NCBI GenBank assembly: GCA_020347705.1
Contig: CP070739.1
Span: 2,739,174 to 2,784,040, forward strand
From: Methanomassiliicoccales archaeon
GTDB lineage: Archaea > Thermoplasmatota > Thermoplasmata > GCA-020350865
Length of the DNA: 44,867 bases
Direction: 5' to 3'
The notes under the pieces: generated by a model
The model's input: the letters and a program-made list of their open reading frames with translations, nothing else
What the model was told of the DNA's origin: nothing
Database searches by the model: none
Part shown: positions 1 through 44,867 of the stretch, piece after piece
Position numbering within the stretch: position 1 is the stretch's first letter
Layout: each line of letters starts with the position of its first letter
Translations under genes and position numbers: made by a program

Positions 1-932
1 ATCTTGGTATTCTCTGCACCGATGGCCTTCATCATACCTATTTCCTTTGTCCGTTCTACAACCGAGGTGGTCATGGTGGTCATGACTCCCAAGGCTGAAG
101 CCAAAAGGGCAACCACGGCAACGAGCAGCATCAATTCCTCGATCTTTTCCAGTATTTCCATCTCAGCCCTTACCATCTGCTTCACTGATTTTGCCTGGGC
201 ATAGGGTATCTTCTCCTCGATTTCCGCAGCAATTACTTCAACAGGGCAGCCTATACATAAAGCGCTCACCTGGACTGTACTCACCTTACCCCATAGACGC
301 GTTATATTTTGAGCCAAGGAAAGGGTCACGAATATTTGGGAATCCTCAGAACTGCCGGTTTCGACTATTCCCACAATATCGAGTGATTGGGCAGTTTCGT
401 TTGCAGTATCGTTATAATAAATCATCAGAGAATCCCCTATATTCACATTGAGAATTTCTGAGATGCTCACACCTATTATCGCACTTTGGGTATCGTTTCT
501 GTCCCCGATCCATTCCCCCCTCAAATCCCACCAGGGACTGATGGTTTGAACCTCGTCGAACCACACCCCTGATAAAACTGTTTTTTGCCCCTCAATAGTC
601 ACCATGGAATAAAGATAGGGAGCATATCCCAATATGTTCTTTGCCCAGCCTATTTCCTTGATTTTGGGAAGATCCGATTCCTCCAAAAATCTCTGCTCTG
701 TTACAGAACCATAATCCACATCTCCAATGGATACAGGTATGCTCTCCGTCCTTGGTACGAGAAGGATGTTTGCACCGTACTGCCTGAATTCCAAACCCAC
801 TTTTTCTTTGACATTAAGGGATGTCGTGACCAGAGCGCCTGTTATGGATGCGCCCATAATCACAGCAATGATGGCAATGGCAACCCTTGTCTTCCGCCGG
901 GAAAGGGATTTCCAAAGGATACGAAGAAGCAT
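1..932 (-). CDS. ABC transporter permease, FtsX/MacB-like (partial; C-terminus outside the window)
   Basis: Not in the ORF track because no stop lies in the window. Reverse-strand translation from ATG at 932-930 gives MLLRILWKSLSRRKTRVAIAIIAVIMGASITGALV..., a typical FtsX-family N-terminal TM helix. A roughly 200-aa extracytoplasmic segment follows. The frame then runs off position 1 as ...VERTKEIGMMKAIGAENTKI, the R-x-x-EIG-x-x-KAIGA motif that precedes the FtsX TM bundle. The + strand ORFs at 4..1002 are antisense shadows. Confidence 0.75.
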   Translation of the reverse strand, partial: MLLRILWKSLSRRKTRVAIAIIAVIMGASITGALVTTSLNVKEKVGLEFRQYGANILLVPRTESIPVSIGDVDYGSVTEQRFLEESDLPKIKEIGWAKNILGYAPYLYSMVTIEGQKTVLSGVWFDEVQTISPWWDLRGEWIGDRNDTQSAIIGVSISEILNVNIGDSLMIYYNDTANETAQSLDIVGIVETGSSEDSQIFVTLSLAQNITRLWGKVSTVQVSALCIGCPVEVIAAEIEEKIPYAQAKSVKQMVRAEMEILEKIEELMLLVAVVALLASALGVMTTMTTSVVERTKEIGMMKAIGAENTK

Positions 933-1065
933 GTTTACACCTGTTGTAAAGCATATGATATGTCAAGGTAATATATTAAATCTATTCAAAAATTATATAT
1001 AGGAAAAACCACTGTTTACAATTAATGTAAATAAATACTGGATTGTTCCCAGAGGTTGATGAAAG

Positions 1066-1428
1066 ATGGTGAAATTTTCAAGGATCAATATCGAATCCGA
1101 GGGTCTTAATAAATTCTTTAGCCCAAACGAGGTGAGGATCCTGCAGTTGTTGTGGGAAAAGGAAAAGTCGACCTCAACCGAAATCAACGAATGCATAAAT
1201 GACCTCTCGCTTGCATGCATCGCGGGTACGCTAGATAGATTGGTGAAGTCCGGGTTCGTGGAAAGAGAGCTCATTGATACCGAATCGAAGATCAAGTACA
1301 TCTATCGTCCTGCTCATACCAAAGCGGAGATGGGGACACTAATTTCCGAAAGGGTTATAGAAAGCCTCATCGATACCTTCGGTGATACGGTTACGGACAC
1401 GTTTGGCAAATATAAGAAGAAGAAGTGA
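1066..1428 (+). CDS. Winged-helix transcriptional repressor, BlaI/MecI/CopY-like
   Basis: 120 aa. The segment SPNEVRILQLLWEKEKSTSTEINECI...GTLDRLVKSGFVERE...KYIYRP has the layout of the penicillinase-repressor family. It sits directly upstream of an HExxH membrane protease, the usual partner. Confidence 0.5.
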   Translation: MVKFSRINIESEGLNKFFSPNEVRILQLLWEKEKSTSTEINECINDLSLACIAGTLDRLVKSGFVERELIDTESKIKYIYRPAHTKAEMGTLISERVIESLIDTFGDTVTDTFGKYKKKK

Positions 1429-1432
1429 ATCC

Positions 1433-2101
1433 ATGTTAGAGGCCATTGAGTGCTACTTCAGCTGCATTGCACGATCGAACACGAACTTCATTCTATTCGC
1501 TCTCGTAATCATAGCTTTAACAATGGGCATCATCTTTCTTTTCTCAAAAAAACCGAATCACATATTCCTTTCCCAGATCGTCACAAGTGTTGCACTGGTA
1601 GAGGGATTTTTACAGATGTCCTGCCCCATGGCAGGTTATGTATGGATCTATTTGGGATTGATATCAGGCGCCATGGTTTTATTGGGATTGGTACAGGTGG
1701 GCTTCGATAGGCATATTCAGAACCTCGAAATCGAAGGCTCACGTTTTTCAAGGAATCTTTCTTTCGAGCTTGGAACCGACATATATTTGTTGGACACACA
1801 AAAGATCAAGGCCTATTCCTATAAGCGGAAAATATACCTCTCGGTGGGCCTGCTTGAGCTTCTCGAACCTGATGAGATAAAGGCCGTGGCAGCTCATGAA
1901 CTGTATCATGTCAGGAACACCCCCAACAGGTTCATGGCCAACACTCTTGCAGTAGCATCGCTGTGGTTTAAGAGTTATAGGGACGATATAAAAGCTGATA
2001 GGTTTGCAGCGGACCTTGCAGGCAAGGAAAACCTGATCTCTGCACTGAGAAAATTGGAAGTATCTAATTTTAAAAAGAGACTGAAAGGGATTGGGGCTTA
2101 G
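1433..2101 (+). CDS. Membrane zinc metalloprotease, M48/M56 (BlaR1/HtpX-like)
   Basis: I prefer ATG 1433 (MLEAIECYF...), 5 nt after the upstream stop, over the overlapping 1382 start. The N-terminal half has hydrophobic helices. An HExxH motif is present (AAHELYHV). Confidence 0.55.
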   Translation: MLEAIECYFSCIARSNTNFILFALVIIALTMGIIFLFSKKPNHIFLSQIVTSVALVEGFLQMSCPMAGYVWIYLGLISGAMVLLGLVQVGFDRHIQNLEIEGSRFSRNLSFELGTDIYLLDTQKIKAYSYKRKIYLSVGLLELLEPDEIKAVAAHELYHVRNTPNRFMANTLAVASLWFKSYRDDIKADRFAADLAGKENLISALRKLEVSNFKKRLKGIGA

Positions 2102-2119
2102 GGCCATCTAACAGGGCCA

Positions 2120-3061
2120 TCAAAAAAGCAAATTGACTCCTGGTAATTCTAAACCTGCCATCCTTAAAACTATATCTGTGATCATGGCGATGCTGAAGAA
2201 CCAGAACCAACCTGCCGACTTGAAGAATGTATTAGCCCCAATTTTCGGATCTGGATTTTTTATTAGATTATCTGCAAGTATTATCAACAATATGGCTGCC
2301 AGGCCAGAGCCTATCATGTAAACGATTCCCAGGTTTGTAAAAAGGAAGATCATGATAGACATGAAAAGGACCAGTGTCCAACATGCGAAAATCAGCTTTG
2401 CCGTGGCTCTTATTCCGTATTTAACTGGAAGGGTGGGGATCCCCGTTTTTTTGTCCCCTTCGACATCCTTGCATACGCCGCTTAATGTGAATCCCGGTTC
2501 ATATAAGAAATACAGGATAAAGAGCATTATGGCTTCAAACGTTATCTGGTATGTATAGACAAAGAAAACACCCATGGGCATAAGGGCGGTGGCCAAGACC
2601 ACGAAGAAGTGGGAGAATGGGCTCTTATACTTCATCATGGAATACTGTAAGATACACAACATCTGTATGATTCCGATCATTCCGGTTAGGATGTTCAGAT
2701 AAAACAATATCGCAAGGGATGGGATGCCCAGTATTGCAGCGTAGGCCAAAAGGATACTCTTCTTTATTCCGTGGGTGACAGCTTTGTCTTTTCTTATCCC
2801 AGATGCAAAATCAAGGTCGGCATCGAAATAATCGTTTACAGCATAACCGGATGTAACCCCGAGATACGAACCCAGCATGATAAGGAGTAATTTTATGATA
2901 AAACTCTGATCTGCATGAAGAGGGGAAGAAAAGTCACCGTACTCAATGGATGCAAACAGCGCAATTGCGGCAACCCATGGGAGTGTGACGATACCGATAA
3001 TCGGTCTCATTGTGATTATGAGTCCTTTTATTTTTGAGGTTGCCAGATACATCAACTCCAA
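2120..3061 (-). CDS. UbiA-family prenyltransferase (DGGGP-synthase-like)
   Basis: 313 aa and polytopic. The first Asp-rich motif is NDYFDADLD. The second motif is KDVEGDKKTGIPTLPVKYG, typical of archaeal UbiA/DGGGPS enzymes. Confidence 0.8.
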   Translation of the reverse strand: MELMYLATSKIKGLIITMRPIIGIVTLPWVAAIALFASIEYGDFSSPLHADQSFIIKLLLIMLGSYLGVTSGYAVNDYFDADLDFASGIRKDKAVTHGIKKSILLAYAAILGIPSLAILFYLNILTGMIGIIQMLCILQYSMMKYKSPFSHFFVVLATALMPMGVFFVYTYQITFEAIMLFILYFLYEPGFTLSGVCKDVEGDKKTGIPTLPVKYGIRATAKLIFACWTLVLFMSIMIFLFTNLGIVYMIGSGLAAILLIILADNLIKNPDPKIGANTFFKSAGWFWFFSIAMITDIVLRMAGLELPGVNLLF

Positions 3062-3175
3062 ACCACTGTCAAGTCACCGAATCTTATTTTATGATTTTTA
3101 GGTGATATCTTTTTTATTATTTTACATTATTGCTTTTTATTTTTTAAAAAGATAAACGCTTTGAATATTCAATAA

Positions 3176-4192
3176 TTAAAATATTCTCCATAATCCGACA
3201 TAATATGTCAACAACAATCCATTTCCGATAACCAAGAGAACACATAGGGTGAGAATCGTCCAGTATATACCTTTAAAGGTCATTTTTCTCAATATTATCG
3301 GGTAGAGGATTACCTGTGCAAGCGCTATTGGCCAGATCACCATAACCAATTCAGGTGTGAACAGATAATTTGTCATGCCCATGTATATTACTAGGGAATT
3401 TGCTATGACGACGCACAGGATCCCAAAAATAAATGCAGTTTTTTTTCCAAATCTCACCGCAAAGGTATAGAGGCCTGCAACCTTGTCACTTTTGTAGTCA
3501 ATTATCGTGGTGGGGATGTAGATTGCACCTACACCGCTCATTGACGTCAAACCCCAAACCCATGGATATTCGTGAATCGGTTGTGCAACGATCCAACCTG
3601 CTATGGAACATAAAAGACCGCTGCCGAAAATATTGGTGAGTACATCTAAACCCGCCCTATTTTTCAATCTTATTGGGGGTGTTGAATATGATAAGGATAG
3701 TATGATACACGAGGTGACCAGGAGCCAGAATAGTAAAGAGACGAAAATCGCTAATACCAAAGCAAGGCCCATAAATAAAATGGAGGTTTTTAGAACCGTT
3801 TTTCCTTCCAACAAACCCTGCGGCAGGGGAAATAGTCCTTTTCTCCTGCTGATCTTGTCGATCTCGCTGTCCCAATAATCATTATACAGCAGGGTCGAGC
3901 CTCCAAGAAAAGGCCCCATTACCATCAAACAAATGATAAAAATGATGAACTCATCGACGCTGGCTGTTGTAGGGGTGCGGGAGGATAGAATGTCCAGAAT
4001 ATAGGTTGGGAACAGTTTGCGAGTGGCAAAAACCCAACCTATATAGAAGGGGATAACGGACACTCCCCAGAATATAGGAACCATATGCTTCATCAGGTAT
4101 CTTAAAATTTTCAATGGGGAGATGGTATAAGATTCATCCTCGAAGGACATGTCATCAGCTCGAAAGAGGTCATAGCGATTTGGCCACGACAT
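3176..4192 (-). CDS. UbiA-family prenyltransferase (second, divergent paralogue)
   Basis: 338 aa and polytopic. The Asp-rich motifs are NDYWDSEID and DYKSDKVAGLYTFAVRFG. The 5' end overlaps the upstream Fe-S gene by 23 nt. An alternative ATG lies at 4150. Confidence 0.75.
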   Translation of the reverse strand: MSWPNRYDLFRADDMSFEDESYTISPLKILRYLMKHMVPIFWGVSVIPFYIGWVFATRKLFPTYILDILSSRTPTTASVDEFIIFIICLMVMGPFLGGSTLLYNDYWDSEIDKISRRKGLFPLPQGLLEGKTVLKTSILFMGLALVLAIFVSLLFWLLVTSCIILSLSYSTPPIRLKNRAGLDVLTNIFGSGLLCSIAGWIVAQPIHEYPWVWGLTSMSGVGAIYIPTTIIDYKSDKVAGLYTFAVRFGKKTAFIFGILCVVIANSLVIYMGMTNYLFTPELVMVIWPIALAQVILYPIILRKMTFKGIYWTILTLCVLLVIGNGLLLTYYVGLWRIF

Positions 4193-5381
4193 CAGCGATA
4201 TCCATTACCTTCATTTTAAATTTTTCACCTTTCGCTTTGAGCTCCTCTTTCTTGGCCTCGACCCCAACGCTTATTTGAGCCTTACAGTTCGGACAGCTTG
4301 AGATTATGGTCTTTGCCCCCAGTTCGATGGCCTCATCGACCTTTCTTGCGGTTATTTTTGTTGTCAGATCATAATCAACTGCTTTTAAGCCCCCCCCTCC
4401 ACCGCAGCATACACTGTCCATCCTGTTGTTATTGTATTCCAGTATTGAATCCACACCCGGAACGCTGTTAAGAATGGTTCTAGGTTCGTCAAAGATGCCC
4501 CTTCCTTCCAATTCTGAGATCCTTCCCAGTTCACACGGATCGTGGTATACGAGGGGTAGGTTCTTTTTCTTGAATTCCTTTGAGAATTCGAGCTTCCCCT
4601 CGTTGATTAATCTTGCAATCAATTCTGTGGTATGAACCACTTCAAAATTCAATTTCCCAACGTATTTTTTGTACTTCTTCAAGGCCCGCAAACAGCCTGG
4701 ACAACCTGTTACCACGGTACTTGCTTTACGTTTTTCGATTTGGTCTACATTATGTTTAGCGATCTGTTTGAAATTATCGAATTGACCAGTCATTGCGTTT
4801 ATTGCACCACAACACATTTCATCCGTGCCTAGAGTGGTAAAATCAACCCCGGTTTTGGTAAGGACCTTCATCATGCTCAATAGGACCTGGTATTCATAAA
4901 ATGATGTCATGCAACCCGGAAAAAAAACGACTTCGGCCTGGGAGGGAAGTTTGTAATCATCCCTGTACCATTCGTCCCTTTTTGAGAGAGGTTCCATGAA
5001 GGGATTTTTAAATTCCTTGTTTTCGATATTTTTGTACATGTCCTTTGCGGCTTGGGGAGGACCGTAATCGTTTTCCACCAACCATTTCCTGGCCTCTTCC
5101 CAGAATTCATGGAATTCGATATCAACCTGACATAACGACTCACATCGACAACACAATGTACAGGTAAACATCTTCTGCATCCATTCATCCGTTATTTCGA
5201 TTTTCCGTCTCAGGATTCTATCCAAAAGGCCCTTTGAAGAGAGCTGTTTTAACCAGTACACTTTCCCCCTTGGGGTTAATGACTCCCATCCTGTTTCCCT
5301 GTACACGGGACAAACCGTTCTGCAGTATCCGCATTGGAGACATGCGTATACATCATTGATATTCGGTACCGCCATGGTCAT
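4170..5381 (-). CDS. (Fe-S)-binding oxidoreductase, GlcF/HdrD-like with two CCG domains
   Basis: 403 aa. It has two ferredoxin-type Cys clusters (CLQCGYCRTVCP, CTLCCRCESLCQ). It has two CCG motifs (MCCGAINA, CCGGGGGL). Confidence 0.8.
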   Translation of the reverse strand: MTMAVPNINDVYACLQCGYCRTVCPVYRETGWESLTPRGKVYWLKQLSSKGLLDRILRRKIEITDEWMQKMFTCTLCCRCESLCQVDIEFHEFWEEARKWLVENDYGPPQAAKDMYKNIENKEFKNPFMEPLSKRDEWYRDDYKLPSQAEVVFFPGCMTSFYEYQVLLSMMKVLTKTGVDFTTLGTDEMCCGAINAMTGQFDNFKQIAKHNVDQIEKRKASTVVTGCPGCLRALKKYKKYVGKLNFEVVHTTELIARLINEGKLEFSKEFKKKNLPLVYHDPCELGRISELEGRGIFDEPRTILNSVPGVDSILEYNNNRMDSVCCGGGGGLKAVDYDLTTKITARKVDEAIELGAKTIISSCPNCKAQISVGVEAKKEELKAKGEKFKMKVMDIADVVAKSL

Positions 5382-5385
5382 TGAA

Positions 5386-6954
5386 TCACTCAGTGTGGGG
5401 GTTTTGTATCACTTTCATTTTTGGCTTAATTCTCATACCAGGCAATCTTTTCATAAATGCCATCATATTCATTCCCAAGTTCATTCCAAAGGCGGGAATT
5501 GGGATCCCGAACCTGGTCATTCCTTCTGTTGTCTTCCCGGGATTCATGATATCATGAGGGTCCATCATGGATTTAACGCTCACCATCACGTTAGCTCCGT
5601 TTGCGTGCAATTTCTTCAAGTTCGAGGCAAAGAAAATACCCAGACCAGCCGGGCGCCCACCCGCTTTAAAGGCCAAATCTCCGATTTTCTTGATGAAGGA
5701 CATGGTCATCATGGATCTGAATTTTCTTTCGTCGGTCAGGCAATAGGGCATGAACGTAACAGTGTTTCTATCTGACACCATTCCCGTTATTGCCGCCCTC
5801 AATTTCATTCTCTTTATTACCTTCGATGAACCTGTGATCATCTCATGCATTTTTGAAACTGGGATCATCCCTTCTGCAAGCACGATGGTGGGTCCAAGTC
5901 TCTTTACTCTCATCTCAAAAAAGCGCTCCTCCCATTCATGATTAGACAATTTTTTGTCTTGTTTTTCTCCACCATGCCGCCTTGCGATTATGTCCAATGC
6001 GGCTTCCTCATGGTCCAATGACACCTTGGTCCCCTCCAGGGCAAGGACTATCATGGAGTCTATCTCAGGAGTCTCTTTGCCCATTTGCCTTAGAAAATCG
6101 AAATGATTTTTGTCAAAAAATGAAATGTGTAATGGCGTTATGGTAGAACGGGTGATATCAGATATAGCTTCACACATATCTTTTGTATTAAGGAAGGTGT
6201 ATGCTATCGGACGGATTTCTTCGGGGGCTGGGTAAATCCTTAAAGTGACTTTGGTAATAATTCCCAAAGTACCCTCTGACCCAGTAAAAAATAACCGTAG
6301 GTTGTCACCGAATGAACCTGATTTCACGTTGGGACTTCCGAAAGTAATGATCTCACCTTTGGGAAGGACCATCTCAAGGGCCAAGATCTGTTTTTCCACT
6401 CCCCCGTACTTATAGGAACCTACACCAACACCACCGGTGTTGATCCAACCTCCCACCGTAGCAGCGAGGGCGCTGCTGGGATATGCTCCAATCAAATAGC
6501 CTTTTCTCAGTAAGGCCCTGTATAAATCTGCCCAAGTTATACCAGGCTCCACAGTAACGGTGAGATTTTCTTCATCAATCTCGATAATGGAGCTCATCGT
6601 GGCCAAGTCCAATACGATTCCCCCCATTACAGGCACTGCGCCTCCCAAGGCCCAGGATGCACCTCCCCTTGGGATCACCGGTAATTGTTTTTCCACGGCA
6701 AGCTTGATTATCCGGGAAACCTCAAGCGCAGTTTTCGGTCTCACGACTGCATCTGGGAGCATCTTAAATCCCATCTCCATCATTTTTGGTAGAGGAGCCA
6801 AATCATGGCCATATAACCTTCGTTCAAGTGTTTCATCACTTACTCGGGATTCGCTAACTATTTTGGCCAACGATTCGAACAGCTCGGTATGGATTATCTC
6901 TGCAGTGTCATTTTCAATTTGATTTCTCTTTTCTGCACTTGCTTCTTCAGCCAT
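5386..6954 (-). CDS. FAD-linked oxidase, GlcD/D-lactate dehydrogenase-like (PCMH-type FAD domain)
   Basis: 522 aa. Motifs seen: VIPRGGASWALGGAVP, GGWINTGGVGVGSYKYG, GSEGTLGIITK. The stop lies 4 nt from the start of the Fe-S partner. Confidence 0.8.
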   Translation of the reverse strand: MAEEASAEKRNQIENDTAEIIHTELFESLAKIVSESRVSDETLERRLYGHDLAPLPKMMEMGFKMLPDAVVRPKTALEVSRIIKLAVEKQLPVIPRGGASWALGGAVPVMGGIVLDLATMSSIIEIDEENLTVTVEPGITWADLYRALLRKGYLIGAYPSSALAATVGGWINTGGVGVGSYKYGGVEKQILALEMVLPKGEIITFGSPNVKSGSFGDNLRLFFTGSEGTLGIITKVTLRIYPAPEEIRPIAYTFLNTKDMCEAISDITRSTITPLHISFFDKNHFDFLRQMGKETPEIDSMIVLALEGTKVSLDHEEAALDIIARRHGGEKQDKKLSNHEWEERFFEMRVKRLGPTIVLAEGMIPVSKMHEMITGSSKVIKRMKLRAAITGMVSDRNTVTFMPYCLTDERKFRSMMTMSFIKKIGDLAFKAGGRPAGLGIFFASNLKKLHANGANVMVSVKSMMDPHDIMNPGKTTEGMTRFGIPIPAFGMNLGMNMMAFMKRLPGMRIKPKMKVIQNPHTE

Positions 6955-7251
6955 ACTTCATCCTCGTTTTCTTGCCGATAGGAAATTGCATCCTCGTTGT
7001 CTGATACCATCTTAATCGCAATATATATCCATTATTCTGTTACCGGAAGATAGGACACATTTTCTTTTGGGAAATTAAATTCAAATAATATTCTCAGAAT
7101 ACCTTTATTAATATGCCTTATGGCGAATATTAAATATAAAACTTGCGTTATTCGTCATTATAAATACAAAATACGATGTTTAGTTGTCTGGAAACCGAGA
7201 AAATATAAATCATACAATCGACGCTACTTGATCAATATGTAAAAATCTCCA

Positions 7252-8313
7252 TTAGCTAAATAATTTTAATCTCTTCAAATATTTTTCTGCTTTCTCTGGG
7301 CTTGAGAGAACCCTTTCTACAAAATCTACCTTTCTGAGCGAGGTCAAGCCATTCTTTTTTAACTTCTCGGTATATGAAGTTCCAAGAAACTTTAATTCGA
7401 ATCTTTGCTCCTTTATTGCCTGGATTATGACCTCTGCTGCGATTCTTCCGCTTTTCATGGCATAGAATATTCCCTCCCCAGTTCCAGGAAAAACGAAACC
7501 CCCTGCATCTCCCACCAAAATGGTCCTGTCAGCCGTCAATATATCAAAGGGGCCCCTCATCGGTATCAGGTGGGCCTCCGTCCTTACAATTTTCCCGTCC
7601 GAGATTTTCTCTTTTATATCTTTGCGCTTAAGAAACTCGTCGAGATTTTTCTTACAATTTTTCTTAAAACTCGGTGACAGACCGCCCACTCCGAGTTTCA
7701 CTGCATCTTTTAAAGGACTTATCCAGGCGTATCCGTATGGTATTGAGTAATACACTTCAAACCAATTCCCTATCATATCGTCAACTCTTTCTTTTGAAAG
7801 CGAGATTTCATATTGCATTGCCACCGCCATGTCCGATGATCTGTTTTTACCGCAATCGTTTATTCCGCTAATCTTTCTCACAACAGAATTAACACCATCC
7901 GCACCTACCACCAAGTTTGTACGAAAGGAGCCTCCTTTTCCCCCTACCTCCACAAATTCCTTTTTTATCTCATATCTTGAAACTCGAATCCGCTTGGGTT
8001 GGTTTTTTAATCTTTTTATAAGGAAATTATCGAACCTCTCTCTCCTGACGATCAACCCTCTTGTGGGAAAAGAAGACTGCACCATAGCACCTGAAGGTGA
8101 GAAAATGCGATATCCTTCCAAAGGTCTTTCCATGATGTTATCCGGAATTTCGAGCTCCGAATAAACTTTAGGCGGTATGACACCAGCACAGGGTTTAGTC
8201 CTTGGAAATTGTTCTTTGTCCAACAACGCAATCTTATAACCAGAGTTTTCCAGAACATAAGCTGTGGATGCTCCAGCAGGACCAGCACCGACGATTACTA
8301 CATCATACATCAC
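7252..8313 (-). CDS. Geranylgeranyl reductase family flavoprotein
   Basis: 353 aa. The N-terminal dinucleotide fold is YDVVIVGAGPAGASTA. KPCAGVIP and GDAGGFVFPGTGEGI motifs typical of archaeal GGR are present. Confidence 0.8.
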   Translation of the reverse strand: MMYDVVIVGAGPAGASTAYVLENSGYKIALLDKEQFPRTKPCAGVIPPKVYSELEIPDNIMERPLEGYRIFSPSGAMVQSSFPTRGLIVRRERFDNFLIKRLKNQPKRIRVSRYEIKKEFVEVGGKGGSFRTNLVVGADGVNSVVRKISGINDCGKNRSSDMAVAMQYEISLSKERVDDMIGNWFEVYYSIPYGYAWISPLKDAVKLGVGGLSPSFKKNCKKNLDEFLKRKDIKEKISDGKIVRTEAHLIPMRGPFDILTADRTILVGDAGGFVFPGTGEGIFYAMKSGRIAAEVIIQAIKEQRFELKFLGTSYTEKLKKNGLTSLRKVDFVERVLSSPEKAEKYLKRLKLFS

Positions 8314-8419
8314 ATTTCATCACCAGTATCAAATAGCATAATCGCAATGGAGGCTTAAGTGTTTTTATTGTTCAAAGGAAAAGCTATAAAATAGATGGTT
8401 CCGATTCTCCAAGTGGTGA

Positions 8420-9400
8420 ATGTTAGTGAAAAGTATTTGGACCGACATTGAAGAATTGCTTTCTCTATCCCTCGATTCTCTTTTGGAAAAGGCATGGGAC
8501 ATCAGAACGAAAAATTTCCCACATGCCCTAAATATATCTGTTCCGAGCGCCAAAACGTATATTACGGATCATTATAGAAATAAAAGAGATGTGTTTGTCA
8601 ACATTAGTGTCACTGGGGATAAATGTGCTTTGAACTGTGAGCACTGCAAGGGAAGGTTACTGGAATCGATGATACCTGCTCAGAATCCAAGCAAGTTAAA
8701 AGAAATTGGAGATGCCCTCATCGAAAAGGGTTGTAAAGGTATTCTAATAAGCGGTGGTGCATTGGCAGATGGTATGGTCCCCCTTGACGACTATATAGAA
8801 TCGATTTGGTATTTGAAGCAAAGGGGATTTAAGGTCATTGTTCATACCGGCCTTGTAAACGAGGACATCGCCAGGAAATTGAAGGCCGTGGATGTCGACC
8901 AAGTGCTTATAGACATCATAGGTGATAAAGAAACCATTAATAAGGTCTACCATCTTGATAAAGCACCCGAAGATTTTGAAAAATCGCTGGAAATATTAAA
9001 GGGTGCGGGCCTTGAGATCGCACCACATATCATAATAGGTCTGGACTTTGGAAGGATAACTGGTGAATATAACGCACTCCGCATGACCTCGGAATTTAAG
9101 CCAGAGGTGATCGTGCTGGTTATCCTATCTCCAATGTACGGAACCCCAATGTACGGCGTGAAAACCCCATCACCCGAAGATGTGGCCAAAATCGCCGCCA
9201 TTGCGAGAATAATCAATCCAAGAACAAGGATCACATTGGGCTGTGCAAGGCCCTCAGGCCCCCTAAAAATCGAAACAGAAAAACAGCTGATTAAAGCGGG
9301 TGTCAATTCTATAGCCTACCCAGCAGATGAGGCAATCGACTATGCACACGGTCTTGGGTTGAAGACGAATTTCAAAGAGGAATGCTGCTCTCTTTTATGA
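8420..9400 (+). CDS. Radical SAM protein (unassigned subfamily)
   Basis: 326 aa. A CX3CX2C cluster motif is present (CALNCEHCKG), followed by a Gly-rich ILISGGAL segment. The length is consistent with a TIM-barrel fold. Divergent from the GGR gene. Confidence 0.65.
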   Translation: MLVKSIWTDIEELLSLSLDSLLEKAWDIRTKNFPHALNISVPSAKTYITDHYRNKRDVFVNISVTGDKCALNCEHCKGRLLESMIPAQNPSKLKEIGDALIEKGCKGILISGGALADGMVPLDDYIESIWYLKQRGFKVIVHTGLVNEDIARKLKAVDVDQVLIDIIGDKETINKVYHLDKAPEDFEKSLEILKGAGLEIAPHIIIGLDFGRITGEYNALRMTSEFKPEVIVLVILSPMYGTPMYGVKTPSPEDVAKIAAIARIINPRTRITLGCARPSGPLKIETEKQLIKAGVNSIAYPADEAIDYAHGLGLKTNFKEECCSLL

Positions 9401-9547
9401 GATGTATAGGCATAAAAGGACGATAACTTATACAATAATGCCTTGAATTTTGTTAAAATCCCATTGTTAACATGGCAAAAGATTAAATTGAAGTAAAATA
9501 TTTACTCAGCAACTTCAAAATCATTGTTGACAATAGGAGACCAAACG

Positions 9548-12175
9548 ATGATATTCGTTGAATCACTGCTCATTTTCGTCATTATTGCCTTAATTTGGAT
9601 GTTAGTAACGTTGGTCATATTTAAGAAACTGAACAAGGCGAGAATTAAAGGAGTAATCTTAATTCTTCTTGCTTTTGTCGCCGTTGCTGCTGTGATTTTC
9701 ATTTTAGGACACTTTCTTGAATGGCATGACACCAATGAGTTCTGCGGAACTTTCTGTCACTCTATGGACGGGCCATATGCCAGTTATACAAAACCTGATA
9801 ACAATACCTTCATGGAGACGCATTACAATCAGAGTGTCCATTGTGCACAATGTCATTCCGGGCCAGGATTGACGGGCCTTGGTAAATCGTTTTTAGTGGT
9901 TCCTAATGAGGGCCTGAAAGAATATATCCTAGGTTATGATGAGAACGATTTCGGTGGTCATGTTCCAGCTGAAAACTGTATAAAAGGCTGTCATCAGGAA
10001 GAAGGAGTGGACTGGAAATTCGAAGCTCCAAAACCCAAGGGTGAAGGATATTCCGAGGTCGATAGAGTCATGGTGTGGGAAAGACGAGAAATCTATCACC
10101 CATTAACAGAAAATGGAACGAATTTACATGAACTAAAAGAGCTGGATACCTGTCTTTCATGCCATGATCCTAGGCATAACAGTTTTGGTTTTACAGCAGA
10201 AGCATGTCCCATCTGCCATGATGTCGATGAAGAAGAACTGGAGCACCATGGTGAATCAACATGTGATATGGCAACTTGCCATAGAAATGAACAGGGTGAA
10301 CCTGTTCAACCCAAACTCACAGGGCACAACACAGTAACTGATCACTGTATGGAATGTCACTCAAGAAATCACCCTGGCGATGCTTTTGTTCCTTATATCA
10401 TCACCAATTCCGAGGGGAAGACCTTGAATATAAACAGCAGTTTCTGCAAAAACTGCCATCACGAAACCTACGAAGAGCTTGCTAATAACGGTTCCAAGCA
10501 TAATACTGATACTGACTGTACTGAATGTCATCTTGCGCACAAAACTCGACCTGACTGCCTCATGTGTCACGATCAGGAAAGCGGTATCGCACCTATTCAT
10601 AACGTTACAGAACCCTTTGATGAATGCGAGAGCTGTCACGAACACGGAGGTCATAATCCCAGGAAGATCAATTTCCAGACCCAGATTGAATCCGAGAACA
10701 GCGAGATAGTCTCAAAAGATTTCTGCAACAGCTGCCATGAAAGCGATATTTATGATACTTTTGTTGATGGCACCCTTCATACAAGAAAGGAGTTCACAGA
10801 GGACTGTCTCTCCTGCCATGATGCCCATGTGGCCGAAGTTGAATGTTCCAAGTGCCATATCTCAGGAGGTTTCGGAGGGTTGGCCGATTCACCGGATCAC
10901 AACATCACACAACCCTTTGATGATTGCATCAATTGCCATACCCATGGGCACACACCGAATAAATTGAATTTCACATCATTTGAAACCGCAAATGATTTCC
11001 TAATTGAGGACGACTTCTGCATTTACTGTCACGAAGGACAGACTGGGCAGCTCCAGAATTACGGGATGGGTCATGAATCCAATAACTGCTCCTCATGTCA
11101 CAAGACACATGATAAAGAGGAGGTAGACTGCCTCTCCTGTCATGGGGTCGATGACATCGCTTTCTTACCTTCCCACGAAACAGAATATCAATATGAGGAA
11201 TGTACAAACTGCCATGTATCAGGCCACGCCCCAAAAAATATTACATTCCCCGAGTCTGGACAGTTCGCTCTTGAAAAAGATTTTTGTGCTGCGGTGTCAT
11301 GTCATGATGGTACCGAAGGCCAGGTCTATCAACTCGAGAATTACGGTGCCTATCATAAAAATTACGACTGTAACTTTTGTCATAACATCCACATCTCTTA
11401 TGAACAGAAATTGACAGTGGATACATGTAACGATTGTCATAGTAAAACGCCCAAGGACCACCTGGGCCCTTACGATAACGATCAGTGTCTGGGATGCCAT
11501 AATTCTGCCCATGATCCCACGAATAGAGCTCTTCATCCAGGCTACAATCTTTCTCAACGAGACTATATGAGCGTATACTTTCAGGTAGACGAAAACTACA
11601 CAGCCAATAACTTTAACTGGACGAAAAGAGGAAATCACCCCGTGAGCGATGATTGCAGTGAATGTCACATAAGTCCCGAGGAGACGAGTTATCCGGCTGC
11701 TGCTTTGGGACTTATGAATGCGAGCGGGACCGACTGCAGTACAAGTTGTCATTCATGGATAGATCCGGTATCCACAGGTGACCCCTTTACGCTTCTCACT
11801 TCTGAGACCAAGTGGGGAAAGCACGCTGACTTGTTCGATAACGAGACTGATGGAGGTTGTGCTGGTTACTGCCATCAATCAGATCCCGAAAGCCCGGTGT
11901 TCGACGGATCAGGACACGGGGATATCGCTTTATGTCTCAATCAGGATTGCCATGGGTGGGGATTCGTTTCCGATAGTGGTGTGATTCATGAGAGGCACAA
12001 AGATTATCTGGGTGATCCAGGTTCGGGAACTGGATGCTGGGAGGTCTGCCATAAAACTGGCGTTTATTATGGGGCTCCGATAAATGGCGGTTGCTACGAT
12101 TGCCATAAAAGCGGACATGATCCCAGGATAATCGATGAATCACCCTGCTTCGAATGCCATGGTAATAACATGTAA
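9548..12175 (+). CDS. Membrane-anchored multiheme c-type cytochrome, 30 heme-binding motifs, NapC/NirT-like N-terminus
   Basis: I prefer ATG 9548 (AGGAGA 7 nt upstream) over the track's TTG at 9524. There are two N-terminal hydrophobic helices. I counted 22 CXXCH, 5 CX3CH and 3 CX4CH motifs. N-x-S/T sequons are numerous. Confidence 0.9.
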   Translation: MIFVESLLIFVIIALIWMLVTLVIFKKLNKARIKGVILILLAFVAVAAVIFILGHFLEWHDTNEFCGTFCHSMDGPYASYTKPDNNTFMETHYNQSVHCAQCHSGPGLTGLGKSFLVVPNEGLKEYILGYDENDFGGHVPAENCIKGCHQEEGVDWKFEAPKPKGEGYSEVDRVMVWERREIYHPLTENGTNLHELKELDTCLSCHDPRHNSFGFTAEACPICHDVDEEELEHHGESTCDMATCHRNEQGEPVQPKLTGHNTVTDHCMECHSRNHPGDAFVPYIITNSEGKTLNINSSFCKNCHHETYEELANNGSKHNTDTDCTECHLAHKTRPDCLMCHDQESGIAPIHNVTEPFDECESCHEHGGHNPRKINFQTQIESENSEIVSKDFCNSCHESDIYDTFVDGTLHTRKEFTEDCLSCHDAHVAEVECSKCHISGGFGGLADSPDHNITQPFDDCINCHTHGHTPNKLNFTSFETANDFLIEDDFCIYCHEGQTGQLQNYGMGHESNNCSSCHKTHDKEEVDCLSCHGVDDIAFLPSHETEYQYEECTNCHVSGHAPKNITFPESGQFALEKDFCAAVSCHDGTEGQVYQLENYGAYHKNYDCNFCHNIHISYEQKLTVDTCNDCHSKTPKDHLGPYDNDQCLGCHNSAHDPTNRALHPGYNLSQRDYMSVYFQVDENYTANNFNWTKRGNHPVSDDCSECHISPEETSYPAAALGLMNASGTDCSTSCHSWIDPVSTGDPFTLLTSETKWGKHADLFDNETDGGCAGYCHQSDPESPVFDGSGHGDIALCLNQDCHGWGFVSDSGVIHERHKDYLGDPGSGTGCWEVCHKTGVYYGAPINGGCYDCHKSGHDPRIIDESPCFECHGNNM

Positions 12176-12196
12176 TGACTATAATGGTGAAATGAA

Positions 12197-13018
12197 ATGA
12201 GATCCCAATCGGAAATAAAAAGATACGGGAAAATCGTGATCTTCGAGCATTGGCTCGGGATTTTGATAATTTTCATTTTAATGATCACCGGGTTATTCTT
12301 GGTAAGAGATTGGTTTATTTCAGAGTTTCAAATTTATGGTGCAGAAAATTATATTCCCACCCCATCATTCGCCCGTTCTTTTCATCTTTTTGCCGCATTT
12401 GGAATCCTTGTTTTGGGCGCAATACATCTGATGGCCCATGGGGGACAGAAGGAAAAGCCAATCCTGCCAAAAAACTCCATGGTAGAGCTAAAGGCGGGAT
12501 TATATTCCCTAATGTACCTTATCTTTTTAACTAAGAAGCAAGAGAGGGGAAGTGGAGAAAAATATCTTAAGAGCCAGAGAATCATCTATGCATTTACCAT
12601 TTACGTATTAGGGCTTGCAGCCATTACCGGATTCTTATATAAAAGCAATTTACTTGGAGAGCAGATGTTAATCGCCCACATAATTGCCGGGGTTCTTGTT
12701 TTACTGGTGGGGATTCATCGTTCCGCTCTTATTATCAGAAAAAGGGACAAGATAGCCTTAAGAAGCATTCTTGTCACGGGCACAATGCCTGAATGGTATA
12801 TAAAGAAGAATCACAGGGCTTGGTACGATGCATTAAAAGGTAGAGGTGTTACAGAACATAAAGAACCAAAAGGGCCAAAGGGCGGGATTAAGGAGCCCAA
12901 GAAAAAAGAACCTGAGAAAGTTGGAAAACCCAAGGAAGAAGGTAAAAAAACTGAGAAAGGAGAAATAGTAACCAATGAAAAACCTGTTCCCAGATCGCCA
13001 AAGCCCTCAGATAGCTGA
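12197..13018 (+). CDS. b-type cytochrome membrane subunit (FdnI / Ni-Fe hydrogenase cytochrome b-like)
   Basis: 273 aa, starting 21 nt after the cytochrome c stop. Four TM helices carry His at positions typical of di-heme b subunits: IFEHWLG in TM1, SFHLF...AIHLMAH in TM2, and IAHIIAG...GIHR in TM4. The C-terminal tail is rich in Lys, Glu and Pro. Confidence 0.65.
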   Translation: MRSQSEIKRYGKIVIFEHWLGILIIFILMITGLFLVRDWFISEFQIYGAENYIPTPSFARSFHLFAAFGILVLGAIHLMAHGGQKEKPILPKNSMVELKAGLYSLMYLIFLTKKQERGSGEKYLKSQRIIYAFTIYVLGLAAITGFLYKSNLLGEQMLIAHIIAGVLVLLVGIHRSALIIRKRDKIALRSILVTGTMPEWYIKKNHRAWYDALKGRGVTEHKEPKGPKGGIKEPKKKEPEKVGKPKEEGKKTEKGEIVTNEKPVPRSPKPSDS

Positions 13019-13076
13019 AGATCATCAACTTTCAATTGTTATTATTAGGGGTTTACCAATATAATGAGTTTTTCCA

Positions 13077-14162
13077 TCACCCACTTCCATGAGGCTGAAC
13101 TTCGAAAACCACGAAGGTGAATATTCCCATGAGGCAGTAGCATAATGCCAAAACTCCAATTGACAGCTTTGGATTTGGGGCCATCTCGGCCCTTTTCATG
13201 GCGAATTTACTCCAGCCAAATAGCTTTTTAAAATATTTGCTTCTCATTATCTGTGCTCTGTTAATATACATTGGAATGAACCACAATAAGAGCACAATGA
13301 AAGATACATTATCTGCGTTCGTCATATCAAATGCTTCGGGATTCCAGATGGCAGGAAAACCTGTCCAGGCCTTGTTCCACCCATAGAACATCCCTGCGAC
13401 CCACATTCCAATTGGCACAGAAGCTAAAAAAAACACGATAAAGGTGACGATCACCAATAAAAAGAGCAAAAGGGGTGGATTAAACAATCGCTCCATAAAG
13501 GAGGTAAAACCTTTTGGACTCTTAGATGTAATCCTCGTAAAAATAAATGCACCTGCGACAAGGCCTGTAATTAGAAACAGAAAGACGGAAGCAACCATTA
13601 AGGCAATATGGACCTTGAAGACAGGGGATTCTAAAACTGCTGCGACATTGGGAGGAGGTCCTCCACCGCCCATACTTTCGGTATAGGTGTAAGTGACATC
13701 CAAGTTCCAGCTGTTACCTGGATCCGCTTCCTCCTGTGTCACCAAACCGATGGGTCCTACTGGGACATTTGTAGGTCCTGCGGACTCGCATGTCGACACC
13801 ACATTCCAGGTGTTGTTCAGCATATCTTCCTCCCAGGAAACTGATATCTTACCGCTCGCACCCTGGTCGCTTTTTAGTTCATGCTCGCCGTCGTCTGTGG
13901 CAAGGCTGAAGGAGTCAGGTTCTGAATCCGAGCCTTCGTCGTCCTCCCATGTTAACTCGAATACGATATTGGTTAAAGAGACCTCTCCGAGGTTAACTTC
14001 CTTTTCCCAGGATGCTCCAACATCGCAATATCCATTGAAGGAAATAGTCTTCGTCTGCTCCTCTCCATCGCCGTGCGGGGGCTGTGCAGTTACACTGAGA
14101 TTCCCAATGGTTATCATTATAGTAATGATGAATATCGTAGCAATTTTGACTTTTTTTACCAT
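13077..14162 (-). CDS. Membrane protein: signal peptide, acidic extracellular domain, 4-TM module with a Trp-rich external loop (function unknown)
   Basis: 361 aa. The N-terminal signal/anchor is MVKKVKIATIFIITIMITIGNLSV. A roughly 150-aa acidic domain follows, then a GGGGPPP linker and four hydrophobic helices. The loop reads GWNKAWTGFPAIWNPEAF. Confidence 0.6.
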   Translation of the reverse strand: MVKKVKIATIFIITIMITIGNLSVTAQPPHGDGEEQTKTISFNGYCDVGASWEKEVNLGEVSLTNIVFELTWEDDEGSDSEPDSFSLATDDGEHELKSDQGASGKISVSWEEDMLNNTWNVVSTCESAGPTNVPVGPIGLVTQEEADPGNSWNLDVTYTYTESMGGGGPPPNVAAVLESPVFKVHIALMVASVFLFLITGLVAGAFIFTRITSKSPKGFTSFMERLFNPPLLLFLLVIVTFIVFFLASVPIGMWVAGMFYGWNKAWTGFPAIWNPEAFDMTNADNVSFIVLLLWFIPMYINRAQIMRSKYFKKLFGWSKFAMKRAEMAPNPKLSIGVLALCYCLMGIFTFVVFEVQPHGSG

Positions 14163-14294
14163 CTTATCATCAGGAATTTGATGTATCCTTTACTATCTTA
14201 TAAATCTTTCATTTAGCGGTTGATTTATTAGAAAACGCAAAATATAAGTAAACAGAGACTATACTTTCTCGGGTTAATAATGGAGGGACAGAAC

Positions 14295-15710
14295 ATGAGT
14301 TCTGATTTGTATAAAAAAATCAAAGACATCGTAGGTGAGGATTATGTTACAGAAAGCGAATTCGAGAGGTTCTTCTACAGTAGAGACGTCTCTCCTATTC
14401 CAACTGAATTACAGGAGAAATGGGGTACGGTTCCGGATATCGTCGCAAGGCCCAAAAACGCACAAGAGGTCTCCAAAATCATGGCCGTGGCCTCTCAAAA
14501 CAAGATCCCAATCATTCCACGGGGCGGCGCTAGCTGGTGGCTAGGAGGGTCTGTACCGTACAAGGGGGGCATCGTCTTAGACTTAACGAGTATGAATAAT
14601 CTGATAGATATGGATGAAAATAACCTTACGATCACCGTCGATTGCGGAGTAACATGGAAGGAAATCGAGGATGTACTGGAAAGGCATTCCTATTTTCTTG
14701 GAACGCGCCCGGGCAGTGCAGCTTCGGCCACCGTAGGAGGATGGATAAGCACTGGAGGAGTAGGGATAGGCTCTTACAAATACGGCTCTGTCGGGGATCT
14801 CGTGAGATCACTTGAAGTAGTGCTTCCCTCGGGTGAAATAATCCAAACCCAAAACAAGGATTTGGCAGGTCATGGCTCAGGATACAATCTGAACAGGCTG
14901 TTTATCGGGAGTGAGGGAACCCTTGGTGTGATAACCAAGGCCACATTAAAAATAATCCCGAGACACGAAGCGGGGCCGTACCATGTTTCGTATGCATTCT
15001 CTGAATTAAGTGGCTGTGCCGAGGCAATAAAGAAGGTGGTTTCAAGCAGGCTGTTGCCACATCATATAGCCTTTGGGGATAAAAGGCATTTTATGTTTCT
15101 TGCGTCCATGGGGAAACCCGTGCCAGACGGGGAGATTGTGCTCTGTATTACACTAGAAGGCGAGAAGGGGATCATCGACTATGGATTGAAGAAATTGGAC
15201 GAGGAATTCACATCGACAGGAGGATGTATGAAATGCTGCGACGGAAAGTCCCACGAAGAATGCGAGGAGTGCACAATTGAATTTAGGGGAAGTAGAATTA
15301 ATGTTTATCCCGTACCAGGTGAGATATTCGTAGGATTGAACAGGTTCGAAGAAGCCCTTTCTAAAATATACGATCTTTTCGACGAGATGGGCCTTCAAGC
15401 TGGAGTTATCGGTAGTATGGTAGATAGAAGAACTACGATGATCATGCCATACTATATCCAGGAGCAAAAGGAGAGCGGAACTTTCATGGAATTCCACAGA
15501 CGGTTGGGTGAGCTTGCTCTTTCGGTTGGTGGAAGAAGGGTTGGTTTGGGATTATTCTTTTCTTCAAGTCTTTCGCATATTCACGATGAGGGAAGCGTTG
15601 CAGTTATGCGTGCGATAAAAAGGTGCATCGATCCTGGCAACATCTTAAATCCTGGAAAGACTGTGGGTGGATTCGACTTATTTGCCAGCTTGAATGACAA
15701 AAAAGGCTAG
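14295..15710 (+). CDS. FAD-linked oxidase, GlcD-like
   Basis: Motifs seen: IIPRGGASWWLGGSVP, GGWISTGGVGIGSYKYG, GSEGTLGVITK. I prefer ATG 14295 (GGAGGG 6 nt upstream) over 14280. A Cys-rich insertion is present (GGCMKCCDGKSHEECEEC). Confidence 0.8.
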   Translation: MSSDLYKKIKDIVGEDYVTESEFERFFYSRDVSPIPTELQEKWGTVPDIVARPKNAQEVSKIMAVASQNKIPIIPRGGASWWLGGSVPYKGGIVLDLTSMNNLIDMDENNLTITVDCGVTWKEIEDVLERHSYFLGTRPGSAASATVGGWISTGGVGIGSYKYGSVGDLVRSLEVVLPSGEIIQTQNKDLAGHGSGYNLNRLFIGSEGTLGVITKATLKIIPRHEAGPYHVSYAFSELSGCAEAIKKVVSSRLLPHHIAFGDKRHFMFLASMGKPVPDGEIVLCITLEGEKGIIDYGLKKLDEEFTSTGGCMKCCDGKSHEECEECTIEFRGSRINVYPVPGEIFVGLNRFEEALSKIYDLFDEMGLQAGVIGSMVDRRTTMIMPYYIQEQKESGTFMEFHRRLGELALSVGGRRVGLGLFFSSSLSHIHDEGSVAVMRAIKRCIDPGNILNPGKTVGGFDLFASLNDKKG

Positions 15711-15719
15711 GGGCAGTAT

Positions 15720-16874
15720 ATGACCAAGATTCCTGATATCGAGGAGGATTTGTTGGCATGTATTCAATGCGGGTACTGCAACGCTGTATGTCCTACCTAT
15801 GAGGAGTTCAAGTGGGAATCCGCATCCCCAAGGGGCAAAATATATTTTCTAAAACGCTTTTATTTTTTAAATATCATCGAGAAGTTCATCAAAAACCATG
15901 AATATAAACAAGGATTTGTGAAAAGCTTGTACATCTGTGCGGGCTGCGGGGCTTGTAACAAGATATGCCCTGTAAGAATAGAACTTTCACACAGGTGGGA
16001 GGAACTGAAAGAGTGGCTTTTCTTTGAGGGGTATGCGCCCATGGAGAATCATAAACCTCTTCTGGAAAGAGTCAGGGGTGTAAAAAATCCGTATAATGAG
16101 CCCATCCCAAATAGAACCAATTGGGTTCCTGAGGATGTGAAACTATCTACCAATCCAGAAATACTGTACTTTGTCGGTTGTACCGAATCGTACCGAAGAC
16201 AAGAGATAGCCTCTGCCACCGCCAGAATATTGCAGAAGGCCGATGTTGAATTTACGATCTTGGGAACTTTCGAGCAATGCTGTGGCTCCCCGCTTCTGAG
16301 GACAGGTCAAACAGATATAGTGAAAGAGGTGCTCATGCCCCAGAATATCGAGAACATGAAGAAGGTTGGAATTGAAACCGTGGTTACCGCCTGCTCGGGT
16401 TGCTTTCAAACCTTAACTAATGATTATCCCAGGGTTCTTGGCCCACTTCCCTTTGAGGTCCTGCATATATCCCAATATATAAAACGCCTATTAGATGAGG
16501 AGAAAATCCAGTTCGAAAAAGAATTTGAAAAAAAGGTTACCTATCATGATCCGTGCCATCTCGGTCGCCATGTCGGAGTTTTTGAAGAGCCGCGAAGATT
16601 GCTTACCGCAGTACCAGGTGTGGAGTTCGTTGAGATGCCGAGAAATCGCATGGGCTCAAGATGCTGCGGTGCAGGGGGAGGTTTCAAAATCGCATTCAAC
16701 GATAAGGCCACAGTCATTGCTTCAAAGAGAGTCAAAGAGGCCGTGGATACAGAAGCTGAGTGCATAATTACAACCTGCCCCTTCTGTAAGACCAACTTAA
16801 CGCACGGGGCAGAGATTATGGAAAATGGGATCCCCACCTATGATTTAATGGAACTTGTATTGAAAGTACTTTGA
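15720..16874 (+). CDS. (Fe-S)-binding oxidoreductase, GlcF/HdrD-like with two CCG domains
   Basis: 384 aa. Motifs seen: CIQCGYCNAVCP, CAGCGACNKICP, QCCGSPL, RCCGAGGGF. Confidence 0.8.
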   Translation: MTKIPDIEEDLLACIQCGYCNAVCPTYEEFKWESASPRGKIYFLKRFYFLNIIEKFIKNHEYKQGFVKSLYICAGCGACNKICPVRIELSHRWEELKEWLFFEGYAPMENHKPLLERVRGVKNPYNEPIPNRTNWVPEDVKLSTNPEILYFVGCTESYRRQEIASATARILQKADVEFTILGTFEQCCGSPLLRTGQTDIVKEVLMPQNIENMKKVGIETVVTACSGCFQTLTNDYPRVLGPLPFEVLHISQYIKRLLDEEKIQFEKEFEKKVTYHDPCHLGRHVGVFEEPRRLLTAVPGVEFVEMPRNRMGSRCCGAGGGFKIAFNDKATVIASKRVKEAVDTEAECIITTCPFCKTNLTHGAEIMENGIPTYDLMELVLKVL

Positions 16875-16978
16875 AAATAACAACAGTCTTTTTCCAAAAA
16901 CATAACACCGTTAAGTTTAAACACGACGATGTCATTCTCGTTGATATATGATTAAAAGACCAATTGGGGGGCTATTAT

Positions 16979-18304
16979 ATGGCTAAAGGTAACGATGATT
17001 TGGATAAAATTATTTCTAAAATCGTTAAGATAGTTGGCGGTTCTAACGCTGAAATCGATCCCAAGGCACCTAATAGAGCTATTGTAAGACCAAGAACTAG
17101 TGATGATGTCTGCAGAATAGTAAAGATCGCATTAAAAGAGGGTGTTCCCATCGTTCCAAATAGACATTTAATATGGGCAGTGGAGGATAAATATAGCGAT
17201 GAACATCTATTGATAAATACCCTTGATATGAATGGAATTTTCAAAATCGATGAAGAGAATTTGGCCGTAACCGTGGGACCAGGAGTTTTATGGAAGGATC
17301 TATATAAAGCACTTTTGAAAAGGGGATATTTAATAGGTGCCTATCCATTTTCTTCGATACCTACCGTTGGGGAATGGGTGGATACAGGCGGTGGGGGCAT
17401 TGGTTCTTACGGCAAAGGTTTTGCAGGGGATCAGGTCAGAACCTTGGAGGTTGTACTCCCTGATGGTAAAGTCATAAACACAGGATTCGAAAAGGTACTT
17501 TCAAACAGCTCAGGTTATAACCTCAATGGATTGTTTATTGGTGCAGAAAGCACCCTGGGAATAATCACCAAAATCACACTTAAGATATTTCCCAAGCCAG
17601 AAGAAACTCGACCTCTGTATTACACATTTTCTGAGCTAAAAGATACCACCGAAGCCCTGCGAGCCCTCACCAAAATAAAGACAACACCCATGAACATATC
17701 GTTCTTCAGCGCAAATCATCTTCAATCTTTGAAGATGTTTCGTAAGGATATTCCAGATCTCAAGGGTGTCGTAATGAATGTAACTTTAACAGGCCTAAGA
17801 TCTGTAGTAGATCACGAGGAGGAAAACATCGATGCGATAATGAAAGGGCACAACGCAATAAAGGTGAGCAGCGATATTGCCAAGGTCCTATGGAGGGAAC
17901 GATTCTTTGAGGTACCATCCACTCGGGCCGGGATTAGACCTGTTTTTTTCGAGGCCTTAATTCCTGCATCCAAGCTCTATGAGATGGCAAACGGTACCTA
18001 CTCCCTCATTGGTAAAATTAAGCAAAAGGCAGCTATCATAGGAATACTTTGTGACAGAAGTACGGTCCTCTTGATACCATATCTATTATCCGAGAAATCA
18101 TCCACCAAAAAATCGAGGATGCCAGCGGTTTTTGCACAAAAGTATGGGGAGTTGGTTGTCAAACACGGGGGAAGACCTATTGGTACGACGATGTCCTTGA
18201 TCTCAGGTATAAAACAGGTCAATGGTGAGGAATTAAACACCATTCTGGATATCAAATCCGCAATAGATCCTCATGACATAATGAATCCTTACAGATTTAT
18301 TTGA
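16979..18304 (+). CDS. FAD-linked-oxidase-like protein with a degenerate FAD motif (GlcE-like)
   Basis: It appears by eye to share domain order and several motif positions with the two GlcD-like proteins (GEWVDTGGGGIGSYGKG, GAESTLGIITK). The PRGGASW segment is replaced by VPNRHLIWAV. I prefer ATG 16979 (GGGGGG upstream) over the TTG at 16964. Confidence 0.65.
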   Translation: MAKGNDDLDKIISKIVKIVGGSNAEIDPKAPNRAIVRPRTSDDVCRIVKIALKEGVPIVPNRHLIWAVEDKYSDEHLLINTLDMNGIFKIDEENLAVTVGPGVLWKDLYKALLKRGYLIGAYPFSSIPTVGEWVDTGGGGIGSYGKGFAGDQVRTLEVVLPDGKVINTGFEKVLSNSSGYNLNGLFIGAESTLGIITKITLKIFPKPEETRPLYYTFSELKDTTEALRALTKIKTTPMNISFFSANHLQSLKMFRKDIPDLKGVVMNVTLTGLRSVVDHEEENIDAIMKGHNAIKVSSDIAKVLWRERFFEVPSTRAGIRPVFFEALIPASKLYEMANGTYSLIGKIKQKAAIIGILCDRSTVLLIPYLLSEKSSTKKSRMPAVFAQKYGELVVKHGGRPIGTTMSLISGIKQVNGEELNTILDIKSAIDPHDIMNPYRFI

Positions 18305-18370
18305 CCGTTCTTCCAAGTATAATTTAGACGGTAATGTAGATAAATATTTATCATACAAGGGTGTATTGAC

Positions 18371-20005
18371 ATGGTAATGCCTAAAGGGAATTTCTTTAAA
18401 ATTACATCGGGATGGCTGGTTCTCCTGATGGTATTTATTATTTTTATCCAACTTAATACCGAAAATTCCAGTGCAGATCCTTTCTTGTACAGGCATCATG
18501 TAATCATGATCCAGGGGAATGATCCCGATACTGCAGAAATAGAACCTGGAAACGAGATGTTGGCAATAGAGCGTTTCTTTTTATTGGTACCTTGGAATGA
18601 GTCCTTCGTCGATTTGCCCGTTCCATTGGCCATGAAGATAGGCAGTCAAGATATTGATCATGTAGGTTACAGTGATATGTTTGGATATGTCCCAGGGCAG
18701 TACAGTCTCTACATGAACCCCGGCGATTCACCATATAAGGAGTTCAGGAATATGGAGGATATGACCTGCTGCATTGCACACAGCTTTGTTTGGGGTTTTC
18801 CCAAGGGTGCGGATAGAAACCAATCACAAGATATTCACCTGGACACAGGTTCTGCGTTTAAAGAGAATATGGATGATTCCAGATCAATTGATGTTTGGAA
18901 TTTTTCTGAAGATACCATGAAATTGAAAATGGGGGAATATTCTGGTGAATATATTTCTACGGCCACTAAGATGGGTGCTCATATACCGAAAGTGGAAATC
19001 GACTGGAATATTTCGATGCACAAGGAGAATGTCACTTTTTTGATATCTAACAACAATGGAACGAATTGGTTGGATATGACATCACACAAAGGCGAGGAGG
19101 TGAACTTTTCGGTTCAGGGCAACGAGCTGATATGGAAAATTAACATGACGCAAAACATAACATTGAACAATACACCTGTTTTGACTGATCTTTGGATCAA
19201 TGTGACTTATACCCCAATGTACTCAGACATCATTCTTCAACTCGATTATGTCCTTGAAAGAAAATCGGATAAGTTCGAGTTCACGATGGACCTGTATAAG
19301 GATTACGATGATGGTGTGGTACCACATATTCTGATATATACCGATAAGGACCATATCGTTGAGTCCGAAGATATTCCACTTACCCTATATGGATCTCAAT
19401 CAGAATATCCTGGTAAGGATGTATATATCTTTATGGCGGGATCCTTTTCGCCTGAGGCGGCGATTACGGTTCAAAAGGTTGAAGAGGAATCCCAAATATC
19501 CTGGCTTTTAATTTTCCCTCTAATATTGATCATAATATTTGTTGGTGCATTTTTAATGGGAAGGGCAAGAAAAAGGGAGATGACCAAATCAGCAGAGGGT
19601 CAAACAGCTACAGCGGACAACGGGGATATGGAGGAACTCGCTCGGAAAAAGGAAGGACTTCTTACGGCCTTAAAAGAGCTGGACAGCGACTTTGAGGAGG
19701 GCAACTTGGACGAGGATATTTACAACGAGCTAAGAAGCACATATAAAAAGAAAGCTGCAGAGGTGATGAGCCAAATGGATGCATTAACCGCAGCTGCCGT
19801 CCCCTCGGCCAAGGAACCGGAAGAACCAGAAATATCAGACGAAAGAAAAACTTTGTTGTCAAAGAAGAAGAAGATCTTAAAGAGCATTAAAAAGCTTGAT
19901 TCGGATTACAAAGATGGAATACTCGATGAGGACGTGTATAAAGAATTGAGGCAAAGCTACAAGGAGAAAGCTGTTGAGGTGATGAAGGAACTGGAAGGCA
20001 ACTGA
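18371..20005 (+). CDS. Type I membrane glycoprotein-like protein with a duplicated cytoplasmic helical motif
   Basis: 544 aa. It has an N-terminal hydrophobic signal and a roughly 350-aa ectodomain rich in N-x-S/T. A single TM helix is present (ISWLLIFPLILIIIFVGAFLMG). Two copies of a roughly 45-aa motif follow (L..LD.D...G.LDEDxY.ELR..YK.KA.EVM). Confidence 0.6.
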   Translation: MVMPKGNFFKITSGWLVLLMVFIIFIQLNTENSSADPFLYRHHVIMIQGNDPDTAEIEPGNEMLAIERFFLLVPWNESFVDLPVPLAMKIGSQDIDHVGYSDMFGYVPGQYSLYMNPGDSPYKEFRNMEDMTCCIAHSFVWGFPKGADRNQSQDIHLDTGSAFKENMDDSRSIDVWNFSEDTMKLKMGEYSGEYISTATKMGAHIPKVEIDWNISMHKENVTFLISNNNGTNWLDMTSHKGEEVNFSVQGNELIWKINMTQNITLNNTPVLTDLWINVTYTPMYSDIILQLDYVLERKSDKFEFTMDLYKDYDDGVVPHILIYTDKDHIVESEDIPLTLYGSQSEYPGKDVYIFMAGSFSPEAAITVQKVEEESQISWLLIFPLILIIIFVGAFLMGRARKREMTKSAEGQTATADNGDMEELARKKEGLLTALKELDSDFEEGNLDEDIYNELRSTYKKKAAEVMSQMDALTAAAVPSAKEPEEPEISDERKTLLSKKKKILKSIKKLDSDYKDGILDEDVYKELRQSYKEKAVEVMKELEGN

Positions 20006-20470
20006 TCAAATTCCACATCCACGGTATCACGCAGTAGACCAAATATTATAAGAACCTCAATCATAACCTTGTCCCTCGCTTAAATGACCTATAATCCCCG
20101 ATGCATCCGGACTCGCGGACTCGAATCAGGGTATATCCATTTATGTCTATCTTCGCGATTATTGGAACCTTGAGGTGTGGCCATTTTTTATTCACGTTTG
20201 TGGATGCCGTAAGTGTTGTATCTCCTATCATGAGTGCCGGAAACATAGGATGATATGACTGAAATGATTACAATCAAAGCTACAAAAAATAACATGATCA
20301 GCGGCAACTGGAATCTTATGATTTTCATTAGGGGAAATCCTCGGCATGATATTGACAAAATAGATATAGACTCTTTTTTACGTATTTCTATTTTCGTTCT
20401 TCTAATTGCGAAATCAGTCTACACCGAACAAATATTAATAACCGCCATGTTATTACACCCCCTGATTTGA

Positions 20471-22546
20471 ATGGATATAGGGACGGTTCTGTTGTATATT
20501 TCCCTTATATTGGCTATACTGGCGGGAGCGTTGGCAATTATCGACCTGATATTCAATAAAAAGGGCATTAGCAGATTCTCAGAAGAGCTCCCCTTATACG
20601 CGAAATTGGCCTCCATATTCCTTTTTGTAATGGTCACGGGGGCACTACTGCTCCTTTATGTTTATTTTATCACTTCAAACATGAATATAAAATATGTGTG
20701 GGAATATTCCTCAAAATCTTTACCCATGGAATACAAGATCTCTGGGGTTTTGGCCGGTATGGCAGGCTCCCTGTTATTCTGGATATGGTGTATGGCCTTC
20801 AGTTGGTTTGTGGAGGAGATCAAGGATTTTAGAAGACCAAAAAACGGTATTTTGATGGGTTTGACGAGGGCAACTATGATGATTATAATATCAATATTCC
20901 TATATTTTTTAATAATAAGGGATCTCTTTGAAGAAACCCCTCAAAACTATATTAACGCCATGCCGGAGGGGCAAAGTTTGAACCCGCTCCTTCAGACGCC
21001 CCTTATGATAGTTCATCCGCCTATCGTATTTTTAGCCTATGGTTTTATGGTCATATGTCTGGCCTCCGCCATGGCCTATCTCATCTGCAATGATAAAAAC
21101 TGGGTCAAACTTTCCATGCCCTGGAGCAGGTGGGCCTGGCTCTTTTTAACCCTGGGCATCGGTATCGGTGGGCTATGGGCCTATGTCGTTCTCGGATGGG
21201 GCGGATATTGGGCCTGGGATCCGGTTGAGACCTCCTCGTTCCTGCCTTGGTTATTACTCACTGCATTATTACATGCCCAACTTATGTTCAAAAGGAAGGG
21301 AGATTATAGATTAGCGGCACCGGCCTTGGGGATATTCACATTCGTTATGGTGATTTTCGCAACGTTCACCACCAGGGCGGGAGGGATTTGGCTGTCAGTT
21401 CATGCCTTCGGTGAGGCGGATGTGAATGTAAGTGCATACGATAGGTTCGTGGATGTTGTGACATCCGATAACATCATCCTGGGTTATTTTATTCTGATGA
21501 TAGGATTGACGATTATAGGGATAATCCTCCTGTTGTTTGCTTTAATGAGAATTGGGGAATCAGAGGAAGATAGCAATTCCGAGTCAAAACGCAATATCTT
21601 GGAGGATATAATAAACGATAAGTCCCTGATGTTCATCACCCTGATCCTGTTCACCATAACCACAATTGTTACACTGCTTCTTTTGATTATGGCCATCAAC
21701 GGTGTCGATAGAATGCAGTTCGATACCAAGGTGGGAATTTTCGCCATTATCGGAATAATAGTGCTGGTTTTCTGTCTTGCTTGGAAATATTTGGGTCGAA
21801 GAACCACCTCATATTCAGTTCTCCTTGCAGGTGTGGTATCGCTTGTATTGGGAATTGCCATGCCAGATCAATGGATGGTGGGTGTGACATTCCCCTTTTT
21901 GGCACTGGCCGTGGTTGCATCCATTTACAAAATAATAAAATCCATTAATCCCAAGAGCCTCAGGGCAAGTATCAATAAAACGGCACCGCATATCGTTCAT
22001 TTAGGTGTGGTTTTTATTATAATAGGTTTTGTTGGCAGTAATTTTTTGGTGACGGAGAAGGATATCACCCTAGTAAGAAATGGCCAGGCTGAAAAAGTAG
22101 GGGATTATGAGTTCAAAATGGTGGATGGCAGATATTCCGCTGGAGACCATTTTTATGTTACCATTGAGATTTTACGAGATGGAAACGTGGTGGCCACATC
22201 AGAGCCTGGGGCGATTTACCTGGAAGATCAATGGCGGAACGAAATTGCTGTTTCCGCAATGCCCACAGAGGATGTCTACATCATTTTCGTTGATGCAGAT
22301 GCAGAAGGCAGTACTGTGACGAACGCGAATTTGCAGGTGAAAATATTACCCCTGATGAATGTGCTTTGGCTCGGTATGTGGCTTCTTGCCATCGGGATAT
22401 TGATGAGATTGATAGTAGAGTTAAGTAGATCAAAAAAGAAAACCGAAAAAAGGGTGGAGATAAGAGCAAAAACAAGGAGTGAAATGCAAAAGACCCAGGA
22501 ATATTATGAATCCCTGATCGAAAAAGAACTAGAAGAGATGAAATAG
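20471..22546 (+). CDS. ccmF: Cytochrome c-type biogenesis protein CcmF (System I heme lyase)
   Basis: 691 aa and polytopic. The WWD signature is GWGGYWAWDPVETSSFLPW. An upstream VHPPIVFLAYG motif is present. Confidence 0.85.
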   Translation: MDIGTVLLYISLILAILAGALAIIDLIFNKKGISRFSEELPLYAKLASIFLFVMVTGALLLLYVYFITSNMNIKYVWEYSSKSLPMEYKISGVLAGMAGSLLFWIWCMAFSWFVEEIKDFRRPKNGILMGLTRATMMIIISIFLYFLIIRDLFEETPQNYINAMPEGQSLNPLLQTPLMIVHPPIVFLAYGFMVICLASAMAYLICNDKNWVKLSMPWSRWAWLFLTLGIGIGGLWAYVVLGWGGYWAWDPVETSSFLPWLLLTALLHAQLMFKRKGDYRLAAPALGIFTFVMVIFATFTTRAGGIWLSVHAFGEADVNVSAYDRFVDVVTSDNIILGYFILMIGLTIIGIILLLFALMRIGESEEDSNSESKRNILEDIINDKSLMFITLILFTITTIVTLLLLIMAINGVDRMQFDTKVGIFAIIGIIVLVFCLAWKYLGRRTTSYSVLLAGVVSLVLGIAMPDQWMVGVTFPFLALAVVASIYKIIKSINPKSLRASINKTAPHIVHLGVVFIIIGFVGSNFLVTEKDITLVRNGQAEKVGDYEFKMVDGRYSAGDHFYVTIEILRDGNVVATSEPGAIYLEDQWRNEIAVSAMPTEDVYIIFVDADAEGSTVTNANLQVKILPLMNVLWLGMWLLAIGILMRLIVELSRSKKKTEKRVEIRAKTRSEMQKTQEYYESLIEKELEEMK

Positions 22547-22731
22547 ATTGAAAAACCTAAAGATATACCATAATTATACATCAGATACCCTTTTAGTGGC
22601 CTGTTCTCGGCATTGGGCATAGCGAAATTCCCCGATTCTGTAAAATTAGGCACAACATTTAACGAACCTCGACAATAGCTTTAAATGATAAAAAGGTGTT
22701 ACAGGGTGTCAAAACTCAATGGTGATCAGAG

Positions 22732-23250
22732 ATGATTAAACCTAGGAAAATCAAGGAAAAATGCGAACTGGCTAAACGCTGGGAGGGACTGGATTTGGAT
22801 CTTCTTCCCATCGATAAATTGGACGTGAGCATACTCTGCATACTTCGTGATAATTCGAGAACGAGCAATGCCGAGATAGCTAGGATGTTGGATACCAGCG
22901 AGGCCACGATTAGACGAAGGATCAAAGGAATGATAGACAAGGGCATCATAGCAGGATTCTCCTCGTTCATCGACTACTCACTCATAGAAAATCCTGTGAA
23001 GGCCTACATTCATCTCAAGGTCAGGACAGAGAAAATGAAAACCGTGGTGGATAAGATCAAGTCACATGAGATGCTGTTGGCATTGTATCGGGTCACCGGT
23101 GAATACGATCTGCTCTGTGTGACGCTTTTTACCTCCATGAACGGACTGCATGAGTTCATCGATTATTTTTTAGAAATCGACGGCGTAATTGAAACGAACT
23201 CGCAGATCGTGATGAAAGCCCATAAGGGTGTCCCTTGGACCGGGATATGA
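22732..23250 (+). CDS. Lrp/AsnC-family transcriptional regulator
   Basis: 172 aa. The HTH segment is LDVSILCILRDNSRTSNAEIARMLDTSEATIRRRIKGMIDKGII. The ligand-domain motif is YRVTGEYDLLCV. Confidence 0.8.
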   Translation: MIKPRKIKEKCELAKRWEGLDLDLLPIDKLDVSILCILRDNSRTSNAEIARMLDTSEATIRRRIKGMIDKGIIAGFSSFIDYSLIENPVKAYIHLKVRTEKMKTVVDKIKSHEMLLALYRVTGEYDLLCVTLFTSMNGLHEFIDYFLEIDGVIETNSQIVMKAHKGVPWTGI

Positions 23251-23350
23251 AACTTGAGAAAAAGTATATGGCCATATCTAATTGTATCTATATTGACCTA
23301 GGTATTTTAAAAAAGAACTTAATAAAAATAATTAAAGGGGAAGGCGAGTA

Positions 23351-25474
23351 TTAAATTTCTTCTTCCTCACCTTCTTCCATTGGAGCCTCTTCTTCTGCCC
23401 CAGTTTCCTCAACTGGTTCCTCTTCTGCAGGAGCTTCCTCTTCTACGGCCTCCTCAGGCTCGGGCTCTGGTTCAGGTTCCGGTGTCGGGGCAGGTGCCCC
23501 TTTGCCTTTCATAACAAAAAGCAATCCAAGAAGCACGATGACTATTATGAGAACAATGATTATTACCAGGTAGATCATGTTGTCCTCCTCTTCATCGTCC
23601 TCTTCTCCCGTCTTCTTGAAGTCGTTAGCATCCTGGGGATCGGTCTGGTCCATGTACTCCTGATAGTTGGTCATTCCGTCATTGTCGTCATCCTCATAGG
23701 CATCACTCGGGTCTTTTGGATCTAGGCTATTATTCGTCTCCCATGAATCAGGGAGACCATCGTTGTCGTCATCCGTGTCTGTTGAATCTGGGGTGCCGTC
23801 ACCGTCGAAGTCAGGAGCCAAAGTGAAGTCCTGCTTGGTAACTCCTGGGGCAGTAATAACCACATCAGAGGCTGACTGCTCAATGGTTCCGGCCTTGATT
23901 GCCGTCACGGTGTAAGTGCCGGGTGCCAGGGTAAGTGTATAGGTCCCGTCTGATGCAGTTTTTGTGCCGTGACCGTTTACCGATATGTAAACGTCCGCTA
24001 TTCCGGCATTTGACTCGTCCGTTACATTGCCTTTGAGGACGCCCACGCTGAGTTCCTCGATAATCTCCGTTAAATTTAATTTAGCGGCGTTCAAAAGGGC
24101 TATTCCGTATGCCGGGTTGTGTGAACCCGTTGATGCATGATCCGCAAGCTCCCAGTCATATTCCGCCTGCTCGAACAGCTCCTCCAAGTGTTCGGTCCAG
24201 GTACCGTTCTCATCAGCTTTGTCCATTAATCCTCTTTGTATTATATTATGATCGTCATCCTCAATACCTGCAATAATATCGATGAGACCGGAAACCTCTT
24301 CATTCAGCTTTTTATGTCTTTCCTGCGCTGCCTCGACTACCTCATGCCATTGTGTATAGTTTTCGTCATAATATGTCTCCCAGGCGGTCCAATTTACAGT
24401 ATCAGTTGTTTTTGGAATGTCCTCAAATATGGTTGAGTGGCACTCCAGGCAAGCATCGATTGTTGCTTCAAAGCCGTGGCCAACATGCTCATATTCAGTG
24501 CCCCGCAAATCTCGGGAAGAGCTCCACATATGGCATTCGGCGCAAGTGACCTCCTCCATGTATGGATAATCGGTGCGGTTGACAGAGGGTTCACTATTGA
24601 GTTCTGCTGTTCTCATGGTTTCGTGATGACCGCCGTTGTGGCATGCATCACATACTTCCTCTAGTTCCCACCTCAATTGATATTCATGGGTGTTATCGGG
24701 GTCGGGATGAGGATCGTGGCAGTCACCGCAGGTGATGCCCCTATATTCTGCTTTGGGGATATCATCATTTACTGTTCTGTTTGTGGTGGGATCCCATTGA
24801 GAAGGCGATTTGCATCTCGCACAGTAGTTGTTCATTCCATCGTCCTCTTCAGGATCATTTTCCCATGGTGCATGCAAAGAAACATTCCATCCTGATATCG
24901 ATTCATTTCCCCACTGGCGGTATCCTCCATGGCATTCAGCTTGGGCTGTACCACCGCATGCTTCATAATATCTATCAGGTCCAAGGTTGATGGTGTTTTT
25001 GGACGCTGTACCTGGTGGTGAAGGTGCATGCCCGCTTCCAGGTCCGTGGCAGTTCTCGCAGCCGATTCTCAAGAGCTTTGAGTTGTTCGTGCTGTTCCAC
25101 ACTTCATCAGGATCGAAACCACCGATATCTGTCTCGTTGTATCCAACAACGTGACATATCGCACAATCGCCAGGTAAATCGTCGCTGGCATTCTCATATA
25201 CATGGGGTGCGACTTCTTCCATAATATATTTGTTTAAATAGTTACCACGGTAGGTCCAATTATTGGCAAAATCTATAGCATGCGCGGTCTCGGACCAATT
25301 TACATATTCATTGGTTGTGGATGCATGTTTGCAGCCATTGCATACTTCAGAGCCAACATATGTTTCTCCGGCCCTTGTGCCTCTTTCTTCATCCGAATCT
25401 GCAGCGGCAACAATTGCGATCACGGCAACAATAGCTAAAATGCCGAATATCAATACTGCGTTTCGCCTGTTCAT
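23351..25474 (-). CDS. Surface multiheme c-type cytochrome with CarboxypepD_reg-like domain, Asp-rich Ca-binding-type repeats, C-terminal TM anchor and acidic tail
   Basis: 707 aa with an N-terminal signal/anchor. Heme motifs: 6 CXXCH, 2 CXXCK (CNGCK, CARCK) and 1 CX7CH. A beta-sandwich-like segment is present (GNVTDESNAGIADVYISVNG...YTVTAIKAG). Repeats of the form DGDGTPDSTDTDDDNDGLPDSWE and DDDNDGMTNYQE follow. A TM helix (IYLVIIIVLIIVIVLLGLLFV) precedes a Pro/Glu-rich tail. Confidence 0.9.
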   Translation of the reverse strand: MNRRNAVLIFGILAIVAVIAIVAAADSDEERGTRAGETYVGSEVCNGCKHASTTNEYVNWSETAHAIDFANNWTYRGNYLNKYIMEEVAPHVYENASDDLPGDCAICHVVGYNETDIGGFDPDEVWNSTNNSKLLRIGCENCHGPGSGHAPSPPGTASKNTINLGPDRYYEACGGTAQAECHGGYRQWGNESISGWNVSLHAPWENDPEEDDGMNNYCARCKSPSQWDPTTNRTVNDDIPKAEYRGITCGDCHDPHPDPDNTHEYQLRWELEEVCDACHNGGHHETMRTAELNSEPSVNRTDYPYMEEVTCAECHMWSSSRDLRGTEYEHVGHGFEATIDACLECHSTIFEDIPKTTDTVNWTAWETYYDENYTQWHEVVEAAQERHKKLNEEVSGLIDIIAGIEDDDHNIIQRGLMDKADENGTWTEHLEELFEQAEYDWELADHASTGSHNPAYGIALLNAAKLNLTEIIEELSVGVLKGNVTDESNAGIADVYISVNGHGTKTASDGTYTLTLAPGTYTVTAIKAGTIEQSASDVVITAPGVTKQDFTLAPDFDGDGTPDSTDTDDDNDGLPDSWETNNSLDPKDPSDAYEDDDNDGMTNYQEYMDQTDPQDANDFKKTGEEDDEEEDNMIYLVIIIVLIIVIVLLGLLFVMKGKGAPAPTPEPEPEPEPEEAVEEEAPAEEEPVEETGAEEEAPMEEGEEEEI

Positions 25475-25772
25475 AGTAATACCCCATCTTTACCCAAAGT
25501 TTGGGGTTAATATGTTAGGGAAGTATTTAAATGTTATGTACATACCTTTTTACGCCTTCCGAGGATAAACGACGATATTCGTGATTTATTTTACGATTAA
25601 TCTTTAACGGGATATAGATTGATTTTGAATTCTGGTTTTTATTGAGAAGGAATTTGATATACATATTTCGTCAATAAAACGATTGTTTTCGGTTTAGAAA
25701 ACTATAAATCCGACGAAGTATTATACTGCAACTAGTCTATTACGATAGAAAATAAGTATAAAAATAGGGACG

Positions 25773-26273
25773 ATGGAGGTTGTTATTGTGACAAAGGATA
25801 AAGAGTTAAGACCCATCACCTTTCCTGAGATGGGAGCTTTACTGCACGGCATTCTATTTGCATACGAGAAAGTGGTTGCTGAACTGTATAAAGGCAAACA
25901 CAAGATACTTTTCCCGTATATAATCGAAGATATGACAAAGGTGCTAAGCGGTCAGGATCTTGCCGTGGTGGATTCGGAGCAATCATTGGAGGACAACATG
26001 GATGGACTGAGGATATTCCTATCCAATGACGACCTATTAAAAGGAATATCTTTTAAGAAGATCGATGATGATACCTATGTATTTGAAATAGAGGAATGCT
26101 CTTTTGCAGTTTCGGGAGTTCACGATATATTAAAACTGCATGGAGGAGTCTGCCCCTTTGCTTTGGCCGTGGCCGCAATCTTATCGGGAGTGATGAAGGA
26201 AGGCGCATACATGGATTTGGCAGATTCAGAGTATTCGGATAAGGGTTCTAAAACCATATTGAAGATCAAATAA
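25773..26273 (+). CDS. V4R-domain-like small-molecule-binding protein (tentative)
   Basis: 166 aa. The C-terminal half, FEIEECSFAVSG...GGVCPFALAVAAILSGVMKEG, resembles the two-Cys pattern of 4-vinyl-reductase (V4R) domains. This is recognised by eye only. Confidence 0.4.
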   Translation: MEVVIVTKDKELRPITFPEMGALLHGILFAYEKVVAELYKGKHKILFPYIIEDMTKVLSGQDLAVVDSEQSLEDNMDGLRIFLSNDDLLKGISFKKIDDDTYVFEIEECSFAVSGVHDILKLHGGVCPFALAVAAILSGVMKEGAYMDLADSEYSDKGSKTILKIK

Positions 26274-26297
26274 TATTCTCAACAGGAAGTCGATTAC

Positions 26298-26846
26298 ATG
26301 AAAAAGAAAAGCAAAAAGAAAAGATCATCCGAGGAGACAAAAGAAAAACTAAAAACGGAAAAGAATATCCCGCCGCTGTTCTCGGAATTACTGGATCAGC
26401 CCCCTATCGACAAGACTGATATGAGTTTGCTGCAGCTTTTACAAAAAAATGCCAGAATGACAAATATCGAGATTGCTGAAAAATTGAACACAAGCGAGGC
26501 CACAGTAAGAAGAAGAATCAACAACTTGATGGACAGAGGATATATACGGTCCTTTGCAGCTCTTTTAGACTATAAAAGAATGGGTAATGCTGTAAAGGCC
26601 AATGTGCTCGCTAAAGTGGAAAAGGATAATCTAGAAAGGGTAGCCAACTCCCTTAAAAAATCCAAAAATGTGCATATGCTTTGTCAGGTGATCGGGGATT
26701 ACAACCTTTTCTGTGAGCTGATTTTTAACAATATACTTGAACTCCAGGAATTCACCGATAAACTCTCCAATAATCCCGATGTGGAAAAGATGGATTATTA
26801 TATCGTCACAAAATCGTTCAAGTCGTGCCCTTGGTCAGGATTATAA
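26298..26846 (+). CDS. Lrp/AsnC-family transcriptional regulator with a Lys-rich N-terminal extension
   Basis: 182 aa. Paralogue of 22732..23250: IDKTDMSLLQLLQKNARMTNIEIAEKLNTSEATVRRRINNLMDRGYI, QVIGDYNLFCE, and a shared C-terminal K(G/S)xPW(T/S)G(I/L). Confidence 0.8.
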   Translation: MKKKSKKKRSSEETKEKLKTEKNIPPLFSELLDQPPIDKTDMSLLQLLQKNARMTNIEIAEKLNTSEATVRRRINNLMDRGYIRSFAALLDYKRMGNAVKANVLAKVEKDNLERVANSLKKSKNVHMLCQVIGDYNLFCELIFNNILELQEFTDKLSNNPDVEKMDYYIVTKSFKSCPWSGL

Positions 26847-26851
26847 GAAGC

Positions 26852-27334
26852 TCAATACTTCGAGGGGCAGCCCACCTGAATCGGATGATTTGATCTGAAC
26901 GTTAAAACACCATCAACATTTTCGAGCTTTCCTTTTACCACCACGTCCTTACCCTCCTCAAATCCGTCGGGTAAGGCCTTTTCGTGGACCACGAACATTT
27001 CAACTGATTCATTGTCTCTACCGACAAGAGTAAAGTTTTGACCACCGGTCCAGTTGCCCACCTTTCCGATAACCTCAACCTCTTTTCCTATATAAGAATC
27101 ACTATTTTCAACAACCTCTTCCATTGTCAAATAATCTCCAGGGGCGGCACCCCAAAGGACAATTATCAATGCCACAGAAATGATTGCCACAACGATCAAC
27201 ACCTTGTTTCTTTTGGAGGAAAGACCTTTTCGCTTCTTCTTCGATTTGGGTTCATCCAATGATTCCGATGAAGAGTCAATTTCGTTTCCTTTATCATCAG
27301 CATTTTCTTCTATTGTTTCATCACTTTCGCTCAT
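26852..27334 (-). CDS. ccmE: Cytochrome c maturation heme chaperone CcmE, CxxxY variant
   Basis: 160 aa. A single TM anchor precedes an OB-fold-like segment (VEVIGKVGNW...FTLVGRD...VVVKGKL). The C-terminus is VGCPSKY, that is Cys-x3-Tyr in place of the bacterial His-x3-Tyr. Confidence 0.8.
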   Translation of the reverse strand: MSESDETIEENADDKGNEIDSSSESLDEPKSKKKRKGLSSKRNKVLIVVAIISVALIIVLWGAAPGDYLTMEEVVENSDSYIGKEVEVIGKVGNWTGGQNFTLVGRDNESVEMFVVHEKALPDGFEEGKDVVVKGKLENVDGVLTFRSNHPIQVGCPSKY

Positions 27335-27470
27335 TCTTTTTCACCATCTCTTCTAGTAATTTCAGATCCTTTGATAGCTTCATTTGCTTCATATGCAGGT
27401 AGGCCAAATAGCCGAATAATCCCGCCCAGATGATCGTATATGCAAGGTATAACGCTTCTAGTTCACCCAT
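27321..27470 (-). CDS. ccmD: Heme exporter protein CcmD (small single-TM protein, below the ORF-track cutoff)
   Basis: My reverse-strand translation is MGELEALYLAYTIIWAGLFGYLAYLHMKQMKLSKDLKLLEEMVKKNERK (49 aa). Its ATG overlaps the ccmC stop (TAATG). Its 3' end overlaps the ccmE start by 14 nt. Position and shape match ccmD. Confidence 0.7.
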   Translation of the reverse strand: MGELEALYLAYTIIWAGLFGYLAYLHMKQMKLSKDLKLLEEMVKKNERK

Positions 27471-28171
27471 TATAACCCTCCTATCTTTTCTTTCAGATCT
27501 TCGATTTTTGATGTCATTTCGATTATATTCAATCGTTTTTTCAATATAAATAAATAAAGAAAGGTAAAGGCAACAACACCTGCTAAAAGACCCATTCCCG
27601 TCTCAGCTGACATCGAACCCTCGCTCGTGGCAACCACATTTGGATGCATACTCTGCCATATCCTAGAAGAAACGAATGATAACGGTACGCACACAAAGCC
27701 GATGATACCAAATATGGCCGCCAATCGAGATTTGTCCTCGCTTTCCACGCCGCCTCTTAAAACCAAATAGGCCACAAATATCAGCCAGAGGACGAATGTT
27801 ATTGTTAACTTCGTATCTTCCCAACGCCAGTACACACCCCACTCCGCACTTCCCCATATAGGGCCTGTTACTATGGCCAGGGTGCAGAAGACCACGCCAA
27901 CCTCAGCTGAAGCGAAGGCCAAATCATCCCATTTTTTTAAGCCTTTAGCAAGGTAAAGTATGCTCATGATAAAAACGACTCCGAAGGCAAGAAACGAAAC
28001 CCATGCGGCCGATACATGGAAATAAAATATCTTCTGTGCCTTTGGTGCGTTCCACCCGGGATCATCGACAACTGGTGTATAAATCAGGGCCATGTAAATG
28101 GCAAGTAGTACGAATACAAGGGCTAGTACCAAAACCATTGTATCCATTTTTTTATCGAATTTCATTTTCAT
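27470..28171 (-). CDS. ccmC: Heme exporter protein CcmC
   Basis: 233 aa and polytopic. The Trp-rich motif is GPIWGSAEWGVYWRWEDTKLT. Flanking His residues are present (FHVSAAW, MHPNV). Confidence 0.85.
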   Translation of the reverse strand: MKMKFDKKMDTMVLVLALVFVLLAIYMALIYTPVVDDPGWNAPKAQKIFYFHVSAAWVSFLAFGVVFIMSILYLAKGLKKWDDLAFASAEVGVVFCTLAIVTGPIWGSAEWGVYWRWEDTKLTITFVLWLIFVAYLVLRGGVESEDKSRLAAIFGIIGFVCVPLSFVSSRIWQSMHPNVVATSEGSMSAETGMGLLAGVVAFTFLYLFILKKRLNIIEMTSKIEDLKEKIGGL

Positions 28172-28851
28172 TCCTCGAGTACAAAGTCGAACAGAAGATA
28201 TGCTAAGGCGATATATATCACAGCGAACATTCCCAGTATTCTCAATTCGGGTATCGCATCAAGGATGTTGCCCTCCAAGGCCTTGGAAGTGGCGTTTATC
28301 GATGGCATTAACACTGTTAATAATATTACCGGTATTAATAATATTGGTATGAGCACCCCTCGGATGGACCTAGAATTTACCGCGATGCCGGATACCAGTG
28401 TTCCTGATATAACAAAAGAAAAGGTGCCTAGCAGTACCACTATGAGAACTGGTATGATATTTCCGTTATAGTCATATGAAAAAAACATGGTAAAGAATAT
28501 AACAGAGGAGATGTCCACGAGAAGGATCAAAAAGTAGTTGGATATGATTTTGCCGAAATAAATCGCTGACCTGTCCATGGGACATAGCATAAGGCCATCC
28601 AAAGAGCCGCGGTCCTTTTCCTTTGAAAAAGAGGTATGAAGCCCGAACATACCAGCAAAGCAAAAGGTAATCCATAAAATCGGGGGAACCAAAGGCTCGA
28701 GTTTCTCTTGACCTATACTATAGAAATAAAACGCGAAATAAAAGGCCACCATAATGAACAGAGAAAAAATGAACATGGAGAAGATCATCTCCTTGGTTCG
28801 AAACTCGGTCTTTATATCCTTTTTCGCTATGGTAAGCGCCTGGCCCATCAT
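28168..28851 (-). CDS. ccmB: Heme exporter permease CcmB
   Basis: 227 aa and about 6 TM helices. The N-terminus is typical of CcmB (AKKDIKTEFRTKEMIFSMFIF). It has 4-nt ATGA overlaps with both neighbours. Confidence 0.8.
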   Translation of the reverse strand: MMGQALTIAKKDIKTEFRTKEMIFSMFIFSLFIMVAFYFAFYFYSIGQEKLEPLVPPILWITFCFAGMFGLHTSFSKEKDRGSLDGLMLCPMDRSAIYFGKIISNYFLILLVDISSVIFFTMFFSYDYNGNIIPVLIVVLLGTFSFVISGTLVSGIAVNSRSIRGVLIPILLIPVILLTVLMPSINATSKALEGNILDAIPELRILGMFAVIYIALAYLLFDFVLEE

Positions 28852-29558
28852 CGCTGTGCCTCCATCAGGCCGTGATATTTCTCTTTGAAGCCCTCCAAAT
28901 CCATATCCGACTTTTTTGAATCGAAAGCTATCCTCCCATTAACCAATATCAAGAGTCTTTCTCCAATTTTGTGCCCAAGCTCAACGTTATGCGTTATCAA
29001 GAAAATCGTTTTCCCCTGCTTGTGAAATTTCATCAGCATATCGGTTACCGTCCCCCATGCTTTAAAGTCAAGGCCCGTGTAGGGCTCGTCCAAAAGAAGG
29101 ACAGGAGGATTGTGAAGAACCACCCTCGCCACTGCAGCCCTCTGTTTCATGCCCCTTGAGAACTGCCCAACTCTATCGTTCAATCTGTGGAGAAGGCCTA
29201 TATCATCTGCAGTAGCCTTGATCGTCTTTTCATCCTTTTTTAGACCGTACATTCTCGAATAGAAGAAAAGATTCTCTCTGAGAGTCAGATCGTCATATAA
29301 AAATGGATTATGGGATAGAACCCCTATGCTGTTCCTCACATCGATTGATTCCTCTGCCAGGTCAAATCCATTGATGACAACCTTTCCAGAGGTGGGTCTC
29401 GAAAGGGTGGATAATATTCTTATCAGTGTAGTTTTTCCGGCGCCGTTAGGCCCGAACATCACCACGAACTCGCCTTCTGTTACCTCCAAATTCAGGTCGT
29501 TTAAAACCTTCTTTCTTCCATATCTTTTTTGGAGACTTTTTAGAGAGATTATGGACAT
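28848..29558 (-). CDS. ccmA: Heme exporter ATP-binding protein CcmA (ABC ATPase)
   Basis: 236 aa. Walker A is GPNGAGKTT, the signature-like motif is FSRGMKQR, and Walker B is LLLDEP. Confidence 0.85.
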   Translation of the reverse strand: MSIISLKSLQKRYGRKKVLNDLNLEVTEGEFVVMFGPNGAGKTTLIRILSTLSRPTSGKVVINGFDLAEESIDVRNSIGVLSHNPFLYDDLTLRENLFFYSRMYGLKKDEKTIKATADDIGLLHRLNDRVGQFSRGMKQRAAVARVVLHNPPVLLLDEPYTGLDFKAWGTVTDMLMKFHKQGKTIFLITHNVELGHKIGERLLILVNGRIAFDSKKSDMDLEGFKEKYHGLMEAQR

Positions 29559-29760
29559 TACCGCGTAATCTACGAGTTCCTTATAAAATCTTTTGGGTTT
29601 TTACAGATATAATTTGTAAATATTTTGTACTATAGTAATTTATATTAAAAAAATACTGATGTATCATATTAATCGTTATCACTCAAGCACTGCAAAGAAA
29701 AAATTATTAACCTCAATCGTATCATTGCAGTTAGACATTAAACCTAAACGGTGAAATTAC

Positions 29761-31890
29761 ATGCCCGAGAATCTAGACGCCATATTCAAACCGCGTTCAA
29801 TTGCTGTGGTAGGCACATCGCGCAAGGATGGAACTATAGGCAGGGAGATACTTTACAACCTCGTTGCCTACGGCTTCAACGGTCCTGTTTACCCGGTTAA
29901 TCCAAAGGCCGCATATGTGAATAGCATAAAATGTTACCCAAGTATTTCTGCGATCCCTGACAAGGTGGATTTAGCCATTATCGTTATTCCCAAGGAACAG
30001 GTGCTGTCTGTTGTTGAGGAATGCGGGGAAAAGGGTGTGAAGGGCATTGTCGTGATATCGGCAGGTTTCAAGGAGATAGGGGAAAAAGGAATCCAGCTGG
30101 AGAAGGAACTGGTCCGAATGATAAAGAAATACGGTATCCGCCTTGTGGGACCGAACTGCATGGGTGTAATCAACACGGCGAAGGATATCAGGATGGACGC
30201 CACTTTCGGTTCCACCTTACCACTCGACGGCCAAGTGGGCTTCATGTCCCAAAGTGGTGCCCTGGGCAATATCATCCTGGAATATGCCGATGAACTTAAA
30301 ATCGGTTTTTCCAAGTTCGTGAGCATGGGAAATAAGGCGGATGTGTCGGGTAACGATCTCTTGATGGATTTCGAGGACGATGAAAATACAAAAATAATTT
30401 TGATGTACCTGGAGAGCTTCGGCAATCCAAGGAAATTCACAAAGATAGCTAGAAGGCTTACAAAGAAAAAACCGATAATTGCGGTGAAAGCGGGCAGAAC
30501 CTTGGCGGGAGCAAGGGCCGCTTCCTCCCATACAGGAGCCCTCGCTGGCCTCGATGTAGCGGTGGATGCGCTGTTTGAGCAGTGCGGTGTTCTGAGAGCG
30601 ACATCCATCGAGGAGCTATTCGATTATGCCGTGGCCTTTTCAAATCAACCCCTACCGAAAGGCAAGAAAGTGGCAATCGTTACCAACGCCGGGGGACCTG
30701 GAATCATTGCCACTGACGCCTGTGTAAGCCTGGGTCTGAAGATGAGCACGTTCGATAAAGAGACTTATAAAAAATTGGAAGAAATACTGCCTGAGGAGGC
30801 AAGCACACAAAATCCTGTGGATATATTGGGAGATGGAGGGCCAAAGAGATATGAAAAGGCCCTGGATGTGGTTTTGAAAGATATCAATGTGGATTCTGTG
30901 ATCACGATATTCGTACCCCCTCTGATGAGCAAGGCATTGGATGTGGCTGTTGCTATCTCGAAGGTGAGTGCTAACTACGATAAACCGGTTCTCGGTTGTT
31001 TCATGGGGAGAGAGGAGGTTTTAACCAGTATCCAGGAACTGGAGAAAAACAACATTCCCGCTTATCTTTTCCCTGAATCAGCTGCGAAATCTATTGCAGG
31101 AATGTACAAATATCGCGAACTGAGTAAGAGAAGTGAAGGAAATATAGTACATTTTGAGGTTGAGAAAAAAAAGGTAAAAAGCATCATAGACAACGCTCTT
31201 TCGGCCGGGAAAGGATACCTATCTCAGGATGAAGTGAGAGGCATCCTTGAGGCGTACGGCTTCAAATACCCTGAGACACAACTTGTAAAAAATGAGGAAG
31301 AGGCCGTAAACAGTGCAAATCGTATAGGCTTCCCGGTAGTATTGAAGATCGCCTCCCTGGATATAATCCATAAATCCGATGCCGGGGGAGTAGTGATAGA
31401 CTTGGAGGATGAAGGAGATCTTAGAGCAGCTTTCAAAAAAGTCATCTCAAATGTGAAAAGTAATGCTCCGGAAGCGAAAATAGATGGAGTCATGGTTCAG
31501 AAGATGGTTAAAGGTGGAAGGGAAACGATTTTAGGAATGAGTCTTGATGCGAGCTTTGGCCCCTTAATCATGTTTGGGTTGGGCGGGATCTATGTGGAGG
31601 TTCTCAAGGATGTAAGCTTCAGGATAGCGCCGATTACGGATTTGGATGCTTCCGACATGGTCAAGAGCGTAAAAAGCTATCCTCTTTTGAAGGGTGTCCG
31701 TGGAGAAAAACCTGTTGACATCGAGGAGATTGAAAAATACATACAGAGGTTATCCAGATTGGTCGAAGATTTCCCGGAGATAGAGGAAATGGATATCAAT
31801 CCTTTCGTTGTGTTTGAAAAGGGCAGATGCTGTAATGTTGTTGATGCAAGAATTAAAATAGAGCGCTCATACAAGCAAAATAAGTTTTAA
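29761..31890 (+). CDS. Acetyl-CoA synthetase (ADP-forming), fused alpha/beta (acetate--CoA ligase family)
   Basis: 709 aa. The N-terminal CoA-binding fold is IFKPRSIAVVGTSRKDGTIG. A succinyl-CoA-synthetase-like middle region contains GFMSQSGALG. The C-terminus is ATP-grasp (FPVVLKIAS...HKSDAGGV). Confidence 0.85.
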   Translation: MPENLDAIFKPRSIAVVGTSRKDGTIGREILYNLVAYGFNGPVYPVNPKAAYVNSIKCYPSISAIPDKVDLAIIVIPKEQVLSVVEECGEKGVKGIVVISAGFKEIGEKGIQLEKELVRMIKKYGIRLVGPNCMGVINTAKDIRMDATFGSTLPLDGQVGFMSQSGALGNIILEYADELKIGFSKFVSMGNKADVSGNDLLMDFEDDENTKIILMYLESFGNPRKFTKIARRLTKKKPIIAVKAGRTLAGARAASSHTGALAGLDVAVDALFEQCGVLRATSIEELFDYAVAFSNQPLPKGKKVAIVTNAGGPGIIATDACVSLGLKMSTFDKETYKKLEEILPEEASTQNPVDILGDGGPKRYEKALDVVLKDINVDSVITIFVPPLMSKALDVAVAISKVSANYDKPVLGCFMGREEVLTSIQELEKNNIPAYLFPESAAKSIAGMYKYRELSKRSEGNIVHFEVEKKKVKSIIDNALSAGKGYLSQDEVRGILEAYGFKYPETQLVKNEEEAVNSANRIGFPVVLKIASLDIIHKSDAGGVVIDLEDEGDLRAAFKKVISNVKSNAPEAKIDGVMVQKMVKGGRETILGMSLDASFGPLIMFGLGGIYVEVLKDVSFRIAPITDLDASDMVKSVKSYPLLKGVRGEKPVDIEEIEKYIQRLSRLVEDFPEIEEMDINPFVVFEKGRCCNVVDARIKIERSYKQNKF

Positions 31891-31938
31891 AATAGAATAA
31901 GGTCACCTTATCATCTGAGGTATCTTTCTCTTCTGCTT

Positions 31939-33264
31939 CTATTCTCCCCTGAGCTCCTTCATGTGTTTGATTCTCTTCTCTATCAGGTCTTTCTTCCCTA
32001 TGTCATGTCTCATAAAAACATTACCCTTCACATGGGATAACGCCCTCTCCGTGATCTTCTCGGCCTCGAATATACTGTCCTCCACTCCCACCACTGCCAA
32101 GGATCTTGATGAGGTCGTATAGATCTGATCATCCCGTTTGTCCACCGAGGCGTAGAACAGTTCTGCACCGCTTTTTTTTATTTTTACTTCGTTAACTTCC
32201 ACCTTCTCTCCCACGAGCGATTGTACTCCGTAACCCATGGGGACTATGTATTTGCATACGGTGGCCTTGTTCGTAAACGAGGCCTTCTTCGAAGATAGAT
32301 TACCGTCTATAATCCCACTGCAGATTTCTTTGAAATCCGAGGTCAAAAGGGGCAGTACGTTCATGGCTTCTGGATCTCCGAATCTGGCGTTGCACTCAAT
32401 GACCTTCGGACCTTGGGAGGTGAGTATGAACTGACCGTAGAGTATTCCTTTGTACGGAGTTCCCTCCTTGGCCATGGCATTTATAATATTCTGCATGATA
32501 TCGACACATTCGTCGTACTCATCTTTGGTGAGGAAAGGAAGTAAGCCGTCCTCTTGGGAATAAGAACCCATACCTCCTGTATTCGGCCCGATATCCCCTT
32601 CGTAGGCTCTCTTATGATCCTGTACGGCCGGCATGGGCATGAGGTGTTTACCATCGCAAAATGCCTGGAGTGTGAGCTCCTCTCCAACCATCTTCTCCTC
32701 GATTACGAAGCTTGATGAGCCGCCTATTTTATTGTCGATGATGTCCTGGCAGTAATCTATCACATCCTCCGTGCTCAACAAATGCTCCCCCATAATCTTA
32801 ACACCTTTGCCTCCGGTAAGTCCAATGGGTTTTACTACCACCTGCTTACCGTAATCTTTTAAAAATTTCTCCACTTCTTCGGTGTTATCAAAGATCTTAT
32901 AATCCACCATTCCTGGCAAATCATGTTTTGCCATGAGATCCCGCATATATTGCTTTGATATCTCTATTTGGGAGGCTTTCTGGCTTGGTCCAACGCTTTG
33001 GATACCCACTTTTTCAAGCACATCCACGATTCCCACACCCAAGGGCCCCTCGGGTCCTATTATGGCCCAATCTATCGCCTTGGATTGTGCCCACTCTGTA
33101 ATCTTATCGACTTCGGTTTCTTTCGTATATAGAATATCCTTGCTCAACTTTGCAATTCCCGGGTTGCGGTTCTTCATAACCGAGAAAATCTCCACATCAC
33201 TTTTGTCCAAAGCTTTCACAATAGCATGCTCTCTTGCTCCACCTCCAACAGACAAAACTTTCAT
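31939..33264 (-). CDS. purD: Phosphoribosylamine--glycine ligase
   Basis: 441 aa. The sequence opens MKVLSVGGGAREHAIVKAL. An ATP-grasp core follows and the length and order are typical of PurD. Confidence 0.85.
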   Translation of the reverse strand: MKVLSVGGGAREHAIVKALDKSDVEIFSVMKNRNPGIAKLSKDILYTKETEVDKITEWAQSKAIDWAIIGPEGPLGVGIVDVLEKVGIQSVGPSQKASQIEISKQYMRDLMAKHDLPGMVDYKIFDNTEEVEKFLKDYGKQVVVKPIGLTGGKGVKIMGEHLLSTEDVIDYCQDIIDNKIGGSSSFVIEEKMVGEELTLQAFCDGKHLMPMPAVQDHKRAYEGDIGPNTGGMGSYSQEDGLLPFLTKDEYDECVDIMQNIINAMAKEGTPYKGILYGQFILTSQGPKVIECNARFGDPEAMNVLPLLTSDFKEICSGIIDGNLSSKKASFTNKATVCKYIVPMGYGVQSLVGEKVEVNEVKIKKSGAELFYASVDKRDDQIYTTSSRSLAVVGVEDSIFEAEKITERALSHVKGNVFMRHDIGKKDLIEKRIKHMKELRGE

Positions 33265-33412
33265 ACCTTGCCCTCCGATTTATGTGTTGGGGTAATAGGT
33301 TTAGTTATGGTTATAGATTTTGGTCTCCATATATTTATAAATAATTAGTAGCTAAACAAGAACAATTTTATATAATAAATCAGACGTAGTACAGATGATA
33401 TGAGGGAGAAAC

Positions 33413-34444
33413 ATGGAGAATAAAACCGAGATGGGGCTTCTGCTCATAATTTTTGGATTGATATTGAGTATAATTTCCACCCTAGGAAGTGTTGCAACAG
33501 GGGATTTTGGAGGGACTTCTGTTTCTGCAAGTGCCATAATACCAGCTATTTTTGGCTTCTTAGCATTTATCTTGCTATTGGTTGGCTGGATACTTATGAT
33601 GTTGGGCAGGAAGGAATTCGGAGAGGAACACGCCCAGTTCACGATGTACTCATTAGTTGCATTCATTGTGGGTTTTATCGTAGTCATAATTGGCGGAATT
33701 ATTATGGCCTTTGGAATGATGGCTGGAGGTTTAGGAAGTATAAGTACCGAGGAAACTGTGGATTACCCTGCCATGGCAAGGGGCATGATGACAGGATTGA
33801 TAATCTCACAAATAGGTGGTATAATTTTTACCCTGGGTGCCATACTACTGGTCTTCCGTCTTGAAAATGAGGTGGGTATAAAAATTCTCTATCTAGCCTT
33901 GATAGTCTCAATAATTATTGCTATTGTGAGTATAATACTCATTTCATCTGCGGTAAATGACCTTGCAAACAAGTTGGAGGAAACACCTGAAGATCAACAA
34001 GAGGACGAATTTCTTGAGGGTTTAAGCGGACTCAGTTATTTAAATGGCATAGCCATTATTGGAACCTTATTGCTGTTGATAGGTTATTACATACCATATG
34101 ATAGGATCAAAAAGGGTGAACTGAAACCAGTTATGCTCCCTACCCAACCTTACGGTGCACCACCGTATCCTGCACAATACCCATACCAACCATATCTACC
34201 TTATCAACCTGGACCGTACCAGCAACCACCTTATCAGCAGCCCTATCCACCACAGTACCCCCCACAGCAACCACCGGTTACTCCCCCGGAAGGAGGAACA
34301 CCACCCTCTCAACCTCCAGCAGGCGTACCAGTGCAGCCAAAAGAGGTTCCCAGGGAAACTGCTGAGGTCATAAGCTGCAGGTTCTGCAATACCCAGATTC
34401 CTAAGGGAAGCATTGTCTGCCCTGTTTGTCAGAAAGAGCTTTAA
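33413..34444 (+). CDS. Polytopic membrane protein with a Pro/Gln/Tyr-rich linker and C-terminal zinc ribbon
   Basis: 343 aa with about 6 hydrophobic helices. An approximately 80-aa low-complexity tract is present (PYPAQYPYQPYLPYQPGPYQQPPYQQPYPPQYPPQQPP...). The protein ends CRFCNTQIPKGSIVCPVCQKEL. Confidence 0.6.
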   Translation: MENKTEMGLLLIIFGLILSIISTLGSVATGDFGGTSVSASAIIPAIFGFLAFILLLVGWILMMLGRKEFGEEHAQFTMYSLVAFIVGFIVVIIGGIIMAFGMMAGGLGSISTEETVDYPAMARGMMTGLIISQIGGIIFTLGAILLVFRLENEVGIKILYLALIVSIIIAIVSIILISSAVNDLANKLEETPEDQQEDEFLEGLSGLSYLNGIAIIGTLLLLIGYYIPYDRIKKGELKPVMLPTQPYGAPPYPAQYPYQPYLPYQPGPYQQPPYQQPYPPQYPPQQPPVTPPEGGTPPSQPPAGVPVQPKEVPRETAEVISCRFCNTQIPKGSIVCPVCQKEL

Positions 34445-34462
34445 TAAGGTAGATATTAGGAA

Positions 34463-34906
34463 TGCGGGGGAAGGGTGTTTAAGATATAATTGATGTAAAA
34501 TTATAACATCCACTGACACGCATGTAATACAAGCGTTCCCGAATTTAAATATATGTGGCTAAGGGTGCGGGGGATGTGGATGTTTAAGACATAATTGATA
34601 TTAAATTATAACATCCACTGACACGCATCGAATCTAATTATAAACCAATTAAAGATGCGGGGGAAGGGTGTTCAAGCTTAAGATACGAGTGATGTACAGG
34701 CATAACTTGAACACGAGTCCCCTGCACTGTATTTAATTATATTAAAAAAGGAAGTGCGGGGGAAGGGATTCGGGACCTAAAACTTTTTGAGGCTCACCTG
34801 CGCTGGCTCATGCTCCTCAAAAAGTTTCAGTCATCCAAAAACCTCGCATGAACCTGCTCGGTTCGCATATCAGTAAACAATTAAAGATGCGGGGGAAGGG
34901 ATTCGA
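34463..34906 (-). repeat. Five partial direct copies of the tRNA-Leu 3' end, each joined to a different hairpin-forming spacer
   Basis: The + strand string TGCGGGGG... is the reverse complement of the tRNA-Leu acceptor 3' strand plus discriminator. It starts at 34463, 34566, 34656, 34755 and 34888, and at 35016 in the intact gene. Identity with the gene copy extends 13, 9, 13, 18 and 19 nt respectively. Confidence 0.8.
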
Positions 34907-35015
34907 CACGGATAGAAAGCTTACTTCAGATTACTATTATCTCTGCTTTCATCCTATCGAACCCCTATCAATTTAATTTCAATTGTAATCCCCCTTAAAT
35001 TATAAAATAATGAAA

Positions 35016-35140
35016 TGCGGGGGAAGGGATTCGAACCCTTGAACCACTTCTGGACAGGATGTCCAAACCAGCGCAATGATTGAACCCTTACACCTTGGAT
35101 CTTAAGTCCTGCGCCGTTGGCCAAGCTTGGCTACCCCCGC
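35016..35140 (-). tRNA. tRNA-Leu (anticodon UAA) with a 40-nt intron at the canonical 37/38 position
   Basis: The reverse strand reads GCGGGGG TA GCC AAGCTTGGCCAAC GGC G CAGGA CTTAAG [ATCCAAGG...TTTGGAC] A TCCTG TCCAGAAGTGGTTC AAGGG TTCGAAT CCCTT CCCCCGC A. All four stems pair, a long class II variable arm is present and the discriminator is A73. No CCA is encoded. Confidence 0.85.
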
Positions 35141-35250
35141 TTCAAAGCGGATACCATCGCTGGGGATAGCCAAGCTCGCTCCGTAGACAAACCAATGGTT
35201 TGTCGAGGCGCAGAGGTGACTTTAGGTCGCCTCAGTGTGGCTACCCCCGC
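35141..35250 (-). ncRNA. Unclassified structured element that begins with a copy of tRNA-Leu positions 1-12
   Basis: The reverse strand is GCGGGGGTAGCC + 98 nt. A 10-bp closing stem (GGGGGTAGCC/GGCTATCCCC) encloses two hairpins: GAGGCGAC..GTCACCTC and GACAAACC-ATT-GGTTTGTC. It abuts the tRNA-Leu 5' end and does not fold as a tRNA. Strand and expression are not established. Confidence 0.3.
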
Positions 35251-35417
35251 ATTGTAGGAACAATGCACGGTTCGAAGGTATACCCTTAAAGGTTTTTTGT
35301 TTTTTCTATGGATATATCGAGTTATAAATGATGTTGATAAGACCAATCCTACCAAAATTTAAATATCTCTACCCGCCATTAGGGATATTACCCGCTAAAA
35401 TCAAAGAGGGGGAGAAT

Positions 35418-36326
35418 ATGTCTCTTAATCTCGATTTAACGAAGCTGAAACATGGCACGGAATTGCTGAAAAGAGGATTTGCTAAGATGCAAAAAGGCGG
35501 CGTGATCATGGACGTCACCAATGCCGAGCAGGCAGGCATCGCGGAGAATGCTGGTGCAGTGGCTGTGATGGCGCTGGAGCGCGTTCCGGCGGATATCCGA
35601 GAAGCAGGTGGGGTGGCCAGGATGGCCGACCCCAAGGTAATCCAAGAGATCATTGATGTCGTCACGATACCTGTTATGGCAAAGGTGAGGATCGGCCATT
35701 TTGTAGAAGCCCAGGTATTAGAATCTTTAGGTGTGGACATGATAGACGAATCAGAGGTTCTTACGCCCGCGGATCCGTTCTACCATGTGGATAAAACCAA
35801 ATTCACCGTGCCCTTCGTCTGCGGCGCAAGGGATTTAGGTGAGGCATTAAGAAGGATCTCCGAGGGCGCTGCAATGATACGCACCAAAGGTGAAGCAGGC
35901 ACAGGCAATGTCATCGAAGCCGTGAGGCATCAAAGGCTGATCATGGGTCAGATCAGAGAACTTTTGGGAAAAGATAACGAGGAGATGACCTCTATTGCGA
36001 GGAAGATCGAGGCACCAATACAGCTCGTAAAAGAGGTGGCCGAACTGCAACGTTTGCCTGTGGTGAATTTCGCGGCTGGAGGAATAGCAACGCCTGCGGA
36101 CGCGGCCATGATGATGCAGTTGGGTAACGATGGAGTCTTTGTGGGCTCGGGGATATTCAAGTCCTCGGAACCTGAACCAAGGGCCAAGGCCATCGTTGAA
36201 GCGGTAACACATTTTAATGATCCCAAAGTGATAGCAGAGGTTTCTCGGGGGCTGGGAGGAGCCATGCGAGGTATTGAGATATCCGAGATTCCAAAGGACC
36301 AGAGGCTACAGGAGAGGGGATGGTAA
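35418..36326 (+). CDS. pdxS: Pyridoxal 5'-phosphate synthase lyase subunit PdxS
   Basis: I prefer ATG 35418 (GGGGGAG upstream; [33 protein letters not shown]...). The sequence looks close to other PdxS proteins along its length, for example [15 protein letters not shown] and [12 protein letters not shown]. Confidence 0.9.
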
Positions 36327-36421
36327 CCAGGAATATTCGTATGAAAAATGAAGGCAAAAAATATAAAAGGGAAAGGCTAATACACACCTTCTTATCCAAT
36401 ATCTTGAGGAGAGACGAAATT

Positions 36422-37582
36422 ATGGAAAAGGTAAAGTACGTCGCTTTGCTGGTGTTGGTGTTGATACTTAACATCACCTTAACAGGATGTTTCGAGGAGG
36501 AGGAAGAGAAAGAACCCTCCATTGAAATCGAACTTATAGGTGGCTCCCATAAAATCTATGCTGGGCATTCCACCACTTATATCCTACTTATCAAAAACAA
36601 TCAGGACGAAGCCGATAATATCACCCTCGGCCTTTCCGGTCAGCCATCCGGCTGGGATGTGACACTGAACCAAACCTCCGTACACCTGAAGGATAAAGGT
36701 ACCTTGGGTGTCTTTTTGGTAGTTAACGCCTCGAAGGATGCCTCAAAAGACGATTATAAGGTCAAGATCGAGGCAGAATCGGAAACGGGCGCAAAACAAT
36801 CCAAAACCATAACAACAAAGGTGATAGGGTCAGATGGAGTAACGGTAAGGATAGGTGACAAAGTACAGACAGACTATATCGGTTATCAGGTAGATTATGC
36901 TGTTTTCGACACATCAATTGAGGCTATTGCACGGGAAGCCAGCATAAGAAAAGGCTCCACCTTCTCGCCTCATGGATACCAACCGTTAAATGTGTATGTT
37001 GGCCCAACCGACCTGGATGATAACGATGATTATATAACCACAGTTGAGGGATTCTGGGAGGCTGTAGTCGGAATGAAAGTTGGGCAGTCCCGCACAGTGG
37101 TTCTGACACCCGCCAAAGGTTACGGTGAATACGCAAATGCCACGATAAACGTCACCGAGGACATTCCCATGATACAGACGTTTTCATTCAGCGAATTTGA
37201 GAGCTACTATCCCAACGAAGAACCCATAGAGGGCGTATCCATGAAGCATCACTTCTGGGAATGGGATTTAAGTGTCGATTATGTAAACGAAACTGAGGAT
37301 GTTGTGAGGATACTCAACGAGCCTTATTTGAACCAAATCGTCACTCCATATGGTTGGGATACGGAGATCGTCTACAAGAACAGATCGGACAATGGCGGTG
37401 AGGGCAGAATACGAGTGAAACATTATGCACAAAACGGTATGCAGACCCAATATCAAAACTTCCCTGCCGAGGTACTTACTGTTGATGAGGAGCAAATCAA
37501 AATAAAATATAACAAAGGTTCCCACGAGCTTGCCACTGAAATCCTCATATTTGACATTACTTTACTCGACATTCCAGATTAA
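36422..37582 (+). CDS. Secreted lipoprotein-like protein with an FKBP-type peptidyl-prolyl isomerase domain
   Basis: I prefer ATG 36422 (MEKVKYVALLVLVLILNITLTGC, lipobox-like). An Ig-like N-domain comes first. The FKBP-like segment follows: GDKVQTDYIGYQVDYAVFDTS...VEGFWEAVVGMKVGQSRTVVLTPAKGYG. Confidence 0.6.
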   Translation: MEKVKYVALLVLVLILNITLTGCFEEEEEKEPSIEIELIGGSHKIYAGHSTTYILLIKNNQDEADNITLGLSGQPSGWDVTLNQTSVHLKDKGTLGVFLVVNASKDASKDDYKVKIEAESETGAKQSKTITTKVIGSDGVTVRIGDKVQTDYIGYQVDYAVFDTSIEAIAREASIRKGSTFSPHGYQPLNVYVGPTDLDDNDDYITTVEGFWEAVVGMKVGQSRTVVLTPAKGYGEYANATINVTEDIPMIQTFSFSEFESYYPNEEPIEGVSMKHHFWEWDLSVDYVNETEDVVRILNEPYLNQIVTPYGWDTEIVYKNRSDNGGEGRIRVKHYAQNGMQTQYQNFPAEVLTVDEEQIKIKYNKGSHELATEILIFDITLLDIPD

Positions 37583-37722
37583 CTTCTTCCCGGACCTCAC
37601 CCGGAAATTCGCATTAACATCTTTTATGGGAAAAAACCCATAGAAACAATCAAATATGATGAAACGATTAAGGACGGAATACCCAATTTACCAAAGCCAG
37701 AAAAACCAAAAGAGGAATGAGA

Positions 37723-38175
37723 ATGGTGAATGTATACGATGTTCCCCCAGATATTCTCATCGATAAGGTTGCAGAGAAACTGAAAGCCGAAGGCAAGATC
37801 AAGCCCCCTGAGTGGGCGGATTTTGTCAAGACAGGTGTGCACAGAGAAAAAGCACCAAATCAGGATGACTGGTGGTATCGGAGGGTAGCGGCCGTCCTCA
37901 GAAAACTCTATATAAAAGGCCCGATCGGTGTGTCTAGGCTGAGCTCGGAATTCGGCGGGAGGGTGGATCGCGGCTCAAAGCCCTATAAAGCACGAAAAGG
38001 GGGCAAATCCATCATTAGAACCGCGCTGAAGCAGTTGGAAGAGCAGGGGCTCGTAGTAAATGAAAAGGGCCGAGGCAGGATGATCTCCCCGCCCGGAAGG
38101 TCGCTTTTAGACAACATCTCGTACGACATATTCAAGGAACTGGCAAAAGAAAATGTTGAACTTGGTAAATACTGA
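37723..38175 (+). CDS. rps19e: 30S ribosomal protein S19e
   Basis: The sequence opens MVNVYDVPPDILIDKVAEKLK...PEWADFVKTGVHREKAP...WWYRRVAAVLRKLY. An alternative ATG lies at 37717. Confidence 0.9.
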   Translation: MVNVYDVPPDILIDKVAEKLKAEGKIKPPEWADFVKTGVHREKAPNQDDWWYRRVAAVLRKLYIKGPIGVSRLSSEFGGRVDRGSKPYKARKGGKSIIRTALKQLEEQGLVVNEKGRGRMISPPGRSLLDNISYDIFKELAKENVELGKY

Positions 38176-38181
38176 GGCTAA

Positions 38182-38523
38182 GTGATTTCCATGGAAGAAG
38201 AGGATGAATTGGAGGTGATAAGGAAAAAAAAACTAGAAGAACTCCAATTGCAATCCCAGCAGCAGGCGGCCTTTGAGGAGCAGCAGCGCCTTATGGAGGC
38301 CCAAAGACAGACGATAATGCGGCAGATATTAACACCAAAGGCAAGGGAGAGGCTGGGCAGATTGAAAACCGCCCGTCCGGAATTGGTTCAAGCAATCGAG
38401 GAGCAGCTCATTGCCCTTGCAAGAGCAGGACGGGTTGTGGGTCAAATCGACGATGATGAGCTTCGCAAACTTTTAAGCAAGCTTACACCCAAAAAGAGGG
38501 AGATTAAAATCGAAAGGAGATGA
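38182..38523 (+). CDS. DNA-binding protein, PDCD5/TFAR19 family
   Basis: The sequence has a Glu/Gln-rich N-terminus followed by [36 protein letters not shown]. The start is either GTG 38182 or ATG 38191. Confidence 0.8.
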
Positions 38524-38531
38524 GGGTTCCC

Positions 38532-38687
38532 ATGGCAAGGAATAAACCGTTTGGTAAAAAGTTAAGGTTGATTAAGGCCACGAAAAGAAATCGGAGAGTG
38601 CCAACATGGGTGATGATGCGTACGAATCGTAGGTTCGCAAGACATCCGAAGCGGCATTCCTGGCGAAGTTCGAAATTGAAAAGATAA
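38532..38687 (+). CDS. rpl39e: 50S ribosomal protein L39e (below the ORF-track cutoff)
   Basis: My translation is [51 protein letters not shown] (51 aa), which is typical of eL39. It sits in the conserved position before eL31. Confidence 0.9.
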
Positions 38688-38703
38688 AAGGGGGGTGTGA
38701 ACG

Positions 38704-38976
38704 ATGCCAGAAGATGAGGAAGAAGAGCATATATTCACGGTCCCACTGTCCAAATGTAAAAACCTGCCAAGGACGAAGCGGGCGCGGGTCGCTATGAGCA
38801 CGGTAAGGAGCTATATCGCTTCCCATATGAAGGTACCAGAAAAGGATGTTTGGGTGGATGCCAGTGTAAATGACAGCATTTGGTCAAGGGGGATTTCAAA
38901 GCCGCCCTCAAGAATTCGTGTGAAGGCCATCAAATTCGAGGATGGATTGGTGGAGGTATCCACACTCGAAGGATGA
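38704..38976 (+). CDS. rpl31e: 50S ribosomal protein L31e
   Basis: 90 aa. The sequence reads IFTVPLSK...PRTKRARVAMSTVRSYIASHMK...VWVDASVNDSIWSRGISKPPSRIRV. Confidence 0.9.
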   Translation: MPEDEEEEHIFTVPLSKCKNLPRTKRARVAMSTVRSYIASHMKVPEKDVWVDASVNDSIWSRGISKPPSRIRVKAIKFEDGLVEVSTLEG

Positions 38977-39004
38977 TTTAAAAACCACATGAGGTAGGGT
39001 TCTT

Positions 39005-39661
39005 TTGCTTAGGAAACTGGATATCAATGGCAATCCATTTATCGGTGTTTATTGTCATGCAAACGAGGAATTTGCTATTGTCCCTCCAGAACTTACCAAG
39101 GAAATGATATCAAGAATCGAGGAAAGTTTGGATGTTGAGGTCATTCAGACCACAATTGCAAGCGCGTCGATTATAGGAGTTTTGGTTTGCTCCAATTCTA
39201 ATGGCATCATCGTTACGAATTTCGCAGAAGAAAGGGAGCTTAAACCCATTAAAAACAGATTAAATATTCTTTACATATCTGATGTTTTAAATGCAGTAGG
39301 AAACAACATCCTAGCCAATGATAGATACGCTATGGTGCATCCTGATCTCAAGAAGGAAACCGTAAAGGAAATCGAAGATACATTGGACGTCGAGGTCAAA
39401 AGGGGCAATATTGCGAATGTGAAAACCGTAGGTGCGGCCGGTGTTGTAACAAACAAGGGCCTTTTATGTCATCCTCATATCTCCACGGATGACCTAGATG
39501 TGTTAAAAAATAGGTTTGGGGTGAATGCCGCGATTGGAACTGCAAACTACGGCACCCCATTGGTAGGCGCCTGCATTATAGCAAATTCAAAAGGTGCGAT
39601 TGTAGGCTCCACAACGACCCCTATAGAGCTGGGAAGAATTGAAGAGGCTTTGGAACTTTAA
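39005..39661 (+). CDS. eif6: Translation initiation factor 6 (aIF6)
   Basis: 218 aa with a TTG start (GAGGTAGGG upstream). The sequence opens LDINGNPFIGVYCHANEEFAIVP. The pentein-like internal repeat pattern of eIF6 is visible. Confidence 0.85.
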   Translation: MLRKLDINGNPFIGVYCHANEEFAIVPPELTKEMISRIEESLDVEVIQTTIASASIIGVLVCSNSNGIIVTNFAEERELKPIKNRLNILYISDVLNAVGNNILANDRYAMVHPDLKKETVKEIEDTLDVEVKRGNIANVKTVGAAGVVTNKGLLCHPHISTDDLDVLKNRFGVNAAIGTANYGTPLVGACIIANSKGAIVGSTTTPIELGRIEEALEL

Positions 39662-39688
39662 AATGTAGAAATATAAAATTCTCCTGGG

Positions 39689-40327
39689 TCACAGCGTGAA
39701 TACCCAAACCTCGAATTCACCAGGCAGATCCTCGCTTTCAAAGTCTATCTCGTTTCCTACCCTCACTATACTATCCTCGTCCACAAAATCCAAAAAAGGT
39801 TCTACAGGTTTTATGGAAAGTGAAAGCCCTCCTACCCTATAATGCATCGGTATCGCAACTGCGGGTTTGATGGTATGTATGACTTCCCACGCCTCCTTAG
39901 GCCCTATCGTAAAAACATTTCCCACAGGAACGAATAAGATATCCACATTACCTATTTGTTTGAGTAAATCTCCATCAAGCACATGCCCTAGATCGCCAAG
40001 ATGGCAAAAATTTATCCCTCCCAATGTAAACTTAAACAGGATATTATCACCGCGTTTAGCACCCATGGCATCGTCATGGTACGTTTTTAAGCCTTTGATT
40101 TTGATCCCATTTTTCGTGGTGTCAATTTCCCTTTTAAAAATCTTCGTCTTTCGCCCTTCAACTGCTTTAAAAAAGTTATGGTCAAAATGGTCGTGACTTA
40201 TTAAAATTATGTCCGCTTTTGTGTAAGGTGGTTTTATACCAATTGACTTTCCATCATGTGGATCCGTTACTATTGTTACGTCCTCTCCTATCTCAAAACA
40301 TGCATGACCATGCCAACGGATTATTAT
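39689..40327 (-). CDS. MBL-fold metal-dependent hydrolase (UPF0173-like); apparent non-canonical start
   Basis: The track lists only 39689..40066. The same frame stays open for 87 more codons up to an in-frame TAA at 40330-40328. Those codons encode IIIRWHGHACFEIGEDVTIVTDPHDG...ILISHDHFDH, which includes the HxHxDH metal motif. No ATG, GTG or TTG occurs in that stretch. GGGGGGAG lies just upstream. Confidence 0.75.
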   Translation of the reverse strand: MIIRWHGHACFEIGEDVTIVTDPHDGKSIGIKPPYTKADIILISHDHFDHNFFKAVEGRKTKIFKREIDTTKNGIKIKGLKTYHDDAMGAKRGDNILFKFTLGGINFCHLGDLGHVLDGDLLKQIGNVDILFVPVGNVFTIGPKEAWEVIHTIKPAVAIPMHYRVGGLSLSIKPVEPFLDFVDEDSIVRVGNEIDFESEDLPGEFEVWVFTL

Positions 40328-40808
40328 TTATCTCCCCCCGTTTCATCATGTAATACCCTTATGAGTATATAATTTCTACGATGATTTATTTTATCTTTTC
40401 CTAAAGAAAAATCAAATGATTTTTTCTTTGCGTATCATATTTTTCAAATTATTATTTTATTTATAAAACCACCGCTGTTGCCCTTAAAACGGGTTGCAGA
40501 GCCCAAATAAAAGGTACAATCAGGTTATTACCTATATGTTTATATACCAAAACATCCCTAAAACGTGATGTAAACACGTGCTAAGTTGAGGTAAGTATTC
40601 AGCCTTAACTTGTGCGAATCGATGTAAATAGGCGAAAAAGCCCTAAAAAAGGGATGCATCTTTAGGGGTTAGGATGTTTCCGAACCGCAAAACCACAAAC
40701 GGGGCATGCACAAATCCGTCATGCCCTCTTAGAGGGTACCCTCTCCCACTCAGCAAGGGCTTTAATGCTTCCGGAAAAAATCATTTTAAACAATCTAAAA
40801 AACACAGG

Positions 40809-43679
40809 ATGAGAAAACGCTTTATTGCCCTTACGACTATTTTTGTGTTTTTATGCTCCATTATTGTTCAATTCCCATTATATGGAGAGGCCGCCGAGCC
40901 CTCTATTCCTTCTGATCAAGGGTCTGGGGCATTCACAACCACATGGACCTTCAATAATGCCTCCTATTTTAACACAACAGAGACTACGATTGCGAACAGC
41001 GAGGTGAGTCTAAAAACTCACGACTTCATTTGGAACCAGAGCACAAAGAGTGAATTCGATGAGGGGAGTAAAAATAATGTCACGCTCACTCAGATACCAA
41101 ATACTGTTGTGGTTTGGGATGATGGTTTTGAGTACTCAGGCAAGGGCCCTTGGGAAACCGGGATAGTTAGTGGAACAAACGATCAGTGGGAGCACGGGTT
41201 AGTTTCAAATATTCCCGGTTTTATAGGAACACATGATTCGGGTATCTATGTTTGGGGAACGAATTTAAAAGGAAAATATGCCGATTCAGGAGGAGAATCA
41301 AGCAATTATTATTTGAAATCTCCATCGATAGATCTAAGCACTTCCGAAAGGACCGAGATGAGCTTTTGGCATTATTATCTCTTTGACAATGATACCAATA
41401 CGAATGATGGAGGTATAATTGAGGTATCCACTGACAACGGCAAAAACTGGGAACAGATATGGCCTAAAGCAGGTTATGGAAGCCATATAGAAGACGACAA
41501 AAATCCTCTCCATCCAACAGATTGTTTTGGAGGAAACAGTACCAGATGGATCCAATCTCAATTCGATTTATCGAAGTATGACGGCAATAAAAATTTCACC
41601 TTCAGGTTTCGCTTTGCCACAAACGGCCAAGAGTCAGACTATGGCTGGTATGTGGACGATGTGGAGATAACGAGCACCACGTTTTCCGACGGTGAAGTTG
41701 AGCTGGACTCAAGAGGAATCACGGGTGGAAACGATCCATCCAATGTAGAACAAGGGAACACCAACTACACGATAATTGATGCAAATAATCCCATAAACTC
41801 TGACGGTGCTCTAACTGAATGGACGGTGTTTACCTCAACAGACGGTGAGGGTAAAATGAAGGTGTTCCGATGGATAGAAGATAATGAAGAATTCCTATTT
41901 GTGGGTGAAACACTACCTGAAGAGGTGAAGACGGGCGAAGTGAACACCTTCGAATGTTATATCGAGGTCGAGGCTGGAGATTATATTGGATGGTACAGCG
42001 AGAACGCGCAAATTTGGAAAGATACCGGGGGAACCGCATTTGTCAATACAACACATGATATTAAATGGCCTTCACCGAATTCGAGCTGGACCAAAACAGA
42101 TTTCACCTACTCTATAAGTGCTAAGGGTACCTTTGTCAATCGAGAAGGTAACCTAATTTCCCGAGTTTATGATGCCGAATCACCTGCGATCTGGGATGAG
42201 ATCCATTGGGGGGAGGATGAATCAATCTTGGATGTTGAAATCTCTTTGCAGACACGAAGCGGAAATTCCTCTGATACCTCAGATAGCTCTTGGAGTTTGT
42301 GGTCATCTCCTTTTTCGAATCCAAACGGCTCTAATAAAATAAATAGTCCATATGCCAGATATATTCAATTCAAGGCCACTTTGACCACCGAAAAGCAGCC
42401 TTATACTCCAACGCTTTACAATGTTTCCATATCATATAGAAAATATTCGGCCGATGGAGGGGTTGTGATAAACGACTTTATCCCGGGCGCACGCGTGGCC
42501 CAATGGCTGGATTTTTCCCCATCGGTTAATCTAAACGGGCAAACCATCGACTATTATTACTCCTTGGACTCCGGTGAAACATGGAGCGGAATTCCTAATA
42601 ACGGGGGCATGTCCTCCGTGAGCGTTCTCGAGGGCAGGATACGGTTTAAAATGAACCTGTCAACAGAGGATACCACGGTTACACCTGTCATCGCAGAAAT
42701 AACCCTTACCTATTCAACCGCAACACCTGAGATGGAGTTGTTTATAGAAGCCGATAAAATTAACGTGAATCCGGGGGATATGATCTATTTCGAGATCTTT
42801 TATCGCAATAAAGGCATAGGAAGTGCGAAGGATGTGAGTATCGCCTTTTCATTGGACTCCAACTTGACTTATAAAGGGGATAATAGCGGTGCCCCCTCGA
42901 CGATAGAGACTGAAAGTATAAGAAAATGGCATTTCGAGGTTGTTGAACCTGCTAACAGATCGTTTATTGTTGATACTCAGGTAAAGTCCTTAAATGAAGA
43001 AACTGAATTGTCCATCTATGCAATAATGAATTATACCGACGTTGGCGGTAATGTTTATGAGGGTGTCATTTCCAATACCATCATAATAAAAGTGACTCCG
43101 GCAATGGATATTCTATTCATCATCAGCCTTATCGCAATAATCGCTGCCATTATTATTATCCTTGTAGTTATTATAATTCAAAGAATAAGGGCGGGCGAGG
43201 AGGTCGAAGAGAGAATATCCGTTGAGGATGTGGAGAGGGGGATAGGATATCTGGTGATGGAAGATAATCCCAAAAAGAGTTATGGTCTATTTTCGGACCT
43301 GATTGATCTAGGGAATACAGGATTGTGCATAACCAGAGCTTTTCCGGGAAGGGTGAAATTGAATTATTCATTTGAAGGCGTTTCGATAATATGGTTGAGC
43401 AGGGCCAGGGAAAAGGACACCATCCTGCCCACAAACCTGGGGGCAGTATTACGCTCCGCACAGGATTTTATGGAAGAAAATGAGCGTGCCGTTATCTTGT
43501 TGGATGGTTTAGAGTATTTAATGGTGCACAACGATTTTCAGAAGGTGCTCAAACTGGTTCATGGTCTAAATGAGATGGTGGCAATAAACGATGCTGTGCT
43601 GGTTATGCCATTTAATCCCCTTACCATGGAGAAGGGCAAGGTGGCCCTACTCAAAAGGGATCTGAAGATACTGGGGTAA
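40809..43679 (+). CDS. Large surface glycoprotein-like protein with a cytoplasmic DUF835-like domain
   Basis: I prefer ATG 40809 (MRKRFIALTTIFVFLCSIIVQFPLYGEA, a signal peptide). The ectodomain has a jelly-roll-like segment (GGIIEVSTDNGKNWEQIW...GWYVDDVEIT) and a DUF11/CARDB-like segment. A TM helix is present (ILFIISLIAIIAAIIIILVVIII). The C-terminal roughly 140 aa resemble DUF835 (GLCITRAFP...IIWLS...LLDGLEYL). Confidence 0.7.
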   Translation: MRKRFIALTTIFVFLCSIIVQFPLYGEAAEPSIPSDQGSGAFTTTWTFNNASYFNTTETTIANSEVSLKTHDFIWNQSTKSEFDEGSKNNVTLTQIPNTVVVWDDGFEYSGKGPWETGIVSGTNDQWEHGLVSNIPGFIGTHDSGIYVWGTNLKGKYADSGGESSNYYLKSPSIDLSTSERTEMSFWHYYLFDNDTNTNDGGIIEVSTDNGKNWEQIWPKAGYGSHIEDDKNPLHPTDCFGGNSTRWIQSQFDLSKYDGNKNFTFRFRFATNGQESDYGWYVDDVEITSTTFSDGEVELDSRGITGGNDPSNVEQGNTNYTIIDANNPINSDGALTEWTVFTSTDGEGKMKVFRWIEDNEEFLFVGETLPEEVKTGEVNTFECYIEVEAGDYIGWYSENAQIWKDTGGTAFVNTTHDIKWPSPNSSWTKTDFTYSISAKGTFVNREGNLISRVYDAESPAIWDEIHWGEDESILDVEISLQTRSGNSSDTSDSSWSLWSSPFSNPNGSNKINSPYARYIQFKATLTTEKQPYTPTLYNVSISYRKYSADGGVVINDFIPGARVAQWLDFSPSVNLNGQTIDYYYSLDSGETWSGIPNNGGMSSVSVLEGRIRFKMNLSTEDTTVTPVIAEITLTYSTATPEMELFIEADKINVNPGDMIYFEIFYRNKGIGSAKDVSIAFSLDSNLTYKGDNSGAPSTIETESIRKWHFEVVEPANRSFIVDTQVKSLNEETELSIYAIMNYTDVGGNVYEGVISNTIIIKVTPAMDILFIISLIAIIAAIIIILVVIIIQRIRAGEEVEERISVEDVERGIGYLVMEDNPKKSYGLFSDLIDLGNTGLCITRAFPGRVKLNYSFEGVSIIWLSRAREKDTILPTNLGAVLRSAQDFMEENERAVILLDGLEYLMVHNDFQKVLKLVHGLNEMVAINDAVLVMPFNPLTMEKGKVALLKRDLKILG

Positions 43680-43785
43680 AAAAGGATATTTTATGTGATC
43701 CCATTAAGATGACTCATAAAATTAAAATTCTTGCTTTAACTTAATTTAGTAACTTTTAAATTGCAAAAACTCTCTGTGGGAGGAC

Positions 43786-44403
43786 ATGGGAGCCTCAGAG
43801 AGAGGGTTATTGATCACTATAGAGGGGATCGATGGCGTTGGTAAGACAACCCAGGCTGCAATGCTGGCCGAATTTTTACGGGGAAAAGGATACCGAGTGG
43901 TGGAGCTGAAGGAACCCACGGACGGCTTTTGGGGAAAGAAGATCAGGAATCTCACAAAAAAAGGAAGAAACGTCACCCCAAAAGAGGAATGTCAATGGTT
44001 CTTAAAAGATAGGATGGAGGATGTAAAGAACAATATAAATCCCGCATTGGAATCCGGGAATATCGTGATAATGGACAGGTACTATTATTCAAATATGGCC
44101 TATCAGGGCGCTTTAGGATTGAACAAAAAAAGAATTCGAGAAGAGAACGAGAAGTTCGCGGTAAAACCCGATTTGGTGATAATCCTGGATGCCCCACCAG
44201 AGACTGGTCTTGGGAGAATAAAAAACCAAAGAAATGAGGACCTGAACTATTTCGAGACAATGGAATATCAAAAAAAAGTGCGGGAACTTTTTTTGAGCAT
44301 GAAGGATTTTGATAACGTGCGGATATTAGATGGAAGCAAAGGTAAAAATGAGGTTCAGGAAAATATTAGAATGACGGTATGCAAATTTTTTAATTTAGAT
44401 TAA
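43786..44403 (+). CDS. tmk: Thymidylate kinase
   Basis: 205 aa. The P-loop is ITIEGIDGVGKTTQ. A DRYYYS motif (DRY-like) is present. Confidence 0.85.
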   Translation: MGASERGLLITIEGIDGVGKTTQAAMLAEFLRGKGYRVVELKEPTDGFWGKKIRNLTKKGRNVTPKEECQWFLKDRMEDVKNNINPALESGNIVIMDRYYYSNMAYQGALGLNKKRIREENEKFAVKPDLVIILDAPPETGLGRIKNQRNEDLNYFETMEYQKKVRELFLSMKDFDNVRILDGSKGKNEVQENIRMTVCKFFNLD

Positions 44404-44432
44404 TCAATACTTTTGGATCAACACCATGTTAC

Positions 44433-44867
44433 TCACTTTTCTTTCTCTTCTTTTACTTTTTTCTTCATCTCGTTGAGTTTATTCAAGGCCTCCAAAGGTG
44501 TCAGGGAATCCAAATCAAGTTTTTTGATATCCTCGATTATGGGATGCAAAACCGGATTGGGCTCGAAGAGCACCAGCTGTGTTAGCTTTTTCTTTGTAGG
44601 TAACAATACCGCCGCTTGCTCCCCCGTACCTTTTCCGCCGGTTTCATCGCTGACCCTGACGATGTTCTCCTCCTCGATGGTCTTAAGAACCTCGTTTGCT
44701 CTATTTATCACCTCGGAGGGCAGCCCAGCAAGCTTGGCCACCTCGATGCCGTAGCTCTTGTTCGTCCCACCTGGTACAACCTTTCTAAGGAAAATAATGC
44801 CCTCTTCGTCCTCCTTTATAGCTATATTATAGTTGGCCACACCTTCATAGATTTCGGCCAGCTCCGT
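44433..44867 (-). CDS. mutS: DNA mismatch repair protein MutS, C-terminal part (N-terminus outside the window)
   Basis: The frame runs off the right edge of the window. The sequence reads VANYNIAIKEDEEGIIFLRKVVPGGTNKSYGIEVAKLAGLPSEVINRANEVL, the typical MutS domain V end plus HTH. Confidence 0.8.
   Translation of the reverse strand, partial: TELAEIYEGVANYNIAIKEDEEGIIFLRKVVPGGTNKSYGIEVAKLAGLPSEVINRANEVLKTIEEENIVRVSDETGGKGTGEQAAVLLPTKKKLTQLVLFEPNPVLHPIIEDIKKLDLDSLTPLEALNKLNEMKKKVKEEKEK

Follow-up and report, generated by a model that had tools for sequence, protein, structure and literature searches.

A 30-heme cytochrome c with a NapC/NirT-derived head and an adjoining cytochrome b: a candidate arm of extracellular electron transfer in a Thermoplasmata archaeon

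The locus described here, in which a membrane-anchored cytochrome c with 30 heme motifs is followed by a cytochrome b gene, raises the question whether an archaeon passes electrons through such a pair to the outside of the cell and, if so, through which of the two proteins they enter. We consider it rather probable that the pair makes up that part of an archaeal module for extracellular electron transfer (EET) which lies in the membrane and outside the cell, serving as an outward conduit. The features of the window, i.e., of the whole stretch of 44,867 bp that was analysed, are listed in Table 1; related loci are numbered with a preceding L.

Table 1. Features assigned in the window, with positions counted from its first nucleotide
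Feature	Position	Strand	Evidence
UbiA prenyltransferase, second	2120-3061	-	Pfam/NCBIfam
UbiA prenyltransferase	3176-4192	-	Pfam/NCBIfam, tblastn
CCG Fe-S protein	4170-5381	-	Pfam/NCBIfam, tblastn
FAD_binding_4 dehydrogenase	5386-6954	-	Pfam/NCBIfam, tblastn
Geranylgeranyl-reductase-family (GGR) flavoprotein	7252-8313	-	TIGR02032, 230 bits vs 158.8
LipS1-type radical-SAM lipoyl synthase	8420-9400	+	NF053742 LipS1, 242 bits vs 230
30-heme membrane-anchored c-type cytochrome, 875 aa	9548-12175	+	ORF with ATG start; heme-motif count, homologues
Two N-terminal TM helices (residues ~3-25 and ~34-56) with K/R-rich cytoplasmic loop	9554-9715	+	Hydropathy 3.25 and 3.28
NapC/NirT-derived head: TM2 and hemes 1-4(5)	9632-10222	+	PF03264, hhalign
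Four tandem tetraheme repeat units, hemes 8-23 (residues 292-661)	10421-11530	+	MAFFT alignment, tblastn
C-terminal seven-heme region, hemes 24-30, four being CX3-4CH	11531-12172	+	Overlaps PF22113 match
FdnI/HydC-type four-helix dihaem cytochrome b, 273 aa	12197-13018	+	PF01292, hhalign to 1KQF_C
Conserved 361-aa membrane protein, convergent with the cytochrome b gene	13077-14162	-	Homologue alignment, PF01578 sub-threshold, AF2
GlcD-like FAD dehydrogenase	14280-15710	+	Pfam, NCBIfam
HdrD/GlcF-like CCG Fe-S protein	15720-16874	+	Pfam, NCBIfam
Second FAD_binding_4 protein	16964-18304	+	Pfam, NCBIfam
CcmF/NrfE-type heme lyase	20471-22546	+	PF01578, TIGR00353
Second multiheme cytochrome, 707 aa	23351-25474	-	Motif count, domain matches, C-terminal TM anchor
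CcmE, CcmC, CcmB, CcmA (System I cytochrome c maturation)	26852-29558	-	Pfam

The large cytochrome contains exactly 60 cysteines, every one of them within the 30 C(X2-4)CH motifs (22 CXXCH, 5 CX3CH, and 3 CX4CH), such that the protein of about 875 aa with two N-terminal helices and 30 heme motifs described in the earlier note is found as such; by chance, the CXXCH motif occurs in this protein with a mean of 0.31 and a maximum of 3 (2000 shuffles). An in-frame TTG at 9524, upstream of the ATG, would add 8 aa, but the homologues begin with MIFVE. In a comparison with 14 homologues (53-63% identity), 28 heme motifs show no variation, heme 3 is near-invariant, heme 6 is absent from four of the homologues, and 30 histidines outside the motifs are invariant or near-invariant. 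Outside the membrane there is one heme per 27 residues, a density typical of heme wires, which supports the reading as a conduit. The loop between the two helices, KKLNKARIKG, carries five K/R, so the heme domain is predicted by the positive-inside rule to lie outside the cell; the two-helix anchor is retained in most long-wire relatives. Each tetraheme repeat unit comprises four heme motifs and four further conserved histidines, the four units being 29-40% identical in pairwise comparison (MAFFT) and producing out-of-register tblastn matches down to E=7e-14. At residues 623-779, PF22113 (MtrC/MtrF domain II/IV) matches with 50.5 bits (cut-off 30); this model also matches many unrelated multiheme proteins, which makes the match weak evidence. 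For the wire, AF2 yields no usable model (pLDDT 34).

The segment WHDTNEFCGTFCHSM...THYNQSVHCAQCH, which had been read as NapC/NirT-like, is situated at residues 59-103, within the head (residues 29-225). PF03264 itself reaches 23.8 bits, 0.3 bit short of its cut-off of 24.1, and covers hemes 1-2 only. A profile of the N-terminal family, which matched 92 proteins among 1.84 billion (64 of the 84 scanned being PF03264 members), aligns with 21 bona fide PF03264 proteins at an hhalign probability of 99.8%, over TM2 and all four NapC hemes. Judged by this alignment, the head is a true but divergent NapC/NirT homologue. As in NrfH, CymA, and NapC, a TM helix is followed by four hemes in identical order, with CH-x-M at heme 1, a His before heme 2, CH-xGPG-xxG after heme 2, and NC-x-CH at heme 3. 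Despite this similarity, the 30-heme protein possesses an extra N-terminal TM helix, CX3CH motifs at hemes 1 (CX3CH-x-Met73) and 3, an insertion of ~35 residues before heme 4, 26 further fused hemes, and a cytochrome b as partner. The lysine of the quinol site of NrfH and CymA is functionally important (PMC2762525). Its position (K82 in NrfH, K91 in CymA) is occupied by Phe115, with Phe in 14 of 14 close homologues, and a lysine is found there in 3 of 40 long heads vs. 25 of 44 short NapC proteins. Because of this replacement by an invariant Phe, catalysis by the head appears doubtful, and the label of a NapC-like quinol dehydrogenase used in the earlier note holds for its descent. Nevertheless, the head may still hold a carrier site, Met73 at heme 1 being invariant.

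The cytochrome b gene follows on the same strand after the 21 nt noted earlier, a gap that contains a Shine-Dalgarno-like GGTGA motif, and its product exhibits the four hydrophobic helices and the His-rich composition (8 His) ascribed to it. It matches PF01292 with 42.8 bits (cut-off 30.1) and E. coli FdnI (1KQF chain C) at an hhalign probability of 95.5%. H18, H63, and H161 align exactly with the FdnI ligands H18, H57, and H155, whereas the fourth b-heme ligand, H174, is shifted by one residue against H169 of FdnI; H174 is found in 16 of 20 sequences and replaced by Tyr in a distant subgroup. Invariant histidines are H18, H63, H77, H81, H161, and H206. On the strength of these alignments the protein is an FdnI/HydC-type cytochrome b, which resembles FdnI in its four-helix dihaem architecture and its C-terminal W-KK-H-WY helix, and which differs from it, apart from the shifted ligand, in a long basic, low-complexity tail rich in Lys/Pro/Glu and in its partner, a multiheme c cytochrome with two TM helices instead of the Fe-S subunit FdnH. 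Conservation is unusually high in its cytoplasmic loop (residues 81-128) and in the C-terminal helix. Since the head has lost the quinol-site Lys, we favour the cytochrome b as carrier-binding module; the membrane carrier is probably handled by it rather than by the NapC-derived head.

The pairing is conserved: of 16 related multiheme genes, 15 are followed by a cytochrome b gene of the same orientation, in most cases with gaps of -4 to 26 nt, and none adjoins the 38-heme relative at L013. The number of hemes in the related copies varies between 13 and 49 in the same gene context, which fits a spacer or wire and not a catalytic site. Searches from the cytochrome b side lead to the same pairing, with cytochrome b genes of 41% identity in operons of the order multiheme(13)-cytb-FADox-CCG-UbiA-CcmABC(D)E-C552-like cytochrome. 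More generally, in distant relatives the cytochrome b is followed by a GlcD-like FAD dehydrogenase, an HdrD-like CCG protein, UbiA, CcmABCE, and a second cytochrome, and the window holds counterparts of all these genes within about 28 kb. Canonical bacterial NapC/NirT loci from the same scan have no cytochrome b or FADox neighbours, so the pairing is specific to the long-wire family. With a head that aligns with NapC/NirT proteins, a downstream product that matches a b-type cytochrome profile and keeps conserved His ligands, and synteny of the two genes in relatives, the reading of the earlier note withstands each of the three refutations it had named.

In the preferred reading, the 875-aa cytochrome would be joined through its two TM helices to the cytochrome b, whose two b hemes would be stacked from one side of the membrane to the other, in a single membrane complex. 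Electrons would be supplied by the soluble FAD/CCG dehydrogenases encoded alongside and would enter either via a prenylated membrane carrier (UbiA genes being adjacent) or through dehydrogenases that dock directly on the cytochrome b, whose cytoplasmic face is strongly conserved. From the b hemes they would reach heme 1 of the head at the outer membrane surface and would then move outward from heme to heme through about 30 c hemes, for the most part bis-His and placed close together, until they meet an acceptor. This acceptor might be extracellular (Fe/Mn oxides, humics, or a partner cell) or be the 707-aa cytochrome that is encoded nearby and anchored at the surface. We infer all of this, i.e., complex formation, carrier-binding module, outward direction, donor substrate, and acceptor, as well as the conduit to the exterior that the earlier note had proposed. 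The content of the window, with Ccm maturation genes, a second cytochrome anchored at the surface, and an ADP-forming acetyl-CoA synthetase, is in keeping with this reading.

Concerning the donors, the three genes directly beyond the 361-aa protein gene are, by their domain matches, a GlcDFE-like soluble dehydrogenase set, in which no TM helices or signal peptides are found and which is colinear in L001, L002, L005, L006, and L007. In more distant relatives, orthologues of the FAD_binding_4 dehydrogenase at 5386-6954, of the CCG protein at 4170-5381, and of the UbiA at 3176-4192 follow the cytochrome b gene directly, within its operon (tblastn, 50-67% in L009, L012, L015, L017, L094, and L095). 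None of the NCBIfam equivalog cut-offs is exceeded by the donor dehydrogenases. The GGR-family and LipS1 genes lie immediately upstream of the multiheme gene, a position kept in L001-L006 and L017. Beyond UbiA and the GGR-family protein, no pathway of carrier biosynthesis is seen in the window.

These neighbours also suggest a version of the main model that differs in its energetics and that we regard as unlikely: the FAD dehydrogenase and the HdrD-like CCG protein would dock on the cytochrome b as membrane anchor and, fed by a 2-hydroxyacid or a dithiol such as a lipoyl-GcvH-like protein, pass electrons through the b hemes straight to the wire without a quinone. The cytochrome b would then resemble HdrE for HdrD, or TmcC/HmcE for TmcB/HmcF. 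In Desulfovibrio Hmc/Tmc and Methanosarcina HdrDE, a membrane cytochrome b and a cytoplasmic HdrD-like CCG protein carry out transmembrane electron transfer, in Hmc/Tmc together with an external multiheme cytochrome. Similarly, the CCG proteins here are soluble and score on the TmcB, HmcF, DsrK, and TfrB models, far under the equivalog cut-offs; in L009, L011, L012, L094, and L095, the cytochrome b gene shares its operon with FADox and CCG genes that either overlap it or border on it; GcvH/LbpA-like, LipS1, and GGR-family genes lie between the modules in six relatives; and the conserved loop and C-terminal helix of the cytochrome b could serve docking. Unlike those systems, the putative complex considered here has an FdnI-type cytochrome b and an added FAD_binding_4 dehydrogenase. 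Against a quinone-independent route, the UbiA gene in the operon suggests a prenylated carrier, CCG enzymes of the GlcDEF and GlpABC types normally reduce quinone directly, the dehydrogenase genes of the window form transcription units separate from the cytochrome b, and a GcvH-like gene is absent from it. Moreover, electrons leaving through a dihaem b with the protons kept inside would dissipate membrane potential.

Despite their differences, several known systems resemble the outward conduit that we prefer. CymA, ImcH, and CbcL are its analogues in EET, ImcH and CbcL being inner-membrane quinol:cytochrome c oxidoreductases of Geobacter, and homologues of the three families are reported in Bacteria only (PMC6295460). 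Compared by description, ImcH is like the 30-heme protein in that several TM helices and additional hemes accompany a head that is NapC/NirT-like in part, and in CbcL a dihaem b module of the HydC/FdnI type is fused to a multiheme c domain, such that the pair described here unites both ideas. In contrast to these, its b module is a separate gene, its c module is NapC-derived with 30 hemes vs. 7 or 9, and the archaeal host lacks an outer membrane or periplasmic relay. The Mco clusters of ANME-2 combine a VhtC-type cytochrome b with 7- or 11-heme cytochromes and are proposed, in function only, as carrier:cytochrome c oxidoreductase starting EET (PMC9012536). Common to both is a PF01292-type cytochrome b that, in an archaeon, has been co-opted from hydrogenase or formate dehydrogenase and lies beside multiheme cytochromes, whereas the present host belongs to the Thermoplasmata and not the Methanosarcinales, the wire is one NapC-headed polypeptide, the operon is tied to FAD/CCG dehydrogenases and UbiA, and the carrier is presumably a quinone, not methanophenazine. 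In Geoglobus ahangari, GAH_01256, a putative decaheme NapC/NirT cytochrome, is proposed as quinol oxidase for Fe(III) reduction; by the description available, it likewise extends an archaeal NapC/NirT-type head with extra hemes, though it has 10 against 30, and the parts of that report at hand mention no pairing with a cytochrome b (PMC8280799). The concept thus has archaeal precedents, and the earlier statement that the combination is unusual for archaea stands for its rarity: close homologues of the 30-heme cytochrome number only 18 among 5.8 billion proteins, most of them metagenome proteins, and those bearing an organism name are all from Thermoplasmata MAGs. A limited literature search found no such pathway for this archaeal group.

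To our knowledge, electrons flow inward in the characterised FdnI/HydC enzymes and quinone is reduced, so the direction is not readable from homology. It is accordingly conceivable, if improbable, that the wire takes up electrons from Fe(II) minerals, a cathode, or a partner and that a membrane carrier is reduced at the cytoplasmic side, electrons passing from the outer to the inner b heme and generating membrane potential as in Fdn-N and hydrogenase; the ligand pattern and C-terminal motif of these enzymes are conserved here. NapC/NirT proteins, too, can act as quinone reductases, as has been put forward for the CymA and ImoA homologues of Fe(II)-oxidising organisms (PMC6295460). Such uptake is at odds with neighbours that are substrate-oxidising dehydrogenases and an ATP-yielding (ADP-forming) acetyl-CoA synthetase, also encoded in the window, where nothing that could serve a carrier-consuming chain as terminal oxidase or reductase is seen; reduction of a menaquinone-type carrier by Fe(II) with build-up of potential would, in addition, be thermodynamically poor.

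The 707-aa cytochrome possesses six CXXCH and two CXXCK-like motifs, a C554/C552-like domain, and a CarboxypepD_reg domain, and is a possible partner or terminal reductase. NapC/NirT proteins are the classical donors to dedicated reductases. That head and cytochrome b oxidise a carrier to feed this protein as an NrfA/OcwA-like reductase of a soluble substrate such as nitrite, sulfite, or another oxyanion, with the extra hemes as storage or distribution hub and not as a path to solids, would agree with the homologous C552/C554-type gene at the operon end in L094 and L095 (11 kb off in the window) and with a heme lyase scoring best on NrfE models, yet we give it little credence, since the first CXXCK-like motif is a plain CXXCH in relatives, leaving no conserved NrfA-type active-site signature, since the best solved relatives (6QVM and 6I5B) are surface metal-reducing cytochromes of Gram-positive bacteria, and since a donor to a single enzyme would need no 13-49 hemes.

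Concerning cytochrome maturation, the gene of the CcmF/NrfE-type lyase is colinear in L005 and L006, it lies close by in L011, L014, and L015, and the Ccm genes share one operon with the multiheme and cytochrome b genes in L009, L094, and L095. The 361-aa membrane protein, kept in all close relatives, consists of a signal anchor, a beta-sandwich ectodomain, and four TM helices, with a WWD-like loop (YGWxxAWTGFPAxWNPE) between external H185 and H358. It is a candidate heme-handling protein, which we infer to be tied to the multiheme system; PF01578 matches 11 of 36 family members below threshold (best 1.6e-5), and in its AF2 model (pLDDT 82) Foldseek matched the beta domain only.

The multiheme gene encodes a protein of 875 aa and is followed on the same strand, after 21 nt and past a GGTGA ribosome-binding-like motif, by the gene of a cytochrome b of 273 aa with four hydrophobic helices. 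An in-frame TTG at 9524, upstream of the ATG of the multiheme gene, is improbable as start, because the conserved MIFVE constitutes the N-terminus of the homologues. All 60 cysteines of the protein are situated within 30 C(X2-4)CH motifs (22 CXXCH, 5 CX3CH, and 3 CX4CH); 2000 shuffles of the sequence yield on average 0.31 and at most 3 CXXCH by chance. Two N-terminal hydrophobic helices (around residues 3-25 and 34-56) enclose a loop (KKLNKARIKG) with five K/R, which by the positive-inside rule is predicted to be cytoplasmic, such that the heme domain of around 820 residues would lie outside. Heme attachment to c-type cytochromes needs the non-cytoplasmic side. The part outside the membrane carries one heme per 27 residues, which is as densely packed as heme wires typically are. 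The length, the 30 motifs, the two helices, the 21-nt gap, and the four-helix neighbour are thus all as the earlier note had described them.

A search of 5.8 billion proteins yielded 18 relatives with 49-63% identity, the majority of them metagenome proteins; those carrying an organism name are all labelled Thermoplasmata archaeon, and the three homologues found in a scan of one genome per GTDB species are all situated in Thermoplasmata MAGs. Genes of ribosomal protein S19e and eIF-6 in the window mark the host as archaeal. Among 14 full-length homologues, 28 of the heme motifs are invariant, heme 3 is nearly so, and heme 6 is absent from four. A further 30 histidines outside the motifs are invariant or nearly invariant in the same set, a number sufficient for essentially all hemes to have two His ligands.

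Concerning the head (residues 29-225), the earlier note had proposed a NapC/NirT-like entry module, of which the descent holds, whereas the formal Pfam assignment and the quinol site do not. The 875-aa protein matches PF03264 with 23.8 bits (E=4.1e-5), i.e., just below the gathering threshold of 24.1, and the match extends over profile positions 4-73 of 174, corresponding to the helix and hemes 1-2; several homologues and the protein P0065 pass this model (precomputed or other matches). A head family profile (A2) built on residues 1-226 of 12 homologues retrieved 92 proteins at E<=0.001 from 1.84 billion representatives, and 64 of the 84 scanned are PF03264 members. Aligned by hhalign to 21 short PF03264-passing proteins, A2 reaches a probability of 99.8% over 167 columns, with the second TM helix followed by hemes 1-4 in order and an optional fifth heme likewise in register. 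As these 21 proteins had been found with A2 itself, the E-value of this comparison is not independent; its independent part is their Pfam membership. The head shares with NapC/NirT the EFC..CH-x-M at heme 1, the His before heme 2, the CH-xGPG-xxG after heme 2, and the NC-K-CH at heme 3, and differs by an additional, more N-terminal TM helix, by heme-1 and heme-3 motifs that are one residue longer (CX3CH), and by an insertion of around 35 residues ahead of heme 4. Among the homologues, the heme-1 motif is CX3CH or CX4CH-x-M instead of CXXCH-x-M, the methionine (Met73) being conserved in all 14 homologues. Judged from sequence, the head is a descendant of NapC/NirT.

The lysine that binds menaquinol or HQNO is K82 in NrfH, and the equivalent K91 is essential in CymA (PMC2762525). 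At this column, located 12 residues past the heme-2 His, all 14 close homologues possess a phenylalanine (Phe115). The lysine is found in three of 40 long-wire relatives (>=7 hemes), whereas 25 of 44 short NapC/NirT proteins have it. The head has thus lost one residue defining the NapC/NirT quinol site and retained the unusual heme-1 methionine, and a role as quinol dehydrogenase is putative.

Behind the head, a tandem series of four tetraheme units (29-40% identical in pairwise comparison) makes up residues 292-661, each unit with four heme motifs and four more conserved histidines; out-of-register tblastn matches down to E=7e-14 corroborate the repetition. A derivation of these units from duplicated NapC modules was not supported, since the hhalign alignment was confined to 14 columns about a single heme motif. 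The MtrC/MtrF domain II/IV model matches the C-terminal part, but also many unrelated multiheme proteins. A PDB sequence search with the N-terminal profile gave no match at E<=10, and with the whole-protein profile weak matches alone, to c7, NrfH, and NapB, in the repeat region. Relatives with the two-helix, CX3CH-x-M head contain between 5 and 49 heme motifs, and those of confirmed like gene context 13-38, such that wire length is clearly the variable trait. Known heme wires measure around 1 nm per heme; 30 hemes in line would hence span 20-30 nm. An AF2 model of the full cytochrome (14-sequence alignment, without cofactors) was unusable (mean pLDDT 33.9, pTM 0.17).

The adjacent protein passes PF01292 with 42.8 bits (threshold 30.1), residues 9-183 covering profile positions 1-167 of 179, and is thus a b-type cytochrome as proposed. 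A single-sequence PDB search with it returned nothing significant, the link to E. coli FdnI requiring profile comparison: the profile of 20 sequences aligns to FdnI (sequence checked to be identical to 1KQF chain C) with a probability of 95.5% over 174 columns. In 1KQF, the heme ligands of FdnI are H18, H57, H155, and H169. The invariant H18, H63, and H161 of the present cytochrome fall exactly on the first three, whereas H174 is offset from H169 by one residue and gives way to Tyr in four of 20 distant members (a 41%-identical subgroup), where the invariant H77 or H81 might serve as ligand instead. The C-terminal W-KK-H-WY helix of FdnI is kept, and the almost invariant cytoplasmic loop 81-128 suggests a docking or carrier site. 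The equivalog models for hydrogenase and formate dehydrogenase cytochromes are far from reached (TIGR02125, 28 bits against 121.5; TIGR01583, 15.7 against 115.9), and no hydrogenase or formate dehydrogenase genes adjoin the cytochrome b gene. Residues ~215-273 form a Lys/Pro/Glu-rich low-complexity tail of varying sequence, which is present in most close homologues; a PDB match of this tail to histone H1 is at chance level.

The pairing on which the earlier note had relied is conserved: a same-strand cytochrome b homologue follows the multiheme gene in 15 of 16 related genes with readable flanks, usually at a distance of -4 to 26 nt and in one subgroup as a domain within a longer protein. The only gene without such a neighbour codes for a 38-heme protein and lies on a short contig. 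A reverse search starting from distant cytochrome b homologues recovers the same arrangement. In more distant relatives, the pair heads an operon continuing with a FAD_binding_4 dehydrogenase (FADox, the start of which overlaps the cytochrome b stop), an HdrD-like Fe-S protein (CCG), UbiA, CcmA-B-C-(D)-E, and a C552/C554-type cytochrome. The window possesses orthologues of every member of this operon, distributed over around 28 kb (see table). None of these neighbours occurs at around 70 ordinary bacterial NapC/NirT loci taken from a metagenome scan as negative control, and the association is therefore specific to the long-wire family. One relative (L011) has two multiheme-cytochrome b pairs and a FAD_binding_4 gene for each, the first arranged as multiheme-cytb-FADox and the second, in mirrored order, as FADox-multiheme-cytb.

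Positions of the gene pair, of its neighbours in the window, and of selected genes at related loci
Feature	Position	Strand	Remarks
Two UbiA-family prenyltransferases	2120-4192	-	
FADox/CCG/UbiA	3176-6954	-	
LipS1-type lipoyl synthase and geranylgeranyl-reductase-family flavoprotein	7252-9400		just upstream of multiheme gene
Multiheme cytochrome, 875 aa	9548-12175	+	
Cytochrome b, 273 aa	12197-13018	+	
361-aa membrane protein	13077-14162	-	convergent with cytochrome b gene; beta-sandwich ectodomain and four TM helices
Second GlcD-CCG-GlcD set	14280-18304	+	
544-aa protein	18371-20005	+	conserved; signal anchor, large ectodomain, one C-terminal TM helix
CcmF	20471-22546	+	
Lrp/AsnC-type protein	22732-23250	+	beside Ccm genes
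707-aa cytochrome	23351-25474	-	signal anchor, C554/C552-like region, CarboxypepD_reg Ig-like domain, acidic linker, C-terminal TM anchor
Lrp/AsnC-type protein	26298-26846	+	beside Ccm genes
CcmECBA	26852-29558	-	
ADP-forming acetyl-CoA synthetase	29761-31890	+	ATP-grasp_5, Succ_CoA_lig, CoA_binding; adjoins Ccm genes
GcvH/LbpA-like gene, L005	4669-5115		related locus
GcvH/LbpA-like gene, L006	7012-7452		related locus
GcvH/LbpA-like gene, L010	7309-7770		related locus
Two multiheme-cytochrome b pairs, L011	7001-15441		related locus; 25 and 16 hemes

The soluble dehydrogenases of the window possess neither TM helices nor signal peptides. At least one UbiA gene accompanies the multiheme-cytb-FADox-CCG unit in nearly all relatives (three in L012); the equivalog models of heme O synthase, MqnP, DGGGP synthase, and ChlG score weakly, and the UbiA proteins could be makers of a membrane carrier. 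The lipoyl synthase exceeds its NCBIfam cut-off. A GcvH/LbpA-like lipoyl-carrier gene with the lipoyl-Lys kept is found in the corresponding stretch of six relatives (those of the table and L014, L015, and L017) and is absent from the window. The ensemble of LipS1, GcvH-like protein, and CCG recalls the sHdr-LbpA-LipS1/S2-LipT gene sets (PMC10332631). The acetyl-CoA synthetase is consistent with an acetate-forming, substrate-level-phosphorylating organotroph needing an electron outlet.

In the best-supported reading, which we consider reasonably probable, the gene pair is a module for extracellular electron transfer (EET). Homology, motifs, topology, and synteny are established here; that the two proteins form a complex is inferred, as are the direction of flow, the donor, and the acceptor. 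Electrons of the soluble dehydrogenases would enter either by reduction of a prenylated membrane carrier or by docking of these enzymes on cytochrome b. The dihaem b and the NapC-derived head would together constitute the point of entry at the membrane, from which the 30 hemes would lead the electrons outward, either to an external acceptor or to the neighbouring surface-anchored 707-aa cytochrome. Since the quinol-site Lys of the head is lost and an FdnI-type partner has become obligate, we think that carrier chemistry has shifted from the head to cytochrome b, as in Geobacter CbcL. The interpretation given in the earlier note finds its support in homology and synteny, and the predicted function is plausible.

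A conduit independent of quinones, similar to Hmc, Tmc, or HdrDE, appears unlikely. With similarly little confidence, the pair may be regarded as the outward-facing part of a respiratory machine that is complete in itself and independent of quinones. In it, a cytoplasmic FAD/CCG dehydrogenase, possibly with a lipoylated GcvH-like carrier as substrate, would be connected via the dihaem cytochrome b directly to a single-polypeptide nanowire, the length of which (13-49 hemes) would be tuned by duplication of tetraheme units to span different Thermoplasmata envelopes. If true, this would constitute archaeal extracellular respiration without an outer-membrane or S-layer conduit. Electron uptake in the inward direction, with an Fdn-like redox loop, is decidedly improbable. 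Equally doubtful is NrfH-like donation to the 707-aa protein as an enzyme: this cytochrome contains six CXXCH and two CXXCK-like motifs (CNGCKH and CARCKS), but the first of the latter is a plain CXXCH in the homologues that close the multiheme-cytb-FADox-CCG-UbiA-Ccm operon in L094 and L095, and its nearest solved relatives, albeit at weak similarity, are PDB 6QVM and 6I5B, which we take to be surface metal reductases of Gram-positive bacteria.

Read as an EET module, the pair follows a logic common to Geobacter ImcH and CbcL, yet in a different assembly. In CbcL, such a b module is fused to a heme c domain, and the three bacterial families of EET quinol oxidases, including ImcH and CbcL, were limited to Bacteria in a 2018 survey (PMC6295460). 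The Mco clusters of ANME-2 combine a VhtC-type b with 7- or 11-heme cytochromes in a role that is proposed only (PMC9012536); the likeness of Mco and CbcL to the present pair is architectural and drawn from descriptions (PMC9012536, PMC6295460). For Geoglobus ahangari, a putative decaheme NapC/NirT protein is described (PMC8280799). Knowledge of the archaeal entry step of EET is limited to proposals, ANME Mco being one and the NapC-like decaheme of Geoglobus the other. New are the combination of a NapC-derived head of NapC/NirT descent lacking the quinol-site signature, a cytochrome b belonging to the FdnI/HydC group, and a single-polypeptide wire of 13-49 hemes, as well as the sharing of an operon with FAD/CCG dehydrogenases and UbiA, and the host lineage. 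In a limited, lineage-based check of full-text literature on multiheme cytochromes and EET in Thermoplasmata, Thermoplasmatota, and Thermoprofundales, no account of such a system or of an electron-export module was found.

Sediment Thermoplasmata are usually modelled as fermenters, heterotrophs, or methyl-reducers, and if they could respire with minerals, humics, or partner cells as electron sink, models of their role in anoxic carbon and metal cycling would change. The family constitutes a compact, testable candidate for the archaeal entry step, and, with 30 hemes carried by around 820 residues, it is attractive for structures of long-range electron transfer and for bioelectronic engineering.

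Two further membrane proteins of the window deserve description. The 361-aa protein contains a WWD-like loop (YGWxxAWTGFPAxWNPE), flanked on the outer face by a near-invariant H185 and an invariant H358. This motif pattern speaks for a heme lyase, as do matches to the cytochrome c assembly model PF01578 (CcmC/CcmF/CcsA) in 11 of 36 members of its family, those shown all below threshold (best score 25.1 bits against 29.9, profile positions 57-154); hhalign against the window's own CcmC gives 0.2%, and Foldseek matched the beta-sandwich domain alone, with no match to CcsA or CcmC. The protein is confined to the neighbourhoods of the closest (~30-heme) relatives and is not shared by the CX3CH-head family at large. 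A dedicated role in heme handling at the eight non-canonical CX3-4CH sites is possible and is kept as no more than a lead. The 544-aa protein has no family match and exhibits twice a cytoplasmic coiled-coil motif (LDSDxxxGxLDEDxYxELRxxYKxKAxEVM). Its gene follows the GlcD-CCG-GlcD set in colinear order in L001, L005, and L006, and L009 has a gene of 30% identity near its multiheme gene; a relationship to the cytochrome-b-containing 561-aa protein of L010 was rejected, as there is no similarity.

Concerning heme supply, one of the two Lrp/AsnC-type proteins of the window exhibits a weak NirD/L-like HTH match, and the two could be siroheme decarboxylase subunits or ordinary regulators. In L011, clear NirDL-like (AhbA/B-type) genes and a radical SAM/SPASM protein adjoin CcmF, and the multiheme gene of L002 and L010 has a complete operon for heme precursors (GlutR-ALAD-GSAM-PBGD-UroM/S) at its flank.

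Follow-up and report, generated by a model that had tools for sequence, protein, structure and literature searches.

The target gene and its surroundings

The gene under study encodes an unannotated membrane protein of an uncultured sediment archaeon of the Thermoplasmata. It lies in the window, by which we mean the whole stretch of 44,867 nucleotides that was analysed, and it is convergent with a cytochrome c/cytochrome b pair: the cytochrome b gene ends at position 13018, which leaves a gap of 58 bp (Table 1). A first-pass annotation of the window had placed an open reading frame here, convergent with the pair and 58 bp from it; the frame is real and is 361 amino acids long. Judging by the TATA-like box upstream of the start codon, the target gene may be transcribed here from a promoter of its own. 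Only one sequencing run, of sediment-metagenome DNA, is listed as containing the stretch; no RNA run is.

The gene is part of an island that contains two multiheme cytochromes, a ccmF gene about 6 kb away and a ccmABCE operon 13 kb away. The heme motifs of the neighbouring cytochrome c are of three types: 22 CXXCH, 5 CX3CH and 3 CX4CH. The CcmE protein of the window ends in CPSKY, and is thus of the archaeal Cys-type variant.

Table 1. Features of the target gene, of the protein it encodes and of its neighbourhood in the window (TM, transmembrane helix; AF2, AlphaFold2)
Feature	Position	Strand	Description	Basis
Cytochrome c and cytochrome b genes	9524..13018	+	30-heme-motif cytochrome c; convergent with target	Motif count, Pfam
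Target gene	13077..14162	-	361 aa and stop	ORF list, translation
His358	13089..13091	-	Candidate P-His2; C-terminal VQPHG tail after TM4	Conservation, published P-His2 position
Core TM4	13098..13160	-	Residues 335-355, in to out	AF2 helices, hydropathy
Basic cytoplasmic loop	13161..13262	-	Residues 301-334, three short helices	K+R count, conservation
Core TM3	13263..13316	-	Residues 283-300, out to in	AF2 helices, sequence
Outward Trp-rich loop	13308..13394	-	Residues 257-285, degenerate WWD-like	Conservation, hhalign, Pfam match ends
Core TM2	13383..13475	-	Residues 230-260, in to out	AF2 helices, hydropathy
Core TM1	13527..13625	-	Residues 180-212, out to in	AF2 helices, hydropathy
His185	13608..13610	-	Candidate P-His1; outer end of core TM1	Conservation, hhalign
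Acidic beta-sandwich ectodomain	13680..14060	-	Residues 35-161, ten strands	AF2 model
Signal peptide, or possibly uncleaved anchor	14085..14162	-	Residues 1-26; cleavage putative	Sequence, alignment
TATA-like box TTTATAA	14198..14204	-	About 39 nt upstream of ATG	Read from sequence
Canonical CcmF gene	20471..22546	+	6.3 kb from target	PF01578, 118 bits
ccmA-B-C-(D)-E operon	26852..29558	-		Pfam, translations

Anatomy and topology of the protein

At the N-terminus, sequence and alignment show a lysine-rich n-region followed by a hydrophobic stretch and by a conserved A-Q site that resembles a cleavage site. The segment that follows, residues 27-180, is acidic, with 30 D+E versus 4 K+R, while the two presumed cytoplasmic loops carry 4 and, in the strongly basic loop of residues 301-334, 9 K+R versus 1 D+E each, as the positive-inside rule predicts. 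The AlphaFold2 model of the whole protein consists of a beta-sandwich (residues 35-161) and four helices, with a mean pLDDT of 82.8; the transmembrane domain of about 190 residues, modelled alone, reaches a pLDDT of 86.5 and a pTM of 0.82. The signal-like N-terminus, the charges and the helices all agree with the topology originally proposed, in which the loop between TM2 and TM3 faces outward. A short Gly/Pro linker joins the beta-sandwich to the candidate P-His1.

The outward loop reads YGW-x3-W-TGFP-x2-W-N-P-E and, further on, TNADN. The first-pass annotation had placed a Trp-rich motif at positions 13332 to 13403: the motif is there, as GMFYGW..WNPEAF (residues 257-278), but these bounds are a few bases off, the motif spanning positions 13329 to 13394. 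The protein has four histidines in all, at residues 30, 94, 185 and 358, and the two that had been singled out, His185 in FKVHIAL and His358 in VQPHGSG, are where they were said to be.

Conservation in the family

Homologues of the target form about 45 clusters, at 36-72% identity, from Thermoplasmata MAGs and metagenomes, and neither Pfam nor NCBIfam has a model for this family. In alignments of 21 to 37 homologues, down to about 40% identity, residues H185, Y260, G261, W266, P270 and D284 never vary, and W262, W273 and H358 reach a conservation of 90% or more; the Trp loop and the two histidines, whose conservation had been left to be checked, are thus kept among homologues. H185 is found in 21 of 21 sequences, the distant relative P0059 included, and H358 in all homologues except P0059, which also lacks the WNPE part of the loop. 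These are the only two conserved histidines: TM2 to TM4 contain none, and the protein therefore lacks a TM-His pair. The basic cytoplasmic loop is highly conserved in the alignment, and may be where a partner in the cytoplasm docks.

A profile search of 1.84 billion representative sequences with the alignment of the transmembrane domain recovers the family itself, P0059 and P0058, the last being a repeat-protein false positive that we discarded; no bona fide heme-handling protein, and no bridge to such proteins, appears among the results. Neither the family nor the profile searches contain sequence relatives of the target from ANME archaea or Archaeoglobales.

Similarity to heme-handling proteins

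Cytochrome c biogenesis relies on three structurally known heme-handling proteins, or HHPs, here represented by CcmC, CcmF and CcsA and by the Pfam family PF01578; these enzymes carry heme and join it to c-type cytochromes. The core common to the three solved classes has four core transmembrane helices, a WWD motif, and two histidines, P-His1 where a core helix reaches the outer face and P-His2 in the loop that follows the last of these helices (PMC10663686). The layout of the target fits this published core: four helices, H185, a Trp loop between TM2 and TM3, and H358. The loop brings W262, W266 and W273 to the place where WWD lies, but its motif is interrupted: the canonical WGxxWxWD is degenerate, with a 5-residue insertion and with Asp replaced by Asn, Gln or Arg, which counts against reading the target as an HHP.

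Sequence comparisons give sub-threshold similarities. The target itself (P0001) has no Pfam match, and none to PF01578 at E ≤ 10. Twenty of the 37 family members examined do match PF01578, with a best E-value of 1.6e-5, at 25.1 bits for a gathering score of 29.9 bits that none of the 37 reaches. PF01578 is both the commonest and the best Pfam match among members, the next-best membrane families having E-values of 0.0045 to 0.02. The match always involves the same region, from about residue 173 to residue 267, on profile positions 59-154; position arithmetic from the matches of the window's own CcmC and CcmF identifies it as the span from P-His1 to the first half of WWD, and the matches stop at W262-W266, where WWD starts in the profile. 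Alignments by hhalign to CcmC and CcmF from this class, then to 80 database CcmCs, are biologically sensible but weak (P 0.03 to 0.09): they place H185 on P-His1 of both the CcmC and the CcmF of this clade, and, again weakly, they align the Trp loop with the WWD of CcmF, apart from an insertion of 5 residues. The NCBIfam models of CcmC, CcmF and CcsA match none of 36 members at E ≤ 10, and the family profile, compared to the sequences of PDB chains, yields a chance match to a tetraspanin (E 0.17).

Structural comparisons rank HHPs first. Among 48,161 PDB representatives, the model of the transmembrane domain is closest to CcsBA (7s9z_A, Z 11.3; 143 residues at rmsd 3.9, chain positions 749-893), then to CcmF (6zmq_A, Z 9.3), and it also matches E. 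coli CcmC (7f02_C, Z 8.7) over chain positions 45-191, a span that we take to contain both P-His residues; Z scores of 8.7 to 11.3 are moderate for a helical bundle, unrelated KCNQ voltage sensors and designed bundles scoring around 9. The same three proteins are again among the structural matches of the whole-protein model. In the ESM Atlas, PF01578 clusters come first for both queries, the Atlas's own model and our AlphaFold2 model (TM 0.56 and 0.58), and the top clusters are of the CcsBA type; a search of the Atlas by features returned no usable match. Foldseek against the PDB finds nothing at E ≤ 0.001 for the transmembrane domain, and for the whole model it matches the beta-sandwich only. 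As far as sequence tools go, the heme-handling interpretation of the first-pass annotation is supported: the Pfam, PDB and Atlas matches alike speak for the remote homology to PF01578 that it suggested looking for.

The target might, on the other hand, be no heme protein at all. In that case it would be a membrane protein of four helices, bearing a generic surface domain, that might for example act on exported proteins as a chaperone or docking site, or handle small molecules for them; the resemblance to HHPs would reflect convergence at the level of the fold, and its proximity to ccm genes a general role at the cell surface. The sequence statistics, all sub-threshold, speak for this explanation, as do the scores of unrelated bundles near those of CcmF and CcmC and the incomplete motifs of P0059. 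We nevertheless consider it unlikely, since HHPs come first in three independent structure searches, the only two conserved histidines sit exactly at the P-His1 and P-His2 positions, and the Trp loop is located at the position of WWD.

The ectodomain

The beta-sandwich carries a conserved motif, TW-DDEGSDS-PD. Its best structural matches are to the C-terminal jelly-roll of the protease Tk-SP (9ues_B, Z 12.5; 3afg_B, Z 12.4), followed by PPC, collagen-binding and GOLD domains. We considered, and set aside, the idea that Cys125 of this domain forms a covalent bond with heme, the way archaeal CcmE does through its Cys: some members lack this residue or have it at a shifted position, and in about two-thirds of the aligned homologues a second cysteine, C46, could pair with it.

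The ectodomain had been described as unique. It is not: paralogous copies are found in these archaea on MFS transporters, on an Rce1-like protease and on redoxins, so that the domain is a generic module of these organisms. This counts against the HHP reading, and the copies on the transporters and the protease favour a target that has nothing to do with heme.

In one lineage, a redoxin protein with such an ectodomain is encoded beside the homologue of the target.

Genomic contexts

The cytochrome pair next to the target raises the possibility of a permanent redox or anchoring subunit of an extracellular electron-transfer chain. Such a subunit would either keep a heme b stably bound at its outward His pair or simply serve as a dock for the 30-heme cytochrome, and so connect cytochrome b in the membrane with the cytochrome c wire outside. 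Besides the distance of 58 bp, the synteny agrees with such a role: all four carriers in the window's genus and the near relative L111 keep it. By weak Pfam matches, the window's cytochrome b is related to DUF4405, and a DUF4405 protein is encoded a few genes away from L034 and L036, two distant homologues. However, the pair is absent from the vicinity of the gene outside this one clade, where the gene is found in ccm operons instead. Convergent transcription from a putative promoter of its own also means that the target is not in the cytochrome operon, and the P-side sites of known HHPs hold heme only transiently (PMC10663686). A subunit of this kind is, in our opinion, very unlikely.

The adjacency to the cytochrome pair, which the first-pass annotation had stressed, thus holds for the genus and its very close relatives, but elsewhere it is the ccmABCE operon that recurs. 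In genome G401 the order is ccmF<- target-> ccmA-B-C-E, in G403 and in the metagenome contig L112 it is ccmA-B-C-(D)-E-target, and in G404 it is target-ccmA-ccmB. These contexts, with the gene directly preceding ccmAB(CE) or following ccmE, occur in three distinct subclades of the tree: across the family, it is to ccm genes that the target is recurrently linked, and not to the neighbouring 30-heme cytochrome. Such a recurrence next to ccmA or ccmE also argues against a protein foreign to heme. As the gene lies inside a cytochrome c maturation operon in related genomes, the target is probably a new component of this machinery.

The distribution of the gene points in the same direction. CcmC/CcmF are present in 8 of the 10 carrier species genomes, versus 40 of the 401 genomes sampled from the class, and a ninth carrier has ccmAB and multiheme cytochromes, which bears out the expected co-occurrence with cytochromes. 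All four carriers of the window's genus encode Ccm proteins; G003, the one genome of the genus without the gene, is 91% complete and yields no match to PF01578. The exception is the carrier MAG G402, in which CcmC, CcmE, CcmF and real paired CXXCH motifs were not found; a weak PF01578-like match on its contig C131 sits in a soluble protein and was discarded. Several homologues, moreover, have no ccm gene or cytochrome within 10 kb. Both G402 and these contigs count against the HHP reading, and in favour of a role unrelated to heme.

Genome G404 deserves separate treatment. Its target-ccmA-ccmB operon ends there, with no assembly gap, and its multiheme cytochrome genes are intact, yet CcmC, CcmE and CcmF were not found anywhere in its 3.6 Mb. 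This MAG is the lead for a bolder proposal, a fourth functional class of HHPs in which the target and the CcmAB ATPase would take care of both the delivery of heme and its attachment to cytochromes without CcmC, CcmE or CcmF: the four-transmembrane channel, the WWD-like loop, the P-His pair and the beta cap would form a minimal self-sufficient unit, and the basic conserved cytoplasmic loop could couple it to CcmA. We give little credence to this proposal.

A reduced heme-handling protein?

The explanation that we favour, with a probability of roughly 60%, is that the target is a lineage-specific, highly reduced member of the HHP superfamily (CcmC/CcmF/CcsA), serving as an accessory or synthase-like module of System I. 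Comparison with each of the known classes shows both what it shares with them and what it would have lost or gained.

Like CcmC, the subunit of System I that delivers heme (E. coli CcmABCD complex, PDB 7F02 and 8CE1), it lacks a TM-His pair and has a candidate outward P-His site with a WWD-like loop, and its gene adjoins ccmA, ccmB and ccmE. CcmC, however, has six transmembrane helices, whereas the target has four and a signal peptide, and CcmC has no significant periplasmic domain (PMC10663686): a short loop stands where the target has a beta-sandwich of about 130 residues. The degenerate WWD and the unmatched NCBIfam model further separate the two. Since most carrier genomes encode a canonical CcmC, the target is an addition to it, and not its orthologue.

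The System II synthase CcsBA/CcsA (Helicobacter hepaticus, PDB 7S9Z), the best structural match, also has a beta-stranded outer domain beside its WWD/P-His core, its beta cap (PMC10663686). But the target is far smaller, has no TM-His pair and no CcsB part, and its gene sits with System I genes, no System II genes being present.

CcmF, the System I synthase (Thermus thermophilus, PDB 6ZMQ), has 13 to 15 transmembrane helices, binds a b-heme on its TM-His and passes the PF01578 cut-off; none of this is true of the target, and the window encodes a separate, canonical CcmF. Dedicated HHP paralogues for special substrates, such as NrfE and CcsA1, are known. The target would fit this pattern of an additional paralogue, as seen in the CcmF relatives NrfE and ANME CcmF2 (PMC9012536), whose gene neighbours are unusual or very large cytochromes. 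The giant cytochromes of ANME archaea are adjoined by CcmF paralogues and by a Trp-loop membrane protein (PMC9012536); the latter, the '8x TMH' protein of ANME archaea and Archaeoglobales, has a Trp-rich outer loop and has been proposed to handle heme (Chadwick et al. 2022, PMC9012536). It resembles the target in being unannotated, archaeal, encoded near multiheme cytochrome genes and endowed with conserved outward tryptophans; it differs in its number of transmembrane helices, a distinction made from its description only.

Most likely, then, the target assists the archaeal variant of System I as an accessory heme-handling protein of a synthase-like kind, and we predict that it binds heme. It would keep only the features common to the three solved HHP classes. 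The elements of its outer face would clamp heme b, with H185 and H358 as axial ligands; with no TM-His pair, it would not hold a second heme embedded in the membrane. Its heme would presumably come from CcmABC/CcmE, the delivery line whose genes are its neighbours in several lineages. The ectodomain may cover the heme site much as the beta cap does in the synthases CcsBA and CcmF. We therefore read the target as an accessory synthase-like or heme-presenting module. Its acceptors may be the very large or unusual-motif cytochromes of this clade, for which the module could be specialised. One published result weighs against this reading: CcmABCEF alone is sufficient in Methanosarcina (PMC9084895), so that an extra component is in principle unnecessary.

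Significance

A 2023 structural review reduced the HHPs to a common denominator of four core transmembrane helices, a WWD loop and two outward histidines. The target appears to be a natural protein made of this common denominator and little else. Its membrane domain of about 190 residues would thus be a small, tractable model for the study of how WWD and P-His sites bind, orient and release heme.

The gene also bears on the composition of System I in archaea, which, to our knowledge, lacks CcmH, CcmI and usually CcmD. Whether non-orthologous parts fill in for these missing components is debated, and an unannotated gene inside ccmABCE operons, in a cytochrome-rich clade of Thermoplasmata, is a concrete candidate for such a part. 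Finally, the gene is relevant to the question of how 30-heme extracellular wires with many CX3CH and CX4CH sites are assembled by uncultured archaea of sediments.

Anatomy and family of the protein

P0001, the product of the target gene, opens with a Lys-rich, hydrophobic signal-like segment that ends in a conserved A-Q and is followed by a very acidic region (30 D+E versus 4 K+R). In the AlphaFold2 model (whole-protein mean pLDDT 82.8), residues 35-161 form a ten-stranded beta-sandwich, which a Gly/Pro linker joins to the first of four long helices (180-212, 230-260, 283-300 and 335-355). The two Lys/Arg-rich loops, with 4 and 9 positive charges, must by this charge be cytoplasmic, which would leave the ectodomain, His185, loop 257-285 and the C-terminal His358 facing outward. 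Charges and model bear out the layout drawn in the first-pass annotation: signal segment, acidic ectodomain, four transmembrane (TM) helices, outward loop and His. The Trp-rich loop is present and outward, but lies at 13329-13394, a few bases from where it had been placed. A gap of 58 bp separates the end of the gene from the convergent cytochrome b gene, and 117 bp lie between its start and a divergent FAD-oxidase gene; a TTTATAA box can be read about 39 nt 5' of its ATG.

A search of 5.8 billion proteins yields about 45 clusters at 36-72% identity; where these have names at all, they are "hypothetical protein" entries of Thermoplasmata MAGs. Searched exhaustively by profile, 1.84 billion representatives yield no more than about 13 clusters (50% identity): the family is thus small and lineage-restricted. 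In alignments of 21-37 members, H185, Y260, G261, W266, P270 and D284 are invariant, and W262, W273 and H358 are conserved to 90% or more, so that the Trp loop and both His, singled out from the sequence, are indeed kept among homologues. The membrane domain has no other conserved His. Its cytoplasmic loop, residues 301-334, also shows striking conservation. The sole distant relative found, a 297-residue metagenome protein (E 4.7e-4), is built alike: an anchor and an ectodomain precede a TM1 that opens with a His, and the loop reads VPLGMYVA..YG..W.G.P. This protein has neither the WNPE segment nor the C-terminal His, and it may represent an older or a non-heme branch.

Probable relation to heme-handling proteins

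P0001 itself has no match in Pfam or NCBIfam. When 37 family members are scanned singly, the commonest and best Pfam match, in 20 of them, is PF01578 (Cytochrom_C_asm), the family of the heme-handling proteins (HHPs) CcmC, CcmF and CcsA. The best match has an E-value of 1.6e-5 and 25.1 bits versus a cut-off of 29.9, which no member passes; other membrane families reach 0.0045 at best. The matches always span residues ~173-267, versus profile positions 59-154: with the window's own CcmC and CcmF matches as rulers, this span runs from P-His1, the first outward heme ligand, through the first half of the WWD, the Trp-rich outer loop of HHPs. Alignments by hhalign to CcmC and CcmF of the same archaeal class are weak (P 0.03-0.09); they set H185 on P-His1, and the Trp loop on the CcmF WWD across a five-residue insertion. 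The canonical WGxxWxWD motif is degenerate in the target.

The model of the TM domain (pLDDT 86.5, pTM 0.82) was aligned structurally to all 48,161 PDB representatives. CcsBA (7s9z_A) ranks first, with Z 11.3 over 143 residues and rmsd 3.9, CcmF (6zmq_A) second, with Z 9.3, and E. coli CcmC reaches Z 8.7 over its residues 45-191, scores to be read with the caveat that unrelated helical bundles also reach Z ~9. The same three proteins are among the matches of the whole-protein model. In the ESM Atlas, PF01578 clusters come out on top for both the Atlas's own model and the AlphaFold2 model; Foldseek found nothing for the TM domain. The core common to solved HHPs consists of four TMs, the WWD, P-His1 at an outer TM end and P-His2 after the last TM (PMC10663686): the target matches this layout, with a degenerate WWD-like loop at the WWD position, and has nothing further in the membrane.

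The remote homology to PF01578 proteins proposed in the first-pass annotation is thus favored by concordant Pfam, PDB and ESM Atlas results, all Pfam scores being sub-threshold, and we estimate its probability at roughly 0.8. By score, the target falls outside PF01578, and model match, number of TMs and TM-His (the membrane-heme His) set it apart from the CcmC, CcmF and CcsA subfamilies; in predicted structure, it has the core that defines the superfamily, with the WWD degenerate. A rival reading, a non-heme membrane protein that reached an HHP-like fold by convergence, seems improbable.

Gene neighborhoods

The window is a cytochrome island. One of its two Lrp/AsnC-type genes has a weak NirDL-like HTH match (siroheme decarboxylase family); both could act in heme synthesis, as AhbA/AhbB-like proteins, and not as regulators. 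The window CcmE (26852-27334, minus strand) has a cytoplasmic N-terminal extension of ~45 residues ahead of its TM helix, acidic then Lys-rich.

Features of the window and of related loci (G401, G403 and G404, further carrier species; G005, another genome; L numbers, loci or metagenome contigs)
Feature	Location	Strand	Remarks
Target ORF	window 13077-14162	-	361 residues; ORF list and translation
30-heme-motif cytochrome with cytochrome b	window island		22 CXXCH, 5 CX3CH, 3 CX4CH; motif count
GlcD/GlcF-like set	window island
CcmF	window island
Second multiheme cytochrome	window island
ccmA-B-C-E	window island		CcmE Cys-type, ends CPSKY
Lrp/AsnC-type gene 1	window 22732-23250	+	flanks second cytochrome
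Lrp/AsnC-type gene 2	window 26298-26846	+	flanks second cytochrome
ccmF<- target-> ccmA-B-C-E	G401		61% identity
ccmA-B-C-(D)-E-target	G403, contig L112	one strand	52% identity (G403)
target-ccmA-ccmB	G404		43% identity
Ectodomain-redoxin protein	L076:10958-12730	-	G403
Ectodomain-redoxin protein	L112:11575-13365	-
Ectodomain-redoxin protein	L013:1246-3276	+	G005

The target adjoins the cytochrome c/b pair in one metagenome contig and in the genus, in all four genomes that carry it; these are close kin. More telling are the contexts of six further carriers, found by scanning all GTDB species genomes. A stable redox or anchor subunit of the pair is a very unlikely role for the target. The three ccm arrangements belong to separate subclades of a maximum-likelihood tree: linkage to heme-delivery genes is therefore ancestral or repeatedly selected. 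No ccm gene lies within 10 kb of the homologue in L034, L036, L038, G402 and G405.

Several local details accompany these contexts. In a near relative (L111:15770-21134), the cytochrome c/b-target cluster is continued by genes for heme synthesis, two of them of the radical SAM type and the others encoding a TP_methylase+HEM4 fusion, porphobilinogen deaminase and an aminotransferase, with a Peptidase_S26 signal peptidase on the opposite side. In G401, ccmA (L074:10577-11703) has an open frame of 160 residues from its first start versus ~236 elsewhere; the gene may be truncated or frameshifted, or the assembly wrong at this point. Two metagenome lineages share a conserved alternative neighborhood (L034:11149-14144 and L036:11144-14107): the target and, after it on the same strand, a small parvulin-type PPIase, a ~436-residue BNR-like protein and a ~420-residue membrane protein, with a DUF4405 membrane protein (weak Pfam match) and a metallophosphoesterase nearby.

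CcmC and CcmF occur in 8 of 10 carrier genomes versus 40 of 401 sampled genomes of the class; carriers being kin, and not independent, this is supportive only. G003 (91% complete), the sole species of the genus lacking a full-length target gene, has no PF01578 match either. Two carriers are exceptions. G402, a possibly incomplete MAG, has the target gene, but neither ccm genes nor credible cytochromes were found in this genome; another genome, G004, stems from the sample that gave G402, so that mis-binning is possible. In G404, a 3.6-Mb MAG that may also be incomplete, the target-ccmAB operon occurs together with clear multiheme cytochromes, and no CcmC, CcmE or CcmF was detected. This genome prompts the reading that the target and CcmAB form a coupled unit replacing CcmC, CcmE and CcmF, to which we give little credence. 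Its operon (L078:9464-12129) is followed by an unrelated soluble ORF, with no assembly gap between.

The extracellular domain

The best structural match of the ectodomain is the C-terminal jelly-roll of the Tk-SP protease (Z 12.5), which binds Ca2+, followed by PPC, collagen-binding and GOLD domains; Pfam has no model for the ectodomain. It had been thought unique, but paralogous copies occur on MFS transporters, an Rce1-like protease and AhpC/TSA-redoxin proteins of these archaea. This recurrent lineage module is joined to the C-terminus of the transporters and to the Rce1-like CAAX protease, and also stands alone as a secreted protein of ~195 residues; copies lie in the genome G000 on C1 (1224131-1224589, 1561280-1561732 and 2983262-2983798) and in L014, L020, L026 and L028.

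The ectodomain-redoxin proteins, of ~590-680 residues, combine the beta-sandwich with an AhpC/TSA-redoxin domain, a CcmG/TlpA-like candidate. In G403 and L112, where the ccmABCE cluster ends, their gene and the target converge; in L112 it also lies beside copper P-type ATPase and HMA genes. They may be the thiol-reducing arm said to be missing from archaeal System I.

In both synthases, CcsBA and CcmF, a "cap" of beta-strands lies right over the P-heme site, and CcmC has no such domain (PMC10663686). The target beta-sandwich is tethered ~20 residues ahead of P-His1 and, by analogy, could cap the heme site or dock a substrate.

A possible role

A literature search found no paper describing this protein, and published accounts of archaeal System I list CcmABCEF and nothing more (PMC4429474, PMC9084895). 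On the most probable reading, the target would be a minimal HHP, with heme b held on its outer face between H185 and H358, below the Trp loop. Lacking a TM-His pair, it could neither carry heme within the membrane nor serve as a heme reductase, a trait shared with CcmC. Heme would presumably be supplied by CcmABC/CcmE, a dependence that would explain the target's place in ccm operons. Its cap-like domain, together with dedicated HHP paralogues known elsewhere, such as NrfE, CcsA1 and ANME CcmF2 (PMC9012536), suggests by analogy an accessory role, synthase-like or heme-presenting, whose probable substrates would be the very large or non-standard cytochromes of this clade.

Follow-up and report, generated by a model that had tools for sequence, protein, structure and literature searches.

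What does an ordered array of truncated tRNA-Leu 3′ ends, stacked downstream of the intact gene in a Methanomassiliicoccales-like archaeon, record: a series of past integrations, or elements that the host keeps? Integrases leave displaced tRNA fragments that mark islands (Islander, PMC4383910; Thermococcaceae fragments, PMC9897764). A first-pass annotation of the window (the whole stretch of 44,867 nucleotides analyzed here) proposed a graveyard of att scars, naming a family of tRNA-end-mimicking small RNAs and miniature elements mobilized in trans as alternatives. We describe the array, its relatives and the structures that it encodes. As far as can be judged from sequence, the small-RNA alternative is the best fit, being the one that the comparative data favor.

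The tRNA-Leu(UAA) gene and its displaced ends

The tRNA-Leu(UAA) gene occupies 35016-35140 on the minus strand, with a 42-nt intron after position 37, and is the source of the copied ends. It scores 42.4 bits (E 8.6e-06) with the Rfam tRNA model; ARAGORN -i calls it as tRNA-Leu(taa) with an intron at 35016-35140, while default ARAGORN misses it. CCA is encoded neither in the gene nor in the units beside it. On the plus strand TGCGGGGG starts at 34463, 34566, 34656, 34755, 34888 and 35016, the last being the real tRNA 3′ end, all in the same orientation and downstream of the intact gene. These positions, the spacings of 103, 90, 99, 133 and 128 nt, and the matches to the tRNA 3′ end of 13, 9, 13, 18 and 19 nt from U1 to U5 (by sequence reading) were given in the first-pass annotation and are all confirmed. 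The window holds eight matches to TGCGGGGG against 1.18 expected, and none of 100 shuffles reaches eight. Measured as direct repeats, the tRNA 3′ segments of the window are 9-19 nt long; the related loci L096 and L097 have segments of up to 23 nt. The copies in U4 and U5 span the tRNA from its T-loop or T-stem to the discriminator base, resembling T-loop att sites.

The tRNA gene is the only sequence to pass Rfam 15; other matches in the window are chance (E 0.6-6, far below threshold), and RF00005 matches only 35016-35140 even at E up to 10. The units were not recognizable as canonical tRNA genes or pseudogenes, with no cloverleaf match and no aragorn -i call within them. C/D-box sRNAs were rejected for want of terminal C (RUGAUGA) and D (CUGA) boxes in the units by sequence reading, and H/ACA sRNAs because U3 has a 4x4 internal loop with no room for a pseudouridylation pocket and the ends read GCA; neither class has an Rfam match. 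A small open reading frame in U5/U4 keeps its MKGD... start, but its length and stop vary, on which account it was rejected. Defining motifs or partner genes are absent for K-turn, BHB/split-tRNA exon, SRP, RNase P, tmRNA-like, CRISPR, TnpB-omega/bridge-RNA and T-box-like elements.

Structures of the six units

Five 3′-end copies were described originally, and five there are, but a sixth unit was missed on the other side of the gene. This leader module, U0 (35141-35251, minus strand; repeats D9 and I6), lies between a promoter-like block and the tRNA. Its 5′ arm (35250-35238) repeats the initial 13 nt of the tRNA (35238-35250 equals 35128-35140), and its 3′ arm (35176-35162), the inverted complement of that copy, is antisense to the tRNA 5′ end; two inner hairpins lie between the arms. 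U0 folds at -49 kcal/mol (z -4.1 versus shuffles). Its orthologues in L096, L097/L098, L101, L092 and L093 are 79-88% identical and share an invariant block of 24 nt.

U5 (34888-35015, minus strand) runs from a conserved trailer (35015-34995) through a 5′ GGGGGA strand (34994-34989) and a linker to a long helix, whose 3′ strand (34906-34888) is a 19-nt copy of the tRNA from T-loop to 3′ end; a conserved hairpin, GAUGAAAG..CUUUCUAUC, lies inside. Its fold has z -5.0 versus shuffles. Orthologues in L096, L097, L101, L095 and L086 are 64-89% identical. In the first three, U5 carries the whole T-arm and 3′ strand as a 23-nt block, including the full T-arm motif GGTTCRANYCC, of which U5 and U4 in the window have the 3′ part only and U3 to U1 have none. 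In L086 the decayed 3′ strand still pairs through G-U, and in L095 the antisense arm of U5 follows the T-loop variant of the tRNA (UUUGAA with UUCAAAU).

U4 (34755-34887, minus strand; repeat I2) has a long helix P1 inside the unit, pairing 34866-34846 with 34813-34792, and an interleaved helix A, pairing 34828-34815 with 34792-34779. The two are mutually exclusive and both are conserved. A U-rich GGUUUUUGG stretch falls within 34845-34829, and the 3′ tail (34772-34755) repeats the last 18 nt of the tRNA. The fold has z -4.1 versus shuffles; identity by blastn is 86.4% over 110 nt with L092 and 83.7% over 104 nt with L086.

U3 (34656-34754, minus strand) consists of a 28-nt AT-rich spacer and a 71-nt hairpin (34726-34656) with a 7-bp acceptor-like helix (GCAGGGG/CCCCCGC, then A), a 4x4 internal loop, a helix of 9-11 bp and a loop containing AUCUUAAG. 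The tRNA-end copy is 13 nt, the I1 inverted-repeat arms are 21 nt, and the fold has z -6.1 versus shuffles. In L096 and L097 the outer helix is a perfect 7-bp GCGGGGG/CCCCCGC followed by A. U2 (34566-34655, minus strand; repeats D2 and D3) is a paralogue of U3, matched by the U3 nhmmer profile at E 0.008, with a weaker acceptor-like closure, a 9-nt tRNA-end copy and a weak fold (z -2.35 versus shuffles). U2-family units in L085 and (partial) L096 have a near-identical 29-nt spacer, of the same length as the spacer of U2. U1 (34463-34565, minus strand) is a chimera: blastn aligns its body with U2 at 94% identity across 48 nt, and its terminal 17 nt match the end of U3 exactly. Its fold is no better than shuffles (z -0.25), and with its hairpin disrupted it is probably decaying. 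The kinship of units 1 and 2, judged by eye as about 85% over about 60 nt, measures 89% over 56 nt; the other units had been thought unrelated, but unit 3 is also kin to these two (76% over 29 nt), in agreement with nhmmer.

The first-pass annotation saw a hairpin in every unit and treated the hairpins as spacers between copied ends. U3, U4 and U5 fold better than shuffles, U2 does so only weakly and U1 does not; nor are the hairpins mere spacers, since the outer helix of U3, U5 and weakly U2 includes the copied CCCCCGCA end, which pairs with a 5′ GCxGGGG-like strand. By this pairing the outer helix reproduces the tRNA acceptor stem. An acceptor-like helix with discriminator has 7 bp followed by A in U3 and 5-6 bp in U5; it is weak in U2, lost in U1 and uncertain in U4.

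Conservation in related loci

The same tRNA was found in 10 independent assemblies of related species, nine of them with subsets of the units and one with none. Reading away from the gene, the window has units 5-4-3-2-1, L095 has 5-3-1, L096 has 5-3-2′, L097 has 5-3 and L086 has 5-4; L092 and L093 have unit 4, L101 has unit 5, L085 has 2′ only and L099 has the tRNA with no unit. Unit order is constant wherever units occur. An assembly artefact is excluded, because the units differ from one another and orthologous arrays recur in independent assemblies. The differences in presence and absence involve whole units and are exact at the repeats. The PdxS proteins of L085 and L096 share 98% identity; in L085 the tRNA is joined directly to the post-U3 spacer and unit of L096. 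Comparison of these sequences indicates that whole units are lost exactly at direct repeats. The units are dispensable, as L099 lacks them all and U0, U5 and U3 have gone from L085. The distant relatives L071 and L080 have the tRNA, and no units were found there. Neither the window nor 1.4 Mb of fetched DNA yielded copies of the units away from this locus, and a pdxS-based genome scan returned only relatives at ≤84% identity, none with the tRNA adjoining pdxS. Exact matching of window proteins (PdxS from two starts, the 343-aa open reading frame and PurD) led to no contig. The neighborhood is a rearrangement hotspot, with an AbiE pair in L085 and differing flanking genes in L086, L096, L097 and L101.

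Between the window and all relatives, four-fold degenerate sites are 26-45% identical and thus saturated. Units are 64-89% identical across relatives, with invariant blocks of up to 24 nt. Unit identity tracks pdxS nucleotide identity pair by pair: between L096 and L097 it is 88.6% for U5, 90.3% for pdxS and 76.6% for third positions, and between L096 and L101 it is 82.5%, 82.6% and 57.8%, respectively. These comparisons argue that the units are kept by purifying selection and inherited vertically.

Homologous units covary, with compensatory changes in U3 and U4. Helix 2 of U3 is 100% paired, and all three of its varying pairs changed at both positions, with 4, 2 and 2 pair types among 4 species. 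In U4, 10 of the 18 P1 pairs show both-side changes; none of 500 shuffles reaches the observed score for the whole structure (P1 with helix A), and pairing falls from 87% to 35-47% in slid controls. With only 4-6 sequences per family these covariation statistics are thin, and quasi-palindrome correction on DNA could mimic compensatory change. As to strand, alifold gives U4 -27.5 on the minus strand versus -18.7 on the plus strand, and pairs on the minus strand include 7 G-U versus 2 A-C in U5 and 5 versus 0 in U4. Folding energy alone does not decide the strand of U3 and U0, whose plus-strand folds equal or surpass those of the minus strand. The loop of the L085 unit is inverted relative to U3-type units (E 6e-08 inverted versus 0.03), which a DNA palindrome would tolerate more easily than a sequence-specific RNA loop.

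Signals for transcription are mixed. The TATA-like boxes of the 29-nt AT-rich spacers are 12-23 nt away, too near for a transcript to include the 5′ arm. After most units comes a run of T4-T6, and U4 itself has two T5 runs on the minus strand, which could, from their sequence, halt an archaeal polymerase. Box spacing and T runs together mean that neither own promoters nor full co-transcription gives a clean account.

Searches for mobile elements were negative. No integrase, transposase or other recombinase domain was found in the 44.8-kb window, in keeping with the original observation that no integrase is nearby, and no recombinase, IntI-type integrase included, among the called genes of related loci; an integron cassette array was rejected on these grounds. 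Motifs of U4, U5 and U0 have no match in viral contigs, and blastn against phages and plasmids gave no unit matches. A viral scan for the 18-mer of the tRNA-Leu 3′ end brought up four contigs, where the match belonged to an unrelated tRNA-Leu(CAA) gene or to part of one. No element remnants or integrase fragments were found between the repeats, where units are 90-133 bp.

What the units may be

The att-scar reading fails for the present state of the locus, because orthologous units are conserved where neutral sites are saturated, their helices show compensatory changes, no integrase was found in the window, and no viral, phage or plasmid element matches them. The T-loop or T-stem to discriminator span of the repeat in U4 and U5, and the presence or absence of entire units exactly at repeats, do suit an origin by integration. 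Integration or tRNA duplication may lie at the origin of the units, and the repeats probably stem from tRNA-Leu duplication or an old T-loop-type integration. Miniature elements mobilized in trans are unlikely in view of the fixed order, vertical inheritance and lack of copies elsewhere in the DNA searched.

We give a probability of about one half to the reading that small structured RNA modules, confined to one clade and passed down vertically, are clustered here round tRNA-Leu(UAA), with one module in the 5′ leader (U0) and up to five in the 3′ flank (U5 to U1). Kept far better than neutral DNA, the modules are probably small functional RNAs rather than virus or plasmid integration scars. 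Since the acceptor stem and discriminator A are copied in U3, U5 and weakly U2, and in U5 also the T-arm region, these units resemble a tRNA-Leu ‘top half’ minihelix that carries an unrelated inner structure. U4 has the same tRNA sequence at its end with its conserved helix internal, and U0 is closed by the tRNA 5′-end copy paired with its complement. We infer that the modules are read from the tRNA strand, most likely for the greater part as extensions of the tRNA-Leu transcript, and would be released by tRNA enzymes: RNase P on the 5′ side and tRNase Z past the discriminator, possibly with CCA addition. Any function would reside in the inner parts, such as the possibly bistable helices and U-rich site of U4, the invariant hairpin of U5 and the loop of U3. 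Recombination between direct repeats would account for block loss, and duplication or unequal exchange within the array for new units (U2/U1).

More tentatively, and with clearly less weight than the cluster itself, the units could be an undescribed archaeal small-RNA class derived from tRNA-Leu, ‘top-half’ mimics that with U0 form a tRNA-centered regulatory operon. Parental acceptor and T-arm sequence would be retained to use, or compete for, maturation and recognition machinery (RNase P, tRNase Z, the CCA-adding enzyme, possibly LeuRS or acceptor-end-targeting toxins). The inner domains would comprise a bistable U4 with an Sm-site-like U-tract and a U3 family showing an anticodon-loop complement, and the operon would sense or control tRNA-Leu(UAA).

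We consider it unlikely that the modules are instead cis-acting folding switches of the tRNA-Leu precursor, regulators rather than independent small RNAs, with an antisense segment in each flank and a decoy copy neutralizing it, so that the balance of pairing controls maturation. Such a switch would explain why the U0 3′ arm opposes the tRNA 5′ end and the U5 5′ arms oppose the T-arm and 3′ strand, the symmetric layout (copy-antisense-tRNA / tRNA-antisense-copy), the tracking of the L095 T-loop variant by the U5 antisense arm and the two exclusive helices conserved in U4. The minimum free energy (MFE) fold of the whole 793-nt stretch also pairs the U0 3′ arm with the real tRNA 5′ end over ~17 bp and not with its own 5′ arm, but MFE folds of long sequences are unreliable. 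However, U4, U3 and U2 lie hundreds of nt from the tRNA, L099 and L085 do without the proximal modules, and a pure decoy role leaves the conserved inner parts (24 nt in U0, the P1 loop in U4) unaccounted for. DNA-level hairpin cassettes, that is, miniature site-specific elements serially inserted at a T-loop/3′-end att site of tRNA-Leu by a recombinase encoded elsewhere that recognizes folded DNA (compare integron attC and MITE/REP-like palindromes), seem less probable than the switch. They would suit direct repeats running from T-loop or T-stem to discriminator, gain and loss exact at repeats, inverted repeats TGCGGGGG..CCCCCGCA bounding each unit, the same bounds on U0 (also readable as a unit in opposite orientation), the flipped L085 loop, and the greater conservation of structure than of sequence in U3. 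Against them stand the identical order at every unit-bearing locus, the lack of a recombinase in the window and of copies elsewhere in the 1.4 Mb or in viral, phage and plasmid data, and the interleaved U4 helices and one-strand excess of G-U over A-C, which point to RNA; unit divergence also keeps pace with that of the hosts, which rules out a recent spread.

The remaining readings rank lower again. Plus-strand RNAs, a guide-like or antisense set against tRNA-Leu in which 9-23 nt antisense to its 3′ end precede a hairpin scaffold, are improbable to us. The folds of U3 and U0 on that strand are at least as good, an AT-rich box precedes every TGCGGGGG there and a conserved terminator-like T6GT6 run (35286-35298) lies just beyond the tRNA and U0, but U4 and U5 favor the minus strand, no partner protein gene is near in the window, and the boxes are only 16-25 nt upstream, so that a transcript would begin within the antisense segment. 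Still more improbable are palindromes without function, maintained on the DNA by quasi-palindrome correction through template switching and by short conversion tracts from the tRNA gene. The arms do form inverted repeats, a flipped loop like that of L085 is a typical hairpin-associated inversion, U1 is a U2/U3 recombinant, and unit ends do follow the tRNA 2:71 pair in U4 of L086 and U0 of L101; yet they do not in U4 of L092 and U5 of L101, and neither the overall slow divergence nor the conserved unpaired segments (GAGGUUUUUGGAUGACU in U4, AGAU in U5, AUCUUAAG in U3, the U0 linkers) are explained. Least probable of all are neutral relics, either tRNA 3′ fragments displaced as viruses or plasmids integrated serially and decayed, or decayed tandem tRNA-Leu pseudogenes, with incidental hairpins. 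Displaced fragments at island ends are familiar from integrases, match length rises toward the gene (13, 9, 13, 18, 19), related genomes are often rearranged at this hotspot and U1 appears decayed; but neutral sites are saturated while units remain at 64-89% with invariant blocks of ≤24 nt, helices are maintained through compensatory changes, and the searches turned up neither remnants of an element or integrase nor a viral match.

Among known systems the closest analogues are the t-elements and acceptor-stem-like stem-loops of plant mitochondria, documented as RNase P/RNase Z signals (Forner et al. 2007, PMC1920247). Like the units, they are short and tRNA-like, and come from or resemble tRNA parts such as the acceptor stem, sometimes with a GGTTCRANYCC T-arm motif. 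T-elements lie within longer transcripts, from which RNase P and RNase Z release them, and some last as stable small RNAs (PMC1920247). They are dispersed and set mRNA ends, whereas our units, which belong to an archaeon, form an ordered array flanking the tRNA that they imitate, with its exact end sequence and conserved inner structures; literature searches found no archaeal equivalent. The att fragments of tyrosine-integrase islands, tandem arrays included, are likewise same-orientation tRNA 3′ repeats downstream of the gene, with a T-loop/T-stem start as in U4 and U5 and block-wise presence or absence at repeats. The units differ in having no cargo, integrase or viral match, in being only ~100 bp, in being orthologous across saturated divergence and under selection, and in the inverted repeat copy that closes each and the 5′-end counterpart upstream. 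With integron cassette arrays (attC hairpins) they share an ordered series of short units, imperfect palindromes, a short core at the boundaries and structure conserved more than sequence; they differ in lacking an integron integrase, attI and cassette open reading frames, in fixed order and vertical inheritance, and in a core that is a 9-23-nt tRNA end.

Top-half mimics of tRNA, such as minihelices, viral tRNA-like structures and the tRNA-like domain of tmRNA (which is not known in archaea), place an acceptor-type helix, with or without a T-arm, on a non-tRNA body and can recruit tRNA enzymes. The Haloferax tRNA-like element 5′ of the 5S rRNA is another such mimic, and we know of none that forms a multi-member array beside its model tRNA. 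Escherichia coli 3′ETS-leuZ is a functional RNA from the tRNA-Leu 3′ external spacer, a single unstructured small-RNA sponge; it shares a tRNA-Leu trailer origin with the proposed unit RNAs but is not a set of tRNA-end mimics. Should the modules prove to be RNAs, no ordered and conserved set of tRNA-end mimics beside its model tRNA would have been described in archaea before, and they would offer a natural system for the sharing or decoying of enzymes between tRNA and non-tRNA substrates and for how small RNAs arise from tRNA genes. The locus also carries a warning, since short displaced tRNA 3′ ends, routinely taken as integration scars or island limits, here mark conserved, selected elements, and it shows direct repeats of 13-23 nt at work in losing and reshuffling blocks of small non-coding DNA from one species to another.

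Between U0 and pdxS lies a near-invariant block, GGTATACC..GGTTTTTTGTTTTTTCTAT (35270-35304, no strand assigned), nearly unchanged in L085, L086, L092, L095, L096, L097, L099 and L101. It could act as an A-rich promoter-proximal region in transcription of the tRNA strand, as an oligo-T terminator of plus-strand transcription, or as both.

The tRNA-Leu gene and its modules

The motif TGCGGGGG occurs on the + strand at 34463, 34566, 34656, 34755, 34888 and 35016; the window contains eight matches where 1.18 would be expected, a count that none of 100 shuffles attained. The copy at 35016 is the 3′ end of a tRNA-Leu(UAA) gene (35016-35140, minus strand; Rfam 42.4 bits) with a 42-nt intron, missed by ARAGORN at default settings and called once introns were allowed. 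The intron contains a T-arm-like AAGGGTTCA, which all relatives keep, the distant loci L071 and L080 as variants.

Downstream on the minus strand lie five short units, each ending in a copy of the tRNA 3′ end. Reading on from the tRNA along its strand, they are named U5 (35015-34888), U4 (34887-34755), U3 (34754-34656), U2 (34655-34566) and U1 (34565-34463). Reading of the sequence bore out the motif positions, spacings (103, 90, 99, 133 and 128 nt) and match lengths (13, 9, 13, 18 and 19 nt) of the first-pass annotation. It had also called the spacers unrelated except in units 1 and 2; these two are indeed alike (89% identity over 56 nt), but U3 is related to both as well, more distantly. In U1, which is chimeric, the body is 94% identical to U2 over 48 nt and the last 17 nt are identical to the U3 end.

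A sixth module, U0 (35251-35141, minus strand), absent from that annotation, sits between a conserved upstream block and the tRNA gene. It starts with a 13-nt copy of the tRNA 5′ end (35250-35238), continues with two hairpins and ends in a 15-nt segment antisense to the tRNA 5′ end (35176-35162). Its folding z-score is -4.1, it is kept in five related species, and 24 nt of it form a block without any variation among the compared loci. That block, GGTATACC..GGTTTTTTGTTTTTTCTAT (35270-35304), between the tRNA locus and pdxS, hardly varies in any of the relatives; read on the + strand it has the form of an oligo-T terminator, and read on the tRNA strand that of an A-rich promoter-proximal region.

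Unit content and inheritance in related loci

PdxS (35418-36326) reaches no more than 84% identity to species representatives, which are without exception MAGs of Methanomassiliicoccales or Thermoplasmata; a clade at 87-91% identity is present in a large protein collection. Related loci (given L-numbers) were taken from the contigs of eight PdxS proteins of this clade and from a metagenome scan with the tRNA intron motif. The orthologous tRNA-Leu was found in ten independent assemblies, adjoining pdxS wherever the fetched contig includes that gene.

Unit sets differ by locus. Reading outward from the tRNA, the window has leader U0 and units 5, 4, 3, 2, 1; L096 has U0 and 5, 3 and a partial 2′ (a U2-family unit); L097 has U0 and 5, 3; L101 has U0 and 5; and L092/L094 have U0 and 4. 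L093 has two U0-like leader modules and unit 4. Leaders are lacking in L095 (units 5, 3, 1-like), L086/L087 (5, 4), L085 (2′ only, then an AbiEi/AbiEii pair) and L099/L100 (no units). Unit order is violated in no locus. The more distant L071 and L080 have the intron-containing tRNA and no units, and profile searches of 1.4 Mb of fetched DNA found no units elsewhere. In L094, positions 1430-1480 hold an NN gap and a duplicated piece of the tRNA 5′ region, absent from the nearly identical L092, which looks like a scaffolding artefact of that assembly only.

At four-fold degenerate sites in pdxS, purD and the FKBP-type, S19e and membrane-protein genes, the window has 26-45% identity to each of its relatives, which is saturation. 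U4 of the window is nevertheless 86.4% identical to that of L092 over 110 nt and 83.7% to that of L086 over 104 nt. Unit identity follows host divergence pair by pair: for U5, pdxS nucleotides and pdxS third positions, the values are 88.6, 90.3 and 76.6% (L096-L097), 82.5, 82.6 and 57.8% (L096-L101) and 71.1, 76.1 and 45.9% (window-L096). These comparisons indicate that the units are old and vertically inherited, changing at about the pace of DNA of a highly conserved protein gene, which would exclude neutral scars and recent horizontal spread.

Losses and rearrangements are also seen. L085 is closely related to L096 (PdxS 98% identical), and its tRNA is directly followed by the spacer and unit that come after U3 in L096, so that U5 and U3 were deleted exactly between the direct repeats. 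The L085 unit matches the U3 profile inverted (E 6e-08 versus 0.03), which means that its loop has flipped between its arms. The tRNA 2:71 base pair is followed by the unit ends of U4 in L086 and U0 in L101 and not by those of U4 in L092 and U5 in L101, so homogenisation with the tRNA is incomplete. Just past the single unit of L085 is an insert (3676-5508) with the AbiEii/AbiEi toxin-antitoxin pair, a 151-aa ORF and two 37-nt direct repeats (..acctgttttttgcaggt..); L093 starts with a similar hairpin. On its far side the array borders a hotspot of rearrangement, where neighbour genes differ between L086, L096, L097 and L101.

Structure and interpretation of the units

Each unit had been described as a hairpin. 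Folding z-scores uphold this for U3 (-6.1), U5 (-5.0) and U4 (-4.1), but only weakly for U2 (-2.35) and not for U1 (-0.25). In U3, U5 and weakly U2, a 5′ GCxGGGG-like strand pairs with the copied CCCCCGCA end, forming a closing helix that copies the tRNA-Leu acceptor stem and discriminator base; L096 and L097 have a perfect 7-bp GCGGGGG/CCCCCGC helix in U3. Homologous units, compared at 4-6 sequences per family, show compensatory changes. Every cell of U3 helix 2 is paired (100%), and its three varying, adjacent pairs all change on both sides in four species (UUCAAG/CUUGAA, UCAAAG/CUUUGA, UUUGAG/CUCAAA, UCUGAG/CUCAGA). The long helix P1 of U4 has both-side changes in 10 of 18 pairs; 0 of 500 shuffles match the score of the whole U4 structure, and in slid controls the paired fraction drops from 87% to 35-47%. 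A second conserved complementarity, helix A, is interleaved with P1, and the linkers are 0-2 nt long; full formation of one would probably preclude that of the other, which may make U4 bistable. P1 closes a loop (34845-34829) with a conserved U-tract, GGUUUUUGG (GAUUUUUGG in L086), which resembles an Sm site and may bind SmAP/Lsm proteins. U5 keeps a 5-6-bp acceptor-like helix, an invariant inner hairpin and a 10-12-bp helix whose 5′ strand is antisense to the tRNA T-loop/T-stem region and tracks the T-loop variant in L095. All U1-U3-type units (34676-34684 in the window, the U2 and U1 equivalents, and those of relatives) have (A/G)UCUUAA(G). This is complementary to CUUAAGA, the tRNA-Leu anticodon loop, whose core CUUAAG is palindromic, and it may mark a contact site or be left over from a tRNA origin.

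On identical pairs the tRNA strand has 7 G-U versus 2 A-C in U5 and 5 versus 0 in U4, whose consensus energy is far better on that strand (-27.5 versus -18.7); the signal is ambiguous for U3 and U0.

The modules imitate tRNA-Leu ends, are structured and under selection, and form a cluster specific to this clade. The first-pass annotation preferred a graveyard of integrative-element att scars, which is unsupported for the present state of the locus, given conservation past saturation and covarying helices. As it had noted, no integrase is nearby: no integrase, transposase or other recombinase domain was found in the window or among the genes called around related arrays. Viral-contig scans with U4, U5 and U0 motifs and blastn against phage and plasmid collections gave no match, and the tRNA-end 18-mer hit viral contigs only as unrelated tRNA-Leu(CAA) genes or a partial copy (four contigs). 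Rfam has no family for the units. Neutral scars, which such slow change at saturated divergence opposes, are the least probable explanation; palindromes kept by template switching, plus-strand antisense RNAs and DNA-level cassettes are, in that order, slightly less improbable, and all are unlikely.

Conserved, structured and vertically inherited units favour the alternative of tRNA-end-mimicking small RNAs. We give a probability of about one half to the reading that they are putative tRNA-strand RNAs, each of which RNase P and tRNase Z would free, as they release plant mitochondrial t-elements and acceptor-stem-like stem-loops (PMC1920247), and whose inner domains would carry a function. Against this, promoter and terminator geometry is unclear, as AT-rich 29-nt spacers place TATA-like boxes just 12-23 nt from the arms, and T4-T6 runs follow most units with two T5 runs within U4; the units are also dispensable in some lineages, and families are small. 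A related, doubtful though not negligible explanation makes the modules switches that act in cis on how the tRNA-Leu precursor folds: the U0 3′ arm can pair with the real tRNA 5′ end, as it does in the 793-nt stretch when this is folded to minimum energy, and U5 mirrors this arrangement on the 3′ side. To our knowledge no equivalent of this arrangement has been described, but in broad terms it falls within a known kind, structured elements that are tRNA-like or derived from tRNAs. The repeats may go back to ancient integrations of the T-loop type, such as those recorded for genomic islands (PMC4383910, PMC9897764), or to tRNA-Leu duplication. Duplication fits the U3 family, which preserves in tRNA order the acceptor strands, the T-stem CCUU and the core CUUAAG of the anticodon loop.

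Other genes of the window

A convergent gene (33413-34444) encodes a 343-aa membrane protein of no Pfam family, with a P/Q/Y-rich tail and a C-terminal CxxC..CxxC motif; its orthologue adjoins the array in L092 and L095 and not in L096, L097 or L101. Pairs of FAD-linked oxidase (FAD_binding_4/FAD-oxidase_C) and CCG/4Fe-4S (HdrD-like) genes are repeated at 4170-6954 and 14280-18304, the latter adjoined by a third FAD-linked oxidase gene; the pairs are paralogous lactate/glycolate-oxidase-type modules. Multihaem c-type cytochromes (MtrC/NapC-like domains) and a cytochrome c maturation set (CcmA/B/C/E-like, ResB-like) at 9524-12175, 20471-22546, 23351-25474 and 26852-29558 are unusual for a Methanomassiliicoccales-related archaeon.
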